NCBI GenBank assembly: GCA_964621085.1
Contig: CAZUKY010000001.1
Location: 167,226 to 231,225, forward strand
Direction: 5' to 3'
From: an uncultured Gammaproteobacteria bacterium
GTDB taxonomy: Bacteria; Patescibacteriota; Patescibacteriia; JACQRZ01
DNA: 64,000 nucleotides
In this document: in pieces, positions 1 through 64,000 of the stretch
Numbering within the stretch: position 1 is the stretch's first letter
How the letters are laid out: every line of letters begins with the position of its first letter
Translations under genes and position numbers: made by a program
The notes under the pieces: model-generated
The model's input: only the letters and a program-made list of their open reading frames with translations
What the model was told of the DNA's origin: nothing
Databases searched by the model: none

Positions 1-2
1 CC

Positions 3-107
3 TTCAGGCACGACCTGGAACTCCAGAGAATGACGCTCGCGCCTGGGGACTTCTACTTCCTGGACCTGTGCTCAGGGAAGTACGAATTCCCTACACCCGT
101 GGCCTAG
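3..107 (+). CDS. 3' end of an upstream gene running in from the left edge; translates ...FRHDLELQRMTLAPGDFYFLDLCSGKYEFPTPVA*. Hypothetical.
   Basis: Open frame from the window edge to TAG at 105-107, followed directly by a strong GC hairpin plus T-run. No homology recognised. Confidence 0.3.
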   Translation, partial: FRHDLELQRMTLAPGDFYFLDLCSGKYEFPTPVA

Positions 108-120
108 TACGCCGCAAGGC

Positions 121-158
121 CGGCCGCCGCGCCCCATTTGAGGGCCGGCGGTCTTTTT
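121..158 (+). terminator. Rho-independent terminator (GC-rich compound hairpin followed by tcttttt)
   Basis: Stem ~122-134 pairs with 142-153 (ccgccg/cggcgg core), then a T-run at 152-157. Located 15 nt after the stop of the partial CDS. Confidence 0.45.
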
Positions 159-160
159 CA

Positions 161-204
161 TATAAAAAACAAACGGGTCCGACTAATTGCTTAGTCAGAC
201 CCGT
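161..204 (-). terminator. Rho-independent terminator for the minus-strand tRNA transcription unit
   Basis: Near-perfect palindrome gggtccgactaa/ttagtcagaccc (176-203) with loop ttgc. On the minus strand it is followed by a T-run (plus-strand aaaaaacaaac at 163-175). Confidence 0.5.
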
Positions 205-233
205 TTGCCATCGAACCCCGGTTCCCGCTGTGC
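205..233 (-). repeat. Decayed copy of a tRNA 3' half (anticodon-stem/T-arm-like segment ...cagcgggaaccggggttcgatggc...). Non-functional.
   Basis: Strong similarity to positions 39-59 of the intact tRNA-Glu (gggaaccggggttcga), but the T-stem 3' strand and acceptor are missing. Confidence 0.4.
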
Positions 234-331
234 CAGTCAATTATTCGTGGCAGCCCATGGGGAATAGCCCTGCGGGCGGCCTGCGCGGCTCGGATATAAA
301 AATTTCATTTTCACATCTCTCGCCTTTCCTC

Positions 332-363
332 GGCCATCGAAACCCCAGTTCACGCCGTGAGCC
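332..363 (-). repeat. Second decayed tRNA 3'-half-like fragment (ggctcacggcgtgaactggggtttcgatggcc on the minus strand)
   Basis: Same anticodon-stem/T-arm pattern as the intact tRNA, with several substitutions. No D-arm or acceptor. Confidence 0.4.
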
Positions 364-375
364 GTTCATTATTTC

Positions 376-450
376 TGGCACCGCTACGGGGACTCGAACC
401 CCGGTTCCCGCCGTGAGAGGGCGGTGTCCTAACCACTAGACGATAGCGGC
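376..450 (-). tRNA. tRNA-Glu, anticodon CUC, 75 nt with encoded CCA
   Basis: Manual fold of the reverse complement: 7-bp acceptor stem (one G-U), D-stem GTCT/GGAC with an 8-nt loop, anticodon stem CCGCC/GGCGG, loop cTCTCac with U33 and A37, 4-nt variable loop, T-arm CGGGG-TTCGAGT-CCCCG, discriminator G, CCA. Confidence 0.85.
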
Positions 451-490
451 ATCAGAAATAATGAACTTGATTTTTTTCGAGCGGAGCTCG

Positions 491-530
491 CCCGCGAAGC
501 GGGGTGTCCTAACCGCTAGACGATGAGGCC
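491..530 (-). pseudogene. tRNA 5'-half relic (acceptor + D-arm + malformed anticodon stem), truncated
   Basis: Reverse complement reads GGCCTCATCGTCTAGCGGTTAGGACACCCCGCTTCGCGGG. The D-arm is canonical, but the anticodon hairpin has only a 3-nt loop and no T-arm follows. Confidence 0.45.
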
Positions 531-547
531 ATCACGAATAATTGTTT

Positions 548-805
548 TTACGCAAGCGCAAGCTTTCTTTCGATAACTTCTATCCGCTCTTCAAGTCGTT
601 CGTATTTTCCGCGCAGTGCCACAAGCTCAACATCAAGTGTTTCGTGCAGTTTCACGAAACCATCGATGTGGGTATAAATCTGATCTTTAAATTCGTCGAA
701 CTCGGCCTTTGTGACCATGTTCTCCTTGATATCAAAAATCAGATTGAACAGCTTGTCAAACGTCTCGCGCGTTTCTTGATCCATATGTATGGGATTATGA
801 AACAA
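548..805 (-). CDS. Small coiled-coil protein (85 aa), hypothetical
   Basis: ORF directly downstream of murF on the same strand, 4-nt gap. Charged heptad-like sequence. No family recognised. Confidence 0.45.
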   Translation of the reverse strand: MFHNPIHMDQETRETFDKLFNLIFDIKENMVTKAEFDEFKDQIYTHIDGFVKLHETLDVELVALRGKYERLEERIEVIERKLALA

Positions 806-809
806 GACA

Positions 810-2099
810 CTATTTCCACTCCGGCTCCTGGCGCACCAAAAGCTCTTCTGCGAGCTGCGGCTCTGCCATGACCTCTTTCACTACTCGTTCGAGCCGTATG
901 CCTTGCGATCCTTTGATTAAAATCACATCATTGCGGCGCATGAGCTGCTGCAAAGCGAGCCCCGCAGGCATTGCCGTATCAAACCATGAAATACGCCCCT
1001 CGTCAATACCTGATTGGCGTGCGCCTTCTGCAATATGCCGAGAAAACGGGCCGACGGCGAGCAGAAAATCAACCTTATAATCCTTCAGCAGCGTACCGAT
1101 GTCCTCATGCGCCTGTTGGCTGTATTCGCCCAGCTCGAGCATGTCGCCAAGCACGGCTATGCGGCGCGCGTCAGGATCGATCTCGAAGTTGGCAAGCGTC
1201 TCAAGCGCAGCGAGGACTGCTTTTGGAGACGAGTTATACGTGTCGTCGATCACAAGCGTTCCCTTGACGCCGTCAATGAGTCGCATCCTTCCTCTCGGCG
1301 TGCGATATGCGCACAGCTGCTCGGCAATGGTCCCAAGCGGCATACCATACGAAATGCCGACGGATGCCGCGCAGAGCGCCGCCGTCGCAAATTGAGTGCC
1401 GATAGCATGCGGCATGTCTACGCGCACGCTGCTGCCGTTATAGTGGAGATCAAACGAGATCCCGGTACGCCTCCTTTCTGGCGTAAAGGCATAGTGCTCT
1501 TCGCAGTTGGTAAGGCGGATATCTGCAGACTCGCTCCGTCCGTACGTCATGACCCGCGCACGGACATTGGCAAGATCGCGCGAGACGATCTCGTCGTCAA
1601 TGGGGACCAGTGCGATAGCCTCGGAACCGAGCGCTGCATACATCTGCTTCTTTTCGCGCTCAAGCGCCTCAAACGAGCCGTATTTTTCAAGATGCACCGG
1701 ACTGATTGCCGTCACGACGCCGCGGCTGCACGGCGCAAGCCGGACAAGCGCCGCAATATCGCCGGGAGCGTCGGCTCCCATTTCCAATACAAGGATCTGC
1801 GGATATGCTCGGTTGCGAAAAAAAAGCAGGCCGACGCCTTGCGCAAAAATCCCGAGCCATCGCGCAACGGATCGGCCAGGCAATCGTTCGATACCCAAAA
1901 TGGTAAACGGAACCCCGAAGGCATTGTTAAAGCTCTTTGCGCTTGCGCGCACGCGAAAATGCCGAGCGAGCACGGCGGCGACGGCATCCCGCGTTGATGT
2001 CTTGCCGACAGAGCCCGTAATGCCAACCACGTCGGGACGGTATTTTTTCAACACCCTCCGCGCGAGAAAAAAAAGAATTTTCTGAAAAAACGAATGCAT
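810..2099 (-). CDS. murF: UDP-N-acetylmuramoyl-tripeptide--D-alanyl-D-alanine ligase (MurF), short form lacking the usual N-terminal domain
   Basis: Mur-ligase P-loop GITGSVGKTST near the N-terminus. MurF-type motif IDDTYNSSP (MurE would carry DNPR instead). Position after ftsI in the dcw cluster. Confidence 0.85.
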   Translation of the reverse strand: MHSFFQKILFFLARRVLKKYRPDVVGITGSVGKTSTRDAVAAVLARHFRVRASAKSFNNAFGVPFTILGIERLPGRSVARWLGIFAQGVGLLFFRNRAYPQILVLEMGADAPGDIAALVRLAPCSRGVVTAISPVHLEKYGSFEALEREKKQMYAALGSEAIALVPIDDEIVSRDLANVRARVMTYGRSESADIRLTNCEEHYAFTPERRRTGISFDLHYNGSSVRVDMPHAIGTQFATAALCAASVGISYGMPLGTIAEQLCAYRTPRGRMRLIDGVKGTLVIDDTYNSSPKAVLAALETLANFEIDPDARRIAVLGDMLELGEYSQQAHEDIGTLLKDYKVDFLLAVGPFSRHIAEGARQSGIDEGRISWFDTAMPAGLALQQLMRRNDVILIKGSQGIRLERVVKEVMAEPQLAEELLVRQEPEWK

Positions 2100-2163
2100 G
2101 TGAAATTACGCAAAATCACTATCACGACTTCCAGTTCCCGTGCAGTTCGAGGCGCTGGCGTGA

Positions 2164-3948
2164 CTACCCCCTATCATCCGGCGGAATTTCGTAATAGTCA
2201 AGAAGGAACTTTGCGATCTCTCCAAACAACGGGGCTGCTGAGCTCTCCGCCCACTGCACATCGCGCGGACGGTCGATCTTAACGAGCATCACGAAAGCAG
2301 GATCATCGACAGGCGCGTACCCGACAAACGAACCGATCGTCGCATCGGTTTCGTACCCGCGCCCATCTTTCTTGGGAACCTGCGCCGTACCTGTCTTGCC
2401 GGCAACATAATAGCCTGGCACACCAGCCCGCTTCCCATGTCCGCGCTGCACGACATTTGCAAGCATGCCGGAAACCAGTGTCGATGTCTGTCGGGAAATA
2501 ACCTGGCGCACGACGCGAGGACTTGTCTTCTCTTTTTCTCCGTTCGGCTTAATAATCATGTCGACAATATACGGCTGCATGAGCGCGCCCCCGTTTGCCA
2601 GCGCAGCATAGGCTGTCACAAGCTGCAGCGGTGTTACCGTCAGGCCTTGGCCGAAGGAGTTTGTCGCGAGATAAATTTCCCGCTTTTCGTTCAACGATTT
2701 TATATTACCGCGCGCCTCGGTATCCAGCTCGATGCCACTCGGCGCGCCGAAGCCGAAATCCTGGACATACCGCCGAAACTCTTCAAGTCCAACCAGCTTT
2801 GCAACGTGGATAACGCCCGTATTCAACGATTTCTCCAAAACATCAACCATCGTCTGCTTTCCATAAGCCTTTTTGTCCGAGTTGGAAATAGCATACCCAT
2901 CAATCGTCATTCGACCGGTATCCTCATAAACGCTCTCCGGCGTGATACTCCCTTTGTCCAGACCGATCGCCATCGTGATCGCCTTAAATGTGGATCCCGG
3001 CTCATACGGAGCAAAGATTGCGGGATTGGGATAGGTGGCGACATCGGACTCCCAATACGTTTCGGGATCGAAGTCAGGGACGCTGCACATGGCAAGAATC
3101 CCCCCCGTTTTCGGATTCATAATAATGACCGTCCCTCCATCAGCGCCATGCCGCGCCACCCATTTCTTCAGGCGATCGCAGGCGACCATCTGTACAGTCC
3201 GATCCAGCGTCAGGACGATATTGCTTCCATCAACCGCATCGACGACGCGGCTGTCGCCGACCGGAATCAGAGTGCCGATCGCGTCTCGCTCAAAACGCAG
3301 CGACCCCTCCGTGCCCTTCAAAATCTCATGAAAATACCCCTCGATCCCATAGACCCCCCGATACACGTCTTGTGCGTATCCCAAAAATCCAAACACGTGC
3401 CCGCCGAGCCCTTTTTCCGGATAAAAACGGTAGGTCTCGCTCTCCGATCCGATGCCGGGCAGCCCCAGTTGCGCAATCTTTTCATACGTCTCCTCGGGAA
3501 CCTTTCTCTTCAAAACGCGATAGGACCCCTCGCCGCCCAGCCGCTCGATGATTTCTTCTTTTTGCATCTCGAGCAAAGGCGCGAGACGCTCTGCCGCCAG
3601 TTCCTTCTCGCGGACGTCGCGCGGAACGGCGTATACGCGGCGGTACTCCCGATTCGTAACCGCCGGATACAATTTTTCCCCCGCAATGTCTACCAAAAAA
3701 GCGTTGTCCTCTTCCGAATGGAAGTCGCGGACAAAAATTTCTCCGCGTTTGGGAAAGAGTTTTTTGAAGAGCGTATGCCCGCCTTCCGCGGCGGCGCGAT
3801 AATCCTCATAACTCATGACCTGCAAGTTGAAAAGCCGCAACGAAAGAATGCAGGCACCCAGAATGATTGCCACCTTGAGAATGCGAATGCGAGGAGAAAA
3901 CCCCGATCCTTCCCGTCTCCTCGAAAAAAAATGATGTCCGTAGGTCAT
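2164..3948 (-). CDS. ftsI: Peptidoglycan D,D-transpeptidase FtsI / class B PBP (ORF extends to 4041; start at MTYGHHFF preferred)
   Basis: Single N-terminal TM segment, then transpeptidase motifs STFK, SNS and KTGT. Sits in dcw-cluster order. Confidence 0.85.
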   Translation of the reverse strand: MTYGHHFFSRRREGSGFSPRIRILKVAIILGACILSLRLFNLQVMSYEDYRAAAEGGHTLFKKLFPKRGEIFVRDFHSEEDNAFLVDIAGEKLYPAVTNREYRRVYAVPRDVREKELAAERLAPLLEMQKEEIIERLGGEGSYRVLKRKVPEETYEKIAQLGLPGIGSESETYRFYPEKGLGGHVFGFLGYAQDVYRGVYGIEGYFHEILKGTEGSLRFERDAIGTLIPVGDSRVVDAVDGSNIVLTLDRTVQMVACDRLKKWVARHGADGGTVIIMNPKTGGILAMCSVPDFDPETYWESDVATYPNPAIFAPYEPGSTFKAITMAIGLDKGSITPESVYEDTGRMTIDGYAISNSDKKAYGKQTMVDVLEKSLNTGVIHVAKLVGLEEFRRYVQDFGFGAPSGIELDTEARGNIKSLNEKREIYLATNSFGQGLTVTPLQLVTAYAALANGGALMQPYIVDMIIKPNGEKEKTSPRVVRQVISRQTSTLVSGMLANVVQRGHGKRAGVPGYYVAGKTGTAQVPKKDGRGYETDATIGSFVGYAPVDDPAFVMLVKIDRPRDVQWAESSAAPLFGEIAKFLLDYYEIPPDDRG

Positions 3949-4065
3949 ATCATGAATTCCGCATTTCGTGTACGAGATCGGTGGTAGTAAGGCTGTATAA
4001 AGTCTACCAAAATGCGGGCGCAACAAAAACAACCAGCGCACAGAAAAGACGCTGGTTGTCCCTGA

Positions 4066-4431
4066 TCACCGCACGGCGGCGACGGATTGTGAGGATGCTT
4101 TCAGATACTCGATTCGCTCAGTGCGCACCAGTCCGAGACTGTCGACTTTTTCCTGAAGCGAACCGAGACTCTGACGCTCGATAATTTTCATTTGAAGGCG
4201 CTCGTTCTGCTTTTTCTGTTCGGATATCCGCTTCTCAAGATCTTTGATCTGATACCCTTTCGTGGCGAGCGCATTCACTTGCACGAGATAGAGTACACTA
4301 AAAAGCGCCACTGTCAAGGCGAGTCCCTTGTTGAGCATCCGCATCCGCGGATGAGCCGCAGAGGTCTTTTCGCTCTCCAAACGGGCATTTTTAAGAAATT
4401 TTCTCATTAGTTGTGTGAAAGGGAGGGACAT
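4066..4431 (-). CDS. ftsL: Cell-division protein FtsL-like (small bitopic coiled-coil protein)
   Basis: 121 aa with one TM helix (LALTVALFSVLYLVQV) followed by a coiled coil. Lies between rsmH and ftsI as in canonical dcw clusters. Confidence 0.55.
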   Translation of the reverse strand: MSLPFTQLMRKFLKNARLESEKTSAAHPRMRMLNKGLALTVALFSVLYLVQVNALATKGYQIKDLEKRISEQKKQNERLQMKIIERQSLGSLQEKVDSLGLVRTERIEYLKASSQSVAAVR

Positions 4432-4434
4432 ATG

Positions 4435-5349
4435 TCAGGTGAGGGGTCTGAATTCGAAGGCGCGGAGTTTTGCGCTGCGTGACGCGGGATTATCGCGAAC
4501 CTCTTCGGCAGTCGGAATGATTGGTTTTTTTGTAAGGATGAGGCCGCGTTTCTGGAGCGACCAGGTTCGGAACTGATTCTTGACGATTCGGTCTTCCAGT
4601 GAGTGAAAACTGATGACGACGACGCGCACGCCCAGAGCAACAAGATCAGGAAGCGATGCGAGCGAGTGGGAGAGGTTTTCAAGTTCGTTATTTGCGGCGA
4701 TGCGCAATGCCTGAAACGAACGGGTTGCGCAGTTGATGCGGCCATGGCGATAGCTGGAAGGAACTGCCTCGCGAATCACTCGTACGAAGTCGCCGACCCG
4801 TGCCAACGGCGCGCGTTCCCTGACTGCAACAACTCGCCGTGCGATCCGCCGCGCATACCGCTCTTCGCCGTAGACGCGAAGGACTCGCTCGATCTCCCGC
4901 TCGGAATAGCTATTCAAGATATCCGCCGCCGCTGTGCCGCCAGGCGAATACCGCATGTCCAACGGCTCCTCTTCCATCTGAAAGCTCAATCCGCATCCGC
5001 CGGTCTGGAGAAAGTCGGTCGAGTAGCCCAGGTCGTACAGGATACCCCGCAGATCGGCAAGCGGCTCGCTTTCGAAAAGCTGGCCAATATCCGCGAAGTT
5101 CCCTTCGTAGAAACAGAATCGCTTCCCGAAATCCTTCTTCAGCGGCTCTGCTCGATCGCGCGCCCCGGGATCACAATCAATGGCGATAACGCGGCTGTCG
5201 GCTTTTTCCAGGATTGCGCGGGCATGTCCGCCGGATCCGAAGGTGCAGTCGATGTAGGTGGCCTGTGAACGAACGTCGAGCCAGTGCAAAGTTTGCTCAA
5301 CCATGACCGGCCGGTGAAGCGGCATACGGCTGCCCGCAGGGCTATACAT
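4435..5349 (-). CDS. rsmH: 16S rRNA (cytosine1402-N4)-methyltransferase RsmH (MraW)
   Basis: DCTFGSGGHA SAM-binding motif and overall RsmH collinearity. Overlaps the mraZ stop by 8 nt. Confidence 0.9.
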   Translation of the reverse strand: MYSPAGSRMPLHRPVMVEQTLHWLDVRSQATYIDCTFGSGGHARAILEKADSRVIAIDCDPGARDRAEPLKKDFGKRFCFYEGNFADIGQLFESEPLADLRGILYDLGYSTDFLQTGGCGLSFQMEEEPLDMRYSPGGTAAADILNSYSEREIERVLRVYGEERYARRIARRVVAVRERAPLARVGDFVRVIREAVPSSYRHGRINCATRSFQALRIAANNELENLSHSLASLPDLVALGVRVVVISFHSLEDRIVKNQFRTWSLQKRGLILTKKPIIPTAEEVRDNPASRSAKLRAFEFRPLT

Positions 5350-5773
5350 TCAGCTCGCCGAGCGTCTCTGCGATATTCTCGCTTTCGTACTCGGTCTGCG
5401 TTTTATATGCCTGCCACCGGTCTTCATCCCAGATTTCCAGTCTGGCATAGAGGCCGGCAACAACCACTTTTTTTGAAATTCCCGCGTAGCGGCGCAAGTA
5501 ATCGGGGACGATGATGCGCCCCTGCTTATCGACCGCGACATCCATGGCGCCTGCAAGCATCAGGCGGCTGAATGCGCGCGAGTTCGCCTGGCTCAGCGGC
5601 AATTGCGCAATCTTCTCTGCCAACGCATTCCACTCATTCATCGGATAGACGAAAAGGCAGTGGTCCAAACCTCTCGTCACCACTGCCCCGTTTTCCAAGT
5701 CATCGCGAAACTTGGCGGGAACCGCCAATCGCCCCTTGGAATCCAGTGTATGACGGAATTCGCCGATGAACAC
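5342..5773 (-). CDS. mraZ: Transcriptional regulator MraZ (GTG start)
   Basis: Tandem MraZ/SpoVT-AbrB-type halves (MFIGEFRHTLDSKGRLAVPAKFR ...). First gene of the dcw cluster. Confidence 0.9.
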   Translation of the reverse strand: MFIGEFRHTLDSKGRLAVPAKFRDDLENGAVVTRGLDHCLFVYPMNEWNALAEKIAQLPLSQANSRAFSRLMLAGAMDVAVDKQGRIIVPDYLRRYAGISKKVVVAGLYARLEIWDEDRWQAYKTQTEYESENIAETLGELNV

Positions 5774-5796
5774 ACGCGTTCAGGTTTAAAAAGGTT

Positions 5797-5945
5797 GGGA
5801 GATAACTCAAGAAAATATCCGTATTTTGGAGAAAAATCGCGAGTGGCACGACAAGCATGGGTGTGACACTTTTTTGGTTGAGCAGTGAATAGGAGAGAAA
5901 AATGATTCGGGTTTTTATCCCCGTATTTTCTTGAGTTATCCCCAC
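5797..5945. promoter_or_regulatory. Structured mraZ upstream region: perfect 17-nt inverted repeat plus two GTGGG direct repeats at 10-bp spacing
   Basis: gataactcaagaaaata (5801-5817) is the exact reverse complement of tattttcttgagttatc (5924-5940), ~106 bp apart. On the mraZ-coding (minus) strand, GTGGG sits at 5941-5945 and again at 5951-5955. Confidence 0.4.
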
Positions 5946-6121
5946 TTTCTCCCACAATTCACCATCTAGTACCTATTATACACCACTATATGACGCAATT
6001 CAACCCTCAAACTGTTAATAAAATAATCCTGCAAAGAAATCGTGTTCATTTCTCTGCAAGCCAAAATAAAAAGACGCCGCCCGGATTATCTCCAGACGGC
6101 CTATCCGTCATACGGTGTGAC

Positions 6122-6451
6122 TCACCGCTTTTCGGATTTCGGCTCGTTATCACCGCCAATTAGATCGTGCAGGCGCTCCAAAAGTCTGATTCTTTCTTGC
6201 AGGCCATCGATACGCTCATCATATTCAGTCCAGATAACCTGAAGATTTTCCTTGGTAGACTCGTGCAGCGACTCAAGCTGTCGCATCTCGCCGACCAGGC
6301 CAGAGATCGTCGCCTTCACCTCGGCAAGTCGCTGCGTGCGCTCTTGCTCGTTTTCGAACTTCACTTCCAGTCTCGGGCGTCCTTGCTCGTTTTCCGAATT
6401 CGCTACCATGAACGCCGCTCCTTTCGCGCGAGTGCTGACATATGTCATCAC
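6122..6451 (-). CDS. Coiled-coil protein (109 aa), hypothetical
   Basis: Continuous ORF, highly charged with heptad-like periodicity. No family recognised. Confidence 0.45.
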   Translation of the reverse strand: MMTYVSTRAKGAAFMVANSENEQGRPRLEVKFENEQERTQRLAEVKATISGLVGEMRQLESLHESTKENLQVIWTEYDERIDGLQERIRLLERLHDLIGGDNEPKSEKR

Positions 6452-6469
6452 GTACGAAAGAGCGAAAAA

Positions 6470-7732
6470 TTACCGATGAGGCTCTTCCAAATAGTTCGCA
6501 TCCGAAAGTTCGTCGGGCAGGCAGCGCATATCCGTTTTCGCGTCTTGGTAGTCGTGCGCATACTTGTATCCCCTTCCGTAATCCAGTTCTTTCATAAGCT
6601 TGGTTGGCGCATTGCGCAAGTGCAATGGTACGGGCAGATTCCCATGCGTTTCCGCATCCTTTAGCGCGCGCTCCAATCCCATATACGAGCGGTTGCTCTT
6701 CTTGCTTTCAGTCAAATAGACGGTTCCATGGGCGAGCGGAATGCGGCCCTCCGGCATGCCGATCTTATCAACTGCGTCAAAGACTGCATTCGCAACGACT
6801 AGCGCCGTCGGATTCGCGCTGCCGATGTCCTCTGCCGCAAATACCACCATCCGTCGCGCGACAAACAAAGGATCCTCGCCGGCAACGATCATGCGCGCGA
6901 GCCAGTACAAGGCGGCATTCGCGTCCGAGTTGCGCATGCTTTTGATATATGCGGAAATGACATTGTAATGCTCCTCGCCCGCCTTGTCGTAGCGAAGCGC
7001 CTTTGTCTGGAGCGCATTTTCAATCGTCTCTTTTGAAATGATTTTTTTACCTTTCTCTTCCGACGCGATCGCGGCGGCGATCTCCAATGTATTGAGGAGG
7101 CTTCGCGCGTCGCCGTTTGCGAATTCGATGAGGACATCTTTTTCCGCGTTGCCGATTGCAATATCCTGCCCGCCGAGACCTCGCTCCGAGTCTCGCAATG
7201 CGCGGTCAAGAATGGCCCGGAGCGAGTCGGTCGTATGCGCGTTCAGGACAAATACTTGGGAACGGGAAAGGAGCGCGGCGTTCACCTCGAATGAGGGATT
7301 CTCCGTCGTTGCCCCGATCAGGATAATCGTGCCATCCTCGACAGAAGGCAAAAAGGCGTCCTGCTGCGCCTTGTTGAAGCGATGGATCTCGTCGATAAAA
7401 AGGATCGTCCGGCGCGAATGGAATTTGAGATCTTCCCGTGCCGCACTGATAACTGCTCGCGCCTCCTTGATGCCAGTATTCACTGCCGAGAGAGGCTCGA
7501 AGCGCGACTTGGTGCTTTCGGCGATGGCAAACGCGATCGTGGTTTTTCCCACGCCAGGCGGCCCCCAGAAAATCAACGAACGCAACTGGTCAGACTCGAT
7601 CAGCAAGCGCAACACTTTGCCAACTCCCAAGATATGCTCCTGCCCGACAATCTCATCGATCGTTCGCGGTCGCATACGATCGGCAAGCGGCGCATGTTTT
7701 GCGTCTTTCACGAGCGTATCAAAGAGATCCAT
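6470..7732 (-). CDS. rarA: Replication-associated recombination protein A (RarA/MgsA), AAA+ ATPase
   Basis: Walker A GPPGVGKTT, Walker B LFIDEIHRF, and C-terminal MgsA-type helical domains. Confidence 0.85.
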   Translation of the reverse strand: MDLFDTLVKDAKHAPLADRMRPRTIDEIVGQEHILGVGKVLRLLIESDQLRSLIFWGPPGVGKTTIAFAIAESTKSRFEPLSAVNTGIKEARAVISAAREDLKFHSRRTILFIDEIHRFNKAQQDAFLPSVEDGTIILIGATTENPSFEVNAALLSRSQVFVLNAHTTDSLRAILDRALRDSERGLGGQDIAIGNAEKDVLIEFANGDARSLLNTLEIAAAIASEEKGKKIISKETIENALQTKALRYDKAGEEHYNVISAYIKSMRNSDANAALYWLARMIVAGEDPLFVARRMVVFAAEDIGSANPTALVVANAVFDAVDKIGMPEGRIPLAHGTVYLTESKKSNRSYMGLERALKDAETHGNLPVPLHLRNAPTKLMKELDYGRGYKYAHDYQDAKTDMRCLPDELSDANYLEEPHR

Positions 7733-7805
7733 AGAATAAGCTATAAGCTGTTAGCTATGAGCCCAAGATCCCGTAGCACTAAAGCGAGAGGCTAGCGACT
7801 AATAG

Positions 7806-8213
7806 CTAATGATGGTTTTTCGTTATGTTGGGCTCTGCGCCGTAGTCGGGATACACGGGCGCGAACTTCTTTTTTCGGGCGAGAGCAGCGATTCCGCGAC
7901 GGAAAAACTCCTCATCAAAATACTTCTCAAGATAGATACCGGCAACGGGAATGCCCAAAACACATCCGAATGCGTTGGCAATGCTCAAACCGGTGCGCAG
8001 AGAAGAAAACTGTCCCGGCCCCTTGATGACGGCAATGCCGGCAAGCGCCTTCGGAGTGACCCGCCGTTTCGCGAGTACGGCGTCAATGTCCTTGAGGGGA
8101 TTGCGCCGCTCGCCTCTCTTGATCGACCGCCGCAGAGAGACCGCAACGCTCGCTGTATCCGCAAGAAAAATAACACTCTCTGCGTTGGTTGGCGTTGCGA
8201 TAAAAAGATACAT
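7806..8213 (-). CDS. tsaB: tRNA t6A biosynthesis protein TsaB (YeaZ)-like, truncated 135-aa form
   Basis: Matches TsaB N-terminal motifs: LAGIAVIKGPGQFSSLRTGLSIANAF lines up with GRGPGSFTGVRIG. Only the first actin-like subdomain is present. Confidence 0.65.
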   Translation of the reverse strand: MYLFIATPTNAESVIFLADTASVAVSLRRSIKRGERRNPLKDIDAVLAKRRVTPKALAGIAVIKGPGQFSSLRTGLSIANAFGCVLGIPVAGIYLEKYFDEEFFRRGIAALARKKKFAPVYPDYGAEPNITKNHH

Positions 8214-8222
8214 ACGAAAAAC

Positions 8223-9002
8223 TTAGTTCTGCGCCTTCTTTCTATTGAAGACTTCGCTTCGTATAAACAAGAAAGAAAAAACAACAACCGCATTCCAGAT
8301 CCGTCGCGCGCGGCGCGGCTGTCGAATGAGCCGGTACAGCCACTCAAGGCCGGATTTTCGAAGCCACGCTGGCGCATAGGAGGCCGTTCCTGCGAGGTAA
8401 TCGAAGGTTCCGCCGACGCCCATCGCTATTTTTACGGATGGAAACGCGTATCGGTTCCTCTCGATCCAGAGCTCTTGCTTCGGTGCGCCAAAGGCAACCA
8501 GCAGGATGTCGGGCGCGGCCGCACGGATGCGCTCTGCCAAGCCCGCGCCGGCATCTTGGCGCACATCTTCAGAAACCATCTCAGGTACTCCCTCCTCTGC
8601 CCCCGCAATGAGCAGGCCCGGATAAAGTGCCAGAAGCTTTTCTGCCGCCTTTTGCGCAACCCCGGGACCACCGCCGACAAGATACACCCGCCGTCCATGC
8701 ATGCTGGCCAGTTCCGAAAGAATGCGCGTGGCCTCAACTCCGGTGATTCTTTCGCAGGGCGCGCCGCGCGCGCGCGACCGAGCTGCCAGATACGTCCCAA
8801 AACCGTCAATCAACTGAAGCGCAGCGCCATTGAGGATGCGGCGAAATTCTTCGTTTTTCTGCGCTTCAACAATGAATTCCGGATTGACAGTGACGATTTG
8901 GCGAAATGTGTCCTTTCTCAACCATTCCCCAAGCAACTCACTGATAACGCGCCGCGATATGCAACTCAAACGAACGCCAAGAATCGAAACTTCTTTTATC
9001 AT
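8223..9002 (-). CDS. WecB/TagA/CpsF-family glycosyltransferase (UDP-ManNAc transferase type)
   Basis: Family hallmarks: LVGGGPGVAQKAAEKL ... FGAPKQELWIERN ... MGVGGTFDYLAG. Confidence 0.8.
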   Translation of the reverse strand: MIKEVSILGVRLSCISRRVISELLGEWLRKDTFRQIVTVNPEFIVEAQKNEEFRRILNGAALQLIDGFGTYLAARSRARGAPCERITGVEATRILSELASMHGRRVYLVGGGPGVAQKAAEKLLALYPGLLIAGAEEGVPEMVSEDVRQDAGAGLAERIRAAAPDILLVAFGAPKQELWIERNRYAFPSVKIAMGVGGTFDYLAGTASYAPAWLRKSGLEWLYRLIRQPRRARRIWNAVVVFSFLFIRSEVFNRKKAQN

Positions 9003-9159
9003 AAAATACTTTGAGACTGTGCGGAATATATCGGATAATACTTGTTATTTCAAGGCGTGCAGGGACACCTTCAGGATTTAAACGGGGTTTTTCCTCTTGA
9101 AGAGTTCGTATGAGTTGCTAGAGTGCACCCGGATCCCGCGCCATGAAAGGAGAACCGCG

Positions 9160-10149
9160 ATGTCGGCCGTGTCTGTCTCGCTGCCTCGAATCGACGTCGG
9201 CCCGATGATGGCCGGCGAGTTGCAACACCAGAATGTCAAGGAGATGGTGGATGCCCTCTCCTCCGGCATACCGCCGATACTGATCGGCGAGCACGACTTC
9301 CATCCGGATATCCTGGAGGACTTCCGGAACGCCGGCCATGAACTCGCCTCGCTCACGCCTGAGCAACTGGCCGAGCGCGATCTGATCGATCCCTTTCCGC
9401 TGCTTCGGCAAATTCGCGGCGTCTGCCCGTTCGGGATGGAGATGCGACCGGGTCAGCCAAAAACCCGGGCCGCCTTCTATCGCGCCGAGCGGATCGTGGA
9501 TGCCGAAAATCATCCTGATGCGCCTTTCCATCTAGCCCCGCTGCTCGGCAATCAAGAGTCGCGCTACCGGATGCGGTTCCTTCTCCTGGATTTCCAAAGC
9601 GCGGTCGAGAACTTCCTCACGCGGTACTACCGCGCGCTGAATGCGCACCTGACGCCGCAGGACAACGGGATCGCGACCGCATTCCTCCGCAAGGGCCGGT
9701 TCGACGGAATGCTCTCGCACCAAGCGATCTGGTATCCACCAGAGCTCTCGTTCGAGAGCGATCCGTTCGTCAATGCGGAGCACACGGACAGCTCCGAAAC
9801 GCCGCTCTACTTCGAGGACACGCAGGTCCTTCCGCCGAACGAAGAAAAGCAACCCTGGCTCTTCGTCCGGGTCGGAAGCGCGCTAGTCCCCGTCCTTCCC
9901 AAGCGAGGAGAGGTCGTCGCCGCGATCGGCAATGGCATGGAGGTGATCACGCGAGGGCAACTGAAGGCAACCCCGCATCTCGTTCAGGTGCCCAACGGCG
10001 GCGCGCGCGGCGGCCGGGTTGCCATCCAGGTATTCGCCGGCGCGCTGGCGACCTACCGACCGTGGCACAGCGACGATCCGCGCTGGCTTTCCGAATGGAC
10101 GCGCTACGAGTACACCATGAGGATCATGGCCCAAAACGCCGGCCTCTAG
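9160..10149 (+). CDS. 2-oxoglutarate/Fe(II)-dependent oxygenase-like protein (ORF opens at 9097; RBS-supported start at 9160)
   Basis: Possible HxD...H...RxxxxxF facial-triad arrangement (EHTDSSE ... TPHLVQVP ... RVAIQVF). AAAGGAG RBS 7 nt before the ATG at 9160. G+C visibly higher than neighbouring genes. Confidence 0.45.
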   Translation: MSAVSVSLPRIDVGPMMAGELQHQNVKEMVDALSSGIPPILIGEHDFHPDILEDFRNAGHELASLTPEQLAERDLIDPFPLLRQIRGVCPFGMEMRPGQPKTRAAFYRAERIVDAENHPDAPFHLAPLLGNQESRYRMRFLLLDFQSAVENFLTRYYRALNAHLTPQDNGIATAFLRKGRFDGMLSHQAIWYPPELSFESDPFVNAEHTDSSETPLYFEDTQVLPPNEEKQPWLFVRVGSALVPVLPKRGEVVAAIGNGMEVITRGQLKATPHLVQVPNGGARGGRVAIQVFAGALATYRPWHSDDPRWLSEWTRYEYTMRIMAQNAGL

Positions 10150-10369
10150 GGCTCATCTGCCATCCTCCTGCTCTGCAGGGGGGTGGCGATTTTTTTTCAT
10201 ACGGCCCTTGCAGTCGAAACCTCTGCACTCCTTCTATTGTTTAATGGTTGTATGCTCGAAAATATAATCCTACTCAATAAGGAGATGGGTCCGCCCGAGT
10301 ATACAAGCACGCAATACCGTCGTATACTATAGTAAAAGGAAAATTCTAGAAACGATGGGTCAATCGACC

Positions 10370-10398
10370 TTGACATCTGAAGCTATTTTCCCTACGAT
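10370..10398 (+). promoter_or_regulatory. Sigma70-like promoter for clpB (TTGACA, 17 nt spacer, TACGAT)
   Basis: Hexamers read directly: -35 at 10370-10375, -10 at 10393-10398. Sits immediately upstream of the CIRCE element. Confidence 0.5.
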
Positions 10399-10399
10399 A

Positions 10400-10426
10400 T
10401 TAGCACTCAGATAATTTAAGTGCTAA
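10400..10426 (+). promoter_or_regulatory. CIRCE operator (HrcA binding site): TTAGCACTC-N9-AAGTGCTAA
   Basis: Left arm identical to the consensus TTAGCACTC. A 9-nt spacer. Right arm differs from GAGTGCTAA by one base. Positioned between the promoter and the clpB start. Confidence 0.7.
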
Positions 10427-10477
10427 ACTCTTTTACAGCGTCTTCTTCGCGGCCACTGGCCGTTGGTATACACTCCT

Positions 10478-13111
10478 ATGTTCAACAATAACTTTACCAC
10501 CCGCGCCCAGGATGCTCTCCAATCAGCGCACATGCTTGCGCTCGAACGCAATCATCAGGAGCTCACGGCGCTTCACCTTCTCCTTGCTCTGCTCCGCCAG
10601 GGCGAGGGCATTGTCGTGAGCCTGCTTTCGAAACTGGAAATCAACAGCCGCGCGCTCGAGGGCCAGATTGCCGAAGAGCTCGAGTTCTTGCCGCGCACCC
10701 TCTCTTCTTCCGGAGGACAGATCTATATCTCCAAGGAAATCGCCCAGGTGCTCAACCAGGCGAATAAGGAGGCGAAAAATATCGGCGACGAGTACATCAG
10801 CACCGAACACTTGTTCCTCGCCCTTATAGAAACCCCGTCGAGCGTCCAGCGGATCCTGCAGGATTACCGCGTCGACTACAATACGATTCTCAAAACCCTG
10901 GCGCAGCTCCGCGGCACGCAGCGCGTCACCGATCCTGATCCCGAGAGCAAGTACCAGGCGCTTGCAAAGTATGCCGTCAACCTGACCGATCAGGCGCGCC
11001 AAGAAAAGCTTGATCCGGTCATCGGACGCGATGAGGAAATCCGTCGTGTCATTCAGGTGCTCTCGCGGCGCACGAAGAACAACCCGGTCCTTATCGGCGA
11101 AGCGGGCGTTGGAAAGACGGCCATTGTCGAGGGACTGGCCCAGCGCATCGTCTCAGGCGACGTCCCTGAGTCATTGAAAGATAAGGAGATCCTTGCGCTC
11201 GACCTGGGCGCGCTGATTGCCGGCACGAAGTTCCGCGGCGATTTCGAAGATCGCTTGAAAGCCGTCTTGAAAGAAATCGCGCAGAGCAGCGGCAACATTA
11301 TTCTCTTTGTCGACGAGCTTCATACGATCGTCGGCGCGGGCGGCGCTGACGGCGCGATCGACGCGTCCAACATGCTCAAACCCGCTCTTGCGCGCGGCGA
11401 GCTGCGGACGGTCGGCGCAACCACCCTCAAGGAATACCAGCAGCATATTGAAAAAGACGCGGCATTCGAACGCCGCTTCCAGCCCGTCATGGTGTCCGAA
11501 CCGTCAGTCGACGATACGATCGCCATCTTGCGCGGCATCAAAGAAAAATACGAGATCCATCACGGCGTCCGCATCACCGATGCCGCGATCGTTTCGGCGG
11601 CAAACCTCTCGCACCGCTACATCTCCGATCGCTTCCTGCCAGACAAGGCCATCGACCTGATTGACGAAGCGACATCGGCCATCCGCCTCCAGATCGACAG
11701 CCAGCCGGTCGAGCTCGACCAGTTCAAGCGCAACATTCTCAAGCTTGAGATCGAAAAACGCGCATTGCAGAAAGAAGAAGACAAGCAGTCCAAGACCCGC
11801 CTGAAAGAGCTGCAAAAAGAACTGGCGGAGTTGCAGGAGCAGGCCAATAAGCTTGAGGTTGATTGGAAGACGGAAAAAGAGATGATTTCAGAAATCCGCA
11901 CAATCCGTTCGCAGATCGAACGCCTCCGCCAGGAAGCCGATATTGCCGAACGCCGCGTCGACCTTTCCAAGGTTGCCGAGATTCGCTACGGCAAGATTCC
12001 CGAGCTGGAAAAAAACCTCAAAAAGACCATCACGAAGCTCGCCACCTTGCAAAAGAAGCACCGCTTCCTCCGCGAAGAAGTAACAGAAGAGGATGTGGCA
12101 AGTGTTGTTGCGCGCTGGACCGGCATACCCGCCTTCAAGATCATGGAAAGCGAGGCGGAAAAACTCAAGAACGCCGAACAGCAACTCGCAACGCGCGTTA
12201 TCGGACAGGATGAGGCGATCCGCGCGATCGCAAGCGCCCTGCGCCGCGCACGCGCCGGACTCTCCGAGGAGCAGCAGCCGATCGGCTCGTTCATCTTCGT
12301 CGGACCGACCGGTATCGGAAAAACCGAACTTGCCCGCGCGCTCGCGAACTTCATGTTCAACGACGACAATGCGCTGATTCGAATCGATATGAGCGAGCTT
12401 GGAGAAAAGCACTCGGTCTCGCGTCTTATCGGCTCCCCTCCCGGTTACGTTGGATATGAGGAAGGCGGCCAGCTGACCGAAAAGGTCCGCCGCAAGCCCT
12501 ACAGCGTCGTGCTCTTCGATGAGATCGAAAAAGCGCACCCCGAAATCTTCAACACGTTGCTTCAAATCCTTGATGACGGACACGTAACCGATGCCAAGGG
12601 GCGCAAGGTCAACTTCAAGAACACGATCATCATCATGACCTCCAACCTCGGCGGCGACTTGATCCGCGAGGGCGGCATCGGATTTGCCGAAGACCGGGAT
12701 CGTCGAATGGTCAACGAACAAGAATTGAACAAAGGCATCAACGAGATCATGCGAAAATCATTCAAGCCCGAGTTCCTGAACCGCATTACCGAGATCATTG
12801 TCTTCCATCCCCTCGGCGAGAAAGAGATCGGCCAGATCGTTCATCTGCAACTCGAGAAAGTCAAAGAGCGCATGAAGAAGCAAGATATCACCGTCGAATT
12901 TACCGATGCGCTCGTCGACCTGATCCGCACGCGCGGATTCGATCCGCTCTACGGCGCGCGGCCGCTGCGGCGCACGATTCAGACCCTCATCCTCAATCCG
13001 CTCGCAATGGATATCATCGAGGGCAAGGTAAAAGAGGGCGATACGATTACTATCGACTCGGATCCGCACACCGAAAAAGTAACGATCAACGCCCTTGCGC
13101 ATTCGGCTTAA
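10478..13111 (+). CDS. clpB: ATP-dependent chaperone ClpB (ORF opens at 10463; MFNNNF start preferred)
   Basis: Two AAA+ modules with Walker A GEAGVGKT and GPTGIGKT, a long middle coiled coil, and the N-domain signature [12 protein letters not shown]. Confidence 0.95.
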
Positions 13112-13137
13112 TTCAAATAGCACCTGTGAAGCGAAAG

Positions 13138-13172
13138 AAGGCGGTCCCCAGAATTGGGGGGCCGCCTTTTAT
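13138..13172 (+). terminator. Rho-independent terminator after clpB
   Basis: aaggcggtcccc / ggggggccgcctt 12-bp GC stem with a 6-nt loop, then TTTTAT. Confidence 0.7.
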
Positions 13173-13276
13173 GCTGTACTGAGAACTCGACATAGCCTCC
13201 CGCGACGATTGTAACGACTTAAAGCCCTTTTTAACCCCATCTTTTCAGAGAGCGCTGTTTTTGCTAGTATTCAACC

Positions 13277-14704
13277 ATGAAGCGTCTCGTCGGAATCCTT
13301 ATTACCACGAGCTTTTTTTTGAACATTCTTCTGCCCACAAGCGCAGGAGCGCTTTCGTTTAATCCGAACAACATCATCTCGGATTATGATTTTTTCAATA
13401 CTGACGACCTTTCACTGAAGGAGATTCAGCGCTTTCTTGAGAGGCGCAATTCCGCATTAGCGACATACACGGCATTCGATAAAGACGGGCAGCTGCGAAG
13501 TGCCGCCGAGATCATTCATCGGGCAAGTCAAACGCACGGGATCAACCCGAAAGTTCTCCTCACGCTTCTCCAAAAAGAACAAAGCCTGATCGAAAAATCA
13601 CGGCCCTCCCAATACGGTCTCGACTGGGCGACCGGCTATGCCGTGTGCGACGGCTGTTCCCTTTCCGACCCCCGCGTCACCGCCTTTAAGGGATTTGCCA
13701 CGCAAGTCGATCGCGCGGCGTGGCAAAAGAAAAAATACGCCGAGTCTCCGCAAAGCTTCACCTACCGTGCCGGAAAAACTGGACGGGTCGATGGGATGAC
13801 CGTCACGCCGGCGAACGCGGCCACCGCGGCGCTGTACAACTATACCCCGCACATCAGCGGCAACCAGAGCTTTTGGAAGATCTGGATGCGATTCTTCGGG
13901 AAGCAGTTCCCTGACGGCACCGTCGTTAAAGATGCCGATACGGACACGCTCTGGCTGATCGCAAACGGCGCGCGCAAGAAGTTTGCGTCCGTCGGGGCAT
14001 TCCTCTCGCGCTACGCTCTCGGCCAGCTGATTATCGCCAGTCCCAGCGACCTGGACGCTTATCCGATTGCCGGCGAAATTCGCTTCCACCAGTACTCGCT
14101 CCTGCAAGCTCCCAACGGCGCAGTATTCCTCTACGCCGACGACATGAAGTACGGCATTGTCTCGAAAGAAGTATTCCGCTCGCTCGGCTACAATCCAGCA
14201 GAAATCATCCGCGTCTCCCACGGCGAACTTGATGCGCTCGAGACCGGCGGTGTCATCATGAGCGCAAATGCCAGTCCGGCCGGAGAACTGATCCAAAACA
14301 AAAAAACCGGCGCCGTTTGGCATCGCATCGGAGACGCCGTTCACCCAATCTTGGAACGCGCGGTCTTACGCACACGCTTTGCGCATCAGAAAATCCGGCC
14401 AGCCAGCCCGGATGAGATCACATCGCGCATCCTGGCCGAACCGGTTGTCTTTCCGGACGGGACCCTCATCACTGAGCCAGGCAATCCCGCCGTCTACATT
14501 ATTTCGAATGGAGAACGCCGCCCATTTCTTTCCGAAGAGGCGTTCCTCGCGCTTGGGTACAGCTGGTCGCAGGTCATACCAACAACGGGCAAGACGTTAA
14601 ATCTCCATCCGCTCGGCGAGTCCATCGATATCGGCCGTACTCTGTACGGAGACGCAGAAAGCCCCATCGCAGCCGCGAGTGCCGACGAAACCCCGAATAG
14701 ATAA
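13277..14704 (+). CDS. Secreted protein with N-terminal signal peptide, hypothetical (possibly a cell-wall hydrolase-like protein)
   Basis: Signal peptide MKRLVGILITTSFFLNILLPTSAGA. Weak resemblance of HGINPKVLLTLLQKEQSL to the glucosaminidase-type motif in FlgJ-like proteins. Speculative. Confidence 0.6.
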   Translation: MKRLVGILITTSFFLNILLPTSAGALSFNPNNIISDYDFFNTDDLSLKEIQRFLERRNSALATYTAFDKDGQLRSAAEIIHRASQTHGINPKVLLTLLQKEQSLIEKSRPSQYGLDWATGYAVCDGCSLSDPRVTAFKGFATQVDRAAWQKKKYAESPQSFTYRAGKTGRVDGMTVTPANAATAALYNYTPHISGNQSFWKIWMRFFGKQFPDGTVVKDADTDTLWLIANGARKKFASVGAFLSRYALGQLIIASPSDLDAYPIAGEIRFHQYSLLQAPNGAVFLYADDMKYGIVSKEVFRSLGYNPAEIIRVSHGELDALETGGVIMSANASPAGELIQNKKTGAVWHRIGDAVHPILERAVLRTRFAHQKIRPASPDEITSRILAEPVVFPDGTLITEPGNPAVYIISNGERRPFLSEEAFLALGYSWSQVIPTTGKTLNLHPLGESIDIGRTLYGDAESPIAAASADETPNR

Positions 14705-14708
14705 CCCT

Positions 14709-15500
14709 ATGCCTCTTACCTACGGATGCATCGTTCCGCATGCACCTATCCTCCTTCCCTCGGTCGGAAAGGAGCATTTCGCGCGCCTCGAGCAAACGAT
14801 CTCCTCATTAAAAAAAATCAACGCTTCACTGAAAGAACGAAATCCTGAAACGGTATTCGTCATCGCGCCGCAAGACGAACAAAAGCCGCGGAAGCAGTTC
14901 TTCCTCCATGTCGCGCCCAAATATACCGCGACATTCGCCCAGTTCGGCGACCTGATAACCTCCCTCTCATTTGAATCTGATCCCGTTTTGGCCGATCAGA
15001 TAAAAAACAAGTTGATCGATGAAGGATTTCCAACGATCTATGCGACTGATACGGACCTTGATTACAGCGCAGCCGTGCCGCTTGTGCATATCCTGGACGG
15101 CATTCGGGCAAAGCTCGTTGTTCTCAATCCTGCCGAAAGCTCATCGCTGCGCAAGCAGTTCGAGTGCGGCAAAGTCGTGCAACGGATACTGCAAGAATCG
15201 GGAAAGCGGATCGCCGTTGTGGCGGCTGGCGATGTGTCCCATCGCGACTTGGCCAAAGATGCGCCCGATACCTCCGCTGCTGCGCATTTCGAAGAAGAGT
15301 TTCTTCACCTTCTGCGTGCCGAAAAAATAAAAAAAATTACCGGCTTTCCGCTTGCCGCCGTGCACGAAGCCCAAAGTTGCGGCATGCCCGCTTTTTCGCT
15401 GCTGTTCGGGATTTTGGAAAACATGCGGTACGAGCAAAATATCCTTTCGTTCGAATCCCCACTCGGCGTCGGCCATGCGGTCGCAGAATATACGTTTTAG
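14709..15500 (+). CDS. Class III extradiol dioxygenase / LigB-Memo superfamily protein (ORF opens at 14679)
   Basis: N-terminal GCIVPHAPILLP resembles the HGSP metal-site motif of the YgiD/LigB family. About 260 aa. Confidence 0.45.
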   Translation: MPLTYGCIVPHAPILLPSVGKEHFARLEQTISSLKKINASLKERNPETVFVIAPQDEQKPRKQFFLHVAPKYTATFAQFGDLITSLSFESDPVLADQIKNKLIDEGFPTIYATDTDLDYSAAVPLVHILDGIRAKLVVLNPAESSSLRKQFECGKVVQRILQESGKRIAVVAAGDVSHRDLAKDAPDTSAAAHFEEEFLHLLRAEKIKKITGFPLAAVHEAQSCGMPAFSLLFGILENMRYEQNILSFESPLGVGHAVAEYTF

Positions 15501-15526
15501 AACGTTTGCCCTCCTCTCCCACAATC

Positions 15527-17389
15527 ATGGTCTGCCGCATTATACCTCTCATCCGACTGCCGCAGCGTCTTGGGATTTTTGACTACGCGATTCCGGACGC
15601 TCTTCGGTCTGATGTGCGGGTCGGCAGCTGTGTTGAGATTCCTTTTCGAAAAAAAACCATAGAGGGCATCGTGTGTGCCCTCGAGCAAGACGAACTTACG
15701 AAACACGAAAAAAAGACACTGAAAGAAGTTATCCGTCTCATTCCTGATCGCTCGCTTTTACGGGAAGACGTTGATCTGATTCTCTGGATGTCTCGCACGT
15801 ATATTTGTTCGCCGGCGACGGTTTTGCGAATGATGCTCGGGACTGAGTTGAAAAGAAAGAGAGGAGAACAGTCGACAGTCGTGATGCATCCCGAATCGAA
15901 AGTCCGTATTGCGATACCCGAACCGGCCGTCTCCAACCTCAAAGACGCATTTGAGGCGATACTGGCCGACCAGCGCGTCCTCTTCCGTCCGGCGTACGCG
16001 GACGATCGCATCCTCTTGTATGCCAAGATGACAGCGACGACGCGTCAAAAAAAAGAACAGTGCCTTATCATCACGCCGACGCTTGCCGAGATGCGCTATC
16101 TTGCTGTCCGGTTGGCTGCCTATATTGAAGAATCAGCGATTCTCTGGCATCACTTCTCTTCGATGCGCGCACGAGATGCCGCTGAGCGCGCCTGTCGCGA
16201 CGGAAGCGCGCCGCTTGTCATCGGCACGCGTGGCGCTGCCGCACTTCCCTTCAAAAAGCTTGGCGCGGTCATCGTCGATCGCGCGGAATCCTGGGATCTG
16301 AAAAATTTCGACCAACATCCCCGCTATGATGCGCGCGACATCGCGCTCTATCGCGCGCGCACGAGCGGCATTCCGATCGTTTTTTGCAGCCACGCGCCGC
16401 GCATGGAAGATTATGCCGCTTCTGGCAATGGCGAGTTCAGCTATCGTGATGCGAGCACGGCATGGGAGTCTCATACCGTGCATCTTGGAGACGAACGAAG
16501 AAAGGGATTTCCGCCCCTTCTCAGCGAAGCGCTGTGCGCAGCGCTGAAACGGTGTGCCGAAGCGAAAAAAACTGCTGTCATTTTTCTCAATCGTAAAGGT
16601 ACCAGCCGGCTTGTTGTCTGCAAAGAATGCGAACACGTCTTTTCCTGTCTCGCTTGCAAGAACCTCCGCGCCTTTTTCGCCAAAGAAAACATTCTCGTTT
16701 GCGCCGCGTGCGCTCGCGTAGAAAAACTGCCCGCCCGCTGCCCGTCATGCAGAAGTACGGACTTCGCCTTCCTCGGAACCGGTTCGCAGAAACTCGCAGA
16801 GCATGTGCGAGAGATTACAGAACTCCCGGTCGTGGAAATTACGAAAGATGCGCCCGCTGCTCCAGTGCCGCAACCAGCCGTAGTAATCGCGACAAGCGCA
16901 CTGATGAGCAGATATCCGGAACTATGCGCACGTGCCGACTGTGTCGCGATTGCTCTCGCCGATCCGCTGCCGTCAAAAGAAGATTTTCGCTCCCTAGAAA
17001 CGCAATGGCAAACCTTTGCTGATATCCTTTATCGAGCGCCGCGATCCGCGAAACGCATTATCCAATCTTATGACCCGCTCCAGCCATTCGTCCAAGCGCT
17101 TGCAAAAAACGATTACGAGACTATGGCAAGACGCATTCTCGAGGAGAGGACGCGCTACGGCTGGCCGCCGGCAACGCGACTGATCCGCGTGCTGGTCAAA
17201 AAAAACGATGCGCGCGCAATTGCCCGATCCCTCGAGGTGGCATGCGCAGCAGGTGAAGAGATCGAGCGGGTGCGTGAAGGCGCAATCGTTATTAAAATGA
17301 AATCGAGCGATCCATCCGCACGTCTGAAATCAGCACTTGAAACACTTCCCGAAGGGTGTTTCGTTGACAACGATCCTATTGTGCTATAG
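15527..17389 (+). CDS. priA: Primosomal protein N' (PriA) homolog with degenerate Walker A and Walker B (ORF opens at 15164 inside the previous gene; Met at 15527 preferred)
   Basis: The helicase core aligns with E. coli PriA. LLHGVTGSGKTEVYL is replaced by ILLYAKMTATTRQKK, and VIVIDEEHD by AVIVDRAES. Cys-rich zinc region CKECEHVFSCLACKN...CAACARV...CPSCRS is retained. Confidence 0.75.
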   Translation: MVCRIIPLIRLPQRLGIFDYAIPDALRSDVRVGSCVEIPFRKKTIEGIVCALEQDELTKHEKKTLKEVIRLIPDRSLLREDVDLILWMSRTYICSPATVLRMMLGTELKRKRGEQSTVVMHPESKVRIAIPEPAVSNLKDAFEAILADQRVLFRPAYADDRILLYAKMTATTRQKKEQCLIITPTLAEMRYLAVRLAAYIEESAILWHHFSSMRARDAAERACRDGSAPLVIGTRGAAALPFKKLGAVIVDRAESWDLKNFDQHPRYDARDIALYRARTSGIPIVFCSHAPRMEDYAASGNGEFSYRDASTAWESHTVHLGDERRKGFPPLLSEALCAALKRCAEAKKTAVIFLNRKGTSRLVVCKECEHVFSCLACKNLRAFFAKENILVCAACARVEKLPARCPSCRSTDFAFLGTGSQKLAEHVREITELPVVEITKDAPAAPVPQPAVVIATSALMSRYPELCARADCVAIALADPLPSKEDFRSLETQWQTFADILYRAPRSAKRIIQSYDPLQPFVQALAKNDYETMARRILEERTRYGWPPATRLIRVLVKKNDARAIARSLEVACAAGEEIERVREGAIVIKMKSSDPSARLKSALETLPEGCFVDNDPIVL

Positions 17390-17419
17390 TTTTAGTGTCT
17401 CCATTTACATGGTCTTCCT

Positions 17420-17914
17420 ATGACTCTTCCTGTTATCACCGAGGGAAATCCGATCCTTCGCGCGCGCGCCGCCGAGGTTGCAGACTGCGCAGATCCGGAT
17501 ATCCAAAAACTGATCGATGACATGATCCCGACCATGTATGAAAAAGACGGGATCGGACTTGCTGCCCCGCAAGTCGGCGCAAGCGTGCGCATCGCCGTCA
17601 TCGTGCCGGATCCGGAGCGCTTTGAGGACTTCCGATACTCGAGAACGGCACTCGTTCTCATCAATCCGACGATCGTTCGCCACTCATGGCGAATGGAATC
17701 GGGAGAAGAGGGCTGTTTATCCGTTCCAAATATGTACGGGCAGGTGCGCCGATGGAAAAGCCTCACGGCCACCTACCTCGACCGCGACGGCACCCATCAA
17801 ACAATACGCGCAAAGGGACTCATGGCACGCGTCATTCAGCATGAGATCGACCACCTCAACGGCATTCTTTTTATCGACAAGGCGAAAAACACCTACCGCA
17901 TCCGACCGTCCTAA
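17420..17914 (+). CDS. def: Peptide deformylase
   Basis: Motifs GIGLAAPQVG, EGCLSVP and HEIDHLNG. Confidence 0.9.
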   Translation: MTLPVITEGNPILRARAAEVADCADPDIQKLIDDMIPTMYEKDGIGLAAPQVGASVRIAVIVPDPERFEDFRYSRTALVLINPTIVRHSWRMESGEEGCLSVPNMYGQVRRWKSLTATYLDRDGTHQTIRAKGLMARVIQHEIDHLNGILFIDKAKNTYRIRPS

Positions 17915-18243
17915 CTGTTTTTTGATCTCTCTTCTATTTTTTTTGCATCGCTTGCAAGCATCGCATTCCATGCAGCTGCAAGATCGATGTTCAGCTCGTG
18001 GGCGATAAAGAGCGTTTCTGCCATGATGTCTGCGAGCTCGTCTGCAAGTTTCTCTTTTATTTCTTCCTCGTTCAATCCCTCAGCATAGCGATAGCCCTTC
18101 AACTGAAGGATACGCTTCGTCAGGTTGCCAATCTGGTATTGCAGATCTTGCGCTGCAATCTCATACGTCCAGGTTTTCGTCCCCTGCCTATCGTATTCCT
18201 TGAACATGCGAACGATCTGCTCGGTCATTGTTTTGATGTCCAT
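17911..18243 (-). CDS. MazG-like nucleoside-triphosphate pyrophosphohydrolase (all-alpha NTP-PPase), small form
   Basis: 110 aa with an EExxE/D-type helical core (EEEIKEKLADELADI). Convergent 4-nt overlap with def. Confidence 0.55.
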   Translation of the reverse strand: MDIKTMTEQIVRMFKEYDRQGTKTWTYEIAAQDLQYQIGNLTKRILQLKGYRYAEGLNEEEIKEKLADELADIMAETLFIAHELNIDLAAAWNAMLASDAKKIEERSKNS

Positions 18244-18257
18244 ATACGAGGAAGGGG

Positions 18258-18950
18258 TTATTTTTTTATCCGCATGTCAAACTCCTTTGCGAGATTCGTG
18301 AGCGGCTTCGCCGCAGCGGCAAATAAATCGGATTTTGAAAAGTATTCGATTGTTCCTATCTTTGTCATAACGTCGTACTCGCCAAGTGCGGAGTCCAAAA
18401 AAATAAATCCCGCCTGGCCGAACAATTCGTACGCATCGTCGGTATAACCATCAAAGTAGAGCTTTACTCCAACCTTCTCCCCTTCATCGTGAAGGGTATA
18501 ATGAATCGATTCTGCGCTGAGCGCAAGATCGCCGAAACGTAGTTCTAGGTCAGCAAGGTCGTCTTTTCGCTGCTTGAATTTCTTGATATCCCATCGCTCC
18601 AAAGGCGGACGAACGTCGTAGAGCTTCTCAACGACTGAAATCGCATCTGAAATACCGCTTGGCGAAATGACAAATTCACGCTTCCCATTCACGACCGGTC
18701 CGAACTCAAAAGAGAGGTTCGAGTGAATTTTTCTCAAATGATCATCAAGTCCCTCGAGAGCAGCCTCGGGATAGTTCTCAATATCAAACAAGGCGTCTTC
18801 ATTCTCAAGAAAGAAGCTCCAAAATTTTTCATATTGATTCGGCCGTTGAAGAAATGAAAACATATTTGTTTGAATCGTCGAGTAAAAAATTAAGACGGTG
18901 GCAGTGATAGCGGCAGCGACAAGAGCGATTGTTATCAATACTTGTTTCAT
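18258..18950 (-). CDS. Membrane-anchored hypothetical protein (N-terminal TM helix)
   Basis: TM segment VLITIALVAAAITATVLIF followed by a ~200-aa soluble domain. 4-nt start/stop overlap with the upstream MazG-like gene. Confidence 0.5.
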   Translation of the reverse strand: MKQVLITIALVAAAITATVLIFYSTIQTNMFSFLQRPNQYEKFWSFFLENEDALFDIENYPEAALEGLDDHLRKIHSNLSFEFGPVVNGKREFVISPSGISDAISVVEKLYDVRPPLERWDIKKFKQRKDDLADLELRFGDLALSAESIHYTLHDEGEKVGVKLYFDGYTDDAYELFGQAGFIFLDSALGEYDVMTKIGTIEYFSKSDLFAAAAKPLTNLAKEFDMRIKK

Positions 18951-19315
18951 ACGGCAACCCCCTTATATCCCTCGATCGGATTCGAGTGTACGCCCTTGCT
19001 TTTTTCAATCGGATATTTTGTCCTGTTTTTTTCGAGCTTATCCAAGATCGCCTGATCGAGGTTAATATCTAGTTTATACGCGAGCGTAAGCAGATACATG
19101 AAGATATCTGCGACCTCTTCTTCGACTTTCTTTTTCTTCACGGGATCGGCATGAAGATTCGCAATCTCTTCACTGCTGAGCCAACGATAACACTCTGCCA
19201 ACTCTCCGACCTCGCTCATGAGCGCGACGACAAGATCCTTGGGATTATGGAACTGATCCCAGTCGCGCTCGTAGTTAAACAGGCGTAATGTTTCTTTCAG
19301 TTGCTCAAGATTCAT
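18947..19315 (-). CDS. MazG-like / dCTP-pyrophosphatase-like NTP pyrophosphohydrolase
   Basis: Typical of the MazG-like all-alpha family: ELAECYRWLSSEE ... EEEVADIFMYLLTLAYKLDINLDQAI. Confidence 0.6.
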   Translation of the reverse strand: MNLEQLKETLRLFNYERDWDQFHNPKDLVVALMSEVGELAECYRWLSSEEIANLHADPVKKKKVEEEVADIFMYLLTLAYKLDINLDQAILDKLEKNRTKYPIEKSKGVHSNPIEGYKGVAV

Positions 19316-19364
19316 ATAACTCTACTTTAAACCATTTGCCACGCAGTGCAAGGATGGGTATGAT

Positions 19365-19928
19365 TCAGCGATCTGGAAAAGCGATGTGATTCCATCCCAG
19401 TTGTTCGTTTTCCGATTGAAGTCCTTTCAAGATCGAGTAGCCATGATCATCTGAATTCTGGATCGCATCAAACGTTGGCCCGTCAACAAAATATACCTGA
19501 ACGCCGGCATCGAGCATCGCTTTAAACGCCGATTCGTATTCCGTCTTTCCAGTCGGCCGAACCGGAACGCGACTCGTCCACTCTGTCGCGCTTTTTGACG
19601 CATCGCAGTGGAATGTATCAGAGGGTATCGCATAGATTGCGCCGCCCGCATCCATCGCTTCAAACCGTTCGCGGTCGCTAATAATGATCGTACGTACGCC
19701 ATCATACGTGCTGATCTGGGTCCAGCTATCATTTGTAGGCACGAGGAATCGGGTAGCCCCTGCCTTGTCCGGCGTTGCGAATACGACCGGTCCCTCGTTT
19801 GGATCGCGTACCGTTTCTGCCCGCGGCTCGAACTCCGTGATGTCTTTATTCGACGACGCGTGATACAACACAGCCGGCTTTTCAAGCTCGATTTTTTGAA
19901 AACTCACTTCCGGCAGTTCATTGGTCAT
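19365..19928 (-). CDS. Hypothetical protein (ORF opens at 20063; Met giving a 4-nt overlap with the upstream gene preferred)
   Basis: Continuous ORF, last gene of the minus-strand block containing the PEP-utilizing proteins. No family recognised. Confidence 0.4.
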   Translation of the reverse strand: MTNELPEVSFQKIELEKPAVLYHASSNKDITEFEPRAETVRDPNEGPVVFATPDKAGATRFLVPTNDSWTQISTYDGVRTIIISDRERFEAMDAGGAIYAIPSDTFHCDASKSATEWTSRVPVRPTGKTEYESAFKAMLDAGVQVYFVDGPTFDAIQNSDDHGYSILKGLQSENEQLGWNHIAFPDR

Positions 19929-20917
19929 AGTATGATTTTTCGTGCAATGCCGTTTGCCGCATCGACTTCTATGATATCGCCTTCTCGAAACACGCGTGTC
20001 GCTATTCGAGTGCCGGTAATCGTCGGTATGCCGAGTTCGCGCGCACAGATCGCCGCGTGACACGTGATGCCACCTTCGTCGGTAATGACGGCACCGGCAC
20101 GGGCGAATGCCGGCGCATACGTGGCATTGGTCATGACTGCAACAAGAATGTCTCCCTCGCCCACGCGATCCAGATCTTCCCGATTACGGACAATGCGCAC
20201 AATCCCGCGTGCCGTGCCCGGCTGAGCGCACGCGCCGCGCACCTCCGAAACACTCTCAAGCTGCTCATCGTCTTCCGGATTTCTCAGCCCCTGCTCGGCA
20301 AGATATTCCTGAAAGGACTTCTCAAGCATTATACCTTCGACACGAAGATATCCCTCGAGACGGCTCGACATCCTTTCTGCGGCCTCTGAGACATTCTCAA
20401 GATCGTCCAATGTTAGGACATGCGCAAGTCGCGGATCCAATCCTTCTTCTTGAAGCAGATCGGCAATGCAGTGCTCGATCTCTGCATCGAGCTCGTACAG
20501 GATTCCTTCGGAAAGATTTCGGGCGTGCCAGCTTTCAGGACAAGCCTTTACAAATGCATCGCTCACGACAAATACATAAAACGCCATCGCGCTTCCGATA
20601 AGCGCATGAATCTCGCGCAAATGTTCAAGCGTCACGTGATTTTTCAACTCCTTCAGTCGATGAATCTGTTCGCAAAATACCGTATTCTGTATTTCAAACA
20701 AACGATCATCCTCAATAAGTCGCTTCGTGATCGTCTCTTTAAAATACGCAAAATCGGATGCCCGATGGTAGAAATGCACGCGCGCGCCGTCATAACGGAA
20801 AATGACCGGATACTCCCACCCGAAATATTCTTTGAAATATTGTTTGTACCCCAACTCCCAGGCTGTGACTGAGAACAGGCTCAAATCTCGTTTTACTGTT
20901 GGACGCAAGAGATGCAT
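19925..20917 (-). CDS. PEP-utilizing-enzyme mobile (phosphohistidine swivel) domain protein with an unrelated ~240-aa N-terminal domain (paralog B')
   Basis: C-terminal GTARGIVRIV...ILVAVMTNATYAPAFARAGAVITDEGGITCHAAICARELGIPTITG is the PEP-utilizers His-domain signature with a catalytic His. Confidence 0.65.
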   Translation of the reverse strand: MHLLRPTVKRDLSLFSVTAWELGYKQYFKEYFGWEYPVIFRYDGARVHFYHRASDFAYFKETITKRLIEDDRLFEIQNTVFCEQIHRLKELKNHVTLEHLREIHALIGSAMAFYVFVVSDAFVKACPESWHARNLSEGILYELDAEIEHCIADLLQEEGLDPRLAHVLTLDDLENVSEAAERMSSRLEGYLRVEGIMLEKSFQEYLAEQGLRNPEDDEQLESVSEVRGACAQPGTARGIVRIVRNREDLDRVGEGDILVAVMTNATYAPAFARAGAVITDEGGITCHAAICARELGIPTITGTRIATRVFREGDIIEVDAANGIARKIIL

Positions 20918-21020
20918 AGCGGTAGTATAGTGTCACTTTAAGCTCAAGTTGCTAAAAATGCAAAAACGGAAGGCGCACACGGCACCTCCCGCCCAGTTGG
21001 TATCTGATGACTCTCCACTT

Positions 21021-21590
21021 CTACCGAACGGCTCCGAGCCACGCAACCCGCATGTCAGGAAACTCGACGTCGAACCTCCAGATATCGCCGCAGGCGGAGT
21101 TCCGCCCGTGTTCCTTATTGTGCCTCCGCCAGGCAGCCATCATCTCGTCGTCTGTCGGGTAAAAGTTGTCCGCATCAGCAAGAGCCGCCTCCATGATCAT
21201 ACCGCTCGTGATGGCGACAATCACGGCTCCAGGTTCGCACCTCTGATCCCGGAACCTGCACCACTTGCTGTTGAGCACGTGCCACGGCTCGGCGCGGCCA
21301 TACATCTTCCCTCCTACATAGACCGATGTTGTGGTGAGCTCTTGGACAAAGCTGAACAGCGTACGGGGCGGAAAACCCGCTTGCATCGTTTCGGACATGC
21401 GCCGAGACGTACCAACGAAGACTTTGCTCGGCGTGCCGATGGCTGCCAACCTTTCCGCCAAAACAGGTCCGTGTTCTGCAACCCATATTGCACTCAAGCC
21501 CGGATCCGCCTCTTCCAGTTGGCGAGCATCGTCGACGCTTGGCTCACCATGTCGCACCAAATACAACGTTGCGAGCTTGTTTTTCGTCAC
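21021..21590 (-). CDS. Histidine phosphatase superfamily protein (phosphoglycerate-mutase-like)
   Basis: N-terminal LYLVRHGE catalytic RHG motif. Confidence 0.7.
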   Translation of the reverse strand: MTKNKLATLYLVRHGEPSVDDARQLEEADPGLSAIWVAEHGPVLAERLAAIGTPSKVFVGTSRRMSETMQAGFPPRTLFSFVQELTTTSVYVGGKMYGRAEPWHVLNSKWCRFRDQRCEPGAVIVAITSGMIMEAALADADNFYPTDDEMMAAWRRHNKEHGRNSACGDIWRFDVEFPDMRVAWLGAVR

Positions 21591-21670
21591 TCCCTATCTC
21601 CTCGGACACCACTCTTACAGACGCAAAAATCCTATCCAATGAATAGCTTTTTGTCAATCAACAAGAATGC

Positions 21671-22786
21671 TCATTGCGTGCGTTTTTCGAGAATTCTCAC
21701 CACTCCGCGATCTGCGTCAACTTCGACAATATCGCCGTCGCTGATTACTGACGTTGCGTTTCCGGTTCCGATGATGCATGGCTTCTTTAATTCACGGGCA
21801 ATAATCGCCGGATGGGAGAGGATCCCGCCTGTATCTGTTATGATCGCACCTGCGCGCTTCATCAACGGAACATAGCGCACGTCGGTACTCACGCAAACAA
21901 GAATTGCGCCTTCCGGAAAATCGAGACTGGAAACGGTTTCATCGGTAACGCGACACACCAGCCCCCTTGCAATACCCGAAAATGCGCTCACCCCCTTCAG
22001 TTCAGCGCTGTCTCCGCCTTGTTGAATAAATACATGCGGCGCTGGCGTGGGAATAGAGCGCGGCATCATGCGATTGAAATCAAAAAAATACAGATCATCA
22101 CCGGGAACAACCGCCTCGAAATAGCCCAGCAGATAGTTATTTGAAAACATCGCGTTGACCGCATCGCAAAGCGCATCTTGGCGCACGCTCTCCGCAACAT
22201 GGAGGTGGGCGACCATGCGTTCAACCTGAGCAATTGCCTCCTCATTATGCGCAGACCACTGCCACGTCTGGTAGTCGAAAAAGAACCGATACGCTTCACC
22301 CGTAAGTATGCCCTGTGAAAGCTGGTAGGGCGTCCCCTTGGCTATCTCGCCAAAGAGCGCATCTTCCTTGATGACGAGAAAAATCGACCAGCGAATGTCT
22401 GACTCATCGGGAAACACATGAACGGTATATGAATCCAGATCAATTTCTTGCGCACGGAACCATTGCTCGTAGCATTCCGCAATCGATAGCCCCCTATTGC
22501 GCAGCTTTGGAAGATCCGGCGTGTTGGGAATCAAACGAAAGGCGCAGCGCTCACTGCCATGATCCTGCAAAAGCCTGCGCACTGCATCGCTCTTTTCTTG
22601 CATTTCCCGCGCCGTAAAAACTTTCGGCGCACGAAATGGAACGCCGATAAGTCTGTTCAAGATCGAGAGGCGCTCTGTTTTTTCATTATCTTCCTTGCGA
22701 AATTCGGCAGACTCCTCAAGTTGTCCGATTTCGGCGAACCATTCGGTCATGGATGGGTGGTATGGTTTTGTTTTTGATTGAGACAT
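21671..22786 (-). CDS. PEP-utilizing-enzyme mobile-domain protein with a novel ~270-aa N-terminal (putative substrate-binding) domain (partner B)
   Basis: C-terminal GIARGLVCRV...ILVCVSTDVRYVPLMKRAGAIITDTGGILSHPAIIARELKKPCIIGTG swivel domain. Lies 22 nt downstream of the PPDK_N gene. Confidence 0.65.
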   Translation of the reverse strand: MSQSKTKPYHPSMTEWFAEIGQLEESAEFRKEDNEKTERLSILNRLIGVPFRAPKVFTAREMQEKSDAVRRLLQDHGSERCAFRLIPNTPDLPKLRNRGLSIAECYEQWFRAQEIDLDSYTVHVFPDESDIRWSIFLVIKEDALFGEIAKGTPYQLSQGILTGEAYRFFFDYQTWQWSAHNEEAIAQVERMVAHLHVAESVRQDALCDAVNAMFSNNYLLGYFEAVVPGDDLYFFDFNRMMPRSIPTPAPHVFIQQGGDSAELKGVSAFSGIARGLVCRVTDETVSSLDFPEGAILVCVSTDVRYVPLMKRAGAIITDTGGILSHPAIIARELKKPCIIGTGNATSVISDGDIVEVDADRGVVRILEKRTQ

Positions 22787-22808
22787 ACGAATTCAAAGGA
22801 ATCACATA

Positions 22809-23774
22809 TTACTGCTGTCCCGCAGCTTCCTGCCACGTAAGCGTTGTGATCGGTCTGCTTTGCGTTATAAAGAATTTTTCGTCGGCACATGCCCACTCGA
22901 TATCGCACGGAAAACCGTAATAATTCTCGATCTTCACTATGATGCCTGATAGCTCTAAAATTTTCTCGTCAGACAAAACTTGCTCTTTTTCTTGTTCCCT
23001 CGAAAGCGCGCGCCACTCGTTTCCGCCGCGTGCGGCACGATACAGTCCCTTCACGTGCTTCTGAACAGCTTTATCAAAAATGCCGCGCGGTTGTTTTTCG
23101 ACAACATACGTATCGGGCGTCACCTGTCCCGAAACGATCGCCTCTCCAAGACCGAAGCCGGCCTCGATGACCATCTGATTGTAATCCTGCGTCACCGGAT
23201 GAACGGTGAACGCGATCCCAGACACCTCGGACTGCACCATCGCTTGGACGACGACAGCAACGGATACCGGCGAGTCATGGAGTCCTTTTTCGAAACGATA
23301 AAAGATAGCCCGCGGCGTGAAGAGCGACGCCCAGCACCGCTTGATGTTGTTGAGAAGATCTTCTTCTGTCGTATTAAGATATGTCTCAAGTTGGCCGGCC
23401 CATGCAGCCGATGCGCTGTCCTCCGTCGTTGCGGAAGATCTTACGGCAACGTACTCGCATGCAAGAGCGTGGAATGCATCCGTAATCTCTCTCGCCAGTG
23501 CTTCTGGTATTTCTCGCGCGATAATTAGCGCTTGAATCCTTTCGGATGCCGCCTCGACCGTATGCATCTTTGCGTGATCTACCGTATGGAGAATGGCATC
23601 GATGTCGACGGAAAGCTGCTCGCGTTCAATGAAAGTATCGAATGCATCCGATAGGATGACATATCCTGGCGGAACCGAGATGCCCGCCCGGGTCATTTCT
23701 CCAAGCGACGCACCCTTTCCCCCGGCACGAGAGACATCATTCTTTGTAATCTCTGAAAACCATTGTACAAACAT
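22809..23774 (-). CDS. Stand-alone PEP-synthase / pyruvate-phosphate-dikinase N-terminal ATP-grasp nucleotide-binding domain protein (PPDK_N)
   Basis: Diagnostic of the PPDK_N family: GGKGASLGEM, VAVRSSATTEDSASAAWAGQ and VQAMVQSEVSGIAFTVHP. No His or TIM-barrel domain in this polypeptide. Confidence 0.75.
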   Translation of the reverse strand: MFVQWFSEITKNDVSRAGGKGASLGEMTRAGISVPPGYVILSDAFDTFIEREQLSVDIDAILHTVDHAKMHTVEAASERIQALIIAREIPEALAREITDAFHALACEYVAVRSSATTEDSASAAWAGQLETYLNTTEEDLLNNIKRCWASLFTPRAIFYRFEKGLHDSPVSVAVVVQAMVQSEVSGIAFTVHPVTQDYNQMVIEAGFGLGEAIVSGQVTPDTYVVEKQPRGIFDKAVQKHVKGLYRAARGGNEWRALSREQEKEQVLSDEKILELSGIIVKIENYYGFPCDIEWACADEKFFITQSRPITTLTWQEAAGQQ

Positions 23775-23798
23775 ACTCCCGCTGCCTGAGACGCCATT

Positions 23799-24326
23799 TT
23801 ATGTGCTCACCCGTTCCTGCTGATACAACCGAACTGCTGCCGCAATCTCCTCTGGAGTGCCGTCGATGCACTCATAGTGCCGCGCCTCATCCTCATTTAC
23901 CCACGCGTACCCATCAAACGCGCCCTCTTCAACCTTTACTTCTCCATCTTTATAGCGTGCTGCCATCTTGATAAGAATCACGGGAATGCCGTCCGGACGC
24001 ACGAAAAATACACTTTTGAGGTATGTGAGGTCTGGGTGGATCGTAACACCAGCCTCTTCGGCTACTTCGCGCATCAGCAGTTCTTCGAGCGCATTATCAA
24101 AATCAAGAATATCGCCATTGATGCGCGAGGGTTTCGACAGATCGAACTGCCCCCACTCAAGCTTTCCGCCAGGAGTTGCATACCTTCCCGGATGCGCCTT
24201 TTCATTCATGCTTCGCTTCAAGATAAGACACCGTCCATCCGACTCGCGATAGATCACAGCGTTGACAACAAAATACATAAGCTTATCGGACTTCGCGTGC
24301 TCCAAGGATATCTTTTCTGCAGGCAT
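23799..24326 (-). CDS. NUDIX hydrolase
   Basis: Nudix box GGKLEWGQ...EELLMREVAEEAGV. Confidence 0.8.
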   Translation of the reverse strand: MPAEKISLEHAKSDKLMYFVVNAVIYRESDGRCLILKRSMNEKAHPGRYATPGGKLEWGQFDLSKPSRINGDILDFDNALEELLMREVAEEAGVTIHPDLTYLKSVFFVRPDGIPVILIKMAARYKDGEVKVEEGAFDGYAWVNEDEARHYECIDGTPEEIAAAVRLYQQERVST

Positions 24327-24390
24327 AGAGTGATTTTTTATGATAGAGAAAGCTTATCAAGCCAACAGGATCGCAGCAAGTCAACACAGA

Positions 24391-24801
24391 CTAGGCCGTC
24401 GGTAACTCATGGCGATAATCTTTGACTTCGTCTTCCATTTCAACAAGAACTGCCGTAACAGGGACGATTTGGTGATGTTTTTCTATTTTAAAATACTTAA
24501 TGGGCTTCCCCATATCAGACGCTATTTTTATCTCGGCGAGCACGCCATTTGAAATAGCTCCAAACACCCACAACTCATCGGCACGCTTTACAAGATTGTT
24601 ATTGCCCTCACGAACCAAGTCCCTGTCGACGGTGTCCAATAAAAAATAATCAAAAATCATGAACGGATTTAACGGCACGCCGTGCTGCTCAATGACGAAC
24701 TTCGACACGAACATACGATAATAGAACAAGTGCTTTGACATTGCCGTATACACCAGGTTTTTATCAGCAGTCAATTGTAATGCTTCGTGGGTAAATGACA
24801 T
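24391..24801 (-). CDS. Hypothetical protein, possibly of the nucleoside 2-deoxyribosyltransferase-like (DUF4406-type) fold
   Basis: Weak motif similarity (ELWVFGAISNGVLAEIKIASDMGKPIKYF). Speculative. Confidence 0.35.
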   Translation of the reverse strand: MSFTHEALQLTADKNLVYTAMSKHLFYYRMFVSKFVIEQHGVPLNPFMIFDYFLLDTVDRDLVREGNNNLVKRADELWVFGAISNGVLAEIKIASDMGKPIKYFKIEKHHQIVPVTAVLVEMEDEVKDYRHELPTA

Positions 24802-24899
24802 AAATATGATATTTAACTCTTATCACGAAGAGTCCCCATTAACGGGAGTCTCTCTTTATGGTAGCTTACAGAAATACTGAAAAACATCAAAAGTCCGCT

Positions 24900-25823
24900 A
24901 TGAATCCCCGCATTATTTTTATGGGAACGCCCCTTTATGCGGTCCCTTTTCTTGAGGGATTGGTTGCAGCCGGGATGAAGCCGGTCGCTGTCGTGTCGCA
25001 ACCGGATAAGCCCGTCGGACGGAAGCAGGTTTTCGAACCCACTGCCGTCAAGGCGGCTGCCGAGAAACACAGTATCCCCATTCTGCAGCCGCAAAAAATC
25101 CGCGATGAGGAATGGGTTGAAAAAATTCGCGAGCTTGCGCCGGATCTGATCGTCGTTGTCGCCTTCGGGCAGATCATTCCGAAGAGCATTTTGGATATTC
25201 CGAGATATGGGTGCGTTAACGTGCATCCCTCGCTCCTTCCCCGCCACAGAGGCGCAGCTCCACTCCAGGAGACGATCCTCTCAGGCGATACCGAGTCTGC
25301 GGTCACGATCATGCTCATGGACGAACAGATGGATCACGGACCTGTCTTGCGTCAGGAGCGATTTGATGTAGACCCGGCAGAAACGTATGACTCACTGCGC
25401 AAGAAAACAACACGGATCGGCGTGTCGCTTCTCATCGTGACGCTGCATGACCTGCTTGCCGGCGCAATCGAGCCGCAGGAACAGGATCACGCTAAGGCAA
25501 CATATACCCGACTCCTCACCCGCGACGCCGGAAAGATCGACTGGTCCGAAGACGCGCTAACGATCGAACGCAAAGTGCGCGCGCTCAATCCCTGGCCGGG
25601 CGTCTGGACAGAATGGAATGGCAAGCGTTTAAAAATCCTCCGCGCACGGCTTTTCTCGCTCGAACCACTTCCCCACACATCAGTGTTTGAAATCCTCACC
25701 CCGCATACGGATCCTGTCCTGGTTGCGCACTGCAATCCGGGCGCATTGATTATCGATGAAATCCAGCCCGAAGGAAAAACGCCAATGGACGGACTCTCAT
25801 TCGCTCGCGGGTATCTGCACTAA
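24900..25823 (+). CDS. fmt: Methionyl-tRNA formyltransferase (ORF opens at 24858; MNPRIIFMGTP start preferred)
   Basis: Formyltransferase N-domain IIFMGTPLYAVPFL...VVSQPDKPVGR, motif NVHPSLLPRHRGAAP, and a C-terminal Fmt domain. Confidence 0.9.
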   Translation: MNPRIIFMGTPLYAVPFLEGLVAAGMKPVAVVSQPDKPVGRKQVFEPTAVKAAAEKHSIPILQPQKIRDEEWVEKIRELAPDLIVVVAFGQIIPKSILDIPRYGCVNVHPSLLPRHRGAAPLQETILSGDTESAVTIMLMDEQMDHGPVLRQERFDVDPAETYDSLRKKTTRIGVSLLIVTLHDLLAGAIEPQEQDHAKATYTRLLTRDAGKIDWSEDALTIERKVRALNPWPGVWTEWNGKRLKILRARLFSLEPLPHTSVFEILTPHTDPVLVAHCNPGALIIDEIQPEGKTPMDGLSFARGYLH

Positions 25824-28076
25824 TTGCTGGTTACTTAGCCGCTCAAAATATACGCCAGCAAAAATGAGGTATGCAATGCCAAGGGGATGATTGAGGTAGG
25901 GCGTGAACATATGAATGGCGGCCAATACGCCAATACCGATCAGAATTCCCTGTGCGACTGGATCATTAGCGGTTCGAGCACTGCGGTACCCACTGCGCAC
26001 AAGCGCATACGCAAAGAAAAGATACGCGGCAAGCCCGACAAATCCCGTCTTCACGAGAAAATCCAAATACCCCCATTCGAATGCGTACGTCGTAAACGAA
26101 CCGCTCGCATTGCCTTCGCGAACCCGCGGATCGAATGAGGTGTACGTAACCGTCTTCCCGAAACCATGCCCCAAGACCGGCTGCTCGGCAATCGTATCCC
26201 GAAGTACAGGAAGCAGGCTCCAGCGACTCGCGGCCGCGGCTTCGGTCTGAGTGTCTTCGAGCCGTTTCGTAAACGCGTCAAGTCCGATGCCGCCCGTTGT
26301 TGCGGGCAACGGGAAGTACGAGATCGTCGCAATCGCGGCGAGTGCAATCGCGAGTGCAGAGAGATATACCGTTACCATGCGGACAATCGTCTTGATCTGT
26401 CGCGCGAACACATACCAGATCAGGATGCCGACACCGCCCGCCGCTGCCGCAAGCCAGAAGCTCCGGGAAAAACTCATCAGGAAAAGCCCTGTCGCGCCCG
26501 CAAAAAGGAAGAGATGGCGCGCATGGCGCCGAAACAGAGCGCCGATCGTGCCTGTCCGGAGGACATACGCAATCGCCGGCACAGCGATAAAGAGGAAGAG
26601 TACGGGATACAGATTGCTTTGAAAAAAAACGCGGACACCCCAATCAAACTGCGTCACTTCCCCGATCCCCGTATCGCGAATCCACCGATAAAAAGGATAT
26701 AATATTTCATGACCGAAACTCCGATGCGACATCATGTAGAGTATTGCCGCTGCTTTCGTGATTTGTGCAGCAAGCGCCCCTGCCGCAACAGAGAAAAAAC
26801 GCCGGAAGTCTTCGCGTGAAACGAGAGCGTCATAAAGAGGAAACGCCGTAAGAAAAAACAGCCATCCGTTCGCATCGGCGTATATCAGTGCCGCGCTCTG
26901 TCCGGACGACAGGCCCCGCACGACACCCCAGGCGACGGCGATTGCCAGGAGCACATATGCGCCCACAAGCGGTGAGCGCACGAGCGCAGGCATAGATTTG
27001 CTGCGGACTAGGTGCACGAACCAACAGGCAAACAGAGCCGCGAAAAGCCCCATCCGCAGCGAAAGATCAAAGTCGCCGATCGGAAGAGAGAGGAGGTGCC
27101 CCTTCGACCCGATGACGAGCTCGACCGCCAGAAAAGCCGCAGGATAAAAAAACGAACGCATGCCAAGCGCAAGCGACGCTCCGACAACCGCAACAAAAGC
27201 CGCCTGCCCGACAATCGGAAAGAAATATCCTACCAGAGATAATACCTCAACGACACCCACTGCACCCAAAGTCACCCAAAACCACGGCCGTGCAAGGATA
27301 CGCGAGTACCATCCCATGAGTGCTGCAGGGAGCGCGGCACGCAAACGCCAGTGCTTCCAAAGATACTGCGAAAAGCTGCGGTAAAAAATTTTTTGTTTTT
27401 CAGAGGTCGGTTTTTGACGAAAGCTCTCCCCTCGGTGATGAAAAATGCGCGCTTCGGGCACATACCAAATTTCATATCCCGTATCGCGAATCCGTTTACA
27501 AAGATCCACTTCGTCAAACCAGAGGAAAAACCGTTCATCAAATGCGCCGACGCGGGTCAGCACCGTGCGCGGGACCAGCATACAGGCGCCCTGCGGCTGC
27601 TCGATTGTGCGCGCCTCGGCATACGCCTCATCGTGCCATCGCACGAGCCGGAAAAAGAGCAGTAGCGAAAATAGCGGTCCAGGAAACTTCCGCACGGACG
27701 GCTGCACCGATCCATCGTCATTGAGCAGTTGCGGCGCAACGCATCCTGCCTGAGGACGCTCAGCGGCAAACGCCAAGAGCTTGTGCAACGCGCCTTCTTG
27801 TATGCGTGTGTCCGGATTCAAAAAAAGAACATACTCGCCTTTTGCGGCTGCGGCACCCTGATTGCACGCAGCGGCAAACCCCCGGTTCTCTTCATTGCGA
27901 ATCAGTCGTGCGAATGGGTACGTTGCCGCAATCATGTCCGCGCTTCCGTCCCCCGAGGCGTTGTCAACAACGATTATTTCATGTTCAATATCCGAAGCAT
28001 ACAAAAAAAGGGAGTCCAGGCACTTGCGAACGAGCTCGCGCACGTTCCAATTCACGATCACGACAGAAAGTTTCAT
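25797..28076 (-). CDS. Fusion protein: N-terminal GT-A fold family-2 glycosyltransferase plus multi-TM O-antigen-ligase/Wzy-like polymerase domain
   Basis: KLSVVIVNWN...VVDNASGDGS...EENRGFAAACNQG GT2 motifs. Followed by >=10 predicted TM helices with a Wzy_C-like periplasmic loop. Convergent 27-nt overlap with fmt. Confidence 0.7.
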   Translation of the reverse strand: MKLSVVIVNWNVRELVRKCLDSLFLYASDIEHEIIVVDNASGDGSADMIAATYPFARLIRNEENRGFAAACNQGAAAAKGEYVLFLNPDTRIQEGALHKLLAFAAERPQAGCVAPQLLNDDGSVQPSVRKFPGPLFSLLLFFRLVRWHDEAYAEARTIEQPQGACMLVPRTVLTRVGAFDERFFLWFDEVDLCKRIRDTGYEIWYVPEARIFHHRGESFRQKPTSEKQKIFYRSFSQYLWKHWRLRAALPAALMGWYSRILARPWFWVTLGAVGVVEVLSLVGYFFPIVGQAAFVAVVGASLALGMRSFFYPAAFLAVELVIGSKGHLLSLPIGDFDLSLRMGLFAALFACWFVHLVRSKSMPALVRSPLVGAYVLLAIAVAWGVVRGLSSGQSAALIYADANGWLFFLTAFPLYDALVSREDFRRFFSVAAGALAAQITKAAAILYMMSHRSFGHEILYPFYRWIRDTGIGEVTQFDWGVRVFFQSNLYPVLFLFIAVPAIAYVLRTGTIGALFRRHARHLFLFAGATGLFLMSFSRSFWLAAAAGGVGILIWYVFARQIKTIVRMVTVYLSALAIALAAIATISYFPLPATTGGIGLDAFTKRLEDTQTEAAAASRWSLLPVLRDTIAEQPVLGHGFGKTVTYTSFDPRVREGNASGSFTTYAFEWGYLDFLVKTGFVGLAAYLFFAYALVRSGYRSARTANDPVAQGILIGIGVLAAIHMFTPYLNHPLGIAYLIFAGVYFERLSNQQLVQIPASE

Positions 28077-28100
28077 ATATCCGAATGTATAGGTTGCGCT

Positions 28101-28775
28101 GTGAAAAGTCAATCAATCATACCTCAACTTGGCGAAGGAATACACCTCATCAATAAGCCCGCGGGAATCACCTCGCACGATGTTGTCGCGCGCATCCGAA
28201 AAATCAGCGGCATTAGGCGCGTGGGCCATGCCGGCACTCTGGATCCTTTTGCCGAAGGGCTGCTTATCATTCTTGTCGGTCGCGAGCAGACCAAACGGCA
28301 AGCGGAATTTTTAGGAATGGACAAAACCTACGAGGCAATGATTCGGTTCGGCGCGACAAGCGACACGGAGGATAGAACAGGCATAATAGCACCCGTTTCA
28401 GTAGCTCAGCCGATTGAACTATTGAAACTCAAAGAAACGCTCGCCTCATTCGTCGGTGAGTACGATCAGATGCCGCCTGTCTACAGCGCAAAGAAGATCA
28501 AAGGGAAAAAGGCGTATGAGATTGCGCGAAAGGGCGGGGTACCGGAACTCGCACCCAAACGGATCGCAATCCACTCGCTGGAGCTTCTCGCGTACGAGTG
28601 GCCGCGTGCCAAAATCCGGTGCACGGTCTCTTCCGGCACCTATATCCGCTCACTCGCCCGCGACATTGGAAAAACGCTCGGCTGCGGCGCGTATCTTGAG
28701 GAACTGAAACGCACTGCGATCGGCCCCTACTTGCTAGAGCATGCAAGCGACCTCCCAGACGTGAAGCACAAGTGA
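28101..28775 (+). CDS. truB: tRNA pseudouridine(55) synthase TruB (GTG start; the ATG-opened ORF at 27729 overlaps the opposite gene)
   Basis: Catalytic region INKPAGITSHDVV...GHAGTLDPFAEGLL and a PUA-like C-terminus. Confidence 0.85.
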   Translation: MKSQSIIPQLGEGIHLINKPAGITSHDVVARIRKISGIRRVGHAGTLDPFAEGLLIILVGREQTKRQAEFLGMDKTYEAMIRFGATSDTEDRTGIIAPVSVAQPIELLKLKETLASFVGEYDQMPPVYSAKKIKGKKAYEIARKGGVPELAPKRIAIHSLELLAYEWPRAKIRCTVSSGTYIRSLARDIGKTLGCGAYLEELKRTAIGPYLLEHASDLPDVKHK

Positions 28776-28776
28776 A

Positions 28777-29472
28777 TTAGAGATGGTGCTTTTGCCTGAT
28801 CGCCGAGAGTCCCGTTTCGTATTTTTCAATAGCCTCCACTCTCATCCCAAACCGCTGCCACGGTATTTTATAGGCGATCCGTGGAAGCCAGGAACTTAAT
28901 CCCCCCTTCCGCTGACCGAGAGAAAAAAGAATCTCGGGAATATGATATCCGCGATGCCCCTGCTCGGTAAGCGTCAGCCAGATATCCCAGTCCTGAAATT
29001 TTTTCAGCGACTCATCAAAAGGCGGGTAGAGTTCGCGGCGTACAAGCGTGGCCATATTGATGTAGTTCATCTTTCTGAGACGCGACGGATCGAACGGAAA
29101 ACTTGGAAACGCCTTCCACCCCCAGCGAAATCCTGAATACACGAATGCGATATCAGGATTCTTATCCAATACCGCCGCCATCTTCTCGAGCATGTTGTGC
29201 GCCATGACAATATCGGCGTCGCAAACAATCACGTACGCGCCGCGAGCATGCGAGAGGCCGATATTTCGCGCAATCTGCCGACCCCTGTTCTGTTCGAGTT
29301 TAATATAGGTAATTCGATCGCGGAACGGCTCGATTCGCTCTGCCGTGGTGTCTGTCGAACCGTCGTCGACTACAATCACTTCGATATCGCAATAGCTCTG
29401 GGCAAGGATATTTTCCAGCGTCTTGGGAAGTTCCCCTGCCTGGTTATACGATGGAATAATGACCGTGATCAT
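28777..29472 (-). CDS. Family 2 glycosyltransferase
   Basis: ITVIIPSYNQ...VVDDGSTDTT...CDADIV (DxD) motifs. Confidence 0.8.
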   Translation of the reverse strand: MITVIIPSYNQAGELPKTLENILAQSYCDIEVIVVDDGSTDTTAERIEPFRDRITYIKLEQNRGRQIARNIGLSHARGAYVIVCDADIVMAHNMLEKMAAVLDKNPDIAFVYSGFRWGWKAFPSFPFDPSRLRKMNYINMATLVRRELYPPFDESLKKFQDWDIWLTLTEQGHRGYHIPEILFSLGQRKGGLSSWLPRIAYKIPWQRFGMRVEAIEKYETGLSAIRQKHHL

Positions 29473-30485
29473 AAGACTTTTTGAATTTTTTTCGCTTGAA
29501 CATGCCAGCGAAACTCTTTTTCAACACGCTCCTTTCCTTGCCATCCAAGACGCGAGCGAAGTTCTTTATCTTTAAACAACCGCATAATCGCATCAGCGAC
29601 TTGTTCAGCACTATCTTCATCGACAAGCAAGCCCACTGCGCCATCTATAACCGCTTCAGGAACACCGCCCGATCGCGTACCGACAACCGGCTTTCCGAAC
29701 GCATTGGCCTCCAGATAGACGATCCCGAATCCTTCGACATCCCCGCCAATGGCGCGCGGCGTCATGACAAATACCGATGCCCGCCCATACCATTCCGCGG
29801 TTTCGTCGTCATTCAACAGTCCCAGGAATGAGACGCTATCCGAAACTCCCAACTCCGCTGCAAGACTCTCCAATGCGTATCGGTGCGGGCCGTCCCCAAT
29901 CACGACATACCGTATGCTTGAAAATTCCGATTTCAATAGGGCAACTGCCCGTATCACGTCATCGATTCCCTTTCGCTCAACAACTCGCGTCACCGTGAGA
30001 AGCGTATATTCTTCTTCGACTGCAGCAGTTCCGCGCGGCGTAATGCCAGGGCAAGGATATACGATAACCGTTTTCGCTGTGAAGTCGCCGTATGGCGAAA
30101 GCTGCGATGCCGTGTATCGGCTATTAACGATGACTGTGTGCGCGTCTGCCAATATCTTTGCGCACAGCCATCGTTTTCGCGCGTGATGCAGCGGAAGCGC
30201 GATGTCCATTCCGTGCAGAGATACCGAATACGGAATGCCGATCAGTTTCGAGATGAGCCACACGACCGTTCCGACTGGAAGAATCTGCCCCACAATGATA
30301 TGCTCGATGTTCTCGCGCCTGAGAGTGATGGGAATTCTCCAAAACAATCCGAACCAATTCCGAGAAAAATGCGTCATCACTCGCCAGGATTCGGGCGGCA
30401 TGCACTCGCCAAGATGTTTCCAATACCGAGGGATGCCGCCGGTGTTCGGAATATAATCCATCGTGACCAGCAAAGCTTTTTTCAT
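29469..30485 (-). CDS. Family 4 (GT-B) glycosyltransferase
   Basis: C-terminal EGFGIVYLEANAFGKPVVGTRSGGVPE signature. Confidence 0.8.
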   Translation of the reverse strand: MKKALLVTMDYIPNTGGIPRYWKHLGECMPPESWRVMTHFSRNWFGLFWRIPITLRRENIEHIIVGQILPVGTVVWLISKLIGIPYSVSLHGMDIALPLHHARKRWLCAKILADAHTVIVNSRYTASQLSPYGDFTAKTVIVYPCPGITPRGTAAVEEEYTLLTVTRVVERKGIDDVIRAVALLKSEFSSIRYVVIGDGPHRYALESLAAELGVSDSVSFLGLLNDDETAEWYGRASVFVMTPRAIGGDVEGFGIVYLEANAFGKPVVGTRSGGVPEAVIDGAVGLLVDEDSAEQVADAIMRLFKDKELRSRLGWQGKERVEKEFRWHVQAKKIQKVL

Positions 30486-30491
30486 ACATGC

Positions 30492-31961
30492 TCACGGCTC
30501 CTTCTTATCCCTCTCAACACTCGTGTGCGGTTTTTTGATGCGCTCCATCAAGCCAGAAAGTTCACTCAGCGTTACGACGCCGGTGACAAAAAGCATGCAC
30601 GCATACGCCCCGACCCCGACAAATATATTCCAAACCAGCCAGGGAGTGTGAAGCACATCAAGAGCAACAGACATTCCCAGTGTAGAAAACCCAATACGGA
30701 ACGTCGCGCCAGCAAATTCCCGCACCTGGGCTTTCCAATACGTGTATGTTGCGATCATGCTTAAAAGAAATATTGCCGTATATGTTGCCGATGCCGCAAT
30801 AGCTGCCCCCTGCTCTGCGTACCAAGGAATGAGTGCAAGATTCAGTACGACATTGATCGCTGCCGCGATACCAAAAATAACCGTATTTTTTTTCTGATTG
30901 CCGCTTGCTGCCAGCAGCGCGCCTGGCGGATATGAAAGAAAGCCGAAAACGATCGCGGGAAGGAGAAGTCGGAGCACGAATCCCGTCGGCGCATAGGCCG
31001 CACCGTAAAATGCCGCTACGATATCGTCGGCCAGAATTGCAGTGCCTGCCGCAACCGGGGCGACGGCGAGCAGCAGATAGCGGAGCGCTCGGACGAATGT
31101 CGGTCCGAGGCGCGACGGATCACGAGCGATCAGGGAACTGAGCGCAGGATACAAGCTTGAGGAAATTGCCGCCGGTATGATATTTAAGGCAAGAATGAGC
31201 TTGTTTCCGGCCGAATACAGGCCGGCTGCCTCCGGGCTTGCAAGGCGCGCGACAAGTGCCGTGTCAATGAATGTGTAGATCCGGGAAAAGAGAGCAGCCC
31301 CTGCGAAGGGCATCGAGATTGCGAACAGGTGTCGGATGCACGCACTATCCGGCCGCGCAAGAATCGGGACGCGCATCCGCCGAAAAAGCACAAAAAGGAC
31401 GAGAAGAAAATTCGAGAAGCTGCCTAAAAATACCGCGCCGATAAGCGCATGGATGGGGAGATCGAATGCGATAGCTGAAATTCCGGTTGTCATCATGACG
31501 CCAATCGCAAGGATCCCGCCCCAGGACTCATACCACAAATTCTGAAAACCGCGCACAATACCCCAACACGATGTCGAGATGACGTCGATGAATGTCGCCG
31601 CTCCCGCCAATGCGATCAGCTGGATCATGACTGGCGGGTACTGCAACGCGACCGCACTGCCGACGATAAGGCCGTAGACAATAACGCCGAGACCGGTCTT
31701 CATGAGTAGGACCTGGCTCGCATTTTTGCGCGCCGTCTGGGTATCGCGCGCCGTCTCGCGCGTGAGAGCAGCCGAGAGGCCGTGATCGATCAGTATGCCG
31801 AACAGCGCCGTGAACGCGAGCGCAGCGCTATAGCTTCCCTGATCTTCGGGTCCGAATGTCCGCGCGACAATAATAAAATATGCGAGCGTCATCAACTTCT
31901 GGATGACGCCCGACCCAAGCGCAAAAAAGGAATTCCGGGTTATCGACTGCTTTTCGAGCAT
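30492..31961 (-). CDS. Polysaccharide flippase, MOP/Wzx superfamily
   Basis: 489 aa, ~12-14 TM helices, N-terminal signature typical of oligosaccharide-flippase family proteins. Confidence 0.75.
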   Translation of the reverse strand: MLEKQSITRNSFFALGSGVIQKLMTLAYFIIVARTFGPEDQGSYSAALAFTALFGILIDHGLSAALTRETARDTQTARKNASQVLLMKTGLGVIVYGLIVGSAVALQYPPVMIQLIALAGAATFIDVISTSCWGIVRGFQNLWYESWGGILAIGVMMTTGISAIAFDLPIHALIGAVFLGSFSNFLLVLFVLFRRMRVPILARPDSACIRHLFAISMPFAGAALFSRIYTFIDTALVARLASPEAAGLYSAGNKLILALNIIPAAISSSLYPALSSLIARDPSRLGPTFVRALRYLLLAVAPVAAGTAILADDIVAAFYGAAYAPTGFVLRLLLPAIVFGFLSYPPGALLAASGNQKKNTVIFGIAAAINVVLNLALIPWYAEQGAAIAASATYTAIFLLSMIATYTYWKAQVREFAGATFRIGFSTLGMSVALDVLHTPWLVWNIFVGVGAYACMLFVTGVVTLSELSGLMERIKKPHTSVERDKKEP

Positions 31962-32088
31962 AGAATCTCCTTTAGAATATCTCGGAAGCGCACAGGGGTC
32001 AATTCAAAAGAAAGAACCCGCGCAACGCCATCGCGAAGCGCGGGCCGACAAGAAAAAGCGATGGAACGGCCACCCGTCGGAAAAGTCG

Positions 32089-32487
32089 CTACGCTCGGGT
32101 GACCCTTCCGTCATAAATCTCCTTTGCCAGGCGCGCCTTCTGGTTCGATGTCCACGCGCCCTGTGTCTGCAGGAGCTCCAACAGCTCCGCGGTCATCGCG
32201 AAGTTGTCGCCGTGCTGCTCGAGAAGCCCGGCCTCTGCGAGACTTGCCATGCCGCGAACGATGTACGTGCCCCATCCCTCGAGCCGTCCTCCGCTCATCC
32301 GATACCAATTGATGACATCTTCTCTCGTGGGTGACACCCACCCTCCCTTGGCCTGGCAGTAAATCACATACCAGTATGCCGCGAACTCGCACTCGGTATC
32401 CCCAAGACGATCACCGAACCCGCCGCGGCCACAGAGGAGTTCTCCTGGTGTAAGCGGGAGGGTATCACCGATCTGATTGTCGCTCAT
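32089..32487 (-). CDS. Hypothetical protein
   Basis: ORF in operon position between the ribosomal genes and the flippase. No family recognised. Confidence 0.4.
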   Translation of the reverse strand: MSDNQIGDTLPLTPGELLCGRGGFGDRLGDTECEFAAYWYVIYCQAKGGWVSPTREDVINWYRMSGGRLEGWGTYIVRGMASLAEAGLLEQHGDNFAMTAELLELLQTQGAWTSNQKARLAKEIYDGRVTRA

Positions 32488-32623
32488 CGAAAAATCTCCT
32501 TTTGCGCATGGTTCTTTGAGGGATGCGGCATATGCTACGTATTTTCTGATCGAATGTCAAGAAAAGGGTTACGGGAAAATTAAAAGAAGCCTCTCAAGGA
32601 GGCTTCTTTCACAATGAAGATTT

Positions 32624-33106
32624 TTACCGCTTGGAAAACTGCGGGGCTCTGCGGGCGCGCTTAAGACCCGGCTTCTTGCGCTCTTTGACGCGCGGGTCGC
32701 GAGTCATGAGACCCTCGGAGCGGAGCGTTTTTTTGAGTTCGACATTCCACGAAACAAGTGCGCGGGCAATGCCGTGGCGGACTGCCTCGGACTGGCCGTT
32801 AACACCGCCGCCCTGCACCTTGATGCTGAAATCAAACGCGGCGCGGTTGTCTGTCAAGACAAGCGGAAGCTCGACATTACGCTGCAAAATAAACGTCGGG
32901 AAGTACGTCTTGAAATCCTTCTCGTTGACGACGATATCGCCGCTGCCCGGCATCATGCGAACACGGGCAATCGCCGACTTACGGCGCCCGACGGCGCGAT
33001 AAATGGGTCCTTCCACAACCTCTTTCTTGGCAGCCTTTGCCGGAGCGGCGGAAGCCGTCTTGCGAGGTGCGCGCGGAGTGGCTGTTGCTGTCTTTTTTTC
33101 TGCCAT
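32624..33106 (-). CDS. rpsI: 30S ribosomal protein S9 (with ~35-aa basic N-terminal extension)
   Basis: GRRKSAIARV...C-terminal RRAPQFSKR. Confidence 0.9.
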   Translation of the reverse strand: MAEKKTATATPRAPRKTASAAPAKAAKKEVVEGPIYRAVGRRKSAIARVRMMPGSGDIVVNEKDFKTYFPTFILQRNVELPLVLTDNRAAFDFSIKVQGGGVNGQSEAVRHGIARALVSWNVELKKTLRSEGLMTRDPRVKERKKPGLKRARRAPQFSKR

Positions 33107-33107
33107 A

Positions 33108-33479
33108 TTACTTATTGATAGTGAGCCGCTTCATCATCGCAGGACGAAGACGGATTGGCGGAAGCATCTGATAGACCGCCTTGCGGAGTGCCTCTTCAGG
33201 CTTTTTTTCCAAAATTTCACTGAGCTTAGTCGTCTTCAGTCCGCCCGGATAGCCCGAATACCGATGATACACCTTCTGGTTCGCCTTCTGACCAGTCAGC
33301 TTGACCGCCGTAATATTGGAAACGACGACCGCATCACCCTCATCAAGATGGGGCTGGAACGTCGGCTTGTGTTTGCCGCGTAAGAGTGTTGCAATACGTG
33401 TCGCGAGTCGCCCGAGCGGGATTCCGGTCGCATCGATCTCGTGCGTTGTGCGGCTTACTTTTATTTTTCTCGACTTCAT
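33108..33479 (-). CDS. rplM: 50S ribosomal protein L13
   Basis: Collinear with L13 (GRLATRIATLLRGKHKP...). Confidence 0.9.
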   Translation of the reverse strand: MKSRKIKVSRTTHEIDATGIPLGRLATRIATLLRGKHKPTFQPHLDEGDAVVVSNITAVKLTGQKANQKVYHRYSGYPGGLKTTKLSEILEKKPEEALRKAVYQMLPPIRLRPAMMKRLTINK

Positions 33480-33508
33480 ATGCCAAAAAACTGCAATCGA
33501 AATTGGTA

Positions 33509-33859
33509 TTAAACGAATTCAATGCGCGCCATGCGTGCGGCATCCCCCTGCCGCTGCGGCAGCTTGACGATGCGCGTATAGCCGCCGGGCCGTTCCTTGT
33601 AGCGCGGACCGAGCTCTTCCAAGACTTTTTTGACCGCGTTTTCCGTCGGCAGAACCGCGAGAAGCTGGCGTCGAGACGAAAGTGTTGTGACGCGGCCCTT
33701 GCTGATCAGCGGCTCGACAAAAGACCGGAGCGCTTTTGCTTTTGCCTCGGTCGTCTGTATTTTTTCGTATACGATAAGCTGGGCGGCCAGGTTCTTCAGA
33801 AGCGCCCGGCGCGGTCCGGTTTTTCGGTCTAACGTCACTTTGTTTTTCCGATGTCTCAT
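33509..33859 (-). CDS. rplQ: 50S ribosomal protein L17
   Basis: MRHRKNKVTLDRKTGPRRALL... L17 signature. Confidence 0.9.
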   Translation of the reverse strand: MRHRKNKVTLDRKTGPRRALLKNLAAQLIVYEKIQTTEAKAKALRSFVEPLISKGRVTTLSSRRQLLAVLPTENAVKKVLEELGPRYKERPGGYTRIVKLPQRQGDAARMARIEFV

Positions 33860-33895
33860 ATCTCTCGCTTTAAAGCTGTGAACTTCAATCTCTCT

Positions 33896-34750
33896 CTAGC
33901 TTCCTTTCTTCGGACGGCCGCGCTTCTTTGGCGCTGATTCCTCGCCGCCTTCTTCGGCCTCTCCCTCTTCCTCGTCCTGAGCTGCTGCCTGGTCTTCGGT
34001 TTCTGCCTCGACGGCCGTCTCGAGCGGAGCCTCTTCTTCCTCGGCCTGCGTAGCCTCGGCGGAAACGCCGCCGAGAAGGGCAGCAAAGTGATCGACAAGA
34101 ATCTTGCTCGCTTCGCGCGCCGCTTCCTCTCCAGTCACACTGCCGTCCGTCTCGATGGTGAGCACGACTTTATTGTAGTTCGTCATCTGTCCGACGCGGA
34201 CATTTTGAATATCAAGCCCGACCATTTTGACAGGCGTAAAAATCGCATCGACGGCAATGGTCCCGATCTCAAGCTTTTCTTTCTCGCGCGCTTCCGTCGG
34301 CCAATACCCCCTGCCGCGCTTGACGAAGAGCTCCATTTCCAGTTGCGCATTCTTGTTTGTCAGCGTACAGATGTGCGCATCGGGTGTTGCAATCTCAACC
34401 TCGCTCGTACCCTCAATATCGGCACCTGTGACGTTCTTTTCCCCTTTCACCTGAAGCGTCACACGGACCGTCTCGTCTGAATGGACGCGAAAACGAACCT
34501 TCTTCAGATTCAAAATGATGTCAACAACATCCTCTTGTACGTACGGAATCGTTGAAAACTCATGAGCAACACCCTTGATCTTGACCGCAACGACCGCACC
34601 GCCCGGCAACGATGACAGCAGCACGCGACGCAGCGCATTGCCGATCGTCAGCCCATAGCCAGGATACAGCGGCTCGATGGTCATGACCGTCTGATTCGGC
34701 TTTTGCCCGGCCGCGTATTCGATCTTTGTGGGAAGGGAAACGTTTTCCAT
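33896..34750 (-). CDS. rpoA: DNA-directed RNA polymerase subunit alpha, lacking a canonical alpha-CTD
   Basis: The N-terminal domain (dimerisation and beta/beta' contacts) is collinear with RpoA for ~230 aa. The protein then ends in an acidic low-complexity tail plus KKRGRPKKG. Confidence 0.9.
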   Translation of the reverse strand: MENVSLPTKIEYAAGQKPNQTVMTIEPLYPGYGLTIGNALRRVLLSSLPGGAVVAVKIKGVAHEFSTIPYVQEDVVDIILNLKKVRFRVHSDETVRVTLQVKGEKNVTGADIEGTSEVEIATPDAHICTLTNKNAQLEMELFVKRGRGYWPTEAREKEKLEIGTIAVDAIFTPVKMVGLDIQNVRVGQMTNYNKVVLTIETDGSVTGEEAAREASKILVDHFAALLGGVSAEATQAEEEEAPLETAVEAETEDQAAAQDEEEGEAEEGGEESAPKKRGRPKKGS

Positions 34751-34782
34751 AATGGATGTTTAATTGCGAGGTGTATGAGCCG

Positions 34783-35415
34783 TTAGCGTGAGTAGAATTC
34801 GACAATCAACTTCATGTCGAAGAGCGGACGGTTATCGACCAAGTTCGGCTGACCGACCACCTTTGCCTGAAAGCTCTTTTTGTCCGTATGCAGCCACCCT
34901 GGAATATCCCGTTTTTCAAGACCAGCAAGGACGTCCTGATAGAGTTTTGACTTCTCCAAGCGCGGGTTCAGAGTGATCGTCTGTCCTGTTTTTACATGAT
35001 AGGACGGGATCGTGACTTTCTTGCCGTCGACAAGGATGTGGCCATAGCTGACCGCTTGGCGTGCGCGGCGATGCGAGCCGCCGGTCCATCCGAGCTGCGC
35101 AACGACATTATCGAGACGGCTCTCCAAAAACTGGAACAGGATCTCTCCGGTGTCACCGATTTTCCGCGCAGAAGCGGCAAATGAATTCCCCAATTGCTTT
35201 TCCGAAAGGCCATAGTAAAAACGGCACTTCTGCTTCTCGCGAAGCTGGATACCATAGGTGGTGAGCCGGGGCTTGCCTTTTTTCGCACCATGCACGCCCG
35301 GCGGATAGTTGCGGCGGACAATCGCGCATTTCGGCGTGTGGCACCGATCACCCTTGAGATAAAGTTTTACCCCGGCGCGGCGGCAGAGACGACATTGATC
35401 AATCACTTTTGACAT
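34783..35415 (-). CDS. rpsD: 30S ribosomal protein S4
   Basis: Zn-ribbon-like CRLCRR...C...C N-terminus and an S4 RNA-binding domain. Confidence 0.9.
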   Translation of the reverse strand: MSKVIDQCRLCRRAGVKLYLKGDRCHTPKCAIVRRNYPPGVHGAKKGKPRLTTYGIQLREKQKCRFYYGLSEKQLGNSFAASARKIGDTGEILFQFLESRLDNVVAQLGWTGGSHRRARQAVSYGHILVDGKKVTIPSYHVKTGQTITLNPRLEKSKLYQDVLAGLEKRDIPGWLHTDKKSFQAKVVGQPNLVDNRPLFDMKLIVEFYSR

Positions 35416-35453
35416 ACTCGGAAATCACCTTTGTGTGGATCTCGAAATTATTC

Positions 35454-35933
35454 TTAAACACGGCGGACCTTTCGCTGCCGGCATCCGTTATGCGGAATCG
35501 GCGTCACGTCCTTGAGCGAAACAACGTTCAAGCCTTGCGCGTTCAGTGCGCGGATGGCGCCCTCGCGCCCGGATCCGACGCCGCGAACAAATACCGCAAC
35601 ATCGGTCATACCGTACGCTTTGAGCTTATCAGCGGCATTCTTGACGATAATCGAAGCTGCATATGGCGTTGACTTCTTCGGTCCGCGGAATCCACTTGCG
35701 CCGGCGGATGAGAACGTAAGGACATTGCCGTTCGGATCCGTAAAGCTGACGATCGTATTGTTGTATGTCGCCTTGATGTGGCAGTGGCCGAAAGAGATCT
35801 GGCGGACAGCCTTTTTCTTTCCCTTTTTCTTACCCGCTGTCGTGGCCGGCTTTGTCACACTCGCTTCCGGAGCGGCCATATCAAGCTGCTCTGTTACCGG
35901 CAGCTCTTCCGATTGTTTCAACTCGTCTGGCAT
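35454..35933 (-). CDS. rpsK: 30S ribosomal protein S11 (with N-terminal extension)
   Basis: HIKATYNNTIVSFTD...GSGREGAIRAL. Confidence 0.9.
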   Translation of the reverse strand: MPDELKQSEELPVTEQLDMAAPEASVTKPATTAGKKKGKKKAVRQISFGHCHIKATYNNTIVSFTDPNGNVLTFSSAGASGFRGPKKSTPYAASIIVKNAADKLKAYGMTDVAVFVRGVGSGREGAIRALNAQGLNVVSLKDVTPIPHNGCRQRKVRRV

Positions 35934-35975
35934 GTGTTTGCGAATAGCTTCTCGCTGTGTTAAGGGAAAGTGGAA

Positions 35976-36368
35976 TTATGTCTTTGTCAGCGTGCGGCGA
36001 CCCGACATCATCGTCTTTCGGACATTGCCGCGGTTGGTGCGCGAGTTCGTCTTCGTGCGCTGCCCCCGCGCCGGAAGATTGCGTGCGTGGCGCGATCCCC
36101 GATAGGTGCCGAACTCCTTCAGATGCTTGATGTTGCCCATGATCTCGCGGCGCAGGTCGCCCTCCAGGCGAAAACGCTTTTCAATATACTCGCGGAGCTT
36201 GTTTGCTTCGCTTTCTGTCAGATCCTTTGTGCGCTTCTCGCCGTCCACGGCAGTCTCGGCAAGAATCTTCCGCGATAACGACAAACCGATGCCATACAGA
36301 TACGGCAACGCATACATCACTTTTTTGTTTTGAGGAAGAAGTACTCCTGCAATACGGATGACAGCCAT
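35976..36368 (-). CDS. rpsM: 30S ribosomal protein S13
   Basis: [15 protein letters not shown]...YRGSRH. Confidence 0.9.
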
Positions 36369-36374
36369 ACGTAA

Positions 36375-36488
36375 TTATCCCTGACGCTGCTTATGTTTCT
36401 TGTTCTCGCATATGACCATGACGCGCTTGTTGCGTCTGATGGTTCGGCATTTGAGGCAAATTTTTTTTACTGATGCTTGAACTTTCAT
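36375..36488 (-). CDS. rpmJ: 50S ribosomal protein L36 (37 aa; absent from the supplied ORF track)
   Basis: Manual translation of the minus strand gives [37 protein letters not shown], with the L36 zinc-ribbon C..C...C..H pattern. Lies between infA and rpsM. Confidence 0.85.
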
Positions 36489-36490
36489 AA

Positions 36491-36721
36491 CTAGTAGCGA
36501 TACACGATCCGTCCTTTTGTCAGGTCATACGGAGTCATCTCAACCTTGACGCGATCTCCCGGCAGCAAGCGAATGCGATGCATCCGCATACGGCCCGAAA
36601 GATGTGCCAAGATTTCATGCCCGTTATCAAGAGTGATCCGAAATGATGCCGACGGCAGCAGTTCATTCACAACGCCGTCAACCTCGATGAAGTCTTTTCC
36701 AACGACCCCGCTTTCACCCAT
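36491..36721 (-). CDS. infA: Translation initiation factor IF-1
   Basis: S1-like OB fold [39 protein letters not shown]. Confidence 0.9.
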
Positions 36722-36786
36722 AATCGCTTATAAAATAAATAATACTCCGCTGATATCCGGAGATATTATGCTGAAAGCTTTTTGAT

Positions 36787-36822
36787 TATACCACGTTTTT
36801 TGGATAATGCAAGCAGCTAACC
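36787..36822 (-). promoter_or_regulatory. Putative sigma70 promoter of the infA-rpmJ-rpsM-rpsK-rpsD-rpoA-rplQ-rplM-rpsI operon (TTGCAT, 16 nt spacer, extended -10 TGgTATAAT)
   Basis: The reverse complement of 36787-36822 reads TTGCAT tatccaaaaaacgtgg TATAAT. Lies ~65 nt upstream of the infA start. Confidence 0.5.
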
Positions 36823-36884
36823 CCCTTATTTTAGAGCACTGCGGCATAGAATGCAAGAGTAGCATTACAGCGTCCACTCAGCCC

Positions 36885-38630
36885 CTACGCCACAACGGCC
36901 CGAATCCGGCGGATGCCAGCAGAAGATGCCTCTTCTTTGACAATCGAAAAGGAGCCGATTTGACCGGTATGCGACACGTGCGGACCGCCGCAAAACTCCT
37001 TAGAAAACGCCTCTTCCAGCGACGGGCCAACGACATAAATGCTCACGCGATCGGGATATTTTTCCTGAAAAAAATAGAGGGCTCCGGTGCGTTTCGCCTC
37101 TTCGATCGGCAGCTCGATGCGCTGCACCGGGAGATCCTGCCGCACGATGTCGTTGACGAGTGCCTCGACTTGGCGCAGTTCCTCGTCGGTTACTTTGCGC
37201 GGGAACGAGAAGTCAAAGCGCGTGCGTTCGACCGTAATATCCGATCCGCGCTGCGAGACGTCAGGTCCCAGGACCTGTCGGAGCGCCTGCTGTAACAGAT
37301 GGGTTGCCGTATGCAGGCGTGTCACGATCGAGAGTTCCGCCTCGTCTTTTGCCTTTAACTCGCCGGTGTCCAGCAGCAATCCATGGCCGCCGAACTTCTT
37401 CTCGAGGCCGGCCCGAGAGATTTCCTGGTGTTTTTTGAACGCCTCTTCAAATGCTTCTCGCGTCAGTCCGCGTGCCTTCTCGCCTCCCACCTCTTTTGTG
37501 ACCTCGTAGGGAAGGCCGTAACTCTCGTAGAGCTTAAAGGCGGTCTGGGCATCGACGCTCTCAAGTTTTGCGAGCTCTTTGAGACCGTTCTTTAGCGTTT
37601 TGAGAAACTTTTCTTTCTCGGCGGAAAACTCGCTTGCAATTACCTCTTTTTGCAGCTCCGGATACCACTCGCCATAGTCGTCGACAATGCGATCAAAGAC
37701 CGGGGCAAGTGAAAGTGCGCCTTCGGCCAAGTACTCCTGCGCGATCACCCGCCGCAGAAGACGCCGCAGGATGTACCCTCGTTCTTTGTTGGACGGCCGA
37801 ACGCCGTCTGAGACCAAAAACGCGACGGCACGGCAGTGATCGGCAATGATACGCTTCATGCGCGGTTCGAGGGTTGCTGGTAGAAGCCCGATGATCGGAC
37901 TGAAGAGGTCTGTCTCATACATGGTACCTGTATGCTGAGCAACCATGGCAAGCCGCTCAAAACCCATGCCGGTATCAATCCCGGGTGTCGCCAGCTCGGT
38001 GAGATGCGCGCGACCCGCCTCGAGATCCTCCCGCGAACCGTCGCAGAAAAACTGATTAAACACGATATTCCACACCTCAATATCAGTACCGTTTGCATTT
38101 TTGCAGTAGATCTCCGTCGTTGGTCCGCACGGGCCGCTTGATCCCGTCGGACCCCAAAAGACGTCGCTCATCCCCTGCTCGCGGATATCGGTAACGCCCA
38201 GCTCCTGCCAGATGGCGCGCGACTCCTCGTCTTTCGGCACGTGTCCCGACCCCTCGAAAATGGAAACGTAGGAGATTGTGAGTCCGCACACCTTCGTTAT
38301 GAACTCATGCGCATACGTAATCGCCTCCCGCTTGAAATATCCGCCGAAGGAGAAATTCCCAAGCATCTCAAAAAAAGTGAGATGACTTTCATCACCCACC
38401 TCGTCGATATCCGATGTGCGGAAGCTTTTTTGGATCGAGGCGGTGTTTTTCGACCCAAAGTCGGCCATCGCGTCGGCCTCGCCAGTGTAGTACTTTTTGA
38501 ACTGCTGCATGCCCGCCGTCGTCAGGAGTACCGACGGATCATCAGGAATCAGCGAAGACGACGGCACGATCGCGTGCCCCCGCTCCTTAAAGTACTCGAT
38601 AAATTTTTTACGAAGTTCTGAGGAAGTCAT
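36885..38630 (-). CDS. alaS: Alanine--tRNA ligase, compact 581-aa form (catalytic + editing domains; abbreviated C-terminus)
   Basis: Class II AlaRS N-terminal motifs (FIEYFKERGH, TTAGMQQFK). Editing-domain HTATHLL and CGGPHV zinc motifs. Confidence 0.85.
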   Translation of the reverse strand: MTSSELRKKFIEYFKERGHAIVPSSSLIPDDPSVLLTTAGMQQFKKYYTGEADAMADFGSKNTASIQKSFRTSDIDEVGDESHLTFFEMLGNFSFGGYFKREAITYAHEFITKVCGLTISYVSIFEGSGHVPKDEESRAIWQELGVTDIREQGMSDVFWGPTGSSGPCGPTTEIYCKNANGTDIEVWNIVFNQFFCDGSREDLEAGRAHLTELATPGIDTGMGFERLAMVAQHTGTMYETDLFSPIIGLLPATLEPRMKRIIADHCRAVAFLVSDGVRPSNKERGYILRRLLRRVIAQEYLAEGALSLAPVFDRIVDDYGEWYPELQKEVIASEFSAEKEKFLKTLKNGLKELAKLESVDAQTAFKLYESYGLPYEVTKEVGGEKARGLTREAFEEAFKKHQEISRAGLEKKFGGHGLLLDTGELKAKDEAELSIVTRLHTATHLLQQALRQVLGPDVSQRGSDITVERTRFDFSFPRKVTDEELRQVEALVNDIVRQDLPVQRIELPIEEAKRTGALYFFQEKYPDRVSIYVVGPSLEEAFSKEFCGGPHVSHTGQIGSFSIVKEEASSAGIRRIRAVVA

Positions 38631-38692
38631 ACAAAAATAGATACAATGAGGATGCTACCAAAACCCCCTTAAAATACAAGACGGTAAAGGTA

Positions 38693-40414
38693 TCATTTGA
38701 CCGTCTTGGCTCGCATTGCAAGTCGCTCGTCAAGGGTTTGGACAAAACGGGGAGAGTAGTAAGTGAATTTGTTTATTTTCCGAGAATCAAAAAATGTGCC
38801 GGTCTCCTTTTCCGCAAAGTCCCGATTCTCATCAATAAGCGACTGGATTTCACCCCTGATGAAGGGCTTACTCCGGATATGCTTTCGGTCGGCCGCAATC
38901 GAATCCAGCGAAAGCCATCCCGTCGGCGCAACGTCTCCCTCCCGCCGGGATTCGAGCCTCCTTTTGATCAGCGCCACGAACGAAGGAGAGTAATAGGTTG
39001 ATGTATCTCCGGAATTACTAAAAAAATCATCAACGTTCCCTGATTTCAATTTCGGGTTTTCAGCCAGCAGCTCTGCGGCGATATCTGCAATGACCGGCCG
39101 TGAGGTCTTGAGAATCGGCTCGAGCGCCTTGCCGGTCTGCCACCCTTCCGGGGCATACGCGCCCTGCTTTGCGATTTCCTTCTTCAGCGCTTCTGCGAAT
39201 ATCGGTGAGAAGTGGGGCGTTTTTACCGTTGCACTCCAATACTCTTTCACGTGATCGGCAAGTTCCGGTCGTTCGACAAGTAATCGATCGATGAGGGGCT
39301 TTAACCCTGTCTCGCTTCGTCCCCCAATCTTTTGCTTCCCCAACGCTTTGAGCGTTATCCATCCCTCAGGCGCACGCTCCATGCTATTCATTCGCTCTTG
39401 TGCCATCTGGATAAGGTCCGGCGAATAGTAGGTTGTAAATCCAGATGTTGCATAAAACTCCTTTGCATGATCTTTTTGGAGTTCGGGATTCTCTTCGAGA
39501 AGAGCATCAATAACTTTTTGAATAGTTTTCTTCGTTCTTCCGCCGAGCCTTTCCGCTCCAAGCGTTCTGATTGCCTTCCAGGCATCGGGCGCTTTTTCTT
39601 TCTTGGCGAGAAGCGCTTCGATCTGTGTAATAAAGAACGGTGAGTAGTATGTCGTCTTTCCGATATTCGAAAAATACAGCCCCGTATGTTCATCCTTCCA
39701 CTCTGGATGTGATTTCAAAAGATCGTCGCATGCATTTTTTATTGTTTGCTCCGTCTTCCCCGCAAGTTTCATTCGACCGAGCGTTGCAGGCGTTTTCCAT
39801 CCCTCTGGCGCATTCTCGCCCATTACAGCAAGCCGCTCGCCGATCAGTCGAATAAATTCTGGTGCATAAAATTCGGTCGGACCAGCCTTGCTCTGAAACT
39901 TCTTCACATATGTCTTACGTGATGGGTCCTCGGACAAAAGCACTCGTACGGCATCTCCTGCTACCTTACCGCTTCGACCAAAACGATCGGCAAGAGTGGT
40001 AATGCTCAACCAGTCTTCCGGAGGATCCGGCAGCGGTTCGAAAAGTTCTGCATCAATTTCCGGATTATTAATATCGATCCGAGCAAACGAAGTTCCTACT
40101 GGAGCGGCGCGCTTCAGGAAGCGTGTCACACTCCGCCCATTCATCTCTACCCCATGGACGATAACCCTCTTGAGCGCGACAAGGCCGCCCGTCACTGTTA
40201 TGCATGGCGTCTCAACACCATCGATCTGGACCGTAACAAAGGTATCCGGCGGATATTCATCCTGGATAACGCGCAGGGATGGATACGGTTTGATATCAGC
40301 GACAAAAAAGGATGCGTTCGCAAGCTTAAACGCCTGATTAATAACAGAATGACGAAACTCCGGTCGCTCTACCCGTTCAGGAGCTTTCTCTGTTGGACGC
40401 TCGAGTGCACTCAT
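38693..40414 (-). CDS. Cytoplasmic tandem-repeat protein: ~125-aa N-terminal domain followed by six ~73-aa repeats. Novel, no family recognised.
   Basis: Repeat consensus read directly: A-P-E-G-W-x-T-x-x-x-L-G...L-L-x-E-x-P-E-L...T-T-Y-Y-S-P-x-F-I. No signal peptide or TM segment. Confidence 0.6.
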   Translation of the reverse strand: MSALERPTEKAPERVERPEFRHSVINQAFKLANASFFVADIKPYPSLRVIQDEYPPDTFVTVQIDGVETPCITVTGGLVALKRVIVHGVEMNGRSVTRFLKRAAPVGTSFARIDINNPEIDAELFEPLPDPPEDWLSITTLADRFGRSGKVAGDAVRVLLSEDPSRKTYVKKFQSKAGPTEFYAPEFIRLIGERLAVMGENAPEGWKTPATLGRMKLAGKTEQTIKNACDDLLKSHPEWKDEHTGLYFSNIGKTTYYSPFFITQIEALLAKKEKAPDAWKAIRTLGAERLGGRTKKTIQKVIDALLEENPELQKDHAKEFYATSGFTTYYSPDLIQMAQERMNSMERAPEGWITLKALGKQKIGGRSETGLKPLIDRLLVERPELADHVKEYWSATVKTPHFSPIFAEALKKEIAKQGAYAPEGWQTGKALEPILKTSRPVIADIAAELLAENPKLKSGNVDDFFSNSGDTSTYYSPSFVALIKRRLESRREGDVAPTGWLSLDSIAADRKHIRSKPFIRGEIQSLIDENRDFAEKETGTFFDSRKINKFTYYSPRFVQTLDERLAMRAKTVK

Positions 40415-41484
40415 AGGTTGATGATCCCGCCTCCCAGCATTTCCTGTCCCTTATAGAGCACGATGATTTGCCCGGGGGTGACTGCGCGTTGAGGCTTTGA
40501 AAATGTCGCGATGAGCCCTGGTTTCTTTTTTGAGAGCCTGCTCGATTGCAACGGTTGGCGATAGCGGATCCGCGCCGTGCACGCAAGGGGCAGTCGCGGT
40601 TGCTTTCCTGCAATCCAGTTCATTTCCGTGACTGCAAGCTCGCGTGTGTAGAGTGCCGGATTCTTCTCGCCTGGTGCGACATACACGATGTTCTTTTTCA
40701 TGTCCTTACCCACGACATACATCGCCTGGCCGCCGCCGGGAAACCCGAGTCCGTGCCGCTGCCCGATCGTGTAGTAGCCGGCACCCTGATGCGTTCCGAC
40801 GCGCGCACCATCGAGTGTCATGAGCGGGCCGGGCTTCATCCTTATTTTACCCTTCAAAAATTCTAACATGGCAATCTCACCGACAAAACAGACGCCCTGA
40901 CTGTCTTTTTTATCGGCATTGGGAAGCTTGAATTTCTTTGCGAGCGCGCGCACCTCGGGCTTTGTAAGGTCGCCGACAGGAAACATGCAATGCGCGAGCT
41001 GCTCCTGAGTGAGACCGTACAAGAAGTAGCTTTGGTCCTTATTCTTGTCCTTTCCCTGCAGAAGCGCAAATCGACCTTCTTTCTTCTTTACTCGGACATA
41101 ATGCCCGGTTGCAATCGCATCCGCCCCTTCTTTCCGGGCCTTCTTTAAAAAATAGCCGAACTTGATGAAGGTGTTGCACATCACATCCGGGTTTGGCGTG
41201 CGACCTGCCTTGTACTCGGCGAGCATGTAACGGATCACATGGCGCTTGTACTCTTTGCGAAAATCCCAGACCTCAAAAGGAATGCCCAGATGCGCCGCAA
41301 CGGCGAGCGCATCCTTCTTATCGTCCCGCTGCGTGCAGACGATCGTTTTCTCAATATCCTCGTCAAACTGCAGCATGAACACGCCAGTGACATCATGACC
41401 CTGGCTCTTGAGAAGCGCAGCACTCGCCGCCGAGTCGACCCCGCCGGAAAGCGCGACAGTTATTTTTTTCACCGTCTTCTTCAT
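40411..41484 (-). CDS. mnmA: tRNA-specific 2-thiouridylase MnmA
   Basis: PP-loop SGGVDSA, catalytic cysteines, and overall MnmA collinearity. 4-nt overlap with the upstream gene. Confidence 0.9.
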   Translation of the reverse strand: MKKTVKKITVALSGGVDSAASAALLKSQGHDVTGVFMLQFDEDIEKTIVCTQRDDKKDALAVAAHLGIPFEVWDFRKEYKRHVIRYMLAEYKAGRTPNPDVMCNTFIKFGYFLKKARKEGADAIATGHYVRVKKKEGRFALLQGKDKNKDQSYFLYGLTQEQLAHCMFPVGDLTKPEVRALAKKFKLPNADKKDSQGVCFVGEIAMLEFLKGKIRMKPGPLMTLDGARVGTHQGAGYYTIGQRHGLGFPGGGQAMYVVGKDMKKNIVYVAPGEKNPALYTRELAVTEMNWIAGKQPRLPLACTARIRYRQPLQSSRLSKKKPGLIATFSKPQRAVTPGQIIVLYKGQEMLGGGIINL

Positions 41485-41513
41485 ATCACCACTCTATAAA
41501 AAAACGGATTTGG

Positions 41514-41550
41514 CGTAAAGAAAACGCCCGGACAGTTCGTCGCCCGGGCG
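41514..41550 (-). terminator. Putative intrinsic terminator (minus strand) between the NDT-like gene and mnmA
   Basis: cgcccgg/ccgggcg 7-bp GC stem (41525-41531 / 41544-41550). Followed on the minus strand by a T-run (plus-strand aaagaaaa at 41517-41524). Confidence 0.4.
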
Positions 41551-41571
41551 GTCAGGCTGGACACGTCCAGC

Positions 41572-42030
41572 TCAAAAACCAGGTTTCAAGAAAAACTCGA
41601 GGCTCGGCCCTCCCGTATCCCGCACATCCGAACCGTACAGCTCTTCCATTATCGTTATGAATTCGTCATCAGTTTTCGCGCGACGAACTCCAGGCAGGAA
41701 GTAGAAGATCGAACGATCGCTCTTCTCCCCGACAATAATGACCATTTTTCCGTCAAGGAATGCGGCTGCGAACCCGAAGCCAGTCTCGATATGCGCCCCG
41801 AGAAGGTCGTCGTCATACAGAACGACGAGGAGGTCTGAACTGCCGACGGCACGCAACATCGCAAGTGCTGCCTCTGCCGCTTTCTCGGGGTGGTTCTCGA
41901 AGGGCTTCGCGACGACATTCTTCGTCCAATCGTACGGTACGGTGAAGCCGTACTTCTCAAGCACCTGCTTGATTTGAGCGATGCGCTCCTCAGCCTTGTT
42001 CACCTTACCCGCAATGTACGCTGTTGACAT
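41572..42030 (-). CDS. Nucleoside 2-deoxyribosyltransferase-like protein (ORF opens at 42168; MSTAYIAGK start preferred)
   Basis: N-terminal YIAGK plus a D..LLGAHIETGFGFAAAFLDGKMVII segment matching the NDT-family active-site region (D/E..GT..E.G.A...GKP). Confidence 0.5.
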   Translation of the reverse strand: MSTAYIAGKVNKAEERIAQIKQVLEKYGFTVPYDWTKNVVAKPFENHPEKAAEAALAMLRAVGSSDLLVVLYDDDLLGAHIETGFGFAAAFLDGKMVIIVGEKSDRSIFYFLPGVRRAKTDDEFITIMEELYGSDVRDTGGPSLEFFLKPGF

Positions 42031-42049
42031 CTGGTTCTCCTCTCTTCGG

Positions 42050-42325
42050 CTAGGATAGCGTGCCGCGCAGGAGGTAGCCGGGAGTGCCGTTCTCCAGCTC
42101 GCTGTCGAGGATGAAGTAGGTCGTGCCGTCAACTTCGCACTCCCAAGCGTACTGCTCGCGGTGCTCATAGATCATCAACCGCTTGCGCCCGAGCAAAATC
42201 GCGCTGCCGCTGGGCAGACTCTCGCTGCGATTCCAGGCGAGTTGGCGCGACTCGGCGTTCTCGCGCGGCAACTCGAGCAGCCGAACGGGCTGAGCGAGTA
42301 CCGTGGTATTTTGCGGCGATGACAT
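42050..42325 (-). CDS. Small hypothetical protein (91 aa)
   Basis: ORF between tdk and the NDT-like gene on the same strand. No homology recognised. Confidence 0.35.
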   Translation of the reverse strand: MSSPQNTTVLAQPVRLLELPRENAESRQLAWNRSESLPSGSAILLGRKRLMIYEHREQYAWECEVDGTTYFILDSELENGTPGYLLRGTLS

Positions 42326-42417
42326 TAACTCGCACTCCTTTCATCTGGTCACTCATCCAAAGACGCTCGCAAGTATAAAAAGAAATGCAGCCTCTGTCAA
42401 TGGACTAATCCCTAGAC

Positions 42418-42969
42418 TCAAACGACATGGCACGTGCGGCACCGAGCCTCGTACTCCTCGTCGCCGACGAGCACCTGATCGCCTTCTGCCGGCGCCGGTT
42501 TTCCGCTTACCAGTCGCTGGGACATTGTGGCACGGTCGCCGCACACCATGCAGACAGCATCAAGCTTGAGTACGTCATCGGCGATTGCCATCAGATGCGG
42601 AACAACGCCGAACGGAACGCCGCGGAAGTCCATATCCAGACCCGAGAGGATCACGTGGACGCCGTTTTTGCGAAGCGTGTCGATAACATCCGCGATGCCG
42701 GGCGGGAAAAAATGCGCCTCATCGATGCCGACAACCTCTGCGCCCTGGGCTTGCGGCAAAATTTCATCCGGATGCGCAATGGGCGTTGCCGTAAAACAAA
42801 TGCCGTTTCTGCTGCACAGCTCTGTCGGCTTGTCCCATCGCGTATCGATCGACGGCTTGAAAACCGCAATACGTTTCTTAGCAATCGCACTGCGCCGCAA
42901 GCGGCGCAACAGCTCCTCGCTCTTGCCCGAGAACATGCACCCGACGATTATTTCCACGCTTCCCTGCAT
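42418..42969 (-). CDS. tdk: Thymidine kinase (ORF opens at 43104; MQGSVEIIVG start preferred)
   Basis: P-loop GCMFSGKSEEL, IDEAHFF, and C-terminal Zn-ribbon CMVCG...CRTCH. Confidence 0.85.
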   Translation of the reverse strand: MQGSVEIIVGCMFSGKSEELLRRLRRSAIAKKRIAVFKPSIDTRWDKPTELCSRNGICFTATPIAHPDEILPQAQGAEVVGIDEAHFFPPGIADVIDTLRKNGVHVILSGLDMDFRGVPFGVVPHLMAIADDVLKLDAVCMVCGDRATMSQRLVSGKPAPAEGDQVLVGDEEYEARCRTCHVV

Positions 42970-43118
42970 ACAAAAAATTACATTCGTCAGATCGATTATC
43001 GCGCGTGTATACCTTAACGTCAATCGCGCAGTAGGGTGAGAGTGGGCGCACTTTTGACATTCAAGCGATTTTTTGCTATAATTATATGATATTAGGTCTG
43101 GCACTATACGGAGGTGTA

Positions 43119-43571
43119 ATGTTCGAGGTAGTCGCTAAGCTAAAGGTGGTATACCTGACCGTGGGCACTCCCACCGCGGAGGATACTAAGTTCCTCTGCG
43201 ACGCCCTCGCGTCGCTTCACAATACGAATGCGGACGAAATCGCAGTCGAGACGATCAACCTGACCGGGAAGAGCTTTGAAGCCCGCGGCAAGTGCGCGCG
43301 CAAAGAGGCTGCAAAGGGGCAGTTGATCATCGCTGACATGTCGACCGGCGAGGCGTTCCGCACCTTGCGCCAGTGTCTGATCGCCGACATCCCCTACTAC
43401 ATCCTGCACGGCGACCGGAAGAAGCGCTCCCTTCGCCTCATCAACGGCGAGCAGGATACGACGGTCTGGCCGAAGAAGGAGCGGCAGCGCCTCGTCACAC
43501 GCGAGACCTCATCGGCCACGATGACCATCAGCGAACGGAAACCGGAGCGCATTCCCTACCGCGACGACTAG
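43119..43571 (+). CDS. Hypothetical protein (150 aa)
   Basis: GGAGG RBS 5 nt before the ATG at 43119. Followed by a terminator hairpin. Confidence 0.4.
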   Translation: MFEVVAKLKVVYLTVGTPTAEDTKFLCDALASLHNTNADEIAVETINLTGKSFEARGKCARKEAAKGQLIIADMSTGEAFRTLRQCLIADIPYYILHGDRKKRSLRLINGEQDTTVWPKKERQRLVTRETSSATMTISERKPERIPYRDD

Positions 43572-43583
43572 GCACAGACGCAC

Positions 43584-43616
43584 AAAGGGGCTGTCCCACA
43601 GGACGGCCCCTTTATT
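43584..43616. terminator. Bidirectional intrinsic terminator between convergent genes
   Basis: aaaggggctgtcc / ggacggccccttt 13-bp stem (one G-U) with loop caca. Followed by T-runs on both strands. Confidence 0.55.
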
Positions 43617-43639
43617 CACTTGGAAGACTCAAGCGCGCT

Positions 43640-45208
43640 TCACTCAATCTCCTCTTTTTTCTCTTTGATGAACGAGAACCACTCTTCGGTGATCTCGATG
43701 AATGCCTGGAGCGGCAGCTCGATGAGCACGTCGAAGAGAAAGACGAAGACATTGACGCGGGAGATGTTGAACGAGAGCCAGTGGCCGACTTGCACGATCG
43801 GCATGGAAAAGGTGTCCAGCAAGGTTCCGAGGAGCGTCTGGCGGGGCTTGAGAATGATCAGCTCGCGCACCTGGCGGCGCAAGGTAATCCCGAAAAACGT
43901 GATAAGAGAGAAGAACAGGAAAAAGATAATGCCGCTCATCAGGTTGAAGTTCAACTTGTGCAGCACCCAGGCGACCGCACCGAATGAAATCGCATACACG
44001 GCGAGGTAAAAAATGGTGAAAAAAACGGAGAGGACCCGGTTGCGGCGGGGATCCGAATTTTTCTTCGGGACGAAAATCTCTGCCGGCGTTTCCTTGTAGA
44101 GAATCTCTTTGACGGCCTGAACAATGGCGCGCGTATTGGCATCGCTCGGAAAAGAAACGGTAAACGCGATGGCGGCGAGAAGAAACGGCGGGAACAAGAT
44201 ATTGATCAAGAGCGGCACGCCGTGAATCTCGCCTGCCGTCAAGAGGTCGTAGGGCAGCTCAACGGCCAGACCTAACACCATCTTGGTTAAAAAGATATAG
44301 ACAAACGCACGGATTGTGCGCGAATAGAGCCGCCGATGCTGCACGGAGTAGAGCCCCTCGCAAATACGCGTCGCCTCGCGCTCGAGGACATCCGGATCCA
44401 TGATCGCTTCGGGATTGTTTTTTGCAATCGTCAAAAGCACGATAAAGGGAATCCGGTGCCGGCGGAACTCTCCCTGGAACTTTTTGTTGAGCGGATGGCG
44501 AATGAGAGCGTCGATCTTGCGCGCCACGTTCGCGTACTCCGTCGCGCGCGTGCGCGGATCAGTGCTCGTGTCGATCCACTCGGGGAAACTCTGCTTCAAG
44601 ATGAAGTAGCGAAGCCGATGGATGTCGGGACGCAGGAGGATGCGGTATGCGGCAATGAACATCTGCGACTTGCGCAAACGCTCGTCCGCTTCGTCTTGAG
44701 CTTGGGGAGTCAGCGGCTCGCACTGTTCGTACATGAGGCGAACCAGCGCCTCTTCGTGATCCATGGGCGAGAGGCGCTCATCGATCGCGCAGGCAGCCAT
44801 CGCGATGAGCCAGTCGGAGTCTTTGTCTGAAAGGGTTTTTTCGCGCCGAAGCGACTCGACGATTCGCAAGTAAAAGGCGAGGATCTCGGCGACCTCGGAT
44901 ATCGCACGGTGGCCCAGTGTATTGTTCGGAAAATACCGCGATCGCACCAGTTCGCGTACCAGTCCGTTTGCGATCTTTTCGGGCTCATCCTGCAGGATCA
45001 GCCGCCGCGAGAGGATCCGCCGGATCGCATTTTGCCGCAGAAGATGCTCGTCGGCATAATCGATGACGCTGCGGATCTTTTCGTAATAAAACGCGATCGC
45101 GCCGACCGCTTCATTGATGACGATTTTTTGCTCGTCCTCGATCTCGCGCGGCTTTTTTTTCAAGGCAGCCGCATACCGCGAAAAGCGTTCTGTGAGTGTC
45201 AGAGGCAT
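43640..45208 (-). CDS. Membrane protein: large cytoplasmic N-terminal domain plus 4-5 C-terminal TM helices. Hypothetical; in an operon with the VirD4-like ATPase.
   Basis: Hydrophobic helices in the last ~200 aa (for example FPPFLLAAIAFTVSF and SVFFTIFYLAVYAISFGAVAWVL). Confidence 0.5.
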   Translation of the reverse strand: MPLTLTERFSRYAAALKKKPREIEDEQKIVINEAVGAIAFYYEKIRSVIDYADEHLLRQNAIRRILSRRLILQDEPEKIANGLVRELVRSRYFPNNTLGHRAISEVAEILAFYLRIVESLRREKTLSDKDSDWLIAMAACAIDERLSPMDHEEALVRLMYEQCEPLTPQAQDEADERLRKSQMFIAAYRILLRPDIHRLRYFILKQSFPEWIDTSTDPRTRATEYANVARKIDALIRHPLNKKFQGEFRRHRIPFIVLLTIAKNNPEAIMDPDVLEREATRICEGLYSVQHRRLYSRTIRAFVYIFLTKMVLGLAVELPYDLLTAGEIHGVPLLINILFPPFLLAAIAFTVSFPSDANTRAIVQAVKEILYKETPAEIFVPKKNSDPRRNRVLSVFFTIFYLAVYAISFGAVAWVLHKLNFNLMSGIIFFLFFSLITFFGITLRRQVRELIILKPRQTLLGTLLDTFSMPIVQVGHWLSFNISRVNVFVFLFDVLIELPLQAFIEITEEWFSFIKEKKEEIE

Positions 45209-45232
45209 AGAGTGGTGTATCCTGGCAGAGAA

Positions 45233-47005
45233 TTACAAAGCCCAATCGTCGATCGGGGGGGCGGGTTTTTCCGGATTCTTGGTCGGTGCCGGAGGCTCGG
45301 GCGGCGTAACTGCCGGCGCTGATGGCGCGCGATCGGCAGTATCGCGTTCCCGACTCTCGGCCGGCTGCACTGACGGTTGGCGCCCACCGTCGCGGTGCGG
45401 CTCTTTGCCCTCCAGATTTTTCGTCGGCGAAGCGCTTGTCAGCGCGGATCGCACCGACGAAGATACGGGCGATGGCCGTTTTTTTCGCTTCCGTTTTCGC
45501 GGCGCATCTTCATCGCGTCGCGGCTCTGCAGCAAGATCGCGGAGAGAGAGCGTCTTTTCCGGTGCAGTTGCCCGAGGCGGCATCGGCACTGCACGATCAG
45601 GCGCAGCGTGCGAAAAACCCGAACGCGAGGGCGGCGGAATAACCCGCCCGACTGGAGCAAAGGGACGCTGCGGCATCGCCGCCGCCTCGGCTGCACGCCG
45701 CTCTTTTTCTTTCTGATCCATCGTCTCGGTCCAGCGCCGGATCTTATCATCGACGATCTCGCGGGCGATCGCGTATCGCTCGCGGCTGACCTTGATCACT
45801 TTGTCCAGATTGCCGGTCTTTTCCTCCTCTGACAACGGTGGCAATCCGATCGCGGAAAAAGGATCGGAGGAGACGCCATCGATCATGAGTTTGATGTAGT
45901 AATTGAACTTCGGAATATTCACAAGATCTTCTTCCGTGAATCGCGGCGTAAACTCCTTGACCAAGAAATCCGCATCCGATGCGCCAACACGAAACGCGAT
46001 CATAGTGCCGACGTTGCCAAAGACCGCCGCTGAAACTTTTTCATCCAGCTGCTCGATGTACTGATGGGCGACAATAAGGTTGAGTCGGTACTTTCGCGCT
46101 TCCGACAGGATGTTGGCGAAACTCTCGGTCGCGAAATTTTGAAACTCGTCGACGTATAGGTAGAAGTCGCGGCGTGCGGCCTCGGGCATCTCGACGCGTT
46201 CCATCGCCGAGAGCTGAATTTTGGTGACAAGCATGCCGCCGAGCAAGCGACTGTTGTCCTCGCCGATCCGGCCCTTCGACAAATTCATGATCAGGATCTT
46301 TTGATTATCCATGATCTCGCGGATGTGAATCGATGACTTGACCTGGCCGACGATATTCCGAATCAGGGACGCGGACAAGAACTGACCGACCTTGTTTTGC
46401 ACCGGCGCGATTGCCTCGCTCGCGTACTTGTCGTTCCAGCTCGCAAAGTCATTGACCCAGAACGCCTTTACGACCGGGTCCTGGATCTTTTCGATGACCT
46501 TTTGGCGGTAGAGTTTGTCTGAGAGCATGCGATTCACGCCCAGCATGGTGCTTCCCGGATAGTCCAGGAGCGCGAGCAAGGTGTTGTTGAGAATGTACTC
46601 CATACGCGCGCTCCACACGTCTGGCCAGATTTTTTTGAAGACGCCCATCAGGCCGGAAGAGACCAGATGCTTGTAGCGCTCCTCGACCGTCTCGAGAATA
46701 TTGAACGCGACCGGATACTCCATATCCGCGGGGTTGAGATAGACCACGTCATTGATGCGGTGCGGCGGGATGTACTCCAGAATTTTTTCCGCCAAATCGC
46801 CGTGCGGATCGACAACGCCGACACCCCGGCCGTTGCGGATATCGTCGATGATCATGTTCTCAAGCACGGTTGACTTTCCCATGCCGGTTTTACCGATCAG
46901 GTACACGTGGCGCCTGCGGTCGTCTGTTTTGATGCCGAAACGGCGACGCTGGTTGCGGAACGTCGTCTCGCCGATGGCGGTAATTTCATTCTGATACAAA
47001 GACAT
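45233..47005 (-). CDS. VirD4/TraG/TraD-like type-IV-coupling-protein-family P-loop ATPase. Cytoplasmic form with no TM segment and a Pro/Arg-rich disordered C-terminal tail.
   Basis: Walker A YLIGKTGMGKST at residue ~37, Walker B LYVDEFQNF, and ARKYRLNLIVAHQYIEQL, characteristic of the T4CP family. Confidence 0.65.
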   Translation of the reverse strand: MSLYQNEITAIGETTFRNQRRRFGIKTDDRRRHVYLIGKTGMGKSTVLENMIIDDIRNGRGVGVVDPHGDLAEKILEYIPPHRINDVVYLNPADMEYPVAFNILETVEERYKHLVSSGLMGVFKKIWPDVWSARMEYILNNTLLALLDYPGSTMLGVNRMLSDKLYRQKVIEKIQDPVVKAFWVNDFASWNDKYASEAIAPVQNKVGQFLSASLIRNIVGQVKSSIHIREIMDNQKILIMNLSKGRIGEDNSRLLGGMLVTKIQLSAMERVEMPEAARRDFYLYVDEFQNFATESFANILSEARKYRLNLIVAHQYIEQLDEKVSAAVFGNVGTMIAFRVGASDADFLVKEFTPRFTEEDLVNIPKFNYYIKLMIDGVSSDPFSAIGLPPLSEEEKTGNLDKVIKVSRERYAIAREIVDDKIRRWTETMDQKEKERRAAEAAAMPQRPFAPVGRVIPPPSRSGFSHAAPDRAVPMPPRATAPEKTLSLRDLAAEPRRDEDAPRKRKRKKRPSPVSSSVRSALTSASPTKNLEGKEPHRDGGRQPSVQPAESRERDTADRAPSAPAVTPPEPPAPTKNPEKPAPPIDDWAL

Positions 47006-47020
47006 TGCGGTTGTGTTCAG

Positions 47021-48448
47021 TTATACGAACGGGATATTTGAAGGCGGTTCTTGCTTGTCCGCATCTTCACCTTCGGCTGGCGGCGGGATATCGACAACAA
47101 CTTTCTCCGCCGCGCGATAGACCGGCTCTTCGGAGAGCGGCAGCCGCGATGGGGGTTCGGCGCGCTTCACCTCGGCCTTACTGATCAAGGGAGCCTTGAT
47201 GTCGATCATCGGAAAGTGCCAGATACTTGCGACTTCTTCAATATTCAGGATATACGTGGGTCCGCCGCCAGAGGAGCGGCCGCGATAATTCTCCCACACC
47301 TTGCGCTGGCGCACTGCAACGCGCTGCGCGACGCGAAAGTAGTTCGCCTTTGTCGCGGTGTACTTATCGACGCCGAACGCATTCATGTCCTGCGTATTGA
47401 ACTGCTTGAACGAACCCATAACGCCACCGACCATGCGCTGGCGGTTCATCAGCTCTTTGGGCGCGATACAGATGACGCGCACCTTCGCGGCAAAACCAGG
47501 CTTTGAGGCCTTGATCCCGATTTGCTCCACGACCGAGCGTTCGGCCGGAGACAGGTGCTGGATTATCGACGGGGGTGCTGCCGGATCTTTTTTCGGTTCG
47601 GCGGGTTTTGCAAATGAGATGCCCAGAATCTTTTCCAACGGCCACGTTACCAGGCCGAGAACAGCGTCTGTTATTTTTTGCACACGCGACTTTGGTTTTG
47701 GCTTCTCGGGGGCGCCGATCAGTTTTTTGATCTCATTCATGCTGCGCTCCTTCCAGTCGCCGCCTGTCGGCACGAGCGGAATCTGGATAAAGATGGACTC
47801 GCCCGGCCGCAGCGTTCCCAAAAACTCAAGGAGCGACGCAAGCGGATCCTTGAACGCCTGGGAAATCTGGTCGTAAAACGCCGGATAAGTCCGGATCGGA
47901 TAGACGTCGTCCTTGGAAAGGGACAGTTCCGCGCCCCACATGTCGTACGTCTCGTCCGGCCAATCCTGCGGATACTCGTTCGTATAATCAGACGCCTCGA
48001 CGATTTCGGCATCCGGATACTGCGCGAACACCGCCGCTTCCAGAATGTCGCGGTACTTGACCGGAATGCGCACGTAGTACTGGATAAACCCTCCGCGGCT
48101 GATGATCTCGACAGCAAAGTTTTCCTGAAACTTGCCCTTCCAGTACTTGTCGATCAGGTTGCCGTATCCGCTGTAGAGCCCTTCAAGGTGCGCGAAGATA
48201 TTCTCGACCGCTTTTGGCGTCTGCTCGGTCTGCTTTGGCACGTTGATGGCCAAGAGCACATACTGAATGCTTGCGGCATAGTTGCCCTGGATCTCATTCA
48301 TCCACATCTCCCACAGTCCCCGAATGACAAACACGGCGATCAGGATCCAGCCGCCATTGATGAGAATGAACCAAAATGTTTTGAGCGGGTTTGAAAAATC
48401 AAGAGACGCGAAAAAATACAGGATATCCATACCTTCGTATATTAGCAT
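47021..48448 (-). CDS. Membrane-anchored hypothetical protein (N-terminal TM helix plus ~430-aa domain). First gene of the putative three-gene translocation module.
   Basis: TM helix FWFILINGGWILIAVFVIRGLW. No family recognised. Confidence 0.5.
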   Translation of the reverse strand: MLIYEGMDILYFFASLDFSNPLKTFWFILINGGWILIAVFVIRGLWEMWMNEIQGNYAASIQYVLLAINVPKQTEQTPKAVENIFAHLEGLYSGYGNLIDKYWKGKFQENFAVEIISRGGFIQYYVRIPVKYRDILEAAVFAQYPDAEIVEASDYTNEYPQDWPDETYDMWGAELSLSKDDVYPIRTYPAFYDQISQAFKDPLASLLEFLGTLRPGESIFIQIPLVPTGGDWKERSMNEIKKLIGAPEKPKPKSRVQKITDAVLGLVTWPLEKILGISFAKPAEPKKDPAAPPSIIQHLSPAERSVVEQIGIKASKPGFAAKVRVICIAPKELMNRQRMVGGVMGSFKQFNTQDMNAFGVDKYTATKANYFRVAQRVAVRQRKVWENYRGRSSGGGPTYILNIEEVASIWHFPMIDIKAPLISKAEVKRAEPPSRLPLSEEPVYRAAEKVVVDIPPPAEGEDADKQEPPSNIPFV

Positions 48449-48527
48449 ATTTTTCGCTTATTTTCAATACAAGAAAGCCCTCGATTCCGAGGGCTTCCAT
48501 ATGATTTTCCGCAACGCTCCGCGTGTA

Positions 48528-49424
48528 TTACGCGCCTTTTTTGCCGAAACGCTCATGCCATGCCATCAGAATCGGCGAGGCAAAGAAAATAGACGAGTAG
48601 GTTCCGATGCCGATACCCAGGATCAAGGCGAGCGAGAACGTTTTCAGCGACTCGCCGCCCAGCACATAAATCGCAGCGAGTACAAGCAGGACGGTAACAG
48701 ACGTATTGATCGAGCGGACAATGGTCTCGTTCAACGACTTATTCATGATCTCCTCAAACGTTCCACGATATTTCAGCAAGTTCTCGCGCACGCGGTCGAA
48801 GACCACGATGGTGTCATGGACCGAAAATCCGAGAACGGTAAGAAATGCAGGGATAAAAGCGCTGGTGATCTCAACGCCTGCAAAGTGGCCCAGGGCGGCA
48901 AATACGCCAAGAACAAAAATCAGATCGTGAAGAAGCGCAACAATCGCCGCCGCGCCGTATTTCCACGAGGATACCGGATAGGACACCTTGCGGAATGTGA
49001 TCGAGATGTACAGGAGGATCATGCACAGTGCAAAGATCAGTCCCCAAAACGACTTCGTTTTCAGCTCCTCCCCAATCACCGGTCCGATCGACTCGAACGA
49101 CTCCTCGGTAAGCGCCGGGTCATCGGCGCGCAGCGACTGAAGGATCTTCTGGTGTGTCTCCTCGGAAAGCGTCTTTGCGCGAATCAAAACGCCTTTCTCC
49201 CCTGCAAACGAGATCTCGTATTCTGCCAACCCCGCCTCGACGAGACGCGCGCCGATCGCGCCGGTATCCGGACGCGTTTGCGCATACTCGACTGACAACT
49301 GGCTGCCGCCGGTGAAGTCGATGCCCAGCCGAAGCCCCCACAGGGACAAGCTCACGATACCGGCAGCCATCAGTGCAACCGAGATGGTCAGCCAGATATT
49401 TCTTTTTTGAATGATATTGGTCAT
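48528..49424 (-). CDS. secF: Protein translocase subunit SecF (ORF opens at 49532; MTNIIQKRNIW start preferred)
   Basis: SecD/SecF family TM core with conserved GIDFTGG periplasmic loop. Confidence 0.85.
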   Translation of the reverse strand: MTNIIQKRNIWLTISVALMAAGIVSLSLWGLRLGIDFTGGSQLSVEYAQTRPDTGAIGARLVEAGLAEYEISFAGEKGVLIRAKTLSEETHQKILQSLRADDPALTEESFESIGPVIGEELKTKSFWGLIFALCMILLYISITFRKVSYPVSSWKYGAAAIVALLHDLIFVLGVFAALGHFAGVEITSAFIPAFLTVLGFSVHDTIVVFDRVRENLLKYRGTFEEIMNKSLNETIVRSINTSVTVLLVLAAIYVLGGESLKTFSLALILGIGIGTYSSIFFASPILMAWHERFGKKGA

Positions 49425-49444
49425 ATGTATCTTTTCCTGAACAA

Positions 49445-51574
49445 CTATGAGGCGCGGGGCTGAGCCGGCTCTGCATTCTCTCCCGCGGATTTTGCCGGCG
49501 CCATCCACAGCGCGCGGGGGATCTTTTTCCATCCCGCGAAGAACTTCAGGAATATGCGCGTCAGCGAAATTGCGGAGAACATGCTGACCAGAATGCCGAT
49601 GGCAAGCGTCAGGGCGAATCCCTTGATCAGGCTAGCCGAAAACCAGAAGAGAATGGCGCACGTGATCAGCGACGCGACATTACTGTCCCGAATCGAGGTC
49701 CAGGCGCGCCGGAAGCCGTCCCTCAGGCTCGCATCAAGGCCCTTGCCGCTGCGAAGCTCTTCTTTCATGCGCTCGAAGATAAGAACGTTAGCATCCACCG
49801 CCATACCGATCGAAAGAATGAATCCCGCAATGCCCGCAAGCGTCAGTGTCACCGGCCAGATCTTGAAAATCGAGAGCACGATCGCGGTATAGATAAGCAG
49901 TGCGCATACCGCCAGGAGGCCCGGCAGCCGGTAAAAGAAAATCATGAAAATCACCACGAGCAAAAAGCCGAACAAGCCGGCGTACAGGCTCTTTTCCAGC
50001 GACTCGGCGCCGAGCGTCGGGCCGATCGTCTGCTGGCTGACCAGCGTGATGGGTACGGGAAGAGCGCCGGTATTGAGGCGCTGCGCAAGAAGCTTTGCTT
50101 CCTGAAGCGTGAAGTCCCCTTGAATGACTGCCCGGCCGTCGGTAATCGCCTGGTTCACTCGCGGCACGCTGATCGGCTGACCATCCAAAAGCACGGCAAC
50201 CGGTTTTTCGATATTGCGCTTGGTGATCTCGGCAAAGAGCTTTTTCCCTTCGTCATTGAACTCGAGGCCGACTTCCGGCAGGCGGGTCAGCTGGTTTGAC
50301 TCGACATACGCGCGTTTCAGCTGTTTGCCGGTAAGCCCCGTATCCTTCCACATGCCACCATCGGCGGGAAGATAGTCGCTCTCCGATTGCGCGCGGACCA
50401 AAATGCGGGCGATCGAGTACTCGTTCAACGGGCGCGCATCGGTACGATGAATCACATGGTACCCGAACTCAGTCTCGACCGGTGCGGAAATGTCTCCATT
50501 TTTCAAGGCGTATGCGGCCTCCTCAAATGGCGGCACGAGCATGCCTTTCGAGATCCAGCCCAGACTCCCCCCGGATCCCTTGCTTCCGGAATCCGTTGAG
50601 TACTCCTTCGCAAGTTCCCCAAAATTCTGCGGTGTCGCTTTCTGGCGCACTTCTTCGATTTTCTTTCGCGCGTCTTCTTTGGAAAGCTCCGATTCGCAGC
50701 GCGAAGCGCCCTGATAACAGATCAGGATGTGGCTGAGCGCAAGCTCTTCGCCGCTCGTGCGCGTATCCAGGAGTTTCACGACGTTGTACCCCTCGGTGTT
50801 TTTTACCGGAGACGGCGCGATCTCTCCTTTTTTCAAGCTCTTGGCACTCTCCAAAAGTTCGGAGAGCGGCACGTCCGCTGTTTGGGATGAGATCCAGCCG
50901 AGCTCGCCGCCCTTTTGGCTCGTTGCCAAGTCTTCGGAGCGATTTTTCGCAAGATCGACAAAATTGGCGCCGCTCGCACGAGCGTCTTTCAGGATCGCCT
51001 CCGCTTTTGCGCGCGCCGCGGCATTGTTTTTTTCAAGTTCTTTTTTCTGCTCGGGCGTCAACTCGGTGATCCGCTCTTCGGGCGGCATCTCTTCTTTAAA
51101 TTCAAGCAGCGGCGTCTCGCCGATCATACGGATAGCACTCGCCGTGTCCTGGACCCCGGCAAGCTCGACTGCGACGCGATACGAATCGCCCGTTTTCACG
51201 GTGCGGACAATAGGTTCTGCAACGCCAAAGGCGTTCACGCGGCGCTCGATAACGTCGCGCACCCCTTCGACAGCGGCCGTCTGCTCGCTCGGTGCGACTT
51301 TCGACAGATCCGTATCATACACCAGATGCGTCCCGCCTCTCAGATCAAGGCCGAGACGGAACGAGTCGGGAATGGCGGTAAAAGAAATCTGAGGAACCAC
51401 ATCTGCCGGCAGGCCCCATGACTGAAGAGTGGCATTGATCGGCTCGCGATAATGATTGAGCGCGTCAGTGCCTGAATAAAAGGCGGTGAAGGCAAAAAGA
51501 ACGGCGATGCCCAGCATCGTCCAGCGCAACTTGCCGCGCGGCGAGGGGGCGAAAATCTTTCTTAATATATTCAT
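49445..51574 (-). CDS. secD: Protein translocase subunit SecD carrying two tandem parvulin-type (PpiC/PrsA-like) peptidyl-prolyl isomerase domains inserted in the periplasmic head
   Basis: SecD TM1 and head motif LGLDLRGG. Next comes an insert with GGELGWISSQ...EGYNVVKLLD and SHILICYQGA...GGSLGWISKGMLVPPFEEAAYALKNGDISAPVETEFGYHVIHRTD (parvulin signatures). SecD resumes at VAVLLDGQPISVP plus the 6-TM core. Confidence 0.85.
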   Translation of the reverse strand: MNILRKIFAPSPRGKLRWTMLGIAVLFAFTAFYSGTDALNHYREPINATLQSWGLPADVVPQISFTAIPDSFRLGLDLRGGTHLVYDTDLSKVAPSEQTAAVEGVRDVIERRVNAFGVAEPIVRTVKTGDSYRVAVELAGVQDTASAIRMIGETPLLEFKEEMPPEERITELTPEQKKELEKNNAAARAKAEAILKDARASGANFVDLAKNRSEDLATSQKGGELGWISSQTADVPLSELLESAKSLKKGEIAPSPVKNTEGYNVVKLLDTRTSGEELALSHILICYQGASRCESELSKEDARKKIEEVRQKATPQNFGELAKEYSTDSGSKGSGGSLGWISKGMLVPPFEEAAYALKNGDISAPVETEFGYHVIHRTDARPLNEYSIARILVRAQSESDYLPADGGMWKDTGLTGKQLKRAYVESNQLTRLPEVGLEFNDEGKKLFAEITKRNIEKPVAVLLDGQPISVPRVNQAITDGRAVIQGDFTLQEAKLLAQRLNTGALPVPITLVSQQTIGPTLGAESLEKSLYAGLFGFLLVVIFMIFFYRLPGLLAVCALLIYTAIVLSIFKIWPVTLTLAGIAGFILSIGMAVDANVLIFERMKEELRSGKGLDASLRDGFRRAWTSIRDSNVASLITCAILFWFSASLIKGFALTLAIGILVSMFSAISLTRIFLKFFAGWKKIPRALWMAPAKSAGENAEPAQPRAS

Positions 51575-51699
51575 ACAACGTGGAACGCGAAGAGGAAAAT
51601 TGCAATAAAAACGGGCTCCAAACAAACTAGAAATTGAGTATATCCAAAAACAAAAAAAAGGCAATGCCTTTTTCTTGTAATAAGGAGGGTTTAAGGCTG

Positions 51700-52833
51700 T
51701 TACGCCGCCTGCAGTCGTCCGTAGAGGGCGAGCGTCTGGGGAAACACCCTATCCGCGTCGTAATGCTTTTTGATGTGTTCGGCGCTTGCACTCGCGAGCT
51801 CTCTGTGTGGCAGACTCAGTGCCGCCTCCATGGCAGCGCTCAGACCGTCTACATCCCCCGATGGGAACGTGATACTGTCGTGCGGCAATGCCTCGATATT
51901 TTCACTGATATCAGATGCGATGACGGGCGTGCCGTAGCTCATCGCCTCGAGTAGCGTATAGGAAAGCCCTTCGCTTTCGGATGCGTGGACGAACAGCCGC
52001 GCATTGCTGTACAGCGCGGCAAGCGCTTCTCCGCTCTGTTCGCCGAGAAAAAGAATGCGATCATTGCCTGCCGCACGCTGCTTCAAGTCCGCGACATACC
52101 CGTCGGTATAGCTCTGTGCGCCGACAATCGCCAGTTTCGGCAGTGAGCCGCTTCTTGCGCATGCGCGATTGTACGCATCGATAATGGTATGGATGCCCTT
52201 GTGCGGCACGAGACGGGAGACCGAAAGAATATAGGAGTCCTTCTCAAGGCCAAAATGCTGAATTGCCTGCGCGGGGCGAGGCGACGGCAGAGCAACGGCG
52301 TTTGGAATATAGGTCGCGACTCGGCCGTAGCGTTCGCGCACGTACGCGGCAAGGGTGCGGGAGACGACGATCGTCTCGTGCGTGGTCGTGCAGGCAAAAA
52401 TCTCGCCGAGGCGAAAAACAAGGCGTGCAAGAGCTCCCCACTTTTTATGGAAATAGTCCTGGCAGTGAAAGGTCGCAAGCACCTTCGCGCGCGGCGCGAA
52501 GATCCGCGGGATCCATGCCCAGATCGACGGCCCGATGCCGTGAAAATGAAAAATGTCCGGACGGATGACGACGAGCGCATGCAGCGTCGCGGCAAGCGTG
52601 TGGATCGGCGTCTCGAGGTGCTTACTGCGCAGCGTCGGCAGCATGACGCACTGCACGCCCTCGAAGCGTTCGGTAGCGCGCGGCGCGACATAGAACTTCC
52701 GGCAATAGGCAAAAACCTCGTGCCCGGCCGAAGCCAGGCGCGTTGCCAGATCTTCCACGTGCCGCTCCACTCCTCCGGAGCGCGCCGGGATCCCCTTTTG
52801 CCCGATCATCGCTATACGCATAAAGCTCGTCAT
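51700..52833 (-). CDS. Family 4 (GT-B) glycosyltransferase
   Basis: ESEGLSYTLLEAMSYGTPVIASD signature. Confidence 0.8.
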   Translation of the reverse strand: MTSFMRIAMIGQKGIPARSGGVERHVEDLATRLASAGHEVFAYCRKFYVAPRATERFEGVQCVMLPTLRSKHLETPIHTLAATLHALVVIRPDIFHFHGIGPSIWAWIPRIFAPRAKVLATFHCQDYFHKKWGALARLVFRLGEIFACTTTHETIVVSRTLAAYVRERYGRVATYIPNAVALPSPRPAQAIQHFGLEKDSYILSVSRLVPHKGIHTIIDAYNRACARSGSLPKLAIVGAQSYTDGYVADLKQRAAGNDRILFLGEQSGEALAALYSNARLFVHASESEGLSYTLLEAMSYGTPVIASDISENIEALPHDSITFPSGDVDGLSAAMEAALSLPHRELASASAEHIKKHYDADRVFPQTLALYGRLQAA

Positions 52834-52868
52834 TGAAGACCTTTAGTATAGCGGATGAGCTGAATTTG

Positions 52869-54125
52869 TCAATGGTTTGGGGTAGCGCTGGAAAGAACCT
52901 TTTCGTATATATTCATGAGCTTTTCGTAAAAATTTTCCGGCGCGTAGACAGACTGGACGTGTGCGCGAGCGGCCATTCCGTGAAGACGAAGCGCCTCAGG
53001 GTCACTCAACGCCTCATTCAGTGTGCGAGAAAGGTCGTGCGCATCGCCGGCCCGGAAGAAAAAGGCGACCTTCGACGGGAATAACTCGGGCAGCGCGCCA
53101 ATGTCTGCAAGAAGCACCGCCTTCCCGCACGCGGCAGCCTCGAGGGCCGTGTAGCCGAATACCTCGTACCACTCGGACGGGACCACGATCAGCGCTGCGT
53201 TTCGCATGAGGGAGAGGATCTCTTCGTGCGACTTGAAACCAAGGAACGAGACGCGATCGACAACGCCGCACTCGGCGGCCTGCCGCTTCAGCCGCTCCTC
53301 TTCCGGACCCGAGCCGGCGATCAGAAGCGGTGCGGACACGTCCTTCATCGCCGCAATCAGAGTGGACACGCCCTTCTCTTCCGATAGTCTGCCGGCGTAC
53401 AGCACATACTCGCCCGACTCGAACGAGGGCTCGATTGCCGAAGCATCGATCGAGTGCGGAATCACCCTTATGCGTTCCGCGGGCATCCCGAATTCCGTCA
53501 GTTTGTTTTTTACGAATTCGGATGGCGCGATCCAGTGCGAGATGACGTTCCGATAGATTCCCGACCAGCGGTGCAGATACATCTCGATGCAGTCAACCAG
53601 CCCCTTAAGTACCGATCCCTGAATCGAGCGATTGAACGCATCTCGGTAAAACTTCCCCCCCTTGCAGGACTCATCGATGCGTCCGTGAGTAAAAAGTTTG
53701 TAATTGGGACAGATCAACTTGTAATCGTGCACGGTGTGCACGACAGGGATATTCCGTTTTCGCGCCGCGTGCAAAATCGAGGGCGAGATCTGATGATAGA
53801 TGTTATGAATGTGCACAATGTCGGGTTGAGCGTCTCTAAGCAGCACTCCGAACTTCCGTTTTGCCTCAAAGGAATAGAGCATGGTAAAAAAGCCCTTGAG
53901 CGCTGACAGCGGTTTTCCAGCCACTGCACGGAATGTTCCCGCATACCGGAACTGCGTCGGCGAGACGAAATATTTTGCGTACGGTGTCTCGTCAGTCTGC
54001 GGCCACGCAACGGAAAACGGGATGACCTCATGTCCGTGCGCTTCCAGAATCCTTTTCATGTCAAAAAAAGACGTCGTGGATCCGTCGCGCTGGTAGTAGT
54101 ACTTGTTGACGAGAATGATTTTCAT
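52869..54125 (-). CDS. Family 4 (GT-B) glycosyltransferase
   Basis: E..G.T.LEAAACGKAVL signature (EVFGYTALEAAACGKAVLLADIGALPE). Confidence 0.8.
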   Translation of the reverse strand: MKIILVNKYYYQRDGSTTSFFDMKRILEAHGHEVIPFSVAWPQTDETPYAKYFVSPTQFRYAGTFRAVAGKPLSALKGFFTMLYSFEAKRKFGVLLRDAQPDIVHIHNIYHQISPSILHAARKRNIPVVHTVHDYKLICPNYKLFTHGRIDESCKGGKFYRDAFNRSIQGSVLKGLVDCIEMYLHRWSGIYRNVISHWIAPSEFVKNKLTEFGMPAERIRVIPHSIDASAIEPSFESGEYVLYAGRLSEEKGVSTLIAAMKDVSAPLLIAGSGPEEERLKRQAAECGVVDRVSFLGFKSHEEILSLMRNAALIVVPSEWYEVFGYTALEAAACGKAVLLADIGALPELFPSKVAFFFRAGDAHDLSRTLNEALSDPEALRLHGMAARAHVQSVYAPENFYEKLMNIYEKVLSSATPNH

Positions 54126-55504
54126 GCGATATGCGCCTTCAACCGCTCGTGTTCGACAAGGATTAATCCGCCGATGAGCCAGAAGTAAAACGCGAGCGTT
54201 CTCACTTCAAGGTATGTCGCCAAAAACGCCTGAAAAGATATAGCCGCAATGACTCCCAAATACCCGAGAGCGAATGCGCGATAAAACTCGTCCGACGAAT
54301 GACGGAAGACAAAGAGTGCGGCGCAGCCGAGATATACGATGAGCGCGATATACAGTGCGAGTCCCAGCGTGCCGATCTCGCCCCAGAGCGAGAACCAGTT
54401 GTTGTCGATGTGGCCCTGGTATCCATGAATGCCGAACGGAAGACCGTGCGCTTCATATTGCACGACATAGTGCAGGGCAGCAGCAGCGCCCGCGCCGTAG
54501 CTTCCGGGACCGACTCCCAAAATAGGTGATGCTGCAACGACTGACAGCGGTGTATGAACGATAAAGTACGCGCGTCCCATGGCGGTATACTCGCCCTTCC
54601 ACCGCTCCAGCGAAAATGCCTCAAAGAACCGGTGAACAATCGTTTGATTCGGAATGTCGATCAGGAAGGCGCTTGTTGCGACGGAGAAAAAGATATACGC
54701 CCCAGCAAGTCCGGCAACGCTCATGCTGCCCCAGAGAATCCGCTTGTCGCGCATAAACACATACCCGATGACAAACGCAGACAACAGCAGTCCAAACCAC
54801 GATGCGCGCGAGTAGGTCAAAAGAAACGCCGGCAGTGCAGCAGCAAACAGAAGCAACAAATACACGTGATCATGGCGATGTCGCCACTGGTACAAGAAGC
54901 CGATGATCAATGTAAGGACAAGTGCGGCAAAGGTCCCCAGCTGGTCATAGCGCCCCATCGTGCCAAAGACCCGCTGCCCCGACTCCCAAAACTGTTCCGT
55001 GCCGCCCGTCAGCTGAATGTCTCCGAATATCTTTCGGTCCGACGGAATCAACAGCTGATCCAACGGCGCGCCGATTCCCGCCTGAAGAATCCCCAGAGCG
55101 CCCTGAAACAGCAAGACACCAAAAAGAATTCCCAAAAGGGCGCGGGAAAAGCGTTCGTGAAGCTGCAACGCAACAGCGATAAACGCGACGAGTATGAAAC
55201 GCACGATCTGTCGAATGCCCAAGACAGCTACCTCGGCAGGCGTCTGATTGAAAAGTGCGGAAGCGACTGCAACGCCGAGAAGCGCGAGAAAGAGCAGTCC
55301 GAACACGCGAGGAATTCTTTTCCAATGGAAAAGCGCATACGCCGCCAGAGAATAAAGGATGACCTCGGGCGCATACCGAACAAAGACGTACAGCGAGTCC
55401 GGGACGAATTTCAAGAAAAACGGCTCAAACGGGAAGTATGCCGCAAGTCCAAGAAGAAGGAAGTGTGGCACAAGCGAGAGTCGATTGGAAAAATTTTGAA
55501 ACAT
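54122..55504 (-). CDS. O-antigen ligase / Wzy-like polymerase family membrane protein
   Basis: 460 aa, ~12 TM helices with a Wzy_C-type periplasmic loop. 4-nt overlap with the upstream GT4 gene. Confidence 0.7.
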   Translation of the reverse strand: MFQNFSNRLSLVPHFLLLGLAAYFPFEPFFLKFVPDSLYVFVRYAPEVILYSLAAYALFHWKRIPRVFGLLFLALLGVAVASALFNQTPAEVAVLGIRQIVRFILVAFIAVALQLHERFSRALLGILFGVLLFQGALGILQAGIGAPLDQLLIPSDRKIFGDIQLTGGTEQFWESGQRVFGTMGRYDQLGTFAALVLTLIIGFLYQWRHRHDHVYLLLLFAAALPAFLLTYSRASWFGLLLSAFVIGYVFMRDKRILWGSMSVAGLAGAYIFFSVATSAFLIDIPNQTIVHRFFEAFSLERWKGEYTAMGRAYFIVHTPLSVVAASPILGVGPGSYGAGAAAALHYVVQYEAHGLPFGIHGYQGHIDNNWFSLWGEIGTLGLALYIALIVYLGCAALFVFRHSSDEFYRAFALGYLGVIAAISFQAFLATYLEVRTLAFYFWLIGGLILVEHERLKAHIA

Positions 55505-55552
55505 ACCTCAACACAGGAAGCTAAGAAGCTACTAACAGTCTGCCTCATCTTT

Positions 55553-55715
55553 GAGATCTCTGCAAAAGTCCACTTCGATGATGTTTGTTCCAGAATCGAG
55601 CGAGCCGCCGCAGGGTCGACGAAGCTGTATCCGTAGCGATACAGTGAGGAGACACTGCGAGTGGCGCAGCCGATTCTGGGGCAAACAGCGCGGAGGGGAC
55701 TTTTGTAGAGATCTC
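55553..55715. repeat. Imperfect 19-bp inverted repeat pair (gagatctctgcaaaagtcc ... ggacttttgtagagatctc) ~125 bp apart, at the left border of the GC-rich island
   Basis: Arms at 55553-55571 and 55697-55715 are reverse complements with a single mismatch. Located in the gap between the O-antigen ligase start and the lipoprotein stop. Confidence 0.4.
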
Positions 55716-55730
55716 GAGTATAAATGAGAA

Positions 55731-55760
55731 GGCGCCCCGTCCCGAAGAGGGAGGGGCGCC
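55731..55760 (-). terminator. GC hairpin (ggcgcccc / ggggcgcc) downstream of the minus-strand lipoprotein gene; putative terminator
   Basis: 8-bp perfect GC stem with a 14-nt loop, 16 nt past the stop codon. T-rich tract on the minus strand after the stem. Confidence 0.35.
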
Positions 55761-55775
55761 CGAATGTGCGCTTGG

Positions 55776-56594
55776 CTACTGGTTCCAGGTGATCCCGCCG
55801 GAGCTGGTGGAGCCGGAGGACGAGGAACCGGAGGCCGCGGGCGAGGCCGGCAGCTCGAGGGTGTTCGTGGACTGGGTCGCCGTGAGCGTGGGAATCTCGA
55901 TGCTGGTCGAGCCAGTCGCGATCGTGTCGAGCACGTTGACCGAGCCCGTGGAGTGCCCGGTGGCGACGGTGATCGACTTGGTCGAGCCGTTGGACAGAGT
56001 CACGACGAAGGTCTCGAATCCGGTCAGCCCGGTCACGACGTTCTGGGACTTGCCCGAAACGGTGGTCATCGGAACATCCACCGACTTCGAGCCGACCGCG
56101 AGCGTCTTGTCGTTGAAGGAGACGGGAGACGTGCTGCCGGTCGAACCCGACGACGACTTCTCCCCGTCCTTCGACGGTACAGCCTCGCTCTTCCGCAGGA
56201 GGTACTTGCTCTCCTTCTGGAAGACCGTGACCACGAGCTTTGAGTTGGCCGAGAGACCCTCGAGGGTCGCGGTCGCCATGCCGAGCGTCACGTAGGGATT
56301 GGCCGGAAGCATGTCAGCGGACCGGGTTTCGGAGACGGACGCCGCCGTTCCGGTCACCGCGGCCGAGATGACCACGCTGCCGGACTTGGGGAGATCCGTG
56401 ACCCCGCTCAGGTCCACCTGCACCGCCAGCCCCTTGGACAGGTAGTAGGGCTTGACGCTCAACTTGTCCGAGGACTCGGTCTTGACCTCGAGGGTCGCGA
56501 CCTCCTGGCTGGGCCCGAAGGGGCAGCCGGTGAGCAGAACGAGCATCCCCGCCAGGGCGAGGACGCGGAAGGAGCCGAACAGCGGCTTCTTCAT
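55776..56594 (-). CDS. Lipoprotein with Ser/Thr-rich repetitive region (ORF opens at 56717; MKKPLFGSF start preferred). Part of the GC-rich island.
   Basis: Signal peptide plus lipobox LLTGC. Repetitive VTG/SxS composition. G+C visibly much higher than the flanking genes. Confidence 0.55.
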   Translation of the reverse strand: MKKPLFGSFRVLALAGMLVLLTGCPFGPSQEVATLEVKTESSDKLSVKPYYLSKGLAVQVDLSGVTDLPKSGSVVISAAVTGTAASVSETRSADMLPANPYVTLGMATATLEGLSANSKLVVTVFQKESKYLLRKSEAVPSKDGEKSSSGSTGSTSPVSFNDKTLAVGSKSVDVPMTTVSGKSQNVVTGLTGFETFVVTLSNGSTKSITVATGHSTGSVNVLDTIATGSTSIEIPTLTATQSTNTLELPASPAASGSSSSGSTSSGGITWNQ

Positions 56595-56763
56595 TGATGT
56601 ACCTCCTTCACACCCTGGGGATCCAGGGACGCGCGTCTGATATGCGCTGCCAACAGGCGAAACGCTGGGCACTATTATTGCACGTAATGACGAGTTTGTC
56701 AAGACTCTTGAACACATCAGTGATACAGAAGAGCTTAACTATACGAAAACCGACCCCAAACCC

Positions 56764-56792
56764 TTGACAGATGAGGCATTTTTTGATAGTAT
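56764..56792 (+). promoter_or_regulatory. Consensus-like sigma70 promoter (TTGACA, 17 nt spacer, TAGTAT) for the secreted-protein gene
   Basis: TTGACA at 56764-56769 and TAGTAT at 56787-56792. AAAGGAG RBS 7 nt before the ATG at 56951. Confidence 0.5.
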
Positions 56793-56950
56793 TAAGCGGT
56801 CGCATATCTTCTGCCGAAGAGCAGAAATAGGGCGATTGAAGCTTGAAAATCAAACAAAATTTGGTTCAGATGTCTTCGGAACGTCTGAAACCGCATACCA
56901 CGGGGAATCCCCGCCACTGGCTGGTGGCGTTCGACGAAAGGAGTTACTCC

Positions 56951-58321
56951 ATGTTCATCCGTAAGACGTTCGCCAGCCTGCTGGCCGTCCTCGGTATCCT
57001 CTGCGCAGCGGCTCCGGCGGATGCGCACGGCAAGTCCACGGCCCCCGCCATTGTCAACGACCACGTCATCGTCCTGCCAAACGGCAAGACGGTCTTCGTG
57101 GGCGACTTCAACGCCGGGATCCACAAGATCGACACTCTCGAGTACGGTAAGGACGACAGCGTGGTCAGGTTCACGGGCGTTCGCACCTGCATCGGCAACG
57201 AGATCGAAGTGGCAGCGAATCTCTCCGGGATGACCTTCACGACCGCGTCCGGCAACGGATACGAGGTCGTGAAGAAGAAGTCCTCGGCCACGAAGCTGAC
57301 GCTGAAGAACATCGGCGCAGCCGCTGCGGACTTCGACGTCGTCCTCAAGGCCGACGGCCGGCTTGCTGGCAAGCACGTCTGGCTCACGGCCAGGAACGTC
57401 TCGACCAACTGCAAGAACGAAACGGTCAAGGCGTGGACCCGCGTGATCCAGGTCACCGAGCCGTGGTTCCAACCGCGGTTCGGGGGCCAGCTCTGGGTCA
57501 ACAACTACGACCAGAGCGCCTGGGCATCCTCGCCCACAGCGTCCTCGTCGCACCTGACCCAGGACGTCCTCGCACTCGCAAGAATGCACGTCACGGGCGG
57601 GTTCGCTCTTCTCGGCGGCGCAGCCGTCGGGCGGACGACCCACAAGTCCGATCCGAACTTCTCGGACCGGACCCTCCCGTGGACCACCCCCGGCTTCGCG
57701 GCGCTGTCGCTCCTGTTCGGTGTCGAGCATGACTATCGGAGCGGTTGGTTCGCCAACCGGCTCCAGCTCATGGGCGGCCCGAACATATCATTGAACGACA
57801 GCTTCCTCCTCGGCACCAAGCGGCCGACGGAGGGCGTGCCGCCACTCAACTTCCTGGCCAGGAGTCGCACCCAGCTCGGCCTGGTGAAGTGGTCCAACCA
57901 CTTCGCCAACGACGGAGGGCGGGCGTTCTACAACACGGATGCCTACATTCCACTCCTCCACTTGGACAAGGAGCGGTTGAATACCCTTGGGGCCTACCTC
58001 GGGTACAACTACAACATCTCCTTCCAGGAGCGGGACATCCACGGCCGTGCCGGTACGGTCGCCACGCAGTGGCTCGGCGGCGCCATGTACAATGGCAACG
58101 CCGGCAATGGGCTCGGCAACTACTTCCTGAAGCTCGGCGGCGGGTTCGCGAATCAGGCCGTCAACCTTCAGATCCAGGGCGGCATCTCCATTATGGACTC
58201 GGATCTGGATCCGGAGTCTCTGGCGGACGTCGCGCGGAAATTGACCGTACAGCCGCATTCGGATCTCGATCCGAAGTCCTTGGCAGACATGCGGCAATTG
58301 GCCGGAAAGGAGACCAAGTGA
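56951..58321 (+). CDS. Secreted protein with signal peptide, hypothetical (ORF opens at 56843). GC-rich island.
   Basis: Signal peptide MFIRKTFASLLAVLGILCAAAPADA. Gly/Asn-rich C-terminal half. No family recognised. Confidence 0.55.
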   Translation: MFIRKTFASLLAVLGILCAAAPADAHGKSTAPAIVNDHVIVLPNGKTVFVGDFNAGIHKIDTLEYGKDDSVVRFTGVRTCIGNEIEVAANLSGMTFTTASGNGYEVVKKKSSATKLTLKNIGAAAADFDVVLKADGRLAGKHVWLTARNVSTNCKNETVKAWTRVIQVTEPWFQPRFGGQLWVNNYDQSAWASSPTASSSHLTQDVLALARMHVTGGFALLGGAAVGRTTHKSDPNFSDRTLPWTTPGFAALSLLFGVEHDYRSGWFANRLQLMGGPNISLNDSFLLGTKRPTEGVPPLNFLARSRTQLGLVKWSNHFANDGGRAFYNTDAYIPLLHLDKERLNTLGAYLGYNYNISFQERDIHGRAGTVATQWLGGAMYNGNAGNGLGNYFLKLGGGFANQAVNLQIQGGISIMDSDLDPESLADVARKLTVQPHSDLDPKSLADMRQLAGKETK

Positions 58322-59181
58322 GGAAGTACCTCCCCTACGTAGTTGGTGCAGTCCTCGCCGGCTGCACCGGATACCCGACCTCCCCTCGGTACCAGGGCCC
58401 TACCGCGTCGGCCGGAGCTTTGGCTCCTGCGTCGACCTCGACGGGGAACCTCGCTCCCACGGCCGCATCCGGCGGCTGCGGGACACCGGCAACTGCGACA
58501 GCGCCGTCAGCACCGGCCAACGACGGCATCCGGTGGAACCAGACCGTGAGCCAAGACTGCGTCCAGCAGTCCAGCCCATCGTCTCCCGCCGCGACGGCCA
58601 GCGCCCCGGCGCAGAGCTCGCAGCCAGCGAGCACTGCAACCGGAAACGCGATCGACCCTGCGTCGGTTACAACCACAGTCGGCGGCAGCTCGCAGCCAGC
58701 GAGCACGACGACCGGACAGCAACCGACCACGTCGACGCAACCGGCGCAGGTCGCCCGGCCTCGGGTACAGTTGGTCGGGACTCGACTCGAGTTCGAGTTC
58801 CCGCTCAACAATGTCCCGGGGTTGGTCGGCACGGAGGTGCAGCAGCTCCTCCAGCCGGCCAGCACCCAGGTGTACCTCGGGTCTGACCGACTCGGTTACA
58901 TTACGGATTCGCCGACGCCACGCGGCCGGTCCTGCGGAGCGCTCACTCAGCGCAGCCCGCAGATCAACATCGCCGGCACACTCCTTCCCGGACCGCTGGT
59001 CTGGTACGCCTCCTGCGACAGTGCCGGCACCGGCGACGGGGGAAACATCCTCTTCCGATGGGACTACCCGCGGTCATCCGACCGCTGGGGGTACATCGAG
59101 GGGATGGACTTCGGGCCAGGCGTCGGATGGCGCTTCGACCCGAATCCCGCCTGCCCCCGCTGCAGGCAACTCATCTGGTGA
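58318..59181 (+). CDS. Lipoprotein with S/T/P/Q-rich linker and Cys-containing C-terminal domain (GTG start overlapping the preceding stop). GC-rich island.
   Basis: VRKYLPYVVGAVLAGC lipobox. Internal direct DNA repeat agctcgcagccagcgagcac, once at ~58614 and again at ~58686. The ORF track merges it into a longer overlapping ORF opening at 57745. Confidence 0.5.
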   Translation: MRKYLPYVVGAVLAGCTGYPTSPRYQGPTASAGALAPASTSTGNLAPTAASGGCGTPATATAPSAPANDGIRWNQTVSQDCVQQSSPSSPAATASAPAQSSQPASTATGNAIDPASVTTTVGGSSQPASTTTGQQPTTSTQPAQVARPRVQLVGTRLEFEFPLNNVPGLVGTEVQQLLQPASTQVYLGSDRLGYITDSPTPRGRSCGALTQRSPQINIAGTLLPGPLVWYASCDSAGTGDGGNILFRWDYPRSSDRWGYIEGMDFGPGVGWRFDPNPACPRCRQLIW

Positions 59182-59186
59182 TCTTT

Positions 59187-59230
59187 AAAGACCCGCCGTG
59201 CATCCAGCACGCGCGGGTCTTCTTTCTTTC
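59187..59230 (+). terminator. Intrinsic terminator after the island's last gene
   Basis: agacccgc / gcgggtct 8-bp stem with a structured 16-nt loop, followed by tctttctttc. Confidence 0.5.
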
Positions 59231-59247
59231 TAGAAATTTTCCTAGAG

Positions 59248-59383
59248 ACAGAGGGGGCATTCCTTCAGACGCCGCCCGCAGCCGGCGGGCATGGTTTTTC
59301 GAGTGAAGCGAGAAAATTGCCGGCGAGGATAGAGGCGGATTCTCGCAGGGAATCGCCGTGCGGCTGAAGGAATGCCCCTCTGT
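59248..59383. repeat. Imperfect ~21-bp inverted repeat pair (acagagggggcattccttcag ... ctgaaggaatgcccctctgt) ~95 bp apart, at the right border of the GC-rich island
   Basis: Arms at 59248-59268 and 59364-59383 are reverse complements with a 1-nt indel. The spacer contains a gcccgc/gcgggc hairpin followed by ttttt. Confidence 0.4.
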
Positions 59384-59390
59384 CGACCGT

Positions 59391-60341
59391 CTACACCTCG
59401 TCAACGTGCCAGTGCTGCAAAGTATCGTAATCCGTAAATCGAAATATCGCATGCACCTTTTTGCCACCGAGGACGGCCGGCAGCCAGTGGGGATCATCCA
59501 GCCACATCGAGTCGAACGGCACGGCATCTGCATCGAACCACTGGGGACGCATCTCTTCTGATTCTGCCGGCTCGCCCTCGTATTCGGTAATACGGAACAC
59601 GAAGACCTCCATTTCCAATCGCTCATGTTCATAGAAAAAGCGCAGAACTCCCACCTCTTCACTTGCGCGCGCGGTAATGCCCGCCTCTTCCGATAACTCG
59701 CGCATTGCCGCATCGCGGATACTCTCCCCGCCCTCCACCTTGCCGCCAAAACCATTCCACTTGCCTGCGCCGAATCCCCGCTTCTTCATTCCTAACAGCA
59801 CCCGCGCGCCATCCATTACAAGACACATCGTCAGAATTTTCTTGTGCCATCCGACAGAACTCGAATCACCAATCGACTGCACTGCTGTGCGAAGCGACCT
59901 CTCATACTCGCCAAGCGCATGCCGTTTGTGGCCCTCGAGCAGCCAGGAGCTCGACTGCACCTTGCCGCCCTGACCGACGCCAAATACCATCTCCGCGCCG
60001 ATCTCATTGCAGACAGGCACCTCGGGGATATTGTCATGCGTACGGTCCCCGCCGTTGCAAAATATATCCGGCCGCACGGCCCGCAGCGCCTCACAGACGC
60101 TGTAGTCGCTTGTATCCGGAGTATGTTTAGTAAGCACGACCTCGTCCACCTCTTTCAACGCGGCAAGCACTTCCGCCCGCTCGTGTTCGGGCATGAAAAC
60201 GAAACCCTTTTTCATGCGGAGCCAGTTGTCGTTATTCAAAATGACGACCAGCTTGTCGCCAAATTTTTTCGCTTCTTTGATATACCGTATGTGTCCGGCA
60301 TGGATAGGATCGAATCCGCCGCTTACCGCTACAACGCGCAT
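59391..60341 (-). CDS. Bifunctional nucleotidyltransferase (cytidylyltransferase-like HxGH fold)-NUDIX hydrolase fusion (NadM-Nudix-like architecture)
   Basis: N-terminal VSGGFDPIHAGHIRYI (HxGH nucleotidyltransferase motif). C-terminal Nudix box GGKVEGGESIRDAAMRELSEEAGI. Confidence 0.7.
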   Translation of the reverse strand: MRVVAVSGGFDPIHAGHIRYIKEAKKFGDKLVVILNNDNWLRMKKGFVFMPEHERAEVLAALKEVDEVVLTKHTPDTSDYSVCEALRAVRPDIFCNGGDRTHDNIPEVPVCNEIGAEMVFGVGQGGKVQSSSWLLEGHKRHALGEYERSLRTAVQSIGDSSSVGWHKKILTMCLVMDGARVLLGMKKRGFGAGKWNGFGGKVEGGESIRDAAMRELSEEAGITARASEEVGVLRFFYEHERLEMEVFVFRITEYEGEPAESEEMRPQWFDADAVPFDSMWLDDPHWLPAVLGGKKVHAIFRFTDYDTLQHWHVDEV

Positions 60342-60405
60342 AGACTATTGATGAATCTTTTAATCTTTGCTAGTACTTTACAGTGCGGGGAAAGGAGGGG
60401 CAAGG

Positions 60406-60966
60406 ATGGACGCATATCATCCCCTGTTTTGCATCGTTGGCGCATCGGGAAGCGGAAAAACAACGCTGATCACGTCTCTTGTCCAACGGCATCCGCAACT
60501 CCTCGAGATCGTTCCTTCTACAACGACGCGGAGAAAAAAACCCGAGGAGGAGGTGCGCATGTTCAAAAAGTTCTACCGCCGCATACATCGGCATAGCACC
60601 TTTGAGGAACGACTCGAGCAAGGGGACTTCATCGGCGCAGACCAGTACGCCGGCGAGTGGTACGGCACCAACCGGTACACGCTCCTCCGGATTCTTCACC
60701 ACCGGAGCGGCGTTATCGCGGTAACGGAGAAGGGCGCAGAAGCGCTCCGCGTGGAAGGGGTCACACGGGAATTTCAAGTCTGCGTCATCGAAATCCTGCC
60801 GGACGGCTCTGATACAAGCGGCATTTCCCAAGAGCGGCAGAACGCCGACCGCGCGCGTCGCGGCACGGTGCTGGCAGACCACGTGATCGTCAACTCGTTT
60901 GCAGAAGACGGGCTCGATCACGCACTCTCGCAACTTGAAAAAATAGTTCTCGCAAACCTTGCATAA
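60406..60966 (+). CDS. Guanylate-kinase-like P-loop kinase (ORF opens at 60367; RBS-supported start at 60406)
   Basis: P-loop IVGASGSGKTTL, then S-TTR-K...E..G-DF (STTTRRKKPEEE...GDFIGADQYAGEWYGT) as in Gmk. C-terminal half is divergent. GGAGG RBS. Confidence 0.5.
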   Translation: MDAYHPLFCIVGASGSGKTTLITSLVQRHPQLLEIVPSTTTRRKKPEEEVRMFKKFYRRIHRHSTFEERLEQGDFIGADQYAGEWYGTNRYTLLRILHHRSGVIAVTEKGAEALRVEGVTREFQVCVIEILPDGSDTSGISQERQNADRARRGTVLADHVIVNSFAEDGLDHALSQLEKIVLANLA

Positions 60967-61051
60967 AGCCAGGGCTCACGCAGTCCCTGGCTTTGTTATT
61001 TTAAAACGTCCGCGGAGGGCAAAGCGCACACTCCGCGGACCGAAAGAGCTA

Positions 61052-61696
61052 CTAGGCCTCCCTGTGCCTCAAAGCTTCAAACAACTCGTCTTCAAGCTTG
61101 AAGGTCTCGACGAGACGCTTGGCCGTGGTGTAGCGAGCTGCTTGCCGCTTATACCACTCCTCAGCAACCTCGCCCAAACGATCGAATATCTCCTTCATGC
61201 CGATCGAGCGCACTTGCGAGTCGGGTGCCTTCAGTTCGCTGAAGAGACTCGCAAGTTTCGTCTCCTGAATGAGAACATTGGTGGCCCGCTCGATCCACGA
61301 CCCGCTCGAACCGCCCGGCCGGTATTTGTCGAACTGAATGATCACCCGAATCCACTCGGCTTTCTGGGTCAGAAAGAGGATCTCGCGGCTGCCGCTCTCG
61401 TCGATTCGGCAATGGCAGAAGACAAGCGGCATCGCGATACCCGTCGTGGTGAAGATTGTCCGCTTGCTCAGGTTTCTTACCTCAGGCTCGCTTGAATTCA
61501 GCGAGTGCCCCATCCCGAATTCCTCAGACTCCAGTCGGTAGTCGCCGAGACGCGGAAGTCGCATTTCCGCAAGCCGCGGCTTCAAAGCGCGGCGGCGAGT
61601 CTCGATGAGAGCATCCCATTCCTCCGAAGTCCGGGGACGTTTGGCGCAAATCAATTTGGCGCCTTCGGACAACAGTTCCATTTCGACCTCCTTCAA
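61052..61696 (-). CDS. Hypothetical protein (214 aa)
   Basis: Continuous ORF. No family recognised. Confidence 0.4.
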   Translation of the reverse strand: MKEVEMELLSEGAKLICAKRPRTSEEWDALIETRRRALKPRLAEMRLPRLGDYRLESEEFGMGHSLNSSEPEVRNLSKRTIFTTTGIAMPLVFCHCRIDESGSREILFLTQKAEWIRVIIQFDKYRPGGSSGSWIERATNVLIQETKLASLFSELKAPDSQVRSIGMKEIFDRLGEVAEEWYKRQAARYTTAKRLVETFKLEDELFEALRHREA

Positions 61697-61822
61697 CGCG
61701 GGGAATGCCCCTTGCCATTCGCCTCAGGGAACGCCCATCGGCGAAGGTGATCGTATCTCTTTTTAAAAAGAGTATCAAGGGTTTTTGACTGCTGTGTAAA
61801 TGCCGAGGCAGCGCTTGGGGCA

Positions 61823-62500
61823 CTAGGTTAATGGATACTTCTTTGTTGCACCACTGATCATACTGCAAAACTCATCTATTTCGGTAGCATACTCCCTCAG
61901 AAATACTCGAAGGTCATTCGAAAATGCATCGGGAAACTTTTCCATCTCAGATGAAAGGTCGTTCAAAGTATACCACAATACACCTTGCGCTTCGCCGTCT
62001 GCCGGCTTAACACTGCCATCGTAGAGACCAAAGTAGACATGGGTCTTATTTGCGATTTCAACTGTTTCGTCGCCAAACACTTTTTTGAGATAAAATATTT
62101 TACTCTGGATGTGCTTCACAATGGCAATAGTCTGCAGGTAATTTTGCAAGAGATCAAATGCCTTTCTAAAGTCTTCTGTTGACTTCATGACAATGGAGGG
62201 AGTCTGCAGCTCCTGCACTGTTTCAACCATTACGGTAAAATCTGGCGCATCCCCGTAGCGGATATGACCACCCATAGACTTGTCAATCAACCCTGGATTA
62301 TGGGCTTTATGGTAATTCCTCTTCTGAAGCAGGAGCTCCTTCCTTGTGTTGAAAATAAAGATTGCAACAATATCAGCGGCCCGTGTTGGCTTTTGTGCAT
62401 TCCGATAGGCGCTGATCTGTTCAGCATAGAACTCATCACGATCCATCGGTATTGCCGAATCAGGATTGTTTAGGAAGTATGTATTAATTATCTCTTGCAT
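61823..62500 (-). CDS. NUDIX-superfamily protein (divergent Nudix box, IDI-type-1-like). AT-rich segment.
   Basis: KAHNPGLIDKSMGGHIRYGD...VMVETVQEL resembles the Nudix motif of isopentenyl-diphosphate isomerase type-1-like hydrolases. Low G+C. Confidence 0.45.
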   Translation of the reverse strand: MQEIINTYFLNNPDSAIPMDRDEFYAEQISAYRNAQKPTRAADIVAIFIFNTRKELLLQKRNYHKAHNPGLIDKSMGGHIRYGDAPDFTVMVETVQELQTPSIVMKSTEDFRKAFDLLQNYLQTIAIVKHIQSKIFYLKKVFGDETVEIANKTHVYFGLYDGSVKPADGEAQGVLWYTLNDLSSEMEKFPDAFSNDLRVFLREYATEIDEFCSMISGATKKYPLT

Positions 62501-62645
62501 AGCGTCTGAATGTATTCTTGGGCACTATTTTTATGCACCATAACAGCGATTGAAGTCCTAGCTTAATAGAGTAGATCGCTCCTATAGTATTTCTGTATCG
62601 TAACTCATAGTTCTCCGCGCCGTGACAGCGGCCGAAGTGATATTT

Positions 62646-63104
62646 TTATGAGGTGCTACTTAGCTTAATTTCTTCCGCAAGTCGCATCAGCTCCGACATA
62701 TCAGCCTGCGGACCTAATTGAGTGGATACATAACCCTCGTACCTCTCGAAAAACACCTGATCTTTCACCCACATCTCCTGAAATTTTCCCTTAATGCCAT
62801 GAAGTGGATACAACTTAATATGTGCGTCATTTACACTCATTCCCTCCATGACCATTGCCACCCTAGAAATCTGCAGTCCCTTTTCAATCATCTTCGCTAC
62901 AGATTGTGAAGTAAACATAAAATCCGAATATACATCCTTCGGTAAGTCAAATGCATAGGAATCATAATGTACTTTTGGAAGTACAAGCGTCATCCCTCTC
63001 GTGTTTGGATTCACGTCTAATATTGCTAGGAATTTTTCATCTTCCCAAATTCTAGTAGATTCAATTTCCCCAGCTACAATTTTGCAAAAAATACAATTCC
63101 GCAT
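62646..63104 (-). CDS. HIT (histidine triad) family protein with a degenerate triad
   Basis: N-terminal CIFCKIVAGEI. The triad region reads NDAHIKLYPLHG rather than the canonical HxHxHxx. Confidence 0.65.
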   Translation of the reverse strand: MRNCIFCKIVAGEIESTRIWEDEKFLAILDVNPNTRGMTLVLPKVHYDSYAFDLPKDVYSDFMFTSQSVAKMIEKGLQISRVAMVMEGMSVNDAHIKLYPLHGIKGKFQEMWVKDQVFFERYEGYVSTQLGPQADMSELMRLAEEIKLSSTS

Positions 63105-63291
63105 AACATTTCACTATTTATTATGACAACGTTTGAAGTGCAATTTTATGTATGCATGCGGCACTCATTCCTTAAAGCGCTCGGGATCATGTTCGATATC
63201 TGGACGATTTGAAAGTTTATGTCGTCGACTTTTGATCCATGATACAAAGTTCTTTGCATATTACCTACGCGCCGCGACAACGCTTGTAGTG

Positions 63292-63798
63292 TTAATTTAA
63301 CGGATATTTTAATCTGCGTATTACGGGATATATAATTGAATGGCAGCTTCTCTCATCTAGATCCTCGAGGGGCTTCCATTCAATCTTACTGATCTCGTCG
63401 CCGTCATACGTATTGATGACTTCGATATCTTGCTCTGGCCAGAGAAGTTCCGCAAGGTATACCATAATTACGGAGTGATAGAACTTTTTTTCGTAACGGT
63501 GATAGAAGTTACTTTCGCTTACATGAAATGGCGTGTCAGACAACGTAATCGAATATCCCGTCTCCTCATAAACCTCTCGCTTAATCCCCTCTGCAATACT
63601 CTCGCCTTCATCCACGCCACCACCTGGCAATTCCCATAATATGTTCCACGTTGGAACAACCATGAGGACCTTATCACATTCTGATCGGACAAGACCATAT
63701 CCCGAGATTCTCCAATAGACTCTTTCCCCTTGAGGAAGTTGGTAGGGCTGACCATTCGCGTCAAGAAAAACGTTGAGGGGATTAGAATTATTTTGCAC
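63292..63798 (-). CDS. NUDIX hydrolase
   Basis: Nudix box WELPGGGVDEGESIAEGIKREVYEETGY. Confidence 0.8.
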   Translation of the reverse strand: MQNNSNPLNVFLDANGQPYQLPQGERVYWRISGYGLVRSECDKVLMVVPTWNILWELPGGGVDEGESIAEGIKREVYEETGYSITLSDTPFHVSESNFYHRYEKKFYHSVIMVYLAELLWPEQDIEVINTYDGDEISKIEWKPLEDLDERSCHSIIYPVIRRLKYPLN

Positions 63799-63839
63799 AT
63801 TATGCTCAATGGCACTTTTTGAAGTGCTATCTAAATGGA

Positions 63840-63998
63840 TTATTCGCCTTCATCGTCTTCCTCGCATTCGGGACGCATATCCTCCAAATCGCCAAATATA
63901 TCTCTTGCCACTTCAAAAGCATCTTGATCTTTTGCGGCAAACCATATCCAAGAGGACGCTCCTTCCATAGAATCGCACGATACCAAAAGATCATCCGT
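63840..63998 (-). CDS. 3' end of a gene entering from the right edge (…ARDIFGDLEDMRPECEEDDEGE*), hypothetical
   Basis: Manual minus-strand translation is open for 52 codons from the window edge to TAA at 63840-63842. Acidic C-terminal tail. Confidence 0.3.
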   Translation of the reverse strand, partial: TDDLLVSCDSMEGASSWIWFAAKDQDAFEVARDIFGDLEDMRPECEEDDEGE

Positions 63999-64000
63999 GA

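Follow-up and report, generated by a model that had tools for sequence, protein, structure and literature searches.

That a PriA can do without its engine is already known from the PriA of Deinococcus radiodurans (PMC4504706) and from the Escherichia coli priA300 mutant (PMC5778457). The D. radiodurans protein is a pseudohelicase (Lopper, Boone & Morrow 2015, PMC4504706): it is devoid of ATPase and helicase activity, binds both single-stranded DNA and forks, and has DnaB as an interaction partner. A change of the Walker A lysine to arginine has been described in PriAs of the Deinococcus-Thermus group (PMC4504706). In E. coli PriA, the single change K230R (priA300) abolishes the ATPase, helicase and translocase activities, yet primosomes are still assembled and the PriA-PriB pathway of restart is supported (PMC5778457); the mutant does not support the PriA-PriC pathway or the replication of phage Mu.

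Here we describe a priA-like gene from a 64-kb window (the whole stretch of DNA that was analysed, Table 1). Like the Deinococcus-Thermus proteins, its product is a PriA orthologue in which Walker A and Walker B deviate from the consensus, with an arginine at the lysine column and an otherwise PriA-like architecture, and it would, as proposed for them, bind forks without being a motor and recruit DnaB. The sequence features by which a PriA pseudohelicase is recognized (Walker A and B off consensus, catalytic lysine replaced; PMC4504706) are present here as R161 and DRAE. Judged against the published description of Deinococcus PriA, however, the loss is deeper, taking in the complete glycine-rich loop along with motifs III, V and VI, and the winged-helix (WH) domain is absent as well. 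Similarly, priA300 is a laboratory point mutant with an otherwise intact helicase core, whereas the loss seen here is natural, fixed and far more extensive.

With E. coli PriA (6DCR, 8FAK; 4NL4 for Klebsiella pneumoniae) the protein shares the D/Y/K pocket of the 3' DNA-binding domain (3'BD), two RecA-like lobes, motifs Ia, Ib and IV, the aromatic-rich loop (ARL), a probable C-terminal domain (CTD) and a Cys-rich region (CRR) of eight cysteines and two zincs inserted in lobe 2. It lacks the WH (109–181) and motifs I, II (DEEH), III and VI, all of which E. coli PriA has. The actinobacterial PriAs (PRK14873 type, e.g. P0275 from Micromonospora echinospora) are likewise without GKT, DEEH and Pfam DEAD/Helicase_C matches, but they form a separate distant branch with 23–25% identity to our protein and carry an extra N-terminal PF27106 region. 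A literature search on PriA together with Patescibacteria/CPR, actinobacteria or mycobacteria returned no relevant description.

The priA-like gene and its neighbourhood

The start codon of the gene is the ATG at 15527; a longer ORF beginning at 15164 overlaps the upstream gene, and the N-terminus MVCRIIPLIRLP aligns at residue 1 with other family members. An earlier note, made from the DNA sequence, had called the product a PriA homologue. This was borne out by matches of the 620-aa protein to PriA chains in the PDB (E 1e-39) and by the Pfam model of the 3'BD (Table 1). The accompanying statement that the helicase core aligns residue-for-residue with E. coli PriA was too strong, as the alignment is gapped with about 22–25% identity (620 aa versus 732 aa). 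Against the NCBIfam models the protein performs poorly: TIGR00595 gives 208.6 bits, less than the equivalog cutoff of 230.35, and for the PRK05580 and PRK14873 sub-models it lies far under every cutoff.

Table 1. Features of the priA-like locus. Positions are those of the window, residue numbers those of the 620-aa protein.
Feature	Position	Strand	Remarks
LigB/Memo-like gene (AmmeMemoRadiSam-type)	14709..15500	+	upstream; syntenic neighbour of degenerate priA in relatives
priA-like gene	15527..17389	+	620 aa and stop; intact ORF
3' DNA-binding domain, residues 1–104	15527..15838	+	Pfam PF17764 (PriA_3primeBD), E 2e-18
Low-confidence linker, residues 105–136	15839..15934	+	replaces winged-helix domain of canonical PriA
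Former Walker A / motif I	15989..16012	+	PAYADDRI (P155–I162) for GVTGSGKT; no glycines
AKMTATTRQ	16022..16048	+	in the helix after the P-loop position (model helix 158–174; E. coli about S235–Q243)
Walker B / motif II remnant	16277..16288	+	DRAE for DEEH; fits family pattern hhhhD-x-[ESA]-[EHD]
Aromatic-rich loop region	16301..16339	+	KNFDQHPRYDARD; strongly conserved; DNA-contacting element of lobe 1
Motif III remnant	16385..16399	+	CSHAP for GSATP
Motif IV	16583..16600	+	FLNRKG retained; family N 93%, G 100%
Cys-rich region	16619..16750	+	eight zinc-ligand cysteines, CxxC...CxxC...CxxC...CxxC
Motif V remnant	16886..16912	+	IATSALMSR; sole survivor of GTQMLAKG is T
Motif VI remnant	17030..17047	+	YRAPRS for GRAGRA (DILYRAPRS)
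Probable C-terminal domain, about residues 545–620	17159..17386	+	invariant WPP motif and terminal D-x-DP motif
def (peptide deformylase)	17420..17914	+	directly downstream of priA-like gene
fmt (methionyl-tRNA formyltransferase)	24858..25823	+	about 7 kb minus-strand insert between def and fmt

The priA-def-fmt neighbourhood is conserved in many bacteria. We found the same gene order at the query locus and in relatives with degenerate (P0124, P0109) or canonical (P0047) PriA, in which def directly adjoins fmt. With P0124 the locus has in common the longer order ClpB, unknown gene, LigB/Memo, priA-like, def and fmt. The slot GluRS..WecG-LigT-priA-def-fmt-rhodanese is filled by the degenerate P0109 in one organism and by the canonical P0047 of Candidatus Moranbacteria in another. 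The best explanation is that the gene is the organism's PriA orthologue and occupies the ancestral priA-def-fmt position. It is the only PriA-like locus within the 64-kb window. RarA/MgsA is encoded 8 kb upstream. Rfam detects one tRNA in the window and nothing near the priA-like gene, and PADLOC gave only a weak NUDIX-type candidate match on the insert between def and fmt.

Retained domains and the missing winged helix

An AlphaFold model of the protein is confident overall (pLDDT 88, pTM 0.88). The nine best Foldseek matches are all PriA (E 1e-37 to 1e-42, TM about 0.7), followed by Mfd and DEAD-box helicases, and the model predicts that the two RecA-like lobes (SF2) still fold. In the 3'BD, the residues D19, Y20 and K66 correspond to D17, Y18 and K61 of the E. 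coli 3'-end pocket, whose roles have been described (PMC5778457), as has that of the ARL (PMC5778457). In the 123 family representatives discussed below, these pocket columns hold D in 74%, Y in 97% and K in 85%. The DNA-contacting motifs Ia and Ib are kept, and the ARL is strongly conserved in the degenerate family (P 100%, R 91%, Y 76%, R 78%). All eight CRR cysteines of the query align, each being found in 121–123 of the 123 representatives, with the Pfam PriA_CRR model not significant on the query. In the same way, PF18074 (PriA_C) was not detected by Pfam in the probable CTD, where the confident part of the model reaches as far as residue 620 and can be superposed on full-length PriA.

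The earlier note had listed a 3'-binding, a winged-helix and a Cys-rich region as retained. The first and the last of these are indeed there; the circularly permuted WH domain, which in E. coli (109–181) stands between the 3'BD and the helicase core, is missing and an approximately 30-residue disordered linker takes its place. The connecting segment is 38 residues long as compared with 111 in E. coli (105–215), and it is modelled as coil with a pLDDT of 45–63 across residues 111–140. The closest PDB structure, 6DCR, is the WH-deletion protein of E. coli PriA. Some canonical, GKT-positive PriAs are also without a WH, so the domain is not universal in the PriA family. Among them are short canonical PriAs of Patescibacteria such as the 669-aa P0047 of Candidatus Moranbacteria, which occupy the same priA-def-fmt slot, have a similarly short linker in place of the WH (36–54 residues) and resemble the query in CRR and CTD. 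Unlike the query, they keep GxGKT, DEE[HQ], SAT and GRxxR. The loss of the WH and the loss of the ATPase are therefore separable events.

Loss of the ATP-site motifs

The nucleotide site of the protein, as read from the sequence, is dismantled: the P-loop glycines, DEEH, motifs III and VI and most of motif V are lost. MAFFT alignments and an ungapped register anchored on motif Ia both place R161 at the column of the Walker A lysine (K230 in E. coli). In the AlphaFold model, the strand 150–154 leads at the former P-loop directly into a helix that starts at residue 158. Walker A is thus absent, as the earlier note had claimed, but AKMTATTRQ, which it took for the replacement, lies about 10 residues off the true equivalent PAYADDRI. 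The replacement of DEEH by DRAE was called correctly; it is in register at every column with D320-E-E-H323 of E. coli (VIVIDEEH / AVIVDRAE). The same note named only Walker A and B and so understated the damage, which extends to motifs III and VI and most of V. The column of motif III is not conserved across the family, nor are the two arginines of motif VI, both of which are kept in the query. D251 and E254 also persist in the query.

From these motif states we predict a protein incapable of ATP binding and hydrolysis, translocation and unwinding. R161 matches the K230R change of priA300, and we count this as support for the loss of the ATPase. There is a small chance that the persisting YRAPR arginines, D251 and E254 allow some residual interaction with nucleotides. 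A general loss of Walker motifs in this genome was considered and rejected, as Walker A is intact in the other P-loop proteins of the window (RarA, two ClpB proteins, a T4CP-like protein and TK).

A family of degenerate PriAs in Patescibacteria

An exhaustive phmmer search with the query yielded 13,733 hits, and the 149 best representatives among them (50% identity level) were scored. Motifs I, III and VI are missing in 122 of these 149, which together with the query makes 123 degenerate PriAs; this family size is a lower bound, with at least 122 cluster representatives in addition to the query. The earlier note had proposed to look for such a pattern in relatives, and the family that shows it is large and conserved. 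All named members are Patescibacteria (Uhrbacteria, Falkowbacteria, Kerfeldbacteria and one single-cell genome), and the closest known relative of the query is only about 34–36% identical to it. A pattern scan of GTDB, based on a three-sequence alignment, retrieved ten loci from Uhrbacteria, Falkowbacteria, Kerfeldbacteria and Patescibacteria including a single-cell genome. The ATP-site motifs are missing in all ten. An HMM of the degenerate family that was built without the query gives it 547 bits, compared to 333 bits for an HMM of canonical PriA. A word-indexed search with the family profile mostly found the same candidates as a first search of this type, the sole addition being actinobacterial homologues.

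The P-loop has been thoroughly eroded in this family, with no glycine in any of the six loop columns in 104 of the 123 members. We noticed that K or R at the lysine column co-occurs with D or E at the column of the Walker B aspartate (odds ratio 4.9, p 4e-4, phylogeny ignored). A related degenerate pair, P0002 and P0003 (26% identical to the query), shows purifying selection: pN is 0.19 and pS 0.74, where dS is saturated, so that dN/dS is a rough bound and the claim is limited to pN being well below pS. In a neighbor-joining tree of 272 PriA homologues the degenerate sequences mostly group together, a picture in which long-branch attraction is likely and which is unsuited to counting losses. 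Since the named relatives are all Patescibacteria, the motor was likely lost in this group independently of Deinococcus-Thermus.

Annotation of the family is uneven, with P0125 entered as 'hypothetical protein' and others as primosomal protein N'. The curated models (TIGR00595 and the Pfam DEAD and Helicase_C models) miss degenerate PriAs or score them below cutoff.

Proposed function and alternative explanations

We think that the protein is probably a PriA orthologue turned pseudohelicase, an ATPase-dead scaffold for fork recognition and helicase recruitment. The pocket of the 3'BD would cap the 3' end of the nascent leading strand, and an abandoned fork or a D-loop would be recognized through the 3'BD together with the inactive lobes. 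As a static platform, the protein could then bring in the replicative helicase DnaB, with the help of a loader or by direct contact like that reported for D. radiodurans PriA; if a nascent lagging strand has to be unwound, other enzymes would do so. To our knowledge, the partners PriB and DnaT are not to be expected outside the proteobacteria. The absence of ATPase activity, the helicase recruitment and the role in replication restart are inferences, and DNA binding and contact with the cognate DnaB are predicted from the conservation of the 3'BD pocket, the ARL and motifs Ia, Ib and IV. The proposal of the earlier note, a structural-only restart factor, finds good support in the sequence, the predicted structure, the synteny and the conservation across the family; the idea itself was already known. 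Its framing as part of a minimal replisome fits the Patescibacteria origin.

It is conceivable that errors of sequencing or assembly, or a pseudogene in decay, mimic such a protein, and that the true gene would encode GKT and DEEH or be non-functional. A run of eight A residues at about 16040–16047 does fall inside the region originally reported as degenerate, and the TIGR00595 score is below its cutoff. However, the frame of 620 codons runs unbroken through the homopolymer with homology on both sides. A GKT hidden in another frame or by a frameshift was rejected: GxGK[ST] and [AG]xxxxGK[ST] are absent from all six frames of 15401–17500. The sequencing error against which the earlier note had cautioned is also contradicted by an independent Logan assembly of SRR5011273, which is identical to positions 11630–27389 of the window over the complete 15,760 nt. 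Moreover, the same losses recur across the family (at least 122 other representatives) and in ten GTDB genomes, including a single-cell genome, the non-catalytic elements are near-invariant in the family, the AlphaFold model is confident, and the related degenerate pair is under purifying selection. An error or a pseudogene is effectively refuted by these data, and we consider its probability negligible.

Two further readings accept the gene as it stands. A nucleotide could still be used via a non-canonical site (R161, D251, E254, the motif VI arginines or a second weak site), making the protein a weak motor or an ATP-gated switch. The arginine at the lysine column, the aspartate at the first column of Walker B and YRAPR at motif VI are in line with this, as are the co-occurrence of K/R with D/E in the family, with the reservation on phylogeny given above, and the second weak nucleotide site that has been proposed for E. 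coli PriA (PMC5778457). It seems very unlikely, however, that such a site operates after the loss of all P-loop glycines in the query and in most of the family, with the loop modelled as the start of a helix, when K230R by itself kills the E. coli ATPase. Motif III and the arginines of motif VI are not conserved in the family, and the pairing of K/R with D can equally be explained as a structural salt bridge. The other reading, to which we give a somewhat better but still low chance, is that of a repurposed DNA-structure binder derived from PriA, such as a sensor of forks or D-loops or a regulator that partners with another motor (RecG, RarA or DnaB, for example), with restart being carried out by another factor or another priA copy. 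It would account for the very fast divergence (the nearest relative shares no more than 36% identity) and for the loss of the WH domain along with all catalytic motifs; the proximity of RarA/MgsA would suit it, and the count of one PriA-like locus was established for the 64-kb window only. Against it, the gene sits in the ancestral priA-def-fmt slot just as canonical PriA does in related Patescibacteria, and the features that have been conserved (3'BD pocket, ARL, CRR) are exactly those of fork recognition. In addition, a PriA without ATPase still supports restart in E. coli, and the one of D. radiodurans interacts with DnaB. The ATPase-dead scaffold thus remains our preferred reading.

Conclusions

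Dead-engine PriAs have so far been documented only in Deinococcus, and the large family in Patescibacteria is of the same kind. The query and at least 122 further representatives extend the exception to bacteria with reduced genomes that form a very large radiation. They raise the question which partner is used by these organisms, for example DnaB, a loader or SSB, and they offer a natural minimal PriA (about 620 aa, no WH, no motor) for dissecting the fork-recognition function. On balance we lean towards the view that a large share of Patescibacteria carry a PriA without WH and ATP site as their only PriA, held under purifying selection in the ancestral slot. Taken together with actinobacteria and Deinococcus-Thermus, motor loss would then be recurrent, and the conserved core function would be fork recognition and helicase recruitment rather than unwinding. 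The extension of the exception to Patescibacteria in itself strengthens the view that the indispensable job of PriA is the structure-specific recognition of forks and the reloading of the replisome.

ATP-site motifs of the priA-like protein

The 620-aa product of the priA-like gene (the query) has a single Pfam match, to the PriA 3' DNA-binding domain (3'BD, E 2e-18), which the earlier note had correctly described as retained. Its best relatives of solved structure are the PriA proteins of K. pneumoniae and E. coli (E about 1e-39), and the NCBIfam model TIGR00595 (priA) gives it 208.6 bits, below the cutoff of 230.35. At the sequence level, these structure and profile matches therefore put its homology to PriA far beyond chance. 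A longer ORF starting at 15164 was rejected, since it extends into the gene before it and alignments with homologues begin at the ATG at 15527.

With E. coli K-12 PriA, aligned with the query and many homologues, as reference for the motif columns, we could partly confirm the earlier observation and partly support its interpretation: the Walker A mapping shifted, the winged helix (WH) claim failed and the motif loss proved wider. Walker B is lost as described, E. coli VIVIDEEH pairing with AVIVDRAE, with DRAE (16277–16288) in place of DEEH. Walker A is lost too, but AKMTATTRQ, previously named as its replacement, is part of the helix after the P-loop position; the true counterpart of GVTGSGKT is PAYADDRI, in which R161 pairs with the catalytic K230 of E. 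coli. The AlphaFold model agrees with this mapping, showing a strand (residues 150–154), a turn of three residues and a helix (158–174) around the former P-loop. No GxGK[ST] was found in six frames around the gene. The loss extends past the Walker boxes to motifs III (CSHAP for GSATP), V (ATSALMSR for GTQMLAKG) and VI (YRAPR for GRAGR).

Motifs Ia (P), Ib (GTR) and IV (FLNRKG) are kept, as are the aromatic-rich loop (ARL) KNFDQHPRYDARD, the WPP and terminal D-x-DP motifs of the C-terminal domain (CTD) and, in line with the earlier note, the Cys-rich region (CRR) with 8 of 8 cysteines. The supposedly retained WH is missing: the query has 38 residues versus 111 between E. coli positions 105 and 215, modelled as low-confidence coil (residues 105–136). 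The top PDB structural match of the model is 6DCR, an E. coli PriA WH-deletion construct (E 1e-42, TM 0.70).

Such altered motifs might be read as a sequencing artefact or as the remains of a pseudogene, and the evidence argues against both. A Logan assembly of SRR5011273, which may share its sample with the source assembly, is identical to the window over 15,760 nt (11630–27389). The frame is unbroken, with homology on both sides of an A8 run. Textbook Walker A motifs are intact in the window's other P-loop proteins (RarA, both ClpB modules, the T4SS coupling-protein-like ORF and thymidine kinase), and the model of the query is confident (pLDDT 88, pTM 0.88).

A family of degenerate PriA proteins

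A word-indexed search returned only relatives of about 26% identity to the query. An exhaustive search with phmmer, covering 1.84 billion representatives, gave 13,733 matches, the nearest with 31–36% identity, and motif columns were tabulated for the best 149. Of these, 122 (123 with the query) lack GKT, DEEH, SAT and GRxGR; they are roughly 540–700 aa long, mostly 600–660 aa. Canonical PriAs (GVTGSGKTE, DEEH, GSA, GRAGR; about 660–890 aa) rank only lower among the 149. P-loop glycines number zero in 104 of the 123 degenerate sequences, while the 3'BD pocket (F 92%, D 74%, Y 97%, K61 equivalent 85%), GTR, the ARL core PRY..R (P 100%), N-R-x-G of motif IV, eight cysteines (98–100%) and the PP motif (99%) are conserved. 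The pattern is selective: nucleotide-site residues are gone, and DNA-contacting and architectural residues are kept.

The query conforms to this family. It scores 547 bits against an HMM made from the degenerate group with the query left out, versus 333 bits for a canonical-PriA HMM, and its DRAE matches the family Walker B pattern D-x-[ESA]-[EHD]. In the family, the Walker A Lys column holds K/R in 72% (R161 in the query, about 16007–16009), usually after an acidic residue, and sequences with K/R there tend also to have D/E in the Asp column of Walker B (D251, 16277–16279; odds ratio 4.9, p 4e-4, uncorrected for phylogeny). A retained Lys–Asp salt bridge may hold the empty nucleotide site together.

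Source names (Patescibacteria group, Candidatus Falkowbacteria, Candidatus Uhrbacteria) point to Patescibacteria. The motifs are missing from all of a set of 10 GTDB species representatives: Uhrbacteria, Falkowbacteria (2), Kerfeldbacteria, 'Patescibacteria group' (4, one a single-cell genome) and TPA bins labelled Gammaproteobacteria (2). The last two, metagenome bins titled 'uncultured Gammaproteobacteria bacterium' (L015, CAZNEH010000015.1; L019, CAZRYK010000008.1), carry a Patescibacteria-type degenerate PriA and are probably mislabelled or contaminated.

Genomic position and surroundings

In the window, ClpB is followed by an unknown protein of 475 aa, a protein resembling LigB/Memo, the priA-like gene and def; about 7 kb of inserted DNA then precede fmt. 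The gene for the relative P0124 lies on 10 contigs, a groundwater metagenome among their sources, in the same order with def adjoining fmt, and a GluRS..WecG-LigT-priA-def-fmt-rhodanese context is common to degenerate P0109 and canonical Moranbacteria P0047. This places the degenerate proteins in the ancestral priA slot; there is only one PriA-like locus within the 64 kb. For the degenerate pair P0002/P0003 (69% aa identity), pN is 0.19 and pS 0.74 overall (0.23 and 0.87 in helicase lobe 1), which shows purifying selection in these relatives rather than in the query, and only qualitatively because dS is saturated.

Features of the window discussed in the text
Feature	Position	Strand	Remarks
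RarA/MgsA	6470–7732	-	replication-associated recombination AAA+ ATPase, 8 kb upstream of priA-like gene
priA-like gene	15527–17389	+	620 aa, N-terminus MVCRIIPLIRLP; 16010–16290 inside single long ORF
PAYADDRI	15989–16012	+	former Walker A, residues 155–162
AKMTATTRQ	16022–16048	+	helix after P-loop position
def–fmt insert	17911–24801	-	def and fmt adjoin in relatives' loci L003, L006, L009
RpoA	33896–34750	-	284 aa; no alpha-CTD Pfam match at E < 1e-5
AlaRS	36885–38630	-	581 aa only; catalytic core and second additional domain
T4SS coupling-protein-like ATPase	45233–47005 (within 43640–48448)	-	TrwB/TraG matches; Walker A GKTGMGKS
Two large flanking ORFs	43640–45208, 47021–48448	-	no Pfam match
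SecD/SecF with two PpiC-type PPIase (rotamase) matches	49445–51664	-	one 739-aa protein; unusual translocon–chaperone fusion

The gene content fits a Patescibacterium (short AlaRS, PBP2, RsmH, many glycosyltransferases, SecD-PPIase fusion), and the truncated AlaRS and RpoA are typical of reduced genomes. RarA/MgsA, in which both Walker A (GPPGVGKT) and Walker B (ILFIDE) are intact, might work together with the dead PriA at stalled forks. The def–fmt insert shows a GC dip (0.47 at 18–20 kb versus about 0.54) and encodes two MazG-like proteins, split PEP-utilizer/PPDK_N genes, a NUDIX protein, DUF6886 and DUF7768; it is possibly a mobile island or one for nucleotide metabolism. The only PADLOC match there was a weak one of type PDC-S07, to the NUDIX protein. 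The 43640–48448 region is a candidate module for DNA transfer or uptake. Composition swings sharply in 55776–64000 (GC 0.62 at 56–60 kb, 0.42 at 62–64 kb), where several ORFs of 300–490 aa have no Pfam match and long ORFs overlap on opposite strands (56792–57730, -; 56843–58321, +), so that gene calls are uncertain.

Proposed function and comparison with other PriA proteins

What the analysis shows is a PriA fold that lacks WH and nucleotide site and in which 3'-end pocket, ARL, CRR and CTD are conserved. Two proteins offer a precedent. E. coli PriA K230R (priA300), devoid of ATPase, helicase and translocase activity, can still build primosomes and sustain the PriA-PriB pathway (PMC5778457). 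D. radiodurans PriA, with degenerate Walker boxes (Lys to Arg), shows no ATPase or unwinding; its affinity for ssDNA and forks is close to normal, and DnaB is an interaction partner (PMC4504706). The ATPase of the query is very probably dead, and a continued role in replication restart seems likely. The protein would bind abandoned forks or D-loops via the 3'BD and inactive lobes and act as a static scaffold for recruiting the replicative helicase, itself unable to clear the nascent lagging strand.

The PriA pseudohelicase concept has been published for Deinococcus-Thermus (PMC4504706), which the main review treats as the sole exception (PMC5778457). Motif loss in the query goes further than in Deinococcus PriA and affects a protein that has no WH; the WH is likewise absent from short canonical PriAs, so WH and motor can be lost separately. 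The actinobacterial 'primosomal protein N'' homologues P0272–P0275 (e.g. Micromonospora echinospora) lack GKT and DEEH as well, with e.g. ...ALPGEDWP... and VVIWDDGDD at the Walker positions and no Pfam DEAD or Helicase_C matches; PriA motor loss therefore seems to have occurred in at least three lineages. Another set of PriA homologues, GC-rich and about 640–667 aa long (P0010, P0018, P0029, P0032, P0041, P0078), keeps Pfam PriA_CRR and PriA_C matches, lacks GKT (LPATT...) and has DQED as Walker B; it forms a further degenerate lineage, apart from the Patescibacteria family. No description of PriA motif loss in Patescibacteria/CPR or Actinobacteria was found among open-access papers and bioRxiv preprints. 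The query itself has precedent, and the more interesting part is the family-level picture: the searchable literature appears to contain no description of how widely a major bacterial radiation has lost the PriA motor, a matter that is directly testable.

Follow-up and report, generated by a model that had tools for sequence, protein, structure and literature searches.

Organization of the locus

Does a block of minus-strand genes in a 64-kb stretch of DNA (the window, by which we mean the whole stretch analysed) encode a phosphotransfer enzyme divided over separate polypeptides, and could a single ATP-binding subunit in it serve two different partners? Six ORFs had been claimed here by a sequence-only reading, and all six are present, on the minus strand, with the coordinates first assigned to them. 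Gene A (22809..23774, 321 aa) encodes an ATP-grasp (PPDK_N) subunit that stands alone and would act as the ATP-binding loader, and after a spacer of 22 nt it is followed by gene B (21671..22786, 371 aa), whose product has a divergent N-domain joined to a PEP-utilizers swivel domain. Gene C (19925..20917, 330 aa) couples a helical N-domain to a second PEP-utilizers swivel domain, and is set apart from A-B by an orphan ORF, D (21021..21590), and a terminator-like hairpin. A Nudix hydrolase gene (23799..24326) lies 25 nt upstream of A, and a DUF6886 gene (19365..19928) overlaps the stop codon of C by 4 nt. On balance, A, B and C probably form a split two-component phosphohistidine-swivel dikinase, in which one ATP loader would serve two alternative carrier/acceptor subunits.

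The ATP-grasp subunit and its two putative swivel partners

Homology searches show A to be a complete, predicted PPDK_N-type ATP-grasp protein, the counterpart of HpeI and of the ATP domain in rifampin phosphotransferase (RPH). Pfam assigns it PPDK_N alone (residues 16-315, E 1.3e-94), as had been claimed for 22809..23774, and it matches over its full length the ATP domain of RPH (5hv6, E 1.6e-60), HpeI (9goj, E 2.2e-52, residues 3-311) and PEP synthase (8a8e, E 2.4e-74). No other PPDK_N ORF occurs in the window. The scores of A fall below the NCBIfam cut-offs both for PEP synthase (331 bits against 598, NF005057) and for RPH (287 bits against 999, NF041857 / NF000283).

In B the phosphohistidine swivel domain, with the stop codon, occupies 21671..22012 (-) (aa 259-371), and Pfam places PEP-utilizers at residues 290-361 (E 8.8e-24), bearing out the His-swivel that had been read at the C-terminus. 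The corresponding region of C, again with the stop codon, is 19925..20251 (-) (aa 223-330), with PEP-utilizers at residues 254-323 (E 6.4e-22). The catalytic-His motif of the swivel domain in two-component dikinases is T/SxxGGxxxH (PMC12167813), which fits both TDTGGILSH of B and TDEGGITCH of C. His325 of B (21812..21814 (-), motif DTGGILSH) is invariant in 40 homologs and His287 of C (20057..20059 (-), motif DEGGITCH) is invariant in the family alignment; the motif of C also fits the consensus of PEP synthase, down to the position of the regulatory Thr. The likeness between B and C is confined to the swivel domain (50% identity), in keeping with the earlier description of C as a second swivel protein with a different N-domain. 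Against NCBIfam models the two proteins score 90-106 bits for PEP synthase and 50-54 bits for RPH (NF041857 / NF000283), the latter derived from the swivel only, and all of these values are below cut-off.

The N-domain of C (20252..20917 (-), aa 1-222) appears related to RPH and to the partner proteins of multi-gene arrays. It comprises about 220 aa, and only its C-terminal helices align with the rifampin-binding domain of RPH (about 430 aa). It probably belongs to the RPH/HpeH-type partner superfamily, of which it would be a reduced helical version serving as a putative substrate-binding domain. It contains three invariant arginines, and the C family (more than 1000 matches, about 333 aa) is conserved in Patescibacteria.

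The N-domain of B (22013..22786 (-), aa 1-258) had been taken for an unrelated domain, yet structure prediction indicates that it is a cryptic, highly divergent ATP-grasp fold, which we propose as the second-substrate site. Foldseek aligns the entire B model with PPDK and with PEP synthase over 310-526 columns in the same linear order, the ATP-grasp preceding the swivel, and its match to RPH is confined to the swivel. Profile-profile comparison gives no significant similarity between this domain and PPDK_N (P about 0.04), so that homology rests on the predicted structure. By eye only, CAFRL, GYFE and IDYNR of B can be set beside VAVRSS, DIEW and ITQSRP of PPDK_N, and the glycine-rich GGK motif near the N-terminus of PPDK_N is absent when the sequence is read. 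With a cryptic ATP-grasp at its N-terminus, B would resemble a miniature PPDK/PEP synthase minus the TIM barrel. We know of no characterized dikinase whose substrate domain is itself an ATP-grasp. The B family (more than 1000 homologs, about 365 aa, conserved in Patescibacteria) shares its N-terminal sequence, has invariant residues from position 12 and carries many invariant Arg/Lys/Asp/Glu residues in the N-domain. From the fold and these invariant residues we suggest, with low confidence, that B most likely acts on a nucleotide or on some other metabolite that is phosphorylated or anionic.

A genuine split rather than a broken gene

A and B lie on the same strand 22 nt apart, as would be expected if an ordinary pps/ppdK gene had been broken by a frameshift or had decayed into non-functional remnants, and a frameshift at this junction had been raised from the outset as a test of the locus. 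We consider such an artefact extremely unlikely. The reading frame of A closes with TAA and that of B is a different one, so that joining them would need both stop read-through and a frame change. The common length and N-terminus of the B family do not suit a fragment, and in at least 15 loci the A ortholog is likewise a protein on its own, about 305-330 aa long. Conservation is strong in both families, with a mean column identity of 58% and an invariant His. A remnant of the TIM barrel is also missing: Pfam finds no PEP-utilizers_C barrel in A, B or C, and genuine PEP-synthase barrels used as phmmer queries gave no match in the 64-kb window. A single frameshifted pps gene is ruled out by the conserved B family, its invariant His, synteny, and the stop and frame change at the junction; the split is genuine.

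A probable single loader with several partners

Related loci were sampled by pattern-seeded scans, with ORFs called naively. Among 41 informative loci, a PPDK_N gene directly adjoins the B ortholog in 18, which makes it the commonest immediate neighbour, and a further 6 have one elsewhere in the cluster. Of the 41 B orthologs, eight are solitary within the sequence in view and another nine are accompanied by swivel genes alone. A, B and C occur together again in two other genomes (L139 and L141). Natural single-chain fusions join PPDK_N, the B N-domain and the swivel (P0262, P0277, P0280, P0301, P0312), so the three-domain order of RPH that had been seen split over two chains does exist in one.

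Exactly one stand-alone grasp gene accompanies at least two swivel genes in 15 loci, and a second grasp gene occurs in none of the loci sampled; one-loader/many-partner loci include L001, L008, L012, L015, L039, L080 and L099. These counts support the earlier proposal that a single ATP-loading subunit could serve more than one partner. In CPR and DPANN genomes the partner arrays reach 13 tandem genes, and giant fusions of several thousand residues also occur. These comparative data support one ATP-grasp gene serving several swivel partners as a new element, recurrent across CPR/DPANN. To our knowledge, recognition of the two-component dikinases as a subfamily dates only from 2025 and covers aromatic catabolism alone, with one partner per loader, and we found no description in the literature of one loader with several swivel partners.

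A different arrangement is seen in five loci (L010, L107, L116, L123, L130), where a barrel-only gene of pyruvate-kinase type (~345 aa) immediately precedes B or a B'-B tandem and the sequence in view contains no grasp gene. These five PK-like proteins are mutually homologous. No PK-like barrel is present in the 64-kb window.

The remaining genes of the block, together with MazG-like genes and DUF7768, are local neighbours and not conserved components of the system. For the Nudix gene the domain call itself holds (46.1 bits against a gathering score of 21.1, E 6.2e-12 in Pfam, with REVAEEAG of the Nudix box visible), but Nudix genes are not significantly commoner close to B orthologs (6/143) than at a distance from them (2/97; p = 0.48). 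The DUF6886 assignment (Pfam, E 3.4e-9) has no match in any related locus. D had been called an RHG histidine phosphatase, a claim we do not retain: its Pfam match to His_Phos_1 is sub-threshold (E 0.15, 12.2 bits against a cut-off of 21.7, profile positions 1-62 only), no NCBIfam or PDB entry matches it, and a search of 5.8 billion proteins returned no homolog except D itself. Its codon-usage score is weak (0.10, compared with about 0.26 in neighbouring genes), and the source annotation calls it at 125 aa, which leaves no room for the N-terminal residues with the RHG motif. In the longer ORF, as read by eye, the RHG tripeptide is present, and the position expected for the second-His motif reads ITSG. 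Membership of D, the Nudix gene and DUF6886 in the system, implied by the six-gene block, is not supported, none of them being conserved as a neighbour.

Proposed mechanism

In the split dikinase that we favour, A would bind ATP and, through an intermediate that is either pyrophosphoryl- or phospho-His, pass the beta-phosphoryl group to one of two residues, His325 in B or His287 in C. The swivel domain would then rotate back to its own N-domain and phosphorylate the substrate bound there, the products being AMP and Pi (or PPi). C would act on a small molecule in its reduced helical pocket, lined by the three invariant arginines, and the pocket of B, with a nucleotide-binding type of fold, may accept a nucleotide-like substrate. 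The established mechanism of HpeHI, PpsAB and CreHI (PMC12167813) provides a precedent for A acting with B or C. We infer the use of A by C because A and C are syntenic in other loci; in the window itself, the position of C beyond D and the hairpin counts against it.

Several observations count against the loading of B by A. The ATP-grasp-like domain of B might load its His without A, a pyruvate-kinase-type barrel takes the place of A before B in the five loci above, and some B orthologs are solitary or have only swivel neighbours. It is conceivable, if rather unlikely, that B is a self-sufficient mini PPDK/PEP-synthase module in which the N-domain exchanges phosphate with the swivel His of the same chain. 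The other substrate site would then be on a separate protein, for instance a PEP/pyruvate barrel, giving a split PPDK/PEP-synthase-like or PEP-dependent nucleotide-phosphorylating enzyme, and A would mainly serve C-type partners. The collinearity of whole B with PPDK/PEP synthase, and with RPH in the swivel only, is consistent with this, as are invariant Arg/Glu/Asp/Asn residues at positions matching, by eye, the phosphate- and Mg-binding motifs of PPDK_N, the barrel genes upstream of B and the eight solitary orthologs. However, a PPDK_N gene is the commonest neighbour of B, and several independent fusions place a canonical PPDK_N before the B N-domain, which would be redundant if B loads itself. 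Moreover, the N-domain is without the GGK motif, the window has neither a PK-like nor a PEP-utilizers_C barrel, and the mutual homology of the five PK-like proteins means that their neighbourhood may reflect a single lineage.

It has also to be asked whether B and C are RPH-like kinases that inactivate antibiotics or xenobiotics, or scavenge host-derived small molecules, the CPR/DPANN partner arrays forming a battery driven by one ATP-loading subunit. The N-domain of C appears related to the rifampin-binding domain of RPH and to a large, diversified partner family, relatives of known function take small hydroxylated compounds as substrates, rifampin and phenolics among them (PMC12167813), a resistome survey recorded rph-like matches in CPR (PMC8651080), and tandem diversification to as many as 13 paralogs fits broad substrate coverage. 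Nevertheless, we find this improbable: the N-domain of C is half-sized and aligns with RPH only in part, the RPH NCBIfam scores are far below cut-off, and the N-domain of B is not of RPH type. PADLOC gives no match to A, B or C, the locus has no other resistance context, and the three invariant arginines of C point towards a substrate that is anionic, not towards a hydrophobic drug.

If the split dikinase is extended beyond this locus, a modular distribution of phosphoryl groups in CPR/DPANN can be imagined, in which a single ATP-grasp charger supplies many swivel partners, each with another substrate, and B-type partners are hitherto unrecognized double ATP-grasp enzymes moving (pyro)phosphate to another nucleotide, with ATP as the donor or, in certain lineages, PEP by way of the PK-like barrel. 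We offer this as a speculative and rather doubtful generalization. The locus and its relatives nonetheless suggest that two-component dikinase logic is far wider in the bacteria and archaea with the smallest genomes, in a layout of one loader with many interchangeable histidine-carrier partners, and arrays of up to 13 partner genes are surprising given genome reduction. Identifying the substrates could expose unrecognised salvage, detoxification or host-interaction metabolism in CPR/DPANN, and the partners could supply small modular kinases for biocatalysis. A double ATP-grasp in B, if true, would give organisms without de novo nucleotide synthesis a compact salvage route.

Comparison with known systems

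The split architecture had been thought to be without a described counterpart, but the division between ATP-grasp and swivel is published for the two-component dikinases PpsAB (phenylphosphate synthase), CreHI and HpeHI (PMC12167813). Among single-chain enzymes, PEP synthase and PPDK have an ATP-grasp and a swivel collinear with the whole B model; the N-domain of PEP synthase is the closest to A in sequence, and its His motif, GGxTCHAAI, also occurs in C. They differ in that the PEP/pyruvate TIM barrel is absent from A, B, C and the window, the canonical ATP-grasp is here on a separate polypeptide, and all equivalog scores are below cut-off. The Bacillus-type pyruvate kinase (PDB 2E28) has a swivel fused to PK and no ATP-grasp, whereas the window is without a PK barrel.

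RPH (PDB 5HV1/5FBS) has ATP and swivel domains clearly homologous to those described here, and its order of ATP-grasp, substrate domain and swivel His is matched by A+B, by A+C and by the A-B fusions. Unlike A, B and C, RPH keeps the three domains in one chain (about 865 aa), and its rifampin-binding domain takes up ~430 aa; B is without this domain, and C apparently has a reduced form.

HpeHI, PpsAB and CreHI offer a close parallel in organization: they likewise combine a separate ATP-grasp subunit (HpeI, PpsB) with a partner that holds the site for the substrate and ends in a swivel His domain, encoded by adjacent genes as are A and B. The match of A to HpeI extends over the full length, and the N-domain of C appears to be of the RPH/HpeH type at its C-terminal end. 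In contrast, partners in the known systems have a mass of about 70 kDa and include a large RPH-like domain, compared with 330-371 aa here, and the predicted substrate domain of B is an ATP-grasp fold rather than RPH-type. The known systems act on phenolics, whereas the CPR hosts here show no aromatic-catabolism context, and each known loader has one partner, where A would have two different ones.

Results

The ORF at 22809..23774 (minus strand, 321 aa), here called A and proposed as an ATP loader, consists of the PPDK_N ATP-grasp domain alone (Pfam E 1.3e-94, residues 16-315) and matches over its full length the ATP domain of PEP synthase (2.4e-74), that of rifampin phosphotransferase (RPH; 5hv6, 1.6e-60) and HpeI (9goj, 2.2e-52). 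Its two partner proteins, B (21671..22786, minus strand, 371 aa) and C (19925..20917, minus strand, 330 aa), each end in a PEP-utilizers swivel domain, located at residues 290-361 in B (E 8.8e-24) and 254-323 in C (E 6.4e-22), which bears out the Pfam assignments expected from an earlier, sequence-only reading of this DNA. The catalytic histidines, His325 of B (motif DTGGILSH) and His287 of C (motif DEGGITCH), do not vary among the roughly 40 homologs aligned for each protein, and the likeness between B and C is confined to the swivel domain, where they share 50% identity.

That reading also named a frameshift in a single pps gene as a possible origin of the split, and a frameshifted or pseudogene pps can be ruled out. 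At the A/B junction a TAA stop is followed by a 22-nt spacer and then by the start of B in another reading frame. The B family numbers more than 1000 proteins and is almost confined to Patescibacteria; its members are 355-390 aa long with 41-51% full-length identity and have their N-terminal sequence in common, the invariant positions beginning at 12. It is a compact family, forming 223 clusters at 50% identity in a set of 1.84 billion representatives. C belongs to a separate family with members of about 333 aa. Related loci again contain PPDK_N as a stand-alone gene, of about 305-330 aa, and Pfam and homology searches found no TIM-barrel remnant in the window or in the B and C loci. The full-length B and C families, the recurring stand-alone PPDK_N and the missing barrel therefore refute the frameshift, and the split is genuine.

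The N-terminal domain of B had been described as an unrelated domain, and this does not hold. The AlphaFold2 models of B and C are confident (pLDDT 91 and 94.5), and the Foldseek alignments of the whole B model with pyruvate phosphate dikinase (PPDK) and PEP synthase are collinear and span 310-526 columns, ATP-grasp first and then swivel. The domain is thus predicted to have an ATP-grasp fold, which would make B a small two-domain counterpart of PPDK/PpsA that lacks the PEP/pyruvate barrel; RPH matches the B model in the swivel alone (113 columns). Single-sequence and profile searches of Pfam, NCBIfam and the PDB gave no match for the B N-domain, and hhalign against the PPDK_N family alignment was not significant (local P about 0.04), so that homology between the two is argued solely from the predicted fold. 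Across the B family 39 positions are invariant, many of them Arg, Lys, Asp or Glu, and by eye several conserved motifs appear to match the phosphate- and Mg-binding motifs of PPDK_N. One 736-aa homolog, P0254, joins NTPase_I-T (DUF84, inosine/xanthosine triphosphatase family) and a methyltransferase to a B-type N-domain and swivel. The fusion may be genuine or may stem from faulty gene calling; a genuine one would hint at a nucleotide link.

The N-domain of C is mostly helical in the AlphaFold2 model. Searched as a profile, the C family aligns to RPH over residues 701-866, a stretch that enters the last part of the rifampin-binding domain, and this short alignment is the sole extension past the swivel in searches of Pfam, NCBIfam and the PDB. 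The hhalign comparisons place the C N-domain in one homologous group with the N-domains of very many CPR/DPANN swivel proteins, with E values of 2e-35, 5e-17, 2e-10 and 6e-9 for four clusters of them, and the B N-domain is unrelated to all four.

Linkage of A-type and B-type genes is conserved, as the earlier reading had proposed to check. Among the matches listed, 41 distinct B orthologs had 1 kb or more of sequence visible upstream; a PPDK_N gene is directly adjacent in 18 of the 41 loci and in the same same-strand cluster in 6 more, other swivel genes alone are nearby in 9, and 8 orthologs are solitary. Five proteins of 650-700 aa (P0262, P0277, P0280, P0301 and P0312) carry PPDK_N, the B N-domain and the swivel on a single chain, which is the domain order of RPH. 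In L139 and L141 a C ortholog lies divergent beside an A-(swivel)-B cluster, and the A, B, C trio is therefore found in at least three genomes.

Five loci have, directly upstream of a B ortholog or a B'-B tandem, a gene for a pyruvate-kinase (PK) barrel-only protein of ~345 aa (PF00224, no PK_C): L010:7758-8801, L107:4672-5694, L116:813-1853, L123:416-1453 and L130:885-1904, with no PPDK_N gene in view in any of them. These PK-like proteins, being mutually homologous, may represent one lineage, and the protein may be an alternative PEP-linked partner. That such a gene takes the place next to B where A would be expected, that some B orthologs stand alone and that the B model is collinear with PPDK all speak for the main rival explanation, in which B loads itself and then passes the phosphate on to another protein; the single-chain A-B fusions count against it, as does the fact that no gene is found immediately beside B more often than PPDK_N.

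The layout of one proposed loader with several partners, which the sequence-only reading had suggested for this locus, is general across CPR and DPANN. Pattern-seeded scans supplied the related loci, whose ORFs were called naively and which were de-duplicated by sequence only, and the census covers 76 listed CPR/DPANN loci seeded on the swivel domain, counted per locus. Exactly one grasp gene together with two or more swivel genes occurs in 15/76 of these loci; a stand-alone grasp gene is present in 18/76, and none has more than one. At least three swivel-only genes are found in 27/76 of the loci listed, at least five in 17/76 and at least eight in 7/76, the maximum among them being 13 in one 20-kb locus.

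Long same-strand tandem arrays of swivel-protein genes are seen in L012, L014, L015, L017, L039, L053, L080, L083 and L099. The array proteins come in two lengths, near 350 and near 480 aa, with the swivel C-terminal, and a stand-alone PPDK_N gene occurs at most once per locus, usually at the array end. Giant multi-swivel ORFs of up to 3761 aa occur in 5/76 of the loci listed. Four uninterrupted DPANN ORFs of 1993 to 3761 aa (L016:8273-19558, L048:1-8814, which runs off the locus start, L018:5565-11624 and L070:247-6228) have swivel scores well above a single copy, with one PPDK_N in L016, L018 and L070, and each resembles an entire array joined into one polyprotein. We found no description of such arrays in the literature searched, which is not proof of absence.

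In the window the same-strand (minus) block spans 17911..24801, with def (17420..17914, plus strand) on one flank and fmt (24858..25823, plus strand) on the other. These two genes are adjacent as a rule; here ~7 kb of minus-strand genes separate them (17420..25823), and the genes of the interval may be an inserted island. The G+C of the small flanking genes is 0.43-0.46 versus ~0.55 for the window. A terminator-like hairpin at 20964..20994 (minus strand; 13 pairs, 7 G-C, then a T-run) lies between C and D, the ORF at 21021..21590 (minus strand), and suggests separate transcription units for A-B(-D) and for C with the DUF6886 gene (19365..19928, minus strand), with the total count of terminator-like sites near the shuffled expectation. 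At 19925..19928 the sequence ATGA holds both the DUF6886 start codon and, overlapping it, the stop of C, suggesting translational coupling; beside C orthologs in the other loci listed DUF6886 is absent.

The remaining genes of the block, all on the minus strand, are a MazG-like pyrophosphatase gene (18947..19315, E 6e-13), a second, weakly matching one (17911..18243), an ORF of 230 aa without assigned family (18258..18950), a Nudix hydrolase gene (23799..24326, Pfam NUDIX) and a DUF7768 gene (24391..24801) matching the phage nucleoside 2-deoxyribosyltransferase family. Together the MazG-like, DUF7768 and Nudix genes amount to a local nucleotide house-cleaning cluster. Nucleotide-metabolism genes are common both near B clusters and five to six genes away, and such surroundings are at most a weak regional hint.

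Pfam confirms the Nudix call and assigns the ORF at 19365..19928 to DUF6886; their inclusion in the system, as first proposed, has to be dropped, neither being conserved as a neighbour in related loci. Nudix occurs in 6/143 proteins flanking B clusters versus 2/97 five to six genes off (p = 0.48), and without enrichment it is rejected as a component. MazG is likewise rejected: among the related loci listed it directly follows a B ortholog in L114 alone, and the matches in L126 and L127 are weak and lie on the other strand, 3.4-3.8 kb downstream. In L005:6411-9546 and L140:7564-9621 a Nudix gene lies upstream of the C ortholog, overlapping it in L140, and a guanylate kinase gene follows, directly in L140 and two small ORFs later in L005; because the gene order is the same, we count this as a single observation. 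Relatives of D, DUF6886 and DUF7768 are in none of the related loci listed. PADLOC gave no match for A, B or C and PHROGs only a generic 'kinase' match, and we therefore do not read these genes as part of a defence system or as being of phage origin.

A SixA-like phosphohistidine phosphatase would suit the system well, and D had been called an RHG histidine phosphatase; this label is not supported. D matches His_Phos_1 below threshold (E 0.15, 12.2 bits versus a cut-off of 21.7, first 62 profile positions), has no NCBIfam or PDB match and no homolog but itself among 5.8 billion proteins, and has a weak codon-usage score. The source annotation calls it at 125 aa, leaving no room for the N-terminal residues with the RHG motif. 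The His_Phos_1-like gene of L139 has no detectable relation to D.

Discussion

The best-supported reading places A, with B and C, among the two-component dikinases such as HpeHI, PpsAB and CreHI. There, phosphate passes from the ATP-grasp subunit to the swivel histidine on the partner, and the partner with the charged swivel phosphorylates a substrate on its other domain (PMC12167813). The earlier opinion that nothing like this split had been described was accordingly wrong. Here, we infer, A would load phosphate onto the swivel histidine of either B or C, and each charged swivel would then phosphorylate a substrate on its own protein's other domain. What the data establish are the identities of the domains, both invariant histidines, the conserved gene linkage and the fusions; the transfer of phosphate and the nature of the substrates are inferred. 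The substrate of C is probably a small molecule, bound in a pocket that is a reduced form of the RPH type and contains three invariant arginines. For B a nucleotide or other phosphorylated metabolite seems the most plausible substrate, because its predicted acceptor site is a nucleotide-binding-type fold, and we hold this with low confidence.

A survey of the CPR resistome lists rph-like matches and nothing further (PMC8651080), and the literature searched holds no description of half-size partners, of several partners per loader or of a B-type ATP-grasp partner. Relative to the known split dikinases, the features that appear new are therefore the size of the partners, those of HpeHI, PpsAB and CreHI being twice as big as B and C; the two unlike partner types that accompany one loader, a layout which scales to large arrays in CPR and DPANN; and, in place of the RPH-like substrate domain of the known systems, a second, cryptic ATP-grasp predicted in the B-type partner.

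Follow-up and report, generated by a model that had tools for sequence, protein, structure and literature searches.

In bacterial RNA polymerases the C-terminal domain (CTD) of the alpha subunit, which is usually regarded as universal or standard there, reads the UP elements and serves as the docking site for many activators, with class I activation working through contacts with this domain. A recent preprint ties the flexibly tethered DNA-binding alpha-CTDs to a speeding-up of transcription initiation; in its title, RNA polymerase is presented as a general mechanism for accelerating protein-DNA association (bioRxiv 10.64898/2026.07.21.739884). Alpha subunits that have lost the CTD and retained the N-terminal domain have been described in Tremblaya, Hodgkinia and the chloroplasts of Euglena, and a single sentence of the same paper states that the CTD loss "is also present in Parcubacteria" (PMC8321222). 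It is noted that the work cited there for the Parcubacteria, Nelson and Stegen 2015, does not contain the words "polymerase", "rpoA" or "alpha" in its main text. The Uhrbacteria, which will be of concern below, fall within the Parcubacteria group of the Patescibacteria.

The AT-hook, as Aravind and Landsman are said to have defined it in 1998, is a Gly-Arg-Pro core with Arg or Lys on both sides, and single AT-hooks bind weakly. The AT-rich motif recognized by WhiB7 is located directly upstream of the −35 element. In the solved complexes of WhiB7 with RNA polymerase and promoter, and with sigmaA and DNA, the C-terminal AT-hook is seen in the minor groove of this AT-rich motif (PMC10243135). In CarD of Myxococcus, which is bound to the beta subunit of the polymerase, an unfolded acidic segment is followed by RGRP/AT-hook repeats; the protein binds the AT-rich minor groove upstream of the promoter, where it maximises the activity and is not essential, and its basic part is exchangeable for other disordered basic segments (PMC4374960). 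The eukaryotic AT-hook proteins HMGA1 and HMGA2 are disordered and contain the core P-[KR]-[KR]-R-G-R-P-[KR]-K as well as an acidic stretch (PMC4482583).

Here we describe an alpha subunit, from a Patescibacteria (Uhrbacteria-like) genome, in which an AT-hook is found where the CTD would be expected. The gene lies in the window, by which we mean the whole stretch of 64,000 nucleotides of DNA that was analysed, and its features and those of its neighbours are as follows.

33896..34750, minus strand: rpoA, the alpha subunit without a C-terminal domain, 284 aa plus a TAG stop (from the ORF list, Pfam and NCBIfam)
34064..34750, minus strand: alpha N-terminal (assembly/dimerisation) domain, residues 1-229 (from AlphaFold, Foldseek and PDB sequence matches, the last over approximately residues 19-252)
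33929..34063, minus strand: disordered acidic linker of 45 aa (residues 230-274) with a net charge of −19 (from pLDDT and composition)
33899..33928, minus strand: C-terminal AT-hook, K275-K-R-G-R-P-K-K-G-S284 (from conservation and codon variation)
33911-33922, minus strand: RGRP core of the AT-hook, within the C-terminal motif of RpoA
33860..33895, minus strand: rpoA-rplQ intergenic spacer, 36 nt, too short for an extra domain
33509..33859, minus strand: rplQ (ribosomal protein L17), the next gene of the alpha operon (Pfam Ribosomal_L17, E 1.3e-34)
34783..35415, minus strand: rpsD (ribosomal protein S4), the upstream neighbour of rpoA (Pfam Ribosomal_S4 and S4 domains)
35454-35933 and 35976-36368: ORFs that are putative rpsK and rpsM, on the basis of their translations read by eye

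The gene is thus placed between rpsD and rplQ in the alpha operon, as is usual for rpoA, and if the two ORFs are counted as rpsK and rpsM the order would be the canonical rpsM-rpsK-rpsD-rpoA-rplQ. The 284-aa product is matched by the Pfam families RNA_pol_A_bac (E 5e-35) and RNA_pol_L (E 4e-20), and it passes the cut-offs of the two NCBIfam rpoA equivalogs, with 279.1 bits against 277 for NF003519 and 260.1 against 227.8 for TIGR02027, with these models being aligned only up to positions ~224-249 out of their 298-320. Among the 58 alpha chains of the PDB that match at E<=1e-20, all the alignments lie inside residues 2-252 of the query, and the best stretch ends between residues 183 and 252 (between 216 and 252 in all but one). 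In the AlphaFold model, for which a 19-sequence alignment was the input, residues 1-229 are confident, with block-mean pLDDT of 77-96 and the last helix at residues 207-225. Searching with this model, Foldseek returns the alpha N-terminal domain chains of E. coli, Thermus, Mycobacterium tuberculosis and Bacillus; over ~223 columns the target-normalised TM scores reach 0.94. The N-terminal assembly domain is therefore shown to be intact, and the proposal of the earlier note that the protein is collinear with bacterial RpoA through this domain only is borne out. Gene order, domain content and the curated score all identify the protein as an orthologue of RpoA, although it lacks the CTD, which is a classical feature of this family.

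The absence of the canonical CTD, which had also been claimed, holds under both the alignments of RpoA sequences and the profile of the domain: RNA_pol_A_CTD (PF03118) gives no Pfam match in the protein even at E<=1. The earlier note had named two findings that would overturn this claim, namely a separate CTD-encoding ORF downstream and a frameshift by which a CTD would be restored. For both, the 64-kb window was translated in all six frames and scanned with a home-built alpha-CTD HMM, made from the collected sequences that match the E. coli CTD, and nothing was found (best E 0.9). As a positive control, the same HMM recovers the CTD in 22/22 of the CTD-type rpoA genes at related Patescibacteria loci, so it is sensitive enough in this lineage, and in the 58 CTD-less related loci it gives no match in any frame. 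Moreover, only 36 nt separate the rpoA stop from rplQ, and therefore there is no room for either a CTD ORF or a frameshifted CTD. Within these 64 kb a frameshifted or split gene is thus excluded, whereas a CTD might be encoded elsewhere in the genome.

It could be considered that the rpoA gene is truncated, frameshifted or pseudogenised, or that the contig is misassembled, with the real CTD having been lost from it. This reading is rejected, and we give it practically no chance, because the same architecture is present in 120/120 of the nearest homologues, which come from independent assemblies, and in 58/80 of the species-representative genomes, because no frame carries a CTD signal and rplQ follows the rpoA stop after 36 nt, and because the C-terminal motif is under purifying selection, as discussed below.

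The N-terminal domain is followed by a tail. The segment 33899-34063 is translated to SAEATQAEEEEAPLETAVEAETEDQAAAQDEEEGEAEEGGEESAPKKRGRPKKGS, which is exactly the last 55 codons of rpoA. Glu accounts for 17 of these residues, Asp for 2 and Ala for 11, and the final ten are KKRGRPKKGS. The earlier description of the last ~55 aa as acidic, Glu/Ala/Asp-rich and of low complexity, and as ending in RGRP, the core of the AT-hooks, is thus accurate in both its parts. In the AlphaFold model no secondary structure is present after residue 225, and the pLDDT falls under 50 at residues 230-276 and 282-284, so that the hook is predicted to be located in an intrinsically disordered segment. A repeat expansion, considered as the source of the low-complexity tail, is rejected, as tandem repeats were not found.

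The sequence P-K-K-R-G-R-P-K-K-G agrees with the definition of the AT-hook, and the consensus of 137 homologues is the same. With the isolated 26-aa tail, the Pfam model AT_hook (PF02178) gives 11.3 bits against a cut-off of 17.4 bits (E 0.36), with the alignment covering residues 16-24 of the peptide, SAPKKRGRP (P274-P280 and two residues upstream); this sub-threshold score says little, because a lone motif of 9 residues seldom reaches the cut-off. When the same 26-aa tail was compared with the PDB sequences, nothing was returned, so a direct structural template for the hook is absent.

More can be learnt from the conservation. The 120 best database homologues, which are 53-100% identical and 240-299 aa long and among which the named ones are Candidatus Uhrbacteria or Patescibacteria, include none with a CTD (0/120, by the Pfam domain and the CTD HMM), and they carry a C-terminal RGRP in 116 cases and GRP in 118, with the two exceptions to GRP being one truncated entry and one sequence with KKKRATKKK. 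In the alignment of 19 sequences, which reaches down to 43% identity, there is no variation at K276, G278, R279 and P280, and K275 and R277 show at least 90% conservation, while the 45 residues preceding the hook are unalignable. Over the 137 hook-bearing sequences the consensus is [P/K]-K-K-R-G-R-P-[K/R]-K, located 2-9 residues from the C-terminus. The linker, unalignable as it is, is still acidic among the homologues, the medians over 128 hook-bearing ones being 36 aa for the length, −13 for the net charge and 0.42 for the acidic fraction.

The eight hook codons were compared over 18 loci with GC contents of 29-55%. All of the 4/4 Gly codons, all of the 4/4 Pro codons and five Arg codons are used, including the switches between AGR and CGN. 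As the codons vary synonymously in this way, the selection must act on the peptide rather than on an overlapping nucleotide signal. The alternative of a conservation at the DNA level, for example of a signal for the expression of rplQ, is rejected because the synonymous positions vary freely. A mutational bias, with Lys codons being favoured at low GC, is rejected as well as the cause of hook versus Lys-rich ends, because the hook is found at 29-55% GC and the Lys-rich ends at 25-60%. This codon variation shows that the hook is maintained as a peptide by purifying selection throughout a large clade of the Patescibacteria.

The motif is also not a chance match. In the ORF segments of all frames from the window and the 80 related loci, amounting to 335,159 residues, [KR]RGRP[KR] occurs 20 times, and 18 of these occurrences are RpoA C-termini. 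The two others are at the N-termini of ribosomal protein S9, where KKRGRPKK stands on an N-terminal extension in the loci L037 and L065.

The 80 Patescibacteria loci were returned by a scan of species-representative genomes, for which the locus search was built on the 19 hook-type sequences, with a 45-sequence alignment of all the CTD-less types being too divergent. The titles of the records name Uhr-, Kerfeld-, Veblen-, Falkow-, Magasanik-, Doudna-, Azam- and Nealsonbacteria, besides placeholder names. This survey of the rpoA C-termini in the relatives, which the earlier note had recommended, gives the following numbers.

CTD retained (for example in Doudnabacteria and Azambacteria): 22 of the 80 loci
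AT-hook end: 17 of the 80 loci
Lys/Arg-rich end without RGRP: 24 of the 80 loci
acidic end only: 17 of the 80 loci

The 58 CTD-less loci thus include 17 with a hook. A like mixture of types is found among the best 150 representatives of the clusters at 50% identity, where 86 have the CTD, and four of the CTD-less ones end in KKRGRPKK. Intermediate ends are present, too, namely PKKRGKKKK (L036), KKKRGRSKK (L032), KKKRASKKK (L008) and KKKGRPKK (P0055 and P0057), and these forms suggest that the hook and the Lys-rich ends are related states. In a crude neighbour-joining tree of the N-terminal domain the hook types do not group together but are spread over several clades with the other types between them, this tree being too weak to give the direction of the change, that is, to tell a single gain with later decay from multiple gains.

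The relatives with Lys-rich (24/58) or acidic-only (17/58) ends imply that the hook is dispensable over evolutionary time, and CTD-less relatives are evidently viable with a generic basic tether or without any basic end. It is possible that the basic end, whether it is a hook or Lys-rich, is a generic electrostatic tether by which the non-specific affinity for DNA is raised. The tether would then serve the association with the nucleoid, the sliding or the promoter search, with no reading of A/T tracts and no fixed position at the promoter. The interleaving of the hook, Lys-rich and degenerate forms in the crude tree is in its favour, as is the existence of the degenerate ends in the five sequences named above, and it may be that generic DNA affinity outweighs the A/T-specific reading, given the Lys-rich and acidic-only relatives. 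However, over 135 distinct sequences no change is seen in the residues R, G, R and P, and their GC-rich codons persist even at 29% GC, a constraint far in excess of what is needed for positive charge alone; and inside the hook clades the motif shows no drift to Lys. For these reasons we consider this alternative unlikely, though it deserves to be taken seriously.

The CTD-bearing relatives are informative about the linker. Their interdomain linker is mostly 16-44 aa long and mostly acidic, with 5-11 Asp/Glu versus 0-2 Lys/Arg. From the long acidic linker in these relatives it follows that the acidic tether is older than the CTD loss, and that the hook occupies the former position of the CTD. 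These same observations bear on the idea that the acidic tail itself is the functional unit, acting as a nucleic-acid mimic or autoinhibitory element that occupies the DNA- or RNA-binding surfaces of the polymerase, with the basic end mainly pairing with it inside the molecule or controlling its conformation. The region 1.1 of sigma70 and the acidic tail of the delta subunit of Firmicutes might serve as models for such a role, an acidic composition is present in nearly all of the CTD-less tails, of which 17/58 have no basic end at all, and the linker is acidic in the CTD-bearing relatives, too. But a linker that is older than the CTD loss cannot alone explain a new C-terminal motif, and an invariant RGRP is needless for a mere charge partner, so that we regard this idea as improbable.

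Based on the above, we propose the following model. In this lineage the helix-hairpin-helix CTD would have been replaced by a single AT-hook peptide (KKRGRPKK) at the end of a pre-existing flexible acidic linker. As the polymerase has two alpha chains, it would carry two hooks on tethers of ~45 residues. The Arg-Gly-Arg core of each is expected to enter the narrow minor groove of the A/T-rich DNA upstream of the −35 element, and the hooks would add a weakly sequence-selective affinity for DNA, by which the promoter binding would be sped up or stabilised, which is the job of the alpha-CTD on the UP elements elsewhere. By analogy with the HMGA-type proteins, the acidic linker would hold the tether off the DNA by repulsion, and it would probably also compete with the DNA for the hook, so that only good A/T tracts are bound. 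That the hook substitutes for the CTD has strong indirect support: the idea is strengthened because the hook is invariant in more than 130 homologues while the linker varies, and because purifying selection at the peptide level is combined with the topological position of the CTD. That it does so as a tethered A/T minor-groove anchor taking over from the CTD we think somewhat probable, and the same holds for the explanation taken as a whole, in which this rpoA would encode a functional alpha subunit with its CTD so replaced. The anchor is plausible because precedents are available in CarD, in WhiB7 and in the tethered alpha-CTDs. It is also expected that class I type activation through alpha-CTD contacts should be absent in the lineage, as had been supposed in advance, because the activator surfaces of the CTD are gone.

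The ligand of the hook could also be sought in RNA. AT-hook-type peptides are able to bind RNA, and the hook might contact the nascent transcript near the RNA exit, or another structured RNA, instead of the promoter DNA. The copies of KKRGRPKK on the N-terminal extension of S9 in L037 and L065, where the ligand would be RNA, are consistent with this; KKRGRPKK is possibly a portable nucleic-acid-binding peptide in these lineages, with RNA as one of its possible ligands. On the other hand, the motif in RpoA takes the place of a DNA-binding domain and is carried by the same linker, and the canonical P-K-K-R-G-R-P-K-K is of the DNA minor-groove type. We thus believe RNA binding in place of DNA binding to be very improbable. 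Note also that the S9 copies, together with the sister lineages without a hook, would weaken a strictly AT-sequence-specific role of the anchor.

The DNA of the window offers a small sample of the predicted target. Only 8 sigma70-like promoter candidates could be called in it, and in the 40 bp upstream of their −35 elements the A/T fraction is ~0.55 versus 0.50 in the intergenic DNA, with n too small for a significance test. A/T tracts are located upstream of some of the 8 candidates, for example those at 10463, 32487 and 61696. One such upstream A/T tract doubles as the T-run of the rpsI terminator. Over the window, the density of W6 tracts is 12.3 per kb in the intergenic DNA versus 6.1 in the coding DNA. 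The model can be carried further by supposing that, over a large part of the Patescibacteria radiation, a linear motif of 9 residues has functionally replaced a folded domain of a core subunit, that the paired AT-hooks form a minimal reader of UP elements, with which matching paired A/T tracts in the promoters have co-evolved, and that the series from the CTD to the hook, to the Lys-rich end and then to the acidic-only end in the sister lineages is a stepwise simplification, in which the recognition of upstream promoter DNA and the activation through alpha are finally lost. This extended form we put forward tentatively, as a possibility that we ourselves find rather doubtful.

These results show that much of a very large and mostly uncultivated bacterial radiation is without the alpha-CTD and that a sizeable clade of it has a conserved AT-hook at exactly this position. 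Should the hook act in the way suggested here, it would be a natural minimal solution for the tethered recognition of upstream DNA and an analogue, on a core subunit, of CarD and WhiB7, and a different promoter grammar and a much smaller repertoire of activation mechanisms would be predicted for these bacteria. In a search of the full-text literature, with most subscription journals outside its coverage, nothing was found on bacterial alpha subunits that carry an AT-hook; the parts, the alpha N-terminal domain and the AT-hook, are known, and it is their combination that we have not found described.

Finally, we compare this subunit with the known systems. With the canonical RpoA it shares the orthologous N-terminal domain, the fold and the position in the operon, and also the general arrangement in which a flexible linker leads to a small predicted A/T minor-groove module in two copies per enzyme. 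By contrast, the module of the canonical RpoA is the helix-hairpin-helix CTD of ~70-80 aa (PF03118), whereas here it is a linear motif of ~9 residues with the activator surfaces missing, and the linker here is strongly acidic. Its length is also ~3 times that of the linker in the alpha subunit of E. coli.

Compared with the CTD-less alpha subunits of Tremblaya, Hodgkinia and Euglena, the difference is that those are described as the result of simple erosion, with no replacement DNA-binding motif reported, whereas here a conserved and selected motif is present. HMGA1 and HMGA2 are alike in combining the AT-hook core with an acidic stretch in a disordered chain, but they have three hooks followed by the acidic tail, which is the reverse order, and they are chromatin proteins that are not linked to a polymerase core.

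For CarD of Myxococcus xanthus the likeness is that a disordered acidic segment is followed by RGRP in a chain attached to the polymerase, and its swappable basic part is a parallel to the hook and Lys-rich variants found here. In contrast to the RpoA tail, CarD is an accessory factor with four hooks, while here there is one hook per chain of a core subunit and two per enzyme; moreover, CarD is not homologous to the RpoA tail and belongs to another phylum. When compared with the HMGA-like domain of the CarD type, the tail has the acidic segment and the disorder, and with one RGRP per chain it falls outside that class. WhiB7 of the Actinobacteria is similar in having one AT-hook, at its C-terminus, that is held on the polymerase, by which the geometry that we propose is seen to be feasible; it differs in being a regulated Fe-S transcription factor that sits on region 4 of sigma and has no acidic tether, rather than a constitutive core subunit.

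In the alpha subunits of Patescibacteria that keep the C-terminal domain (CTD; 22 loci between L004 and L078, e.g., L040, L058 and L027), the interdomain linker is for the most part unusually long, at 16-44 aa, and in most of these linkers the acidic residues far outnumber the basic ones. The acidic tether therefore predates the loss of the CTD. That Parcubacteria lack the alpha-CTD is stated in PMC8321222, the sole such statement found, which gives PMC4508563 as its reference. The words 'polymerase', 'rpoA' and 'alpha' are all absent from the main text of PMC4508563, and the primary source for the absence is not traceable by this route through that main text.

Two genomes of related Patescibacteria also have the KKRGRP[KR]K motif of the RpoA tail on ribosomal protein S9, in its N-terminal extension; the sequences there are DEKPKKRGRPRKTVIKK and PAAKKRGRPKKKAIEH, respectively:

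L037 4640-5179, plus strand: S9 with AT-hook
L065 4518-5027, plus strand: S9 with AT-hook

In the window S9 (32624-33106, minus strand) the N-terminal extension is basic and RGRP is absent. The motif appears to be a portable nucleic-acid-binding peptide within the Patescibacteria radiation.

Other features of the window are as follows.

32089-32487, minus strand: 132-aa ORF directly downstream of rpsI
36885-38630, minus strand: alanyl-tRNA synthetase, 581 aa
45233-47005, minus strand: type IV secretion coupling-protein-like ATPase with TrwB/TraG domains
49445-51664, minus strand: SecD/SecF-type protein, 739 aa
55776-56717, minus strand: 313-aa ORF
56843-58321, plus strand: 492-aa ORF

Ahead of the 132-aa ORF, which matched no Pfam family, lies a promoter-like site close to consensus, TTGACA-17-TAGCAT, and about 18 nt upstream of this site is a stem-loop followed by TTTTAATTTT, which together look like the rpsI terminator. 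The 313-aa and 492-aa ORFs, divergently oriented and also without a Pfam family, have GC3 of about 0.85 versus about 0.6 in the rest of the window; the pair is a compositional outlier and is possibly acquired DNA. The ATPase is flanked by large ORFs of 522 and 475 aa (block 43640-48448, minus strand), neither with a Pfam match.

In the SecD/SecF-type protein, PPIC-type peptidyl-prolyl isomerase domains (matched in two stretches, the best at residues 293-409) separate the SecD P1 N-terminal subdomain from the SecD P1 head subdomain, which is an unusual fusion. Note also that the alanyl-tRNA synthetase comprises the catalytic core and the second additional domain, with the typical bacterial enzyme being far longer.

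Follow-up and report, generated by a model that had tools for sequence, protein, structure and literature searches.

A 573-aa protein encoded in the DNA of an uncultured Gammaproteobacteria bacterium is probably a multivalent dsDNA-binding protein, and structural models suggest that it is built as a covalent head-to-tail array of winged helix-turn-helix (wHTH) modules. The whole stretch of 64,000 nucleotides that was analysed (GCA_964621085.1 CAZUKY010000001.1:167226-231225) is referred to here as the window. Several observations speak for DNA binding: the fold models, the sub-threshold HTH matches of the repeats, the fusions of related arrays to DNA motors, a conserved core combined with a variable HTH and wing, and an enrichment of basic residues where helix 2 begins.

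Gene organization

The repeat-array gene lies on the minus strand together with mnmA and alaS. The features of this region are listed in the direction of transcription.

41525..41550, minus strand: terminator-like hairpin just 5' of mnmA, 10 pairs (8 GC) and a T-run (consensus scan, pattern match only)
40411..41484, minus strand: mnmA (tRNA 2-thiouridine synthase), upstream neighbour (NF001138, 444.5 bits against a cutoff of 284)
38693..40414, minus strand: repeat-array gene, 573 aa, a 130-aa N-terminal region and six winged-helix modules (ORF list)
40025..40414, minus strand: N-terminal region, residues 1-130, orphan
39812..40024, minus strand: module 1, residues 131-201, PPEDW...FYAP variant (repeat alignment, HMM, AF2)
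39593..39811, minus strand: module 2, residues 202-274 (repeat alignment, HMM, AF2)
39374..39592, minus strand: module 3, residues 275-347, also modelled singly
39155..39373, minus strand: module 4, residues 348-420 (repeat alignment, HMM, AF2)
38930..39154, minus strand: module 5, residues 421-495, the sole acidic module, pI 5.3 (repeat alignment, HMM, AF2)
38696..38929, minus strand: module 6, residues 496-573, more divergent and more basic than any other module, pI 9.7 (repeat alignment, HMM, AF2)
38693-38695, minus strand: TGA stop of the repeat-array gene (ORF list)
36885..38630, minus strand: alaS (short 581-aa form), downstream neighbour (NF002436, 541.5 bits against a cutoff of 529; Pfam tRNA-synt_2c and tRNA_SAD)
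36745..36762, minus strand: weaker terminator-like hairpin 3' of alaS (consensus scan, pattern match only)

The order of transcription is mnmA, the repeat-array gene, a gap of 62 nt and then alaS. A first-pass annotation of this DNA had reported a 4-nt overlap with mnmA, which we also found, but had the gene follow alaS, whereas in transcription it precedes alaS by 62 nt. The TGA stop of mnmA shares the sequence ATGA with the ATG of the repeat-array gene, and because of this overlap the gene is translationally coupled to mnmA, within a run of housekeeping genes. The hairpin upstream of mnmA probably marks the 5' limit of the unit formed by the three genes, and the weaker hairpin downstream of alaS is a possible 3' limit. 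AlaRS has the catalytic and editing/SAD domains, lacks the C-terminal domain and scored barely above the NF002436 cutoff. Besides the terminator hairpin, no direct or inverted repeats that could serve as candidate binding sites were found in the flanking intergenic DNA. The GC content is slightly lower within the repeat-array gene (0.47-0.53) than in its flanks (0.54-0.58).

The annotation had also placed a domain of about 125 aa before the repeats; such a region is present, and its length is 130 aa. The highest Kyte-Doolittle value over 19 residues was 1.46, in agreement with the annotated lack of a signal peptide or TM segment. Since the protein has no hydrophobic stretch and its N-terminus is hydrophilic, it is predicted to be cytoplasmic.

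Other genes of the window were also of interest. RpoA (33896-34750, minus strand) is only 284 aa long. Pfam recognized its N-terminal dimerisation and insert domains (residues 26-222) and did not find the alpha-CTD; instead, there is an acidic, low-complexity C-terminal tail ending in KKRGRPKKGS, an AT-hook-like motif. A 198-aa ORF (41572-42168, minus strand) has a Ser/Thr/Ala-rich N-terminus and a sub-threshold match to nucleoside 2-deoxyribosyltransferase, and it adjoins thymidine kinase (42418-43104, minus strand), which suggests that the two form a small nucleoside-salvage pair. The gene at 43640-45208 (minus strand) encodes a predicted membrane protein of 522 aa with no Pfam or NCBIfam match.

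Six ancient repeats

The ORF had been annotated as carrying six tandem repeats of about 73 aa, and comparison of the repeats bore this out. The BLOSUM62 local scores of all 15 repeat pairs were 6.6-28 SD above shuffled controls, and a repeat HMM detected six domains in the frame of the gene and zero elsewhere in the window. The repeats are 71-78 aa long with a period of 73 aa, and their pairwise identity is 21-38%. They share the motif APEGW...LG...LL.E.PEL...TYYSP.FI, whose APEGW, LG, PEL and TYYSP elements are as the annotation described them. Conservation is highest at Trp5 and at the Pro of YSP, and the most divergent copies are repeat 1 (PPEDW/FYAP) and repeat 6.

The age of the duplications was examined at the DNA level, as the annotation had proposed, and this comparison also bears on its concern that the array might be an assembly artefact. 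TRF found no tandem repeat in the DNA of the gene, where the sole short repeat is the conserved APEGW junction. Codon-aligned DNA identity among the repeats was only 39-50%, and identity at third positions was 25-42%, which is near random. From the missing DNA-level repeat and the near-random third-codon identity it follows that the duplications are ancient and that the array did not arise in assembly.

The whole protein has a pI of 8.85 and a net charge of +6. A G-[RK]-[ST] motif is present at the HTH turn in four of the six modules, and basic residues occupy this place in the other two. All six modules have LL or LI where most family repeats have an aromatic residue followed by Arg or Lys (YR in 41%), so that the conserved Arg of the family is lost in the window protein.

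Predicted fold of the module

Structure prediction of one module and of the array, followed by Foldseek, had been recommended by the first-pass annotation. In this study, an AF2 model of module 3 alone, made with an alignment of 142 repeats, reached a pLDDT of 87.5. It opens with a short strand and a helix; a turn then leads to a long helix, which is followed by a short helix, the beta-hairpin and, last, the C-terminal helix. The full-length AF2 model had a mean pLDDT of 81.1 and a pTM of 0.58, and it showed the same secondary structure, at pLDDT >90, in all six modules; in module 1, for example, the elements are H138-144, H149-162, H164-169, E170-175, E178-183 and H185-197. Each module closes with a helix of 12-18 residues and then runs straight into the next APEGW junction, with no added domain. 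A compact helical core with a helix-turn-helix, followed by a beta-hairpin wing, is the arrangement of a winged helix in the AF2 models, and the predicted wHTH fold of the module is solid. The relative orientation of the modules is predicted with moderate confidence only, because of the pTM of 0.58.

Foldseek searches of the PDB with the module returned almost exclusively wHTH proteins (MarR, ArsR, HxlR, RacA), none of them at E<=0.001 and the best at 0.46. The highest TM-score was 0.53/0.57, to the RacA-DNA structure. All of the top structural neighbours bind dsDNA, at Foldseek E-values that are not significant, and the finer label "MerR/Par-type" is moderately supported. The full-length model gave no meaningful match in the PDB; its weak matches were protein-binding subunits with several winged helices, Tfb2/p52 and RPC62 among them, with a probability of at most 0.25 and a TM-score of about 0.1.

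The N-terminal region (residues 1-130) is acidic, with a pI of 5.4, and is predicted to be partly beta; AF2 pLDDT was below 50 for residues 1-121. A single-sequence search found no homologs of this region at E<=0.01. The only similarity was a weak one to the N-terminus of a relative, P0079, with an E-value of 5e-4 in a small database, and a five-sequence profile with P0079-type N-domains did not recover the region, so the indication of homology to them is weak.

The wider repeat family

A word-indexed search with the whole protein retrieved only the protein itself and one relative, P0002, which has six clearer repeats. We therefore report the family from an exhaustive search, in which a profile of twelve repeats was compared with 1.84 billion representatives. 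This search found 796 protein clusters at E<=1e-3 and 278 at E<=1e-30. The members are proteins of 258-1831 aa with 3-15 repeats each, and the consensus of the family is APEGWmTn..LA..Lgv...tvkkiAe.YR..HPEWFk.Y....G...EHYsPELV..I. The median module period is 68 aa in the family against 73 aa in the window protein.

The window protein scored 479 bits (E 2.3e-142) in the exhaustive search, a value that is partly circular as the profile included its own repeats. A 142-repeat profile dominated by other proteins also detected six domains of 26.7-51.1 bits each, 240.9 bits in total, which places the protein in the family as defined by at least three tandem modules. Its repeats are 17-38% identical to family repeats, and its identity to any of the 150 best hits is at most 29.5%. 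By these comparisons, it is an isolated, divergent member of the family. The homolog searches, including a scan of GTDB species representatives, found no close orthologs. Since the neighbouring housekeeping proteins of the window are likewise singletons at 90% identity, this lack reflects an unsampled lineage. Positional orthology between its six repeats and the six of P0002 was not significant, as 7.8% of permutations reached the diagonal sum.

The structural core of the family module is conserved (APEGW, L11, YR..HPEWF and EHYSPELV..I), and variation is greatest in helix 1, in the turn, where helix 2 begins and in the wing. Across the family, the beginning of helix 2 is enriched in basic residues. 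The repeats are mildly basic, with a median net charge of +1, and the median pI of the whole proteins is 6.7.

Architectures were counted among the best 150 of the 796 clusters. An uncharacterised N-domain of about 245 aa precedes the repeats in 55 of them. About 24 have an N-terminal ResIII/DEAD and Helicase_C core followed by repeats, and in about 20 the repeats are followed by C-terminal SNF2, Helicase_C and methyltransferase domains; others consist of repeats alone. In NCBIfam, the helicase cores come closest to RadD, XPB and the R subunits of type I restriction systems, with hits that are generic and far below the family cutoffs.

The ~245-aa N-domain, the commonest partner of the array (L001:590-1312, L013:7001-7732 and others), has the conserved pattern GSGEG...PR...MMR.ESY....LVNDEEGNATF(I/V)VH. 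Neither Pfam nor the PDB gave a match to this domain, which is undescribed in its own right. The N-terminal region of the window protein is unrelated to it (hhalign probability 0.2%).

Most of the seven organism-labelled members come from CPR/Patescibacteria; the labels are Patescibacteria, Magasanikiibacteriota, Peregrinibacteria and a few otherwise-labelled MAGs of similar-looking gene content. The taxonomic picture is that of a small sample, as the locus pattern YRES[NH]PEW gave 7 genome loci only. This pattern was not found in viral contigs. None of ten members looked up had an informative public name; they were called "hypothetical protein" or "DEAD/DEAH box helicase" or bore spurious automatic labels. 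Our literature search found no paper describing the repeat.

Two other loci of the family were examined for their gene structure. On a metagenomic contig, at L009:2-4243 (ENA ERZ4903125 k141_4855469; also L012), four or five paralogous repeat-array genes stand in tandem on one strand. Three of these paralogs share an N-domain of about 115 aa (SFPHDILGKEY..GVSFTVLGMQPVYY..IPFKGGYA.ITKIRIGDEV) and have 5, 1+3 and 0 copies of the module, and the pair at 2047-2577 and 2546-3214 looks like a single gene split by a frameshift. In the gene at 3218-4243, the same N-domain is followed by an unrecognised repeat of about 75 aa (..G.Y.D..G..WM...L...FG.S...I..) that is not the APEGW module, and this may be a second HTH-like type of array on the same head. 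At L004:7167-13238 (CAYRBH010000008.1), a 1485-aa ORF with 14 repeats and an SNF2 N-lobe runs to 11624, and an ORF of 537 aa begins at the next position, 11625; the two are probably one gene of about 2000 aa in which a lone stop codon, due to a sequencing error or to recoding, intervenes.

Known families

The window protein had no significant match in Pfam, NCBIfam, PHROGs, PADLOC or the PDB sequences, consistent with the annotation, which had assigned it to no named repeat family. The 142-repeat profile found nothing below E 0.03 in the PDB sequences. The sub-threshold matches of the repeats were to HTH_29, HTH_28, GntR, HTH_11 and MerR-like or HTH PHROGs. For HTH_29, which has a threshold of 28.1 bits, the window protein gave no match; relative P0004 reached 38.6 bits summed over its 14 repeats with no single stretch passing, and the other relatives stayed below 28.1 bits. 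There was no MerR match at E<=10 for the window protein and none for 15 relatives; the only MerR-type match was a weak one to a MerR-like PHROG (E 1.3e-3) in P0002.

Membership of the MerR, Xis, ParA and BldC groups fails on both sequence and architecture. The protein has no MerR profile match, no coiled-coil dimerisation helix and no effector region. It was rejected as a BldC-like regulator, as its modules are covalently repeated within 573 aa and no similarity to BldC was detected. It was rejected as an excisionase, as there was no match to the HTH_17 profile, which together with an integrase or mobile-element association defines the Xis group. A type Ia ParA or Par assignment was dismissed because the protein has no ATPase domain and no partition genes are nearby. 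A TALE-like programmable array was likewise rejected, since the repeats are 21-38% identical within the protein and their variability is spread over about 25 positions. The lack of a PADLOC hit and the housekeeping context led us to reject a role in defence for the window protein.

Proposed mode of action and alternatives

In the predicted fold of each module, a short strand and helix 1 are linked by a turn to the long putative recognition helix 2, behind which come an extra short helix, the beta-hairpin wing and the C-terminal helix; the conserved APEGW junction joins the modules head to tail into a single array. We infer that the helix-turn-helix and wing of each module are set on DNA, so that the array would touch successive sites along several tens of base pairs. 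The array may be regarded as a covalent version of the head-to-tail filaments of BldC and lambda Xis, six modules corresponding to a pre-assembled filament of six protomers. A stand-alone array such as that of the window could act as an architectural or nucleoid-associated protein, or as a regulator with a long site, and the fused arrays of its relatives may anchor or target SF2/SNF2 DNA motors and the methyltransferase. The 130 orphan N-terminal residues probably provide a lineage-specific partner or effector function.

Winged helices can bind RNA or proteins too. Against DNA binding, the conserved residues look structural and the recognition helix has no invariant basic residue, the repeats are only mildly basic, LL or LI replaces the YR-type pair in the window modules, the flanking intergenic DNA has no repeated candidate sites, and the Foldseek matches are not significant. 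Some of these points, namely the core or structural nature of the conserved positions, the recognition helix without an invariant basic residue and the change from YR to LL in all six modules, would fit a protein-protein scaffold, in which winged helices serve as docking platforms with no direct contact to nucleic acid, as in ScpB, cullins, TFIIH p52 and RNA polymerase III RPC62. The near-neutral median pI of the family proteins and the low-probability hits of the full model to Tfb2/p52 and RPC62 point the same way. The helicase and SNF2 fusions are less well explained by such docking, and we regard it as an unlikely, though credible, alternative.

The annotation had taken the array for a modular binding scaffold, possibly for RNA or nucleic acid. 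Its nucleic-acid part agrees with the DNA-binding fold predicted by AF2, but the RNA part fared less well. The protein might act with MnmA in tRNA thiolation and with AlaRS, its modules holding or presenting tRNAs or other RNAs; the ATGA coupling to mnmA, the position 62 nt ahead of alaS in a unit of like-oriented genes between terminator-like hairpins, the fact that some winged-helix domains bind RNA, and faint OST-HTH/LOTUS hits in relatives are in line with this. An aaRS gene (alaS, pheS-like, argS twice or aspS) also lies within about 4 genes in five of about nine loci inspected (the window, L002, L005, L014 and L015). However, CPR-type genomes are dense in translation genes, and this proximity is therefore weak evidence. 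No relative inspected shares the mnmA/alaS synteny: the nearest relatives, P0079, P0128 and P0002, lie among unknown genes or paralogs, and others lie beside lexA and a sigma factor, holA, adk, or rpsB/tsf. Because the mnmA/alaS neighbourhood is not conserved, a tRNA role is poorly supported, and the presence of tRNA genes on either side is probably incidental. The motors fused to the array in relatives belong to DNA-type classes (SNF2; RadD/XPB/HsdR-like) and the top structural neighbours all bind dsDNA, and we consider an RNA-binding scaffold very unlikely. It is hardly conceivable that the gene is non-functional, as a decaying or spurious ORF or a mis-assembled array. The searches found no close orthologs, the orphan N-terminus is modelled with low confidence, and the GC content is slightly below that of the flanks, but the frame is intact over 573 codons, the six modules keep the family core residues and fold at pLDDT >90, the repeats differ far too much in their DNA to stem from a collapsed or expanded assembly, translational coupling ties the gene into a housekeeping run, and the neighbouring housekeeping proteins are also singletons, as in an unsampled lineage.

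Multivalent dsDNA binding is thus the reading that we prefer. A bolder form of it, which we think has little chance of being right, is that the family consists of modular DNA readers, in which each module of about 70 aa reads a fixed short stretch of DNA and 3-15 modules give long composite addresses. The variable residues of the helix-turn-helix and wing would do the reading. Stand-alone arrays would then be long-site regulators or chromosome organisers, fused arrays would bring SNF2/SF2 motors and the methyltransferase to chosen loci in tiny CPR genomes, and the L009 paralog cluster with its differing repeat numbers could represent rapid diversification of specificities.

Significance

CPR/Patescibacteria have very small genomes with few recognisable transcription factors, and to our knowledge almost no chromatin or regulatory proteins have been characterised in them. 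The family, with hundreds of clusters, up to 15 modules and fusions to DNA translocases and methyltransferase, is a candidate lineage-specific system for organising or targeting DNA. With the module defined as a new domain family, its profile can be used to annotate such proteins. For the window, an unassignable repeat protein has become a probable DNA-binding protein, with the concrete and testable hypothesis that its covalently joined wHTH modules would lie on DNA as a head-to-tail filament. Should each module read a defined step of DNA, the arrays might be useful in engineering as well.

Comparison with known systems

The winged helix is a classical fold, and proteins with a few winged helices in tandem are known. 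We know of no earlier description of regular winged-helix arrays of 3-15 copies. Neither the wide presence of the arrays in CPR-type genomes, as judged from the small labelled sample, nor their recurrent fusions to SF2/SNF2 and methyltransferase domains are recorded in the curated libraries tested. RPC62, TFIIH p52/Tfb2, SarS and ScpB, which were among the weak Foldseek hits with the full-length model, resemble the window protein in having two to four winged-helix domains per polypeptide; however, these domains are heterogeneous, several act mainly in protein-protein contacts, and none of these proteins has 6-15 regular copies. TALE, PPR/PUF and C2H2 zinc-finger arrays are alike in concept, as regular arrays with a conserved scaffold, variable putative reading surfaces and a varying copy number (3-15 here). 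Their folds are unrelated to the module, and the repeats here are 21-45% identical overall rather than near-identical with a few hypervariable code positions.

Among proteins of similar fold, the DNA-binding domain of pSK1 Par (8csh) and the N-terminal wHTH of type Ia ParA (P1 ParA, 3ez9; V. cholerae ParA2, 7npd) share with the module only the wHTH resemblance, at 6-15% identity. They are single domains and not arrays; a ParA ATPase or Par coiled-coil domain is missing from the window protein, and partition genes are missing from its surroundings. For RacA, the lambda Xis/TorI excisionases and the N-domains of MerR proteins (MerR, GlnR, TnrA, SoxR, TipAL), there was no significant MerR or HTH_17 HMM match, and Foldseek E-values were not significant. 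The window protein also differs from this group in lacking a dimerisation coiled coil or effector domain.

It has been reported that BldC of Streptomyces, the founding member of the BldC-like regulators, is a MerR-like wHTH protein of 68 residues, and that its protomers bind DNA direct repeats head to tail, about 9 bp each, to form extended filaments (PMC5859096). Together with Xis and RacA, BldC belongs to the architectural proteins of the MerR-like wHTH type, and Xis, like BldC, assembles into head-to-tail filaments along direct repeats (PMC5859096). The domain sizes are similar, with 68 aa in BldC, a median of 68 aa in the family and 73 aa in the window module. A MerR-like winged-helix topology, in the order alpha1-alpha2-beta1-beta2-alpha3 in MerR regulators, may also be common to BldC and the modules, and both have neither a coiled-coil dimerisation helix nor an effector domain. 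By analogy, a covalent tandem array would reproduce the geometry of the BldC filament.
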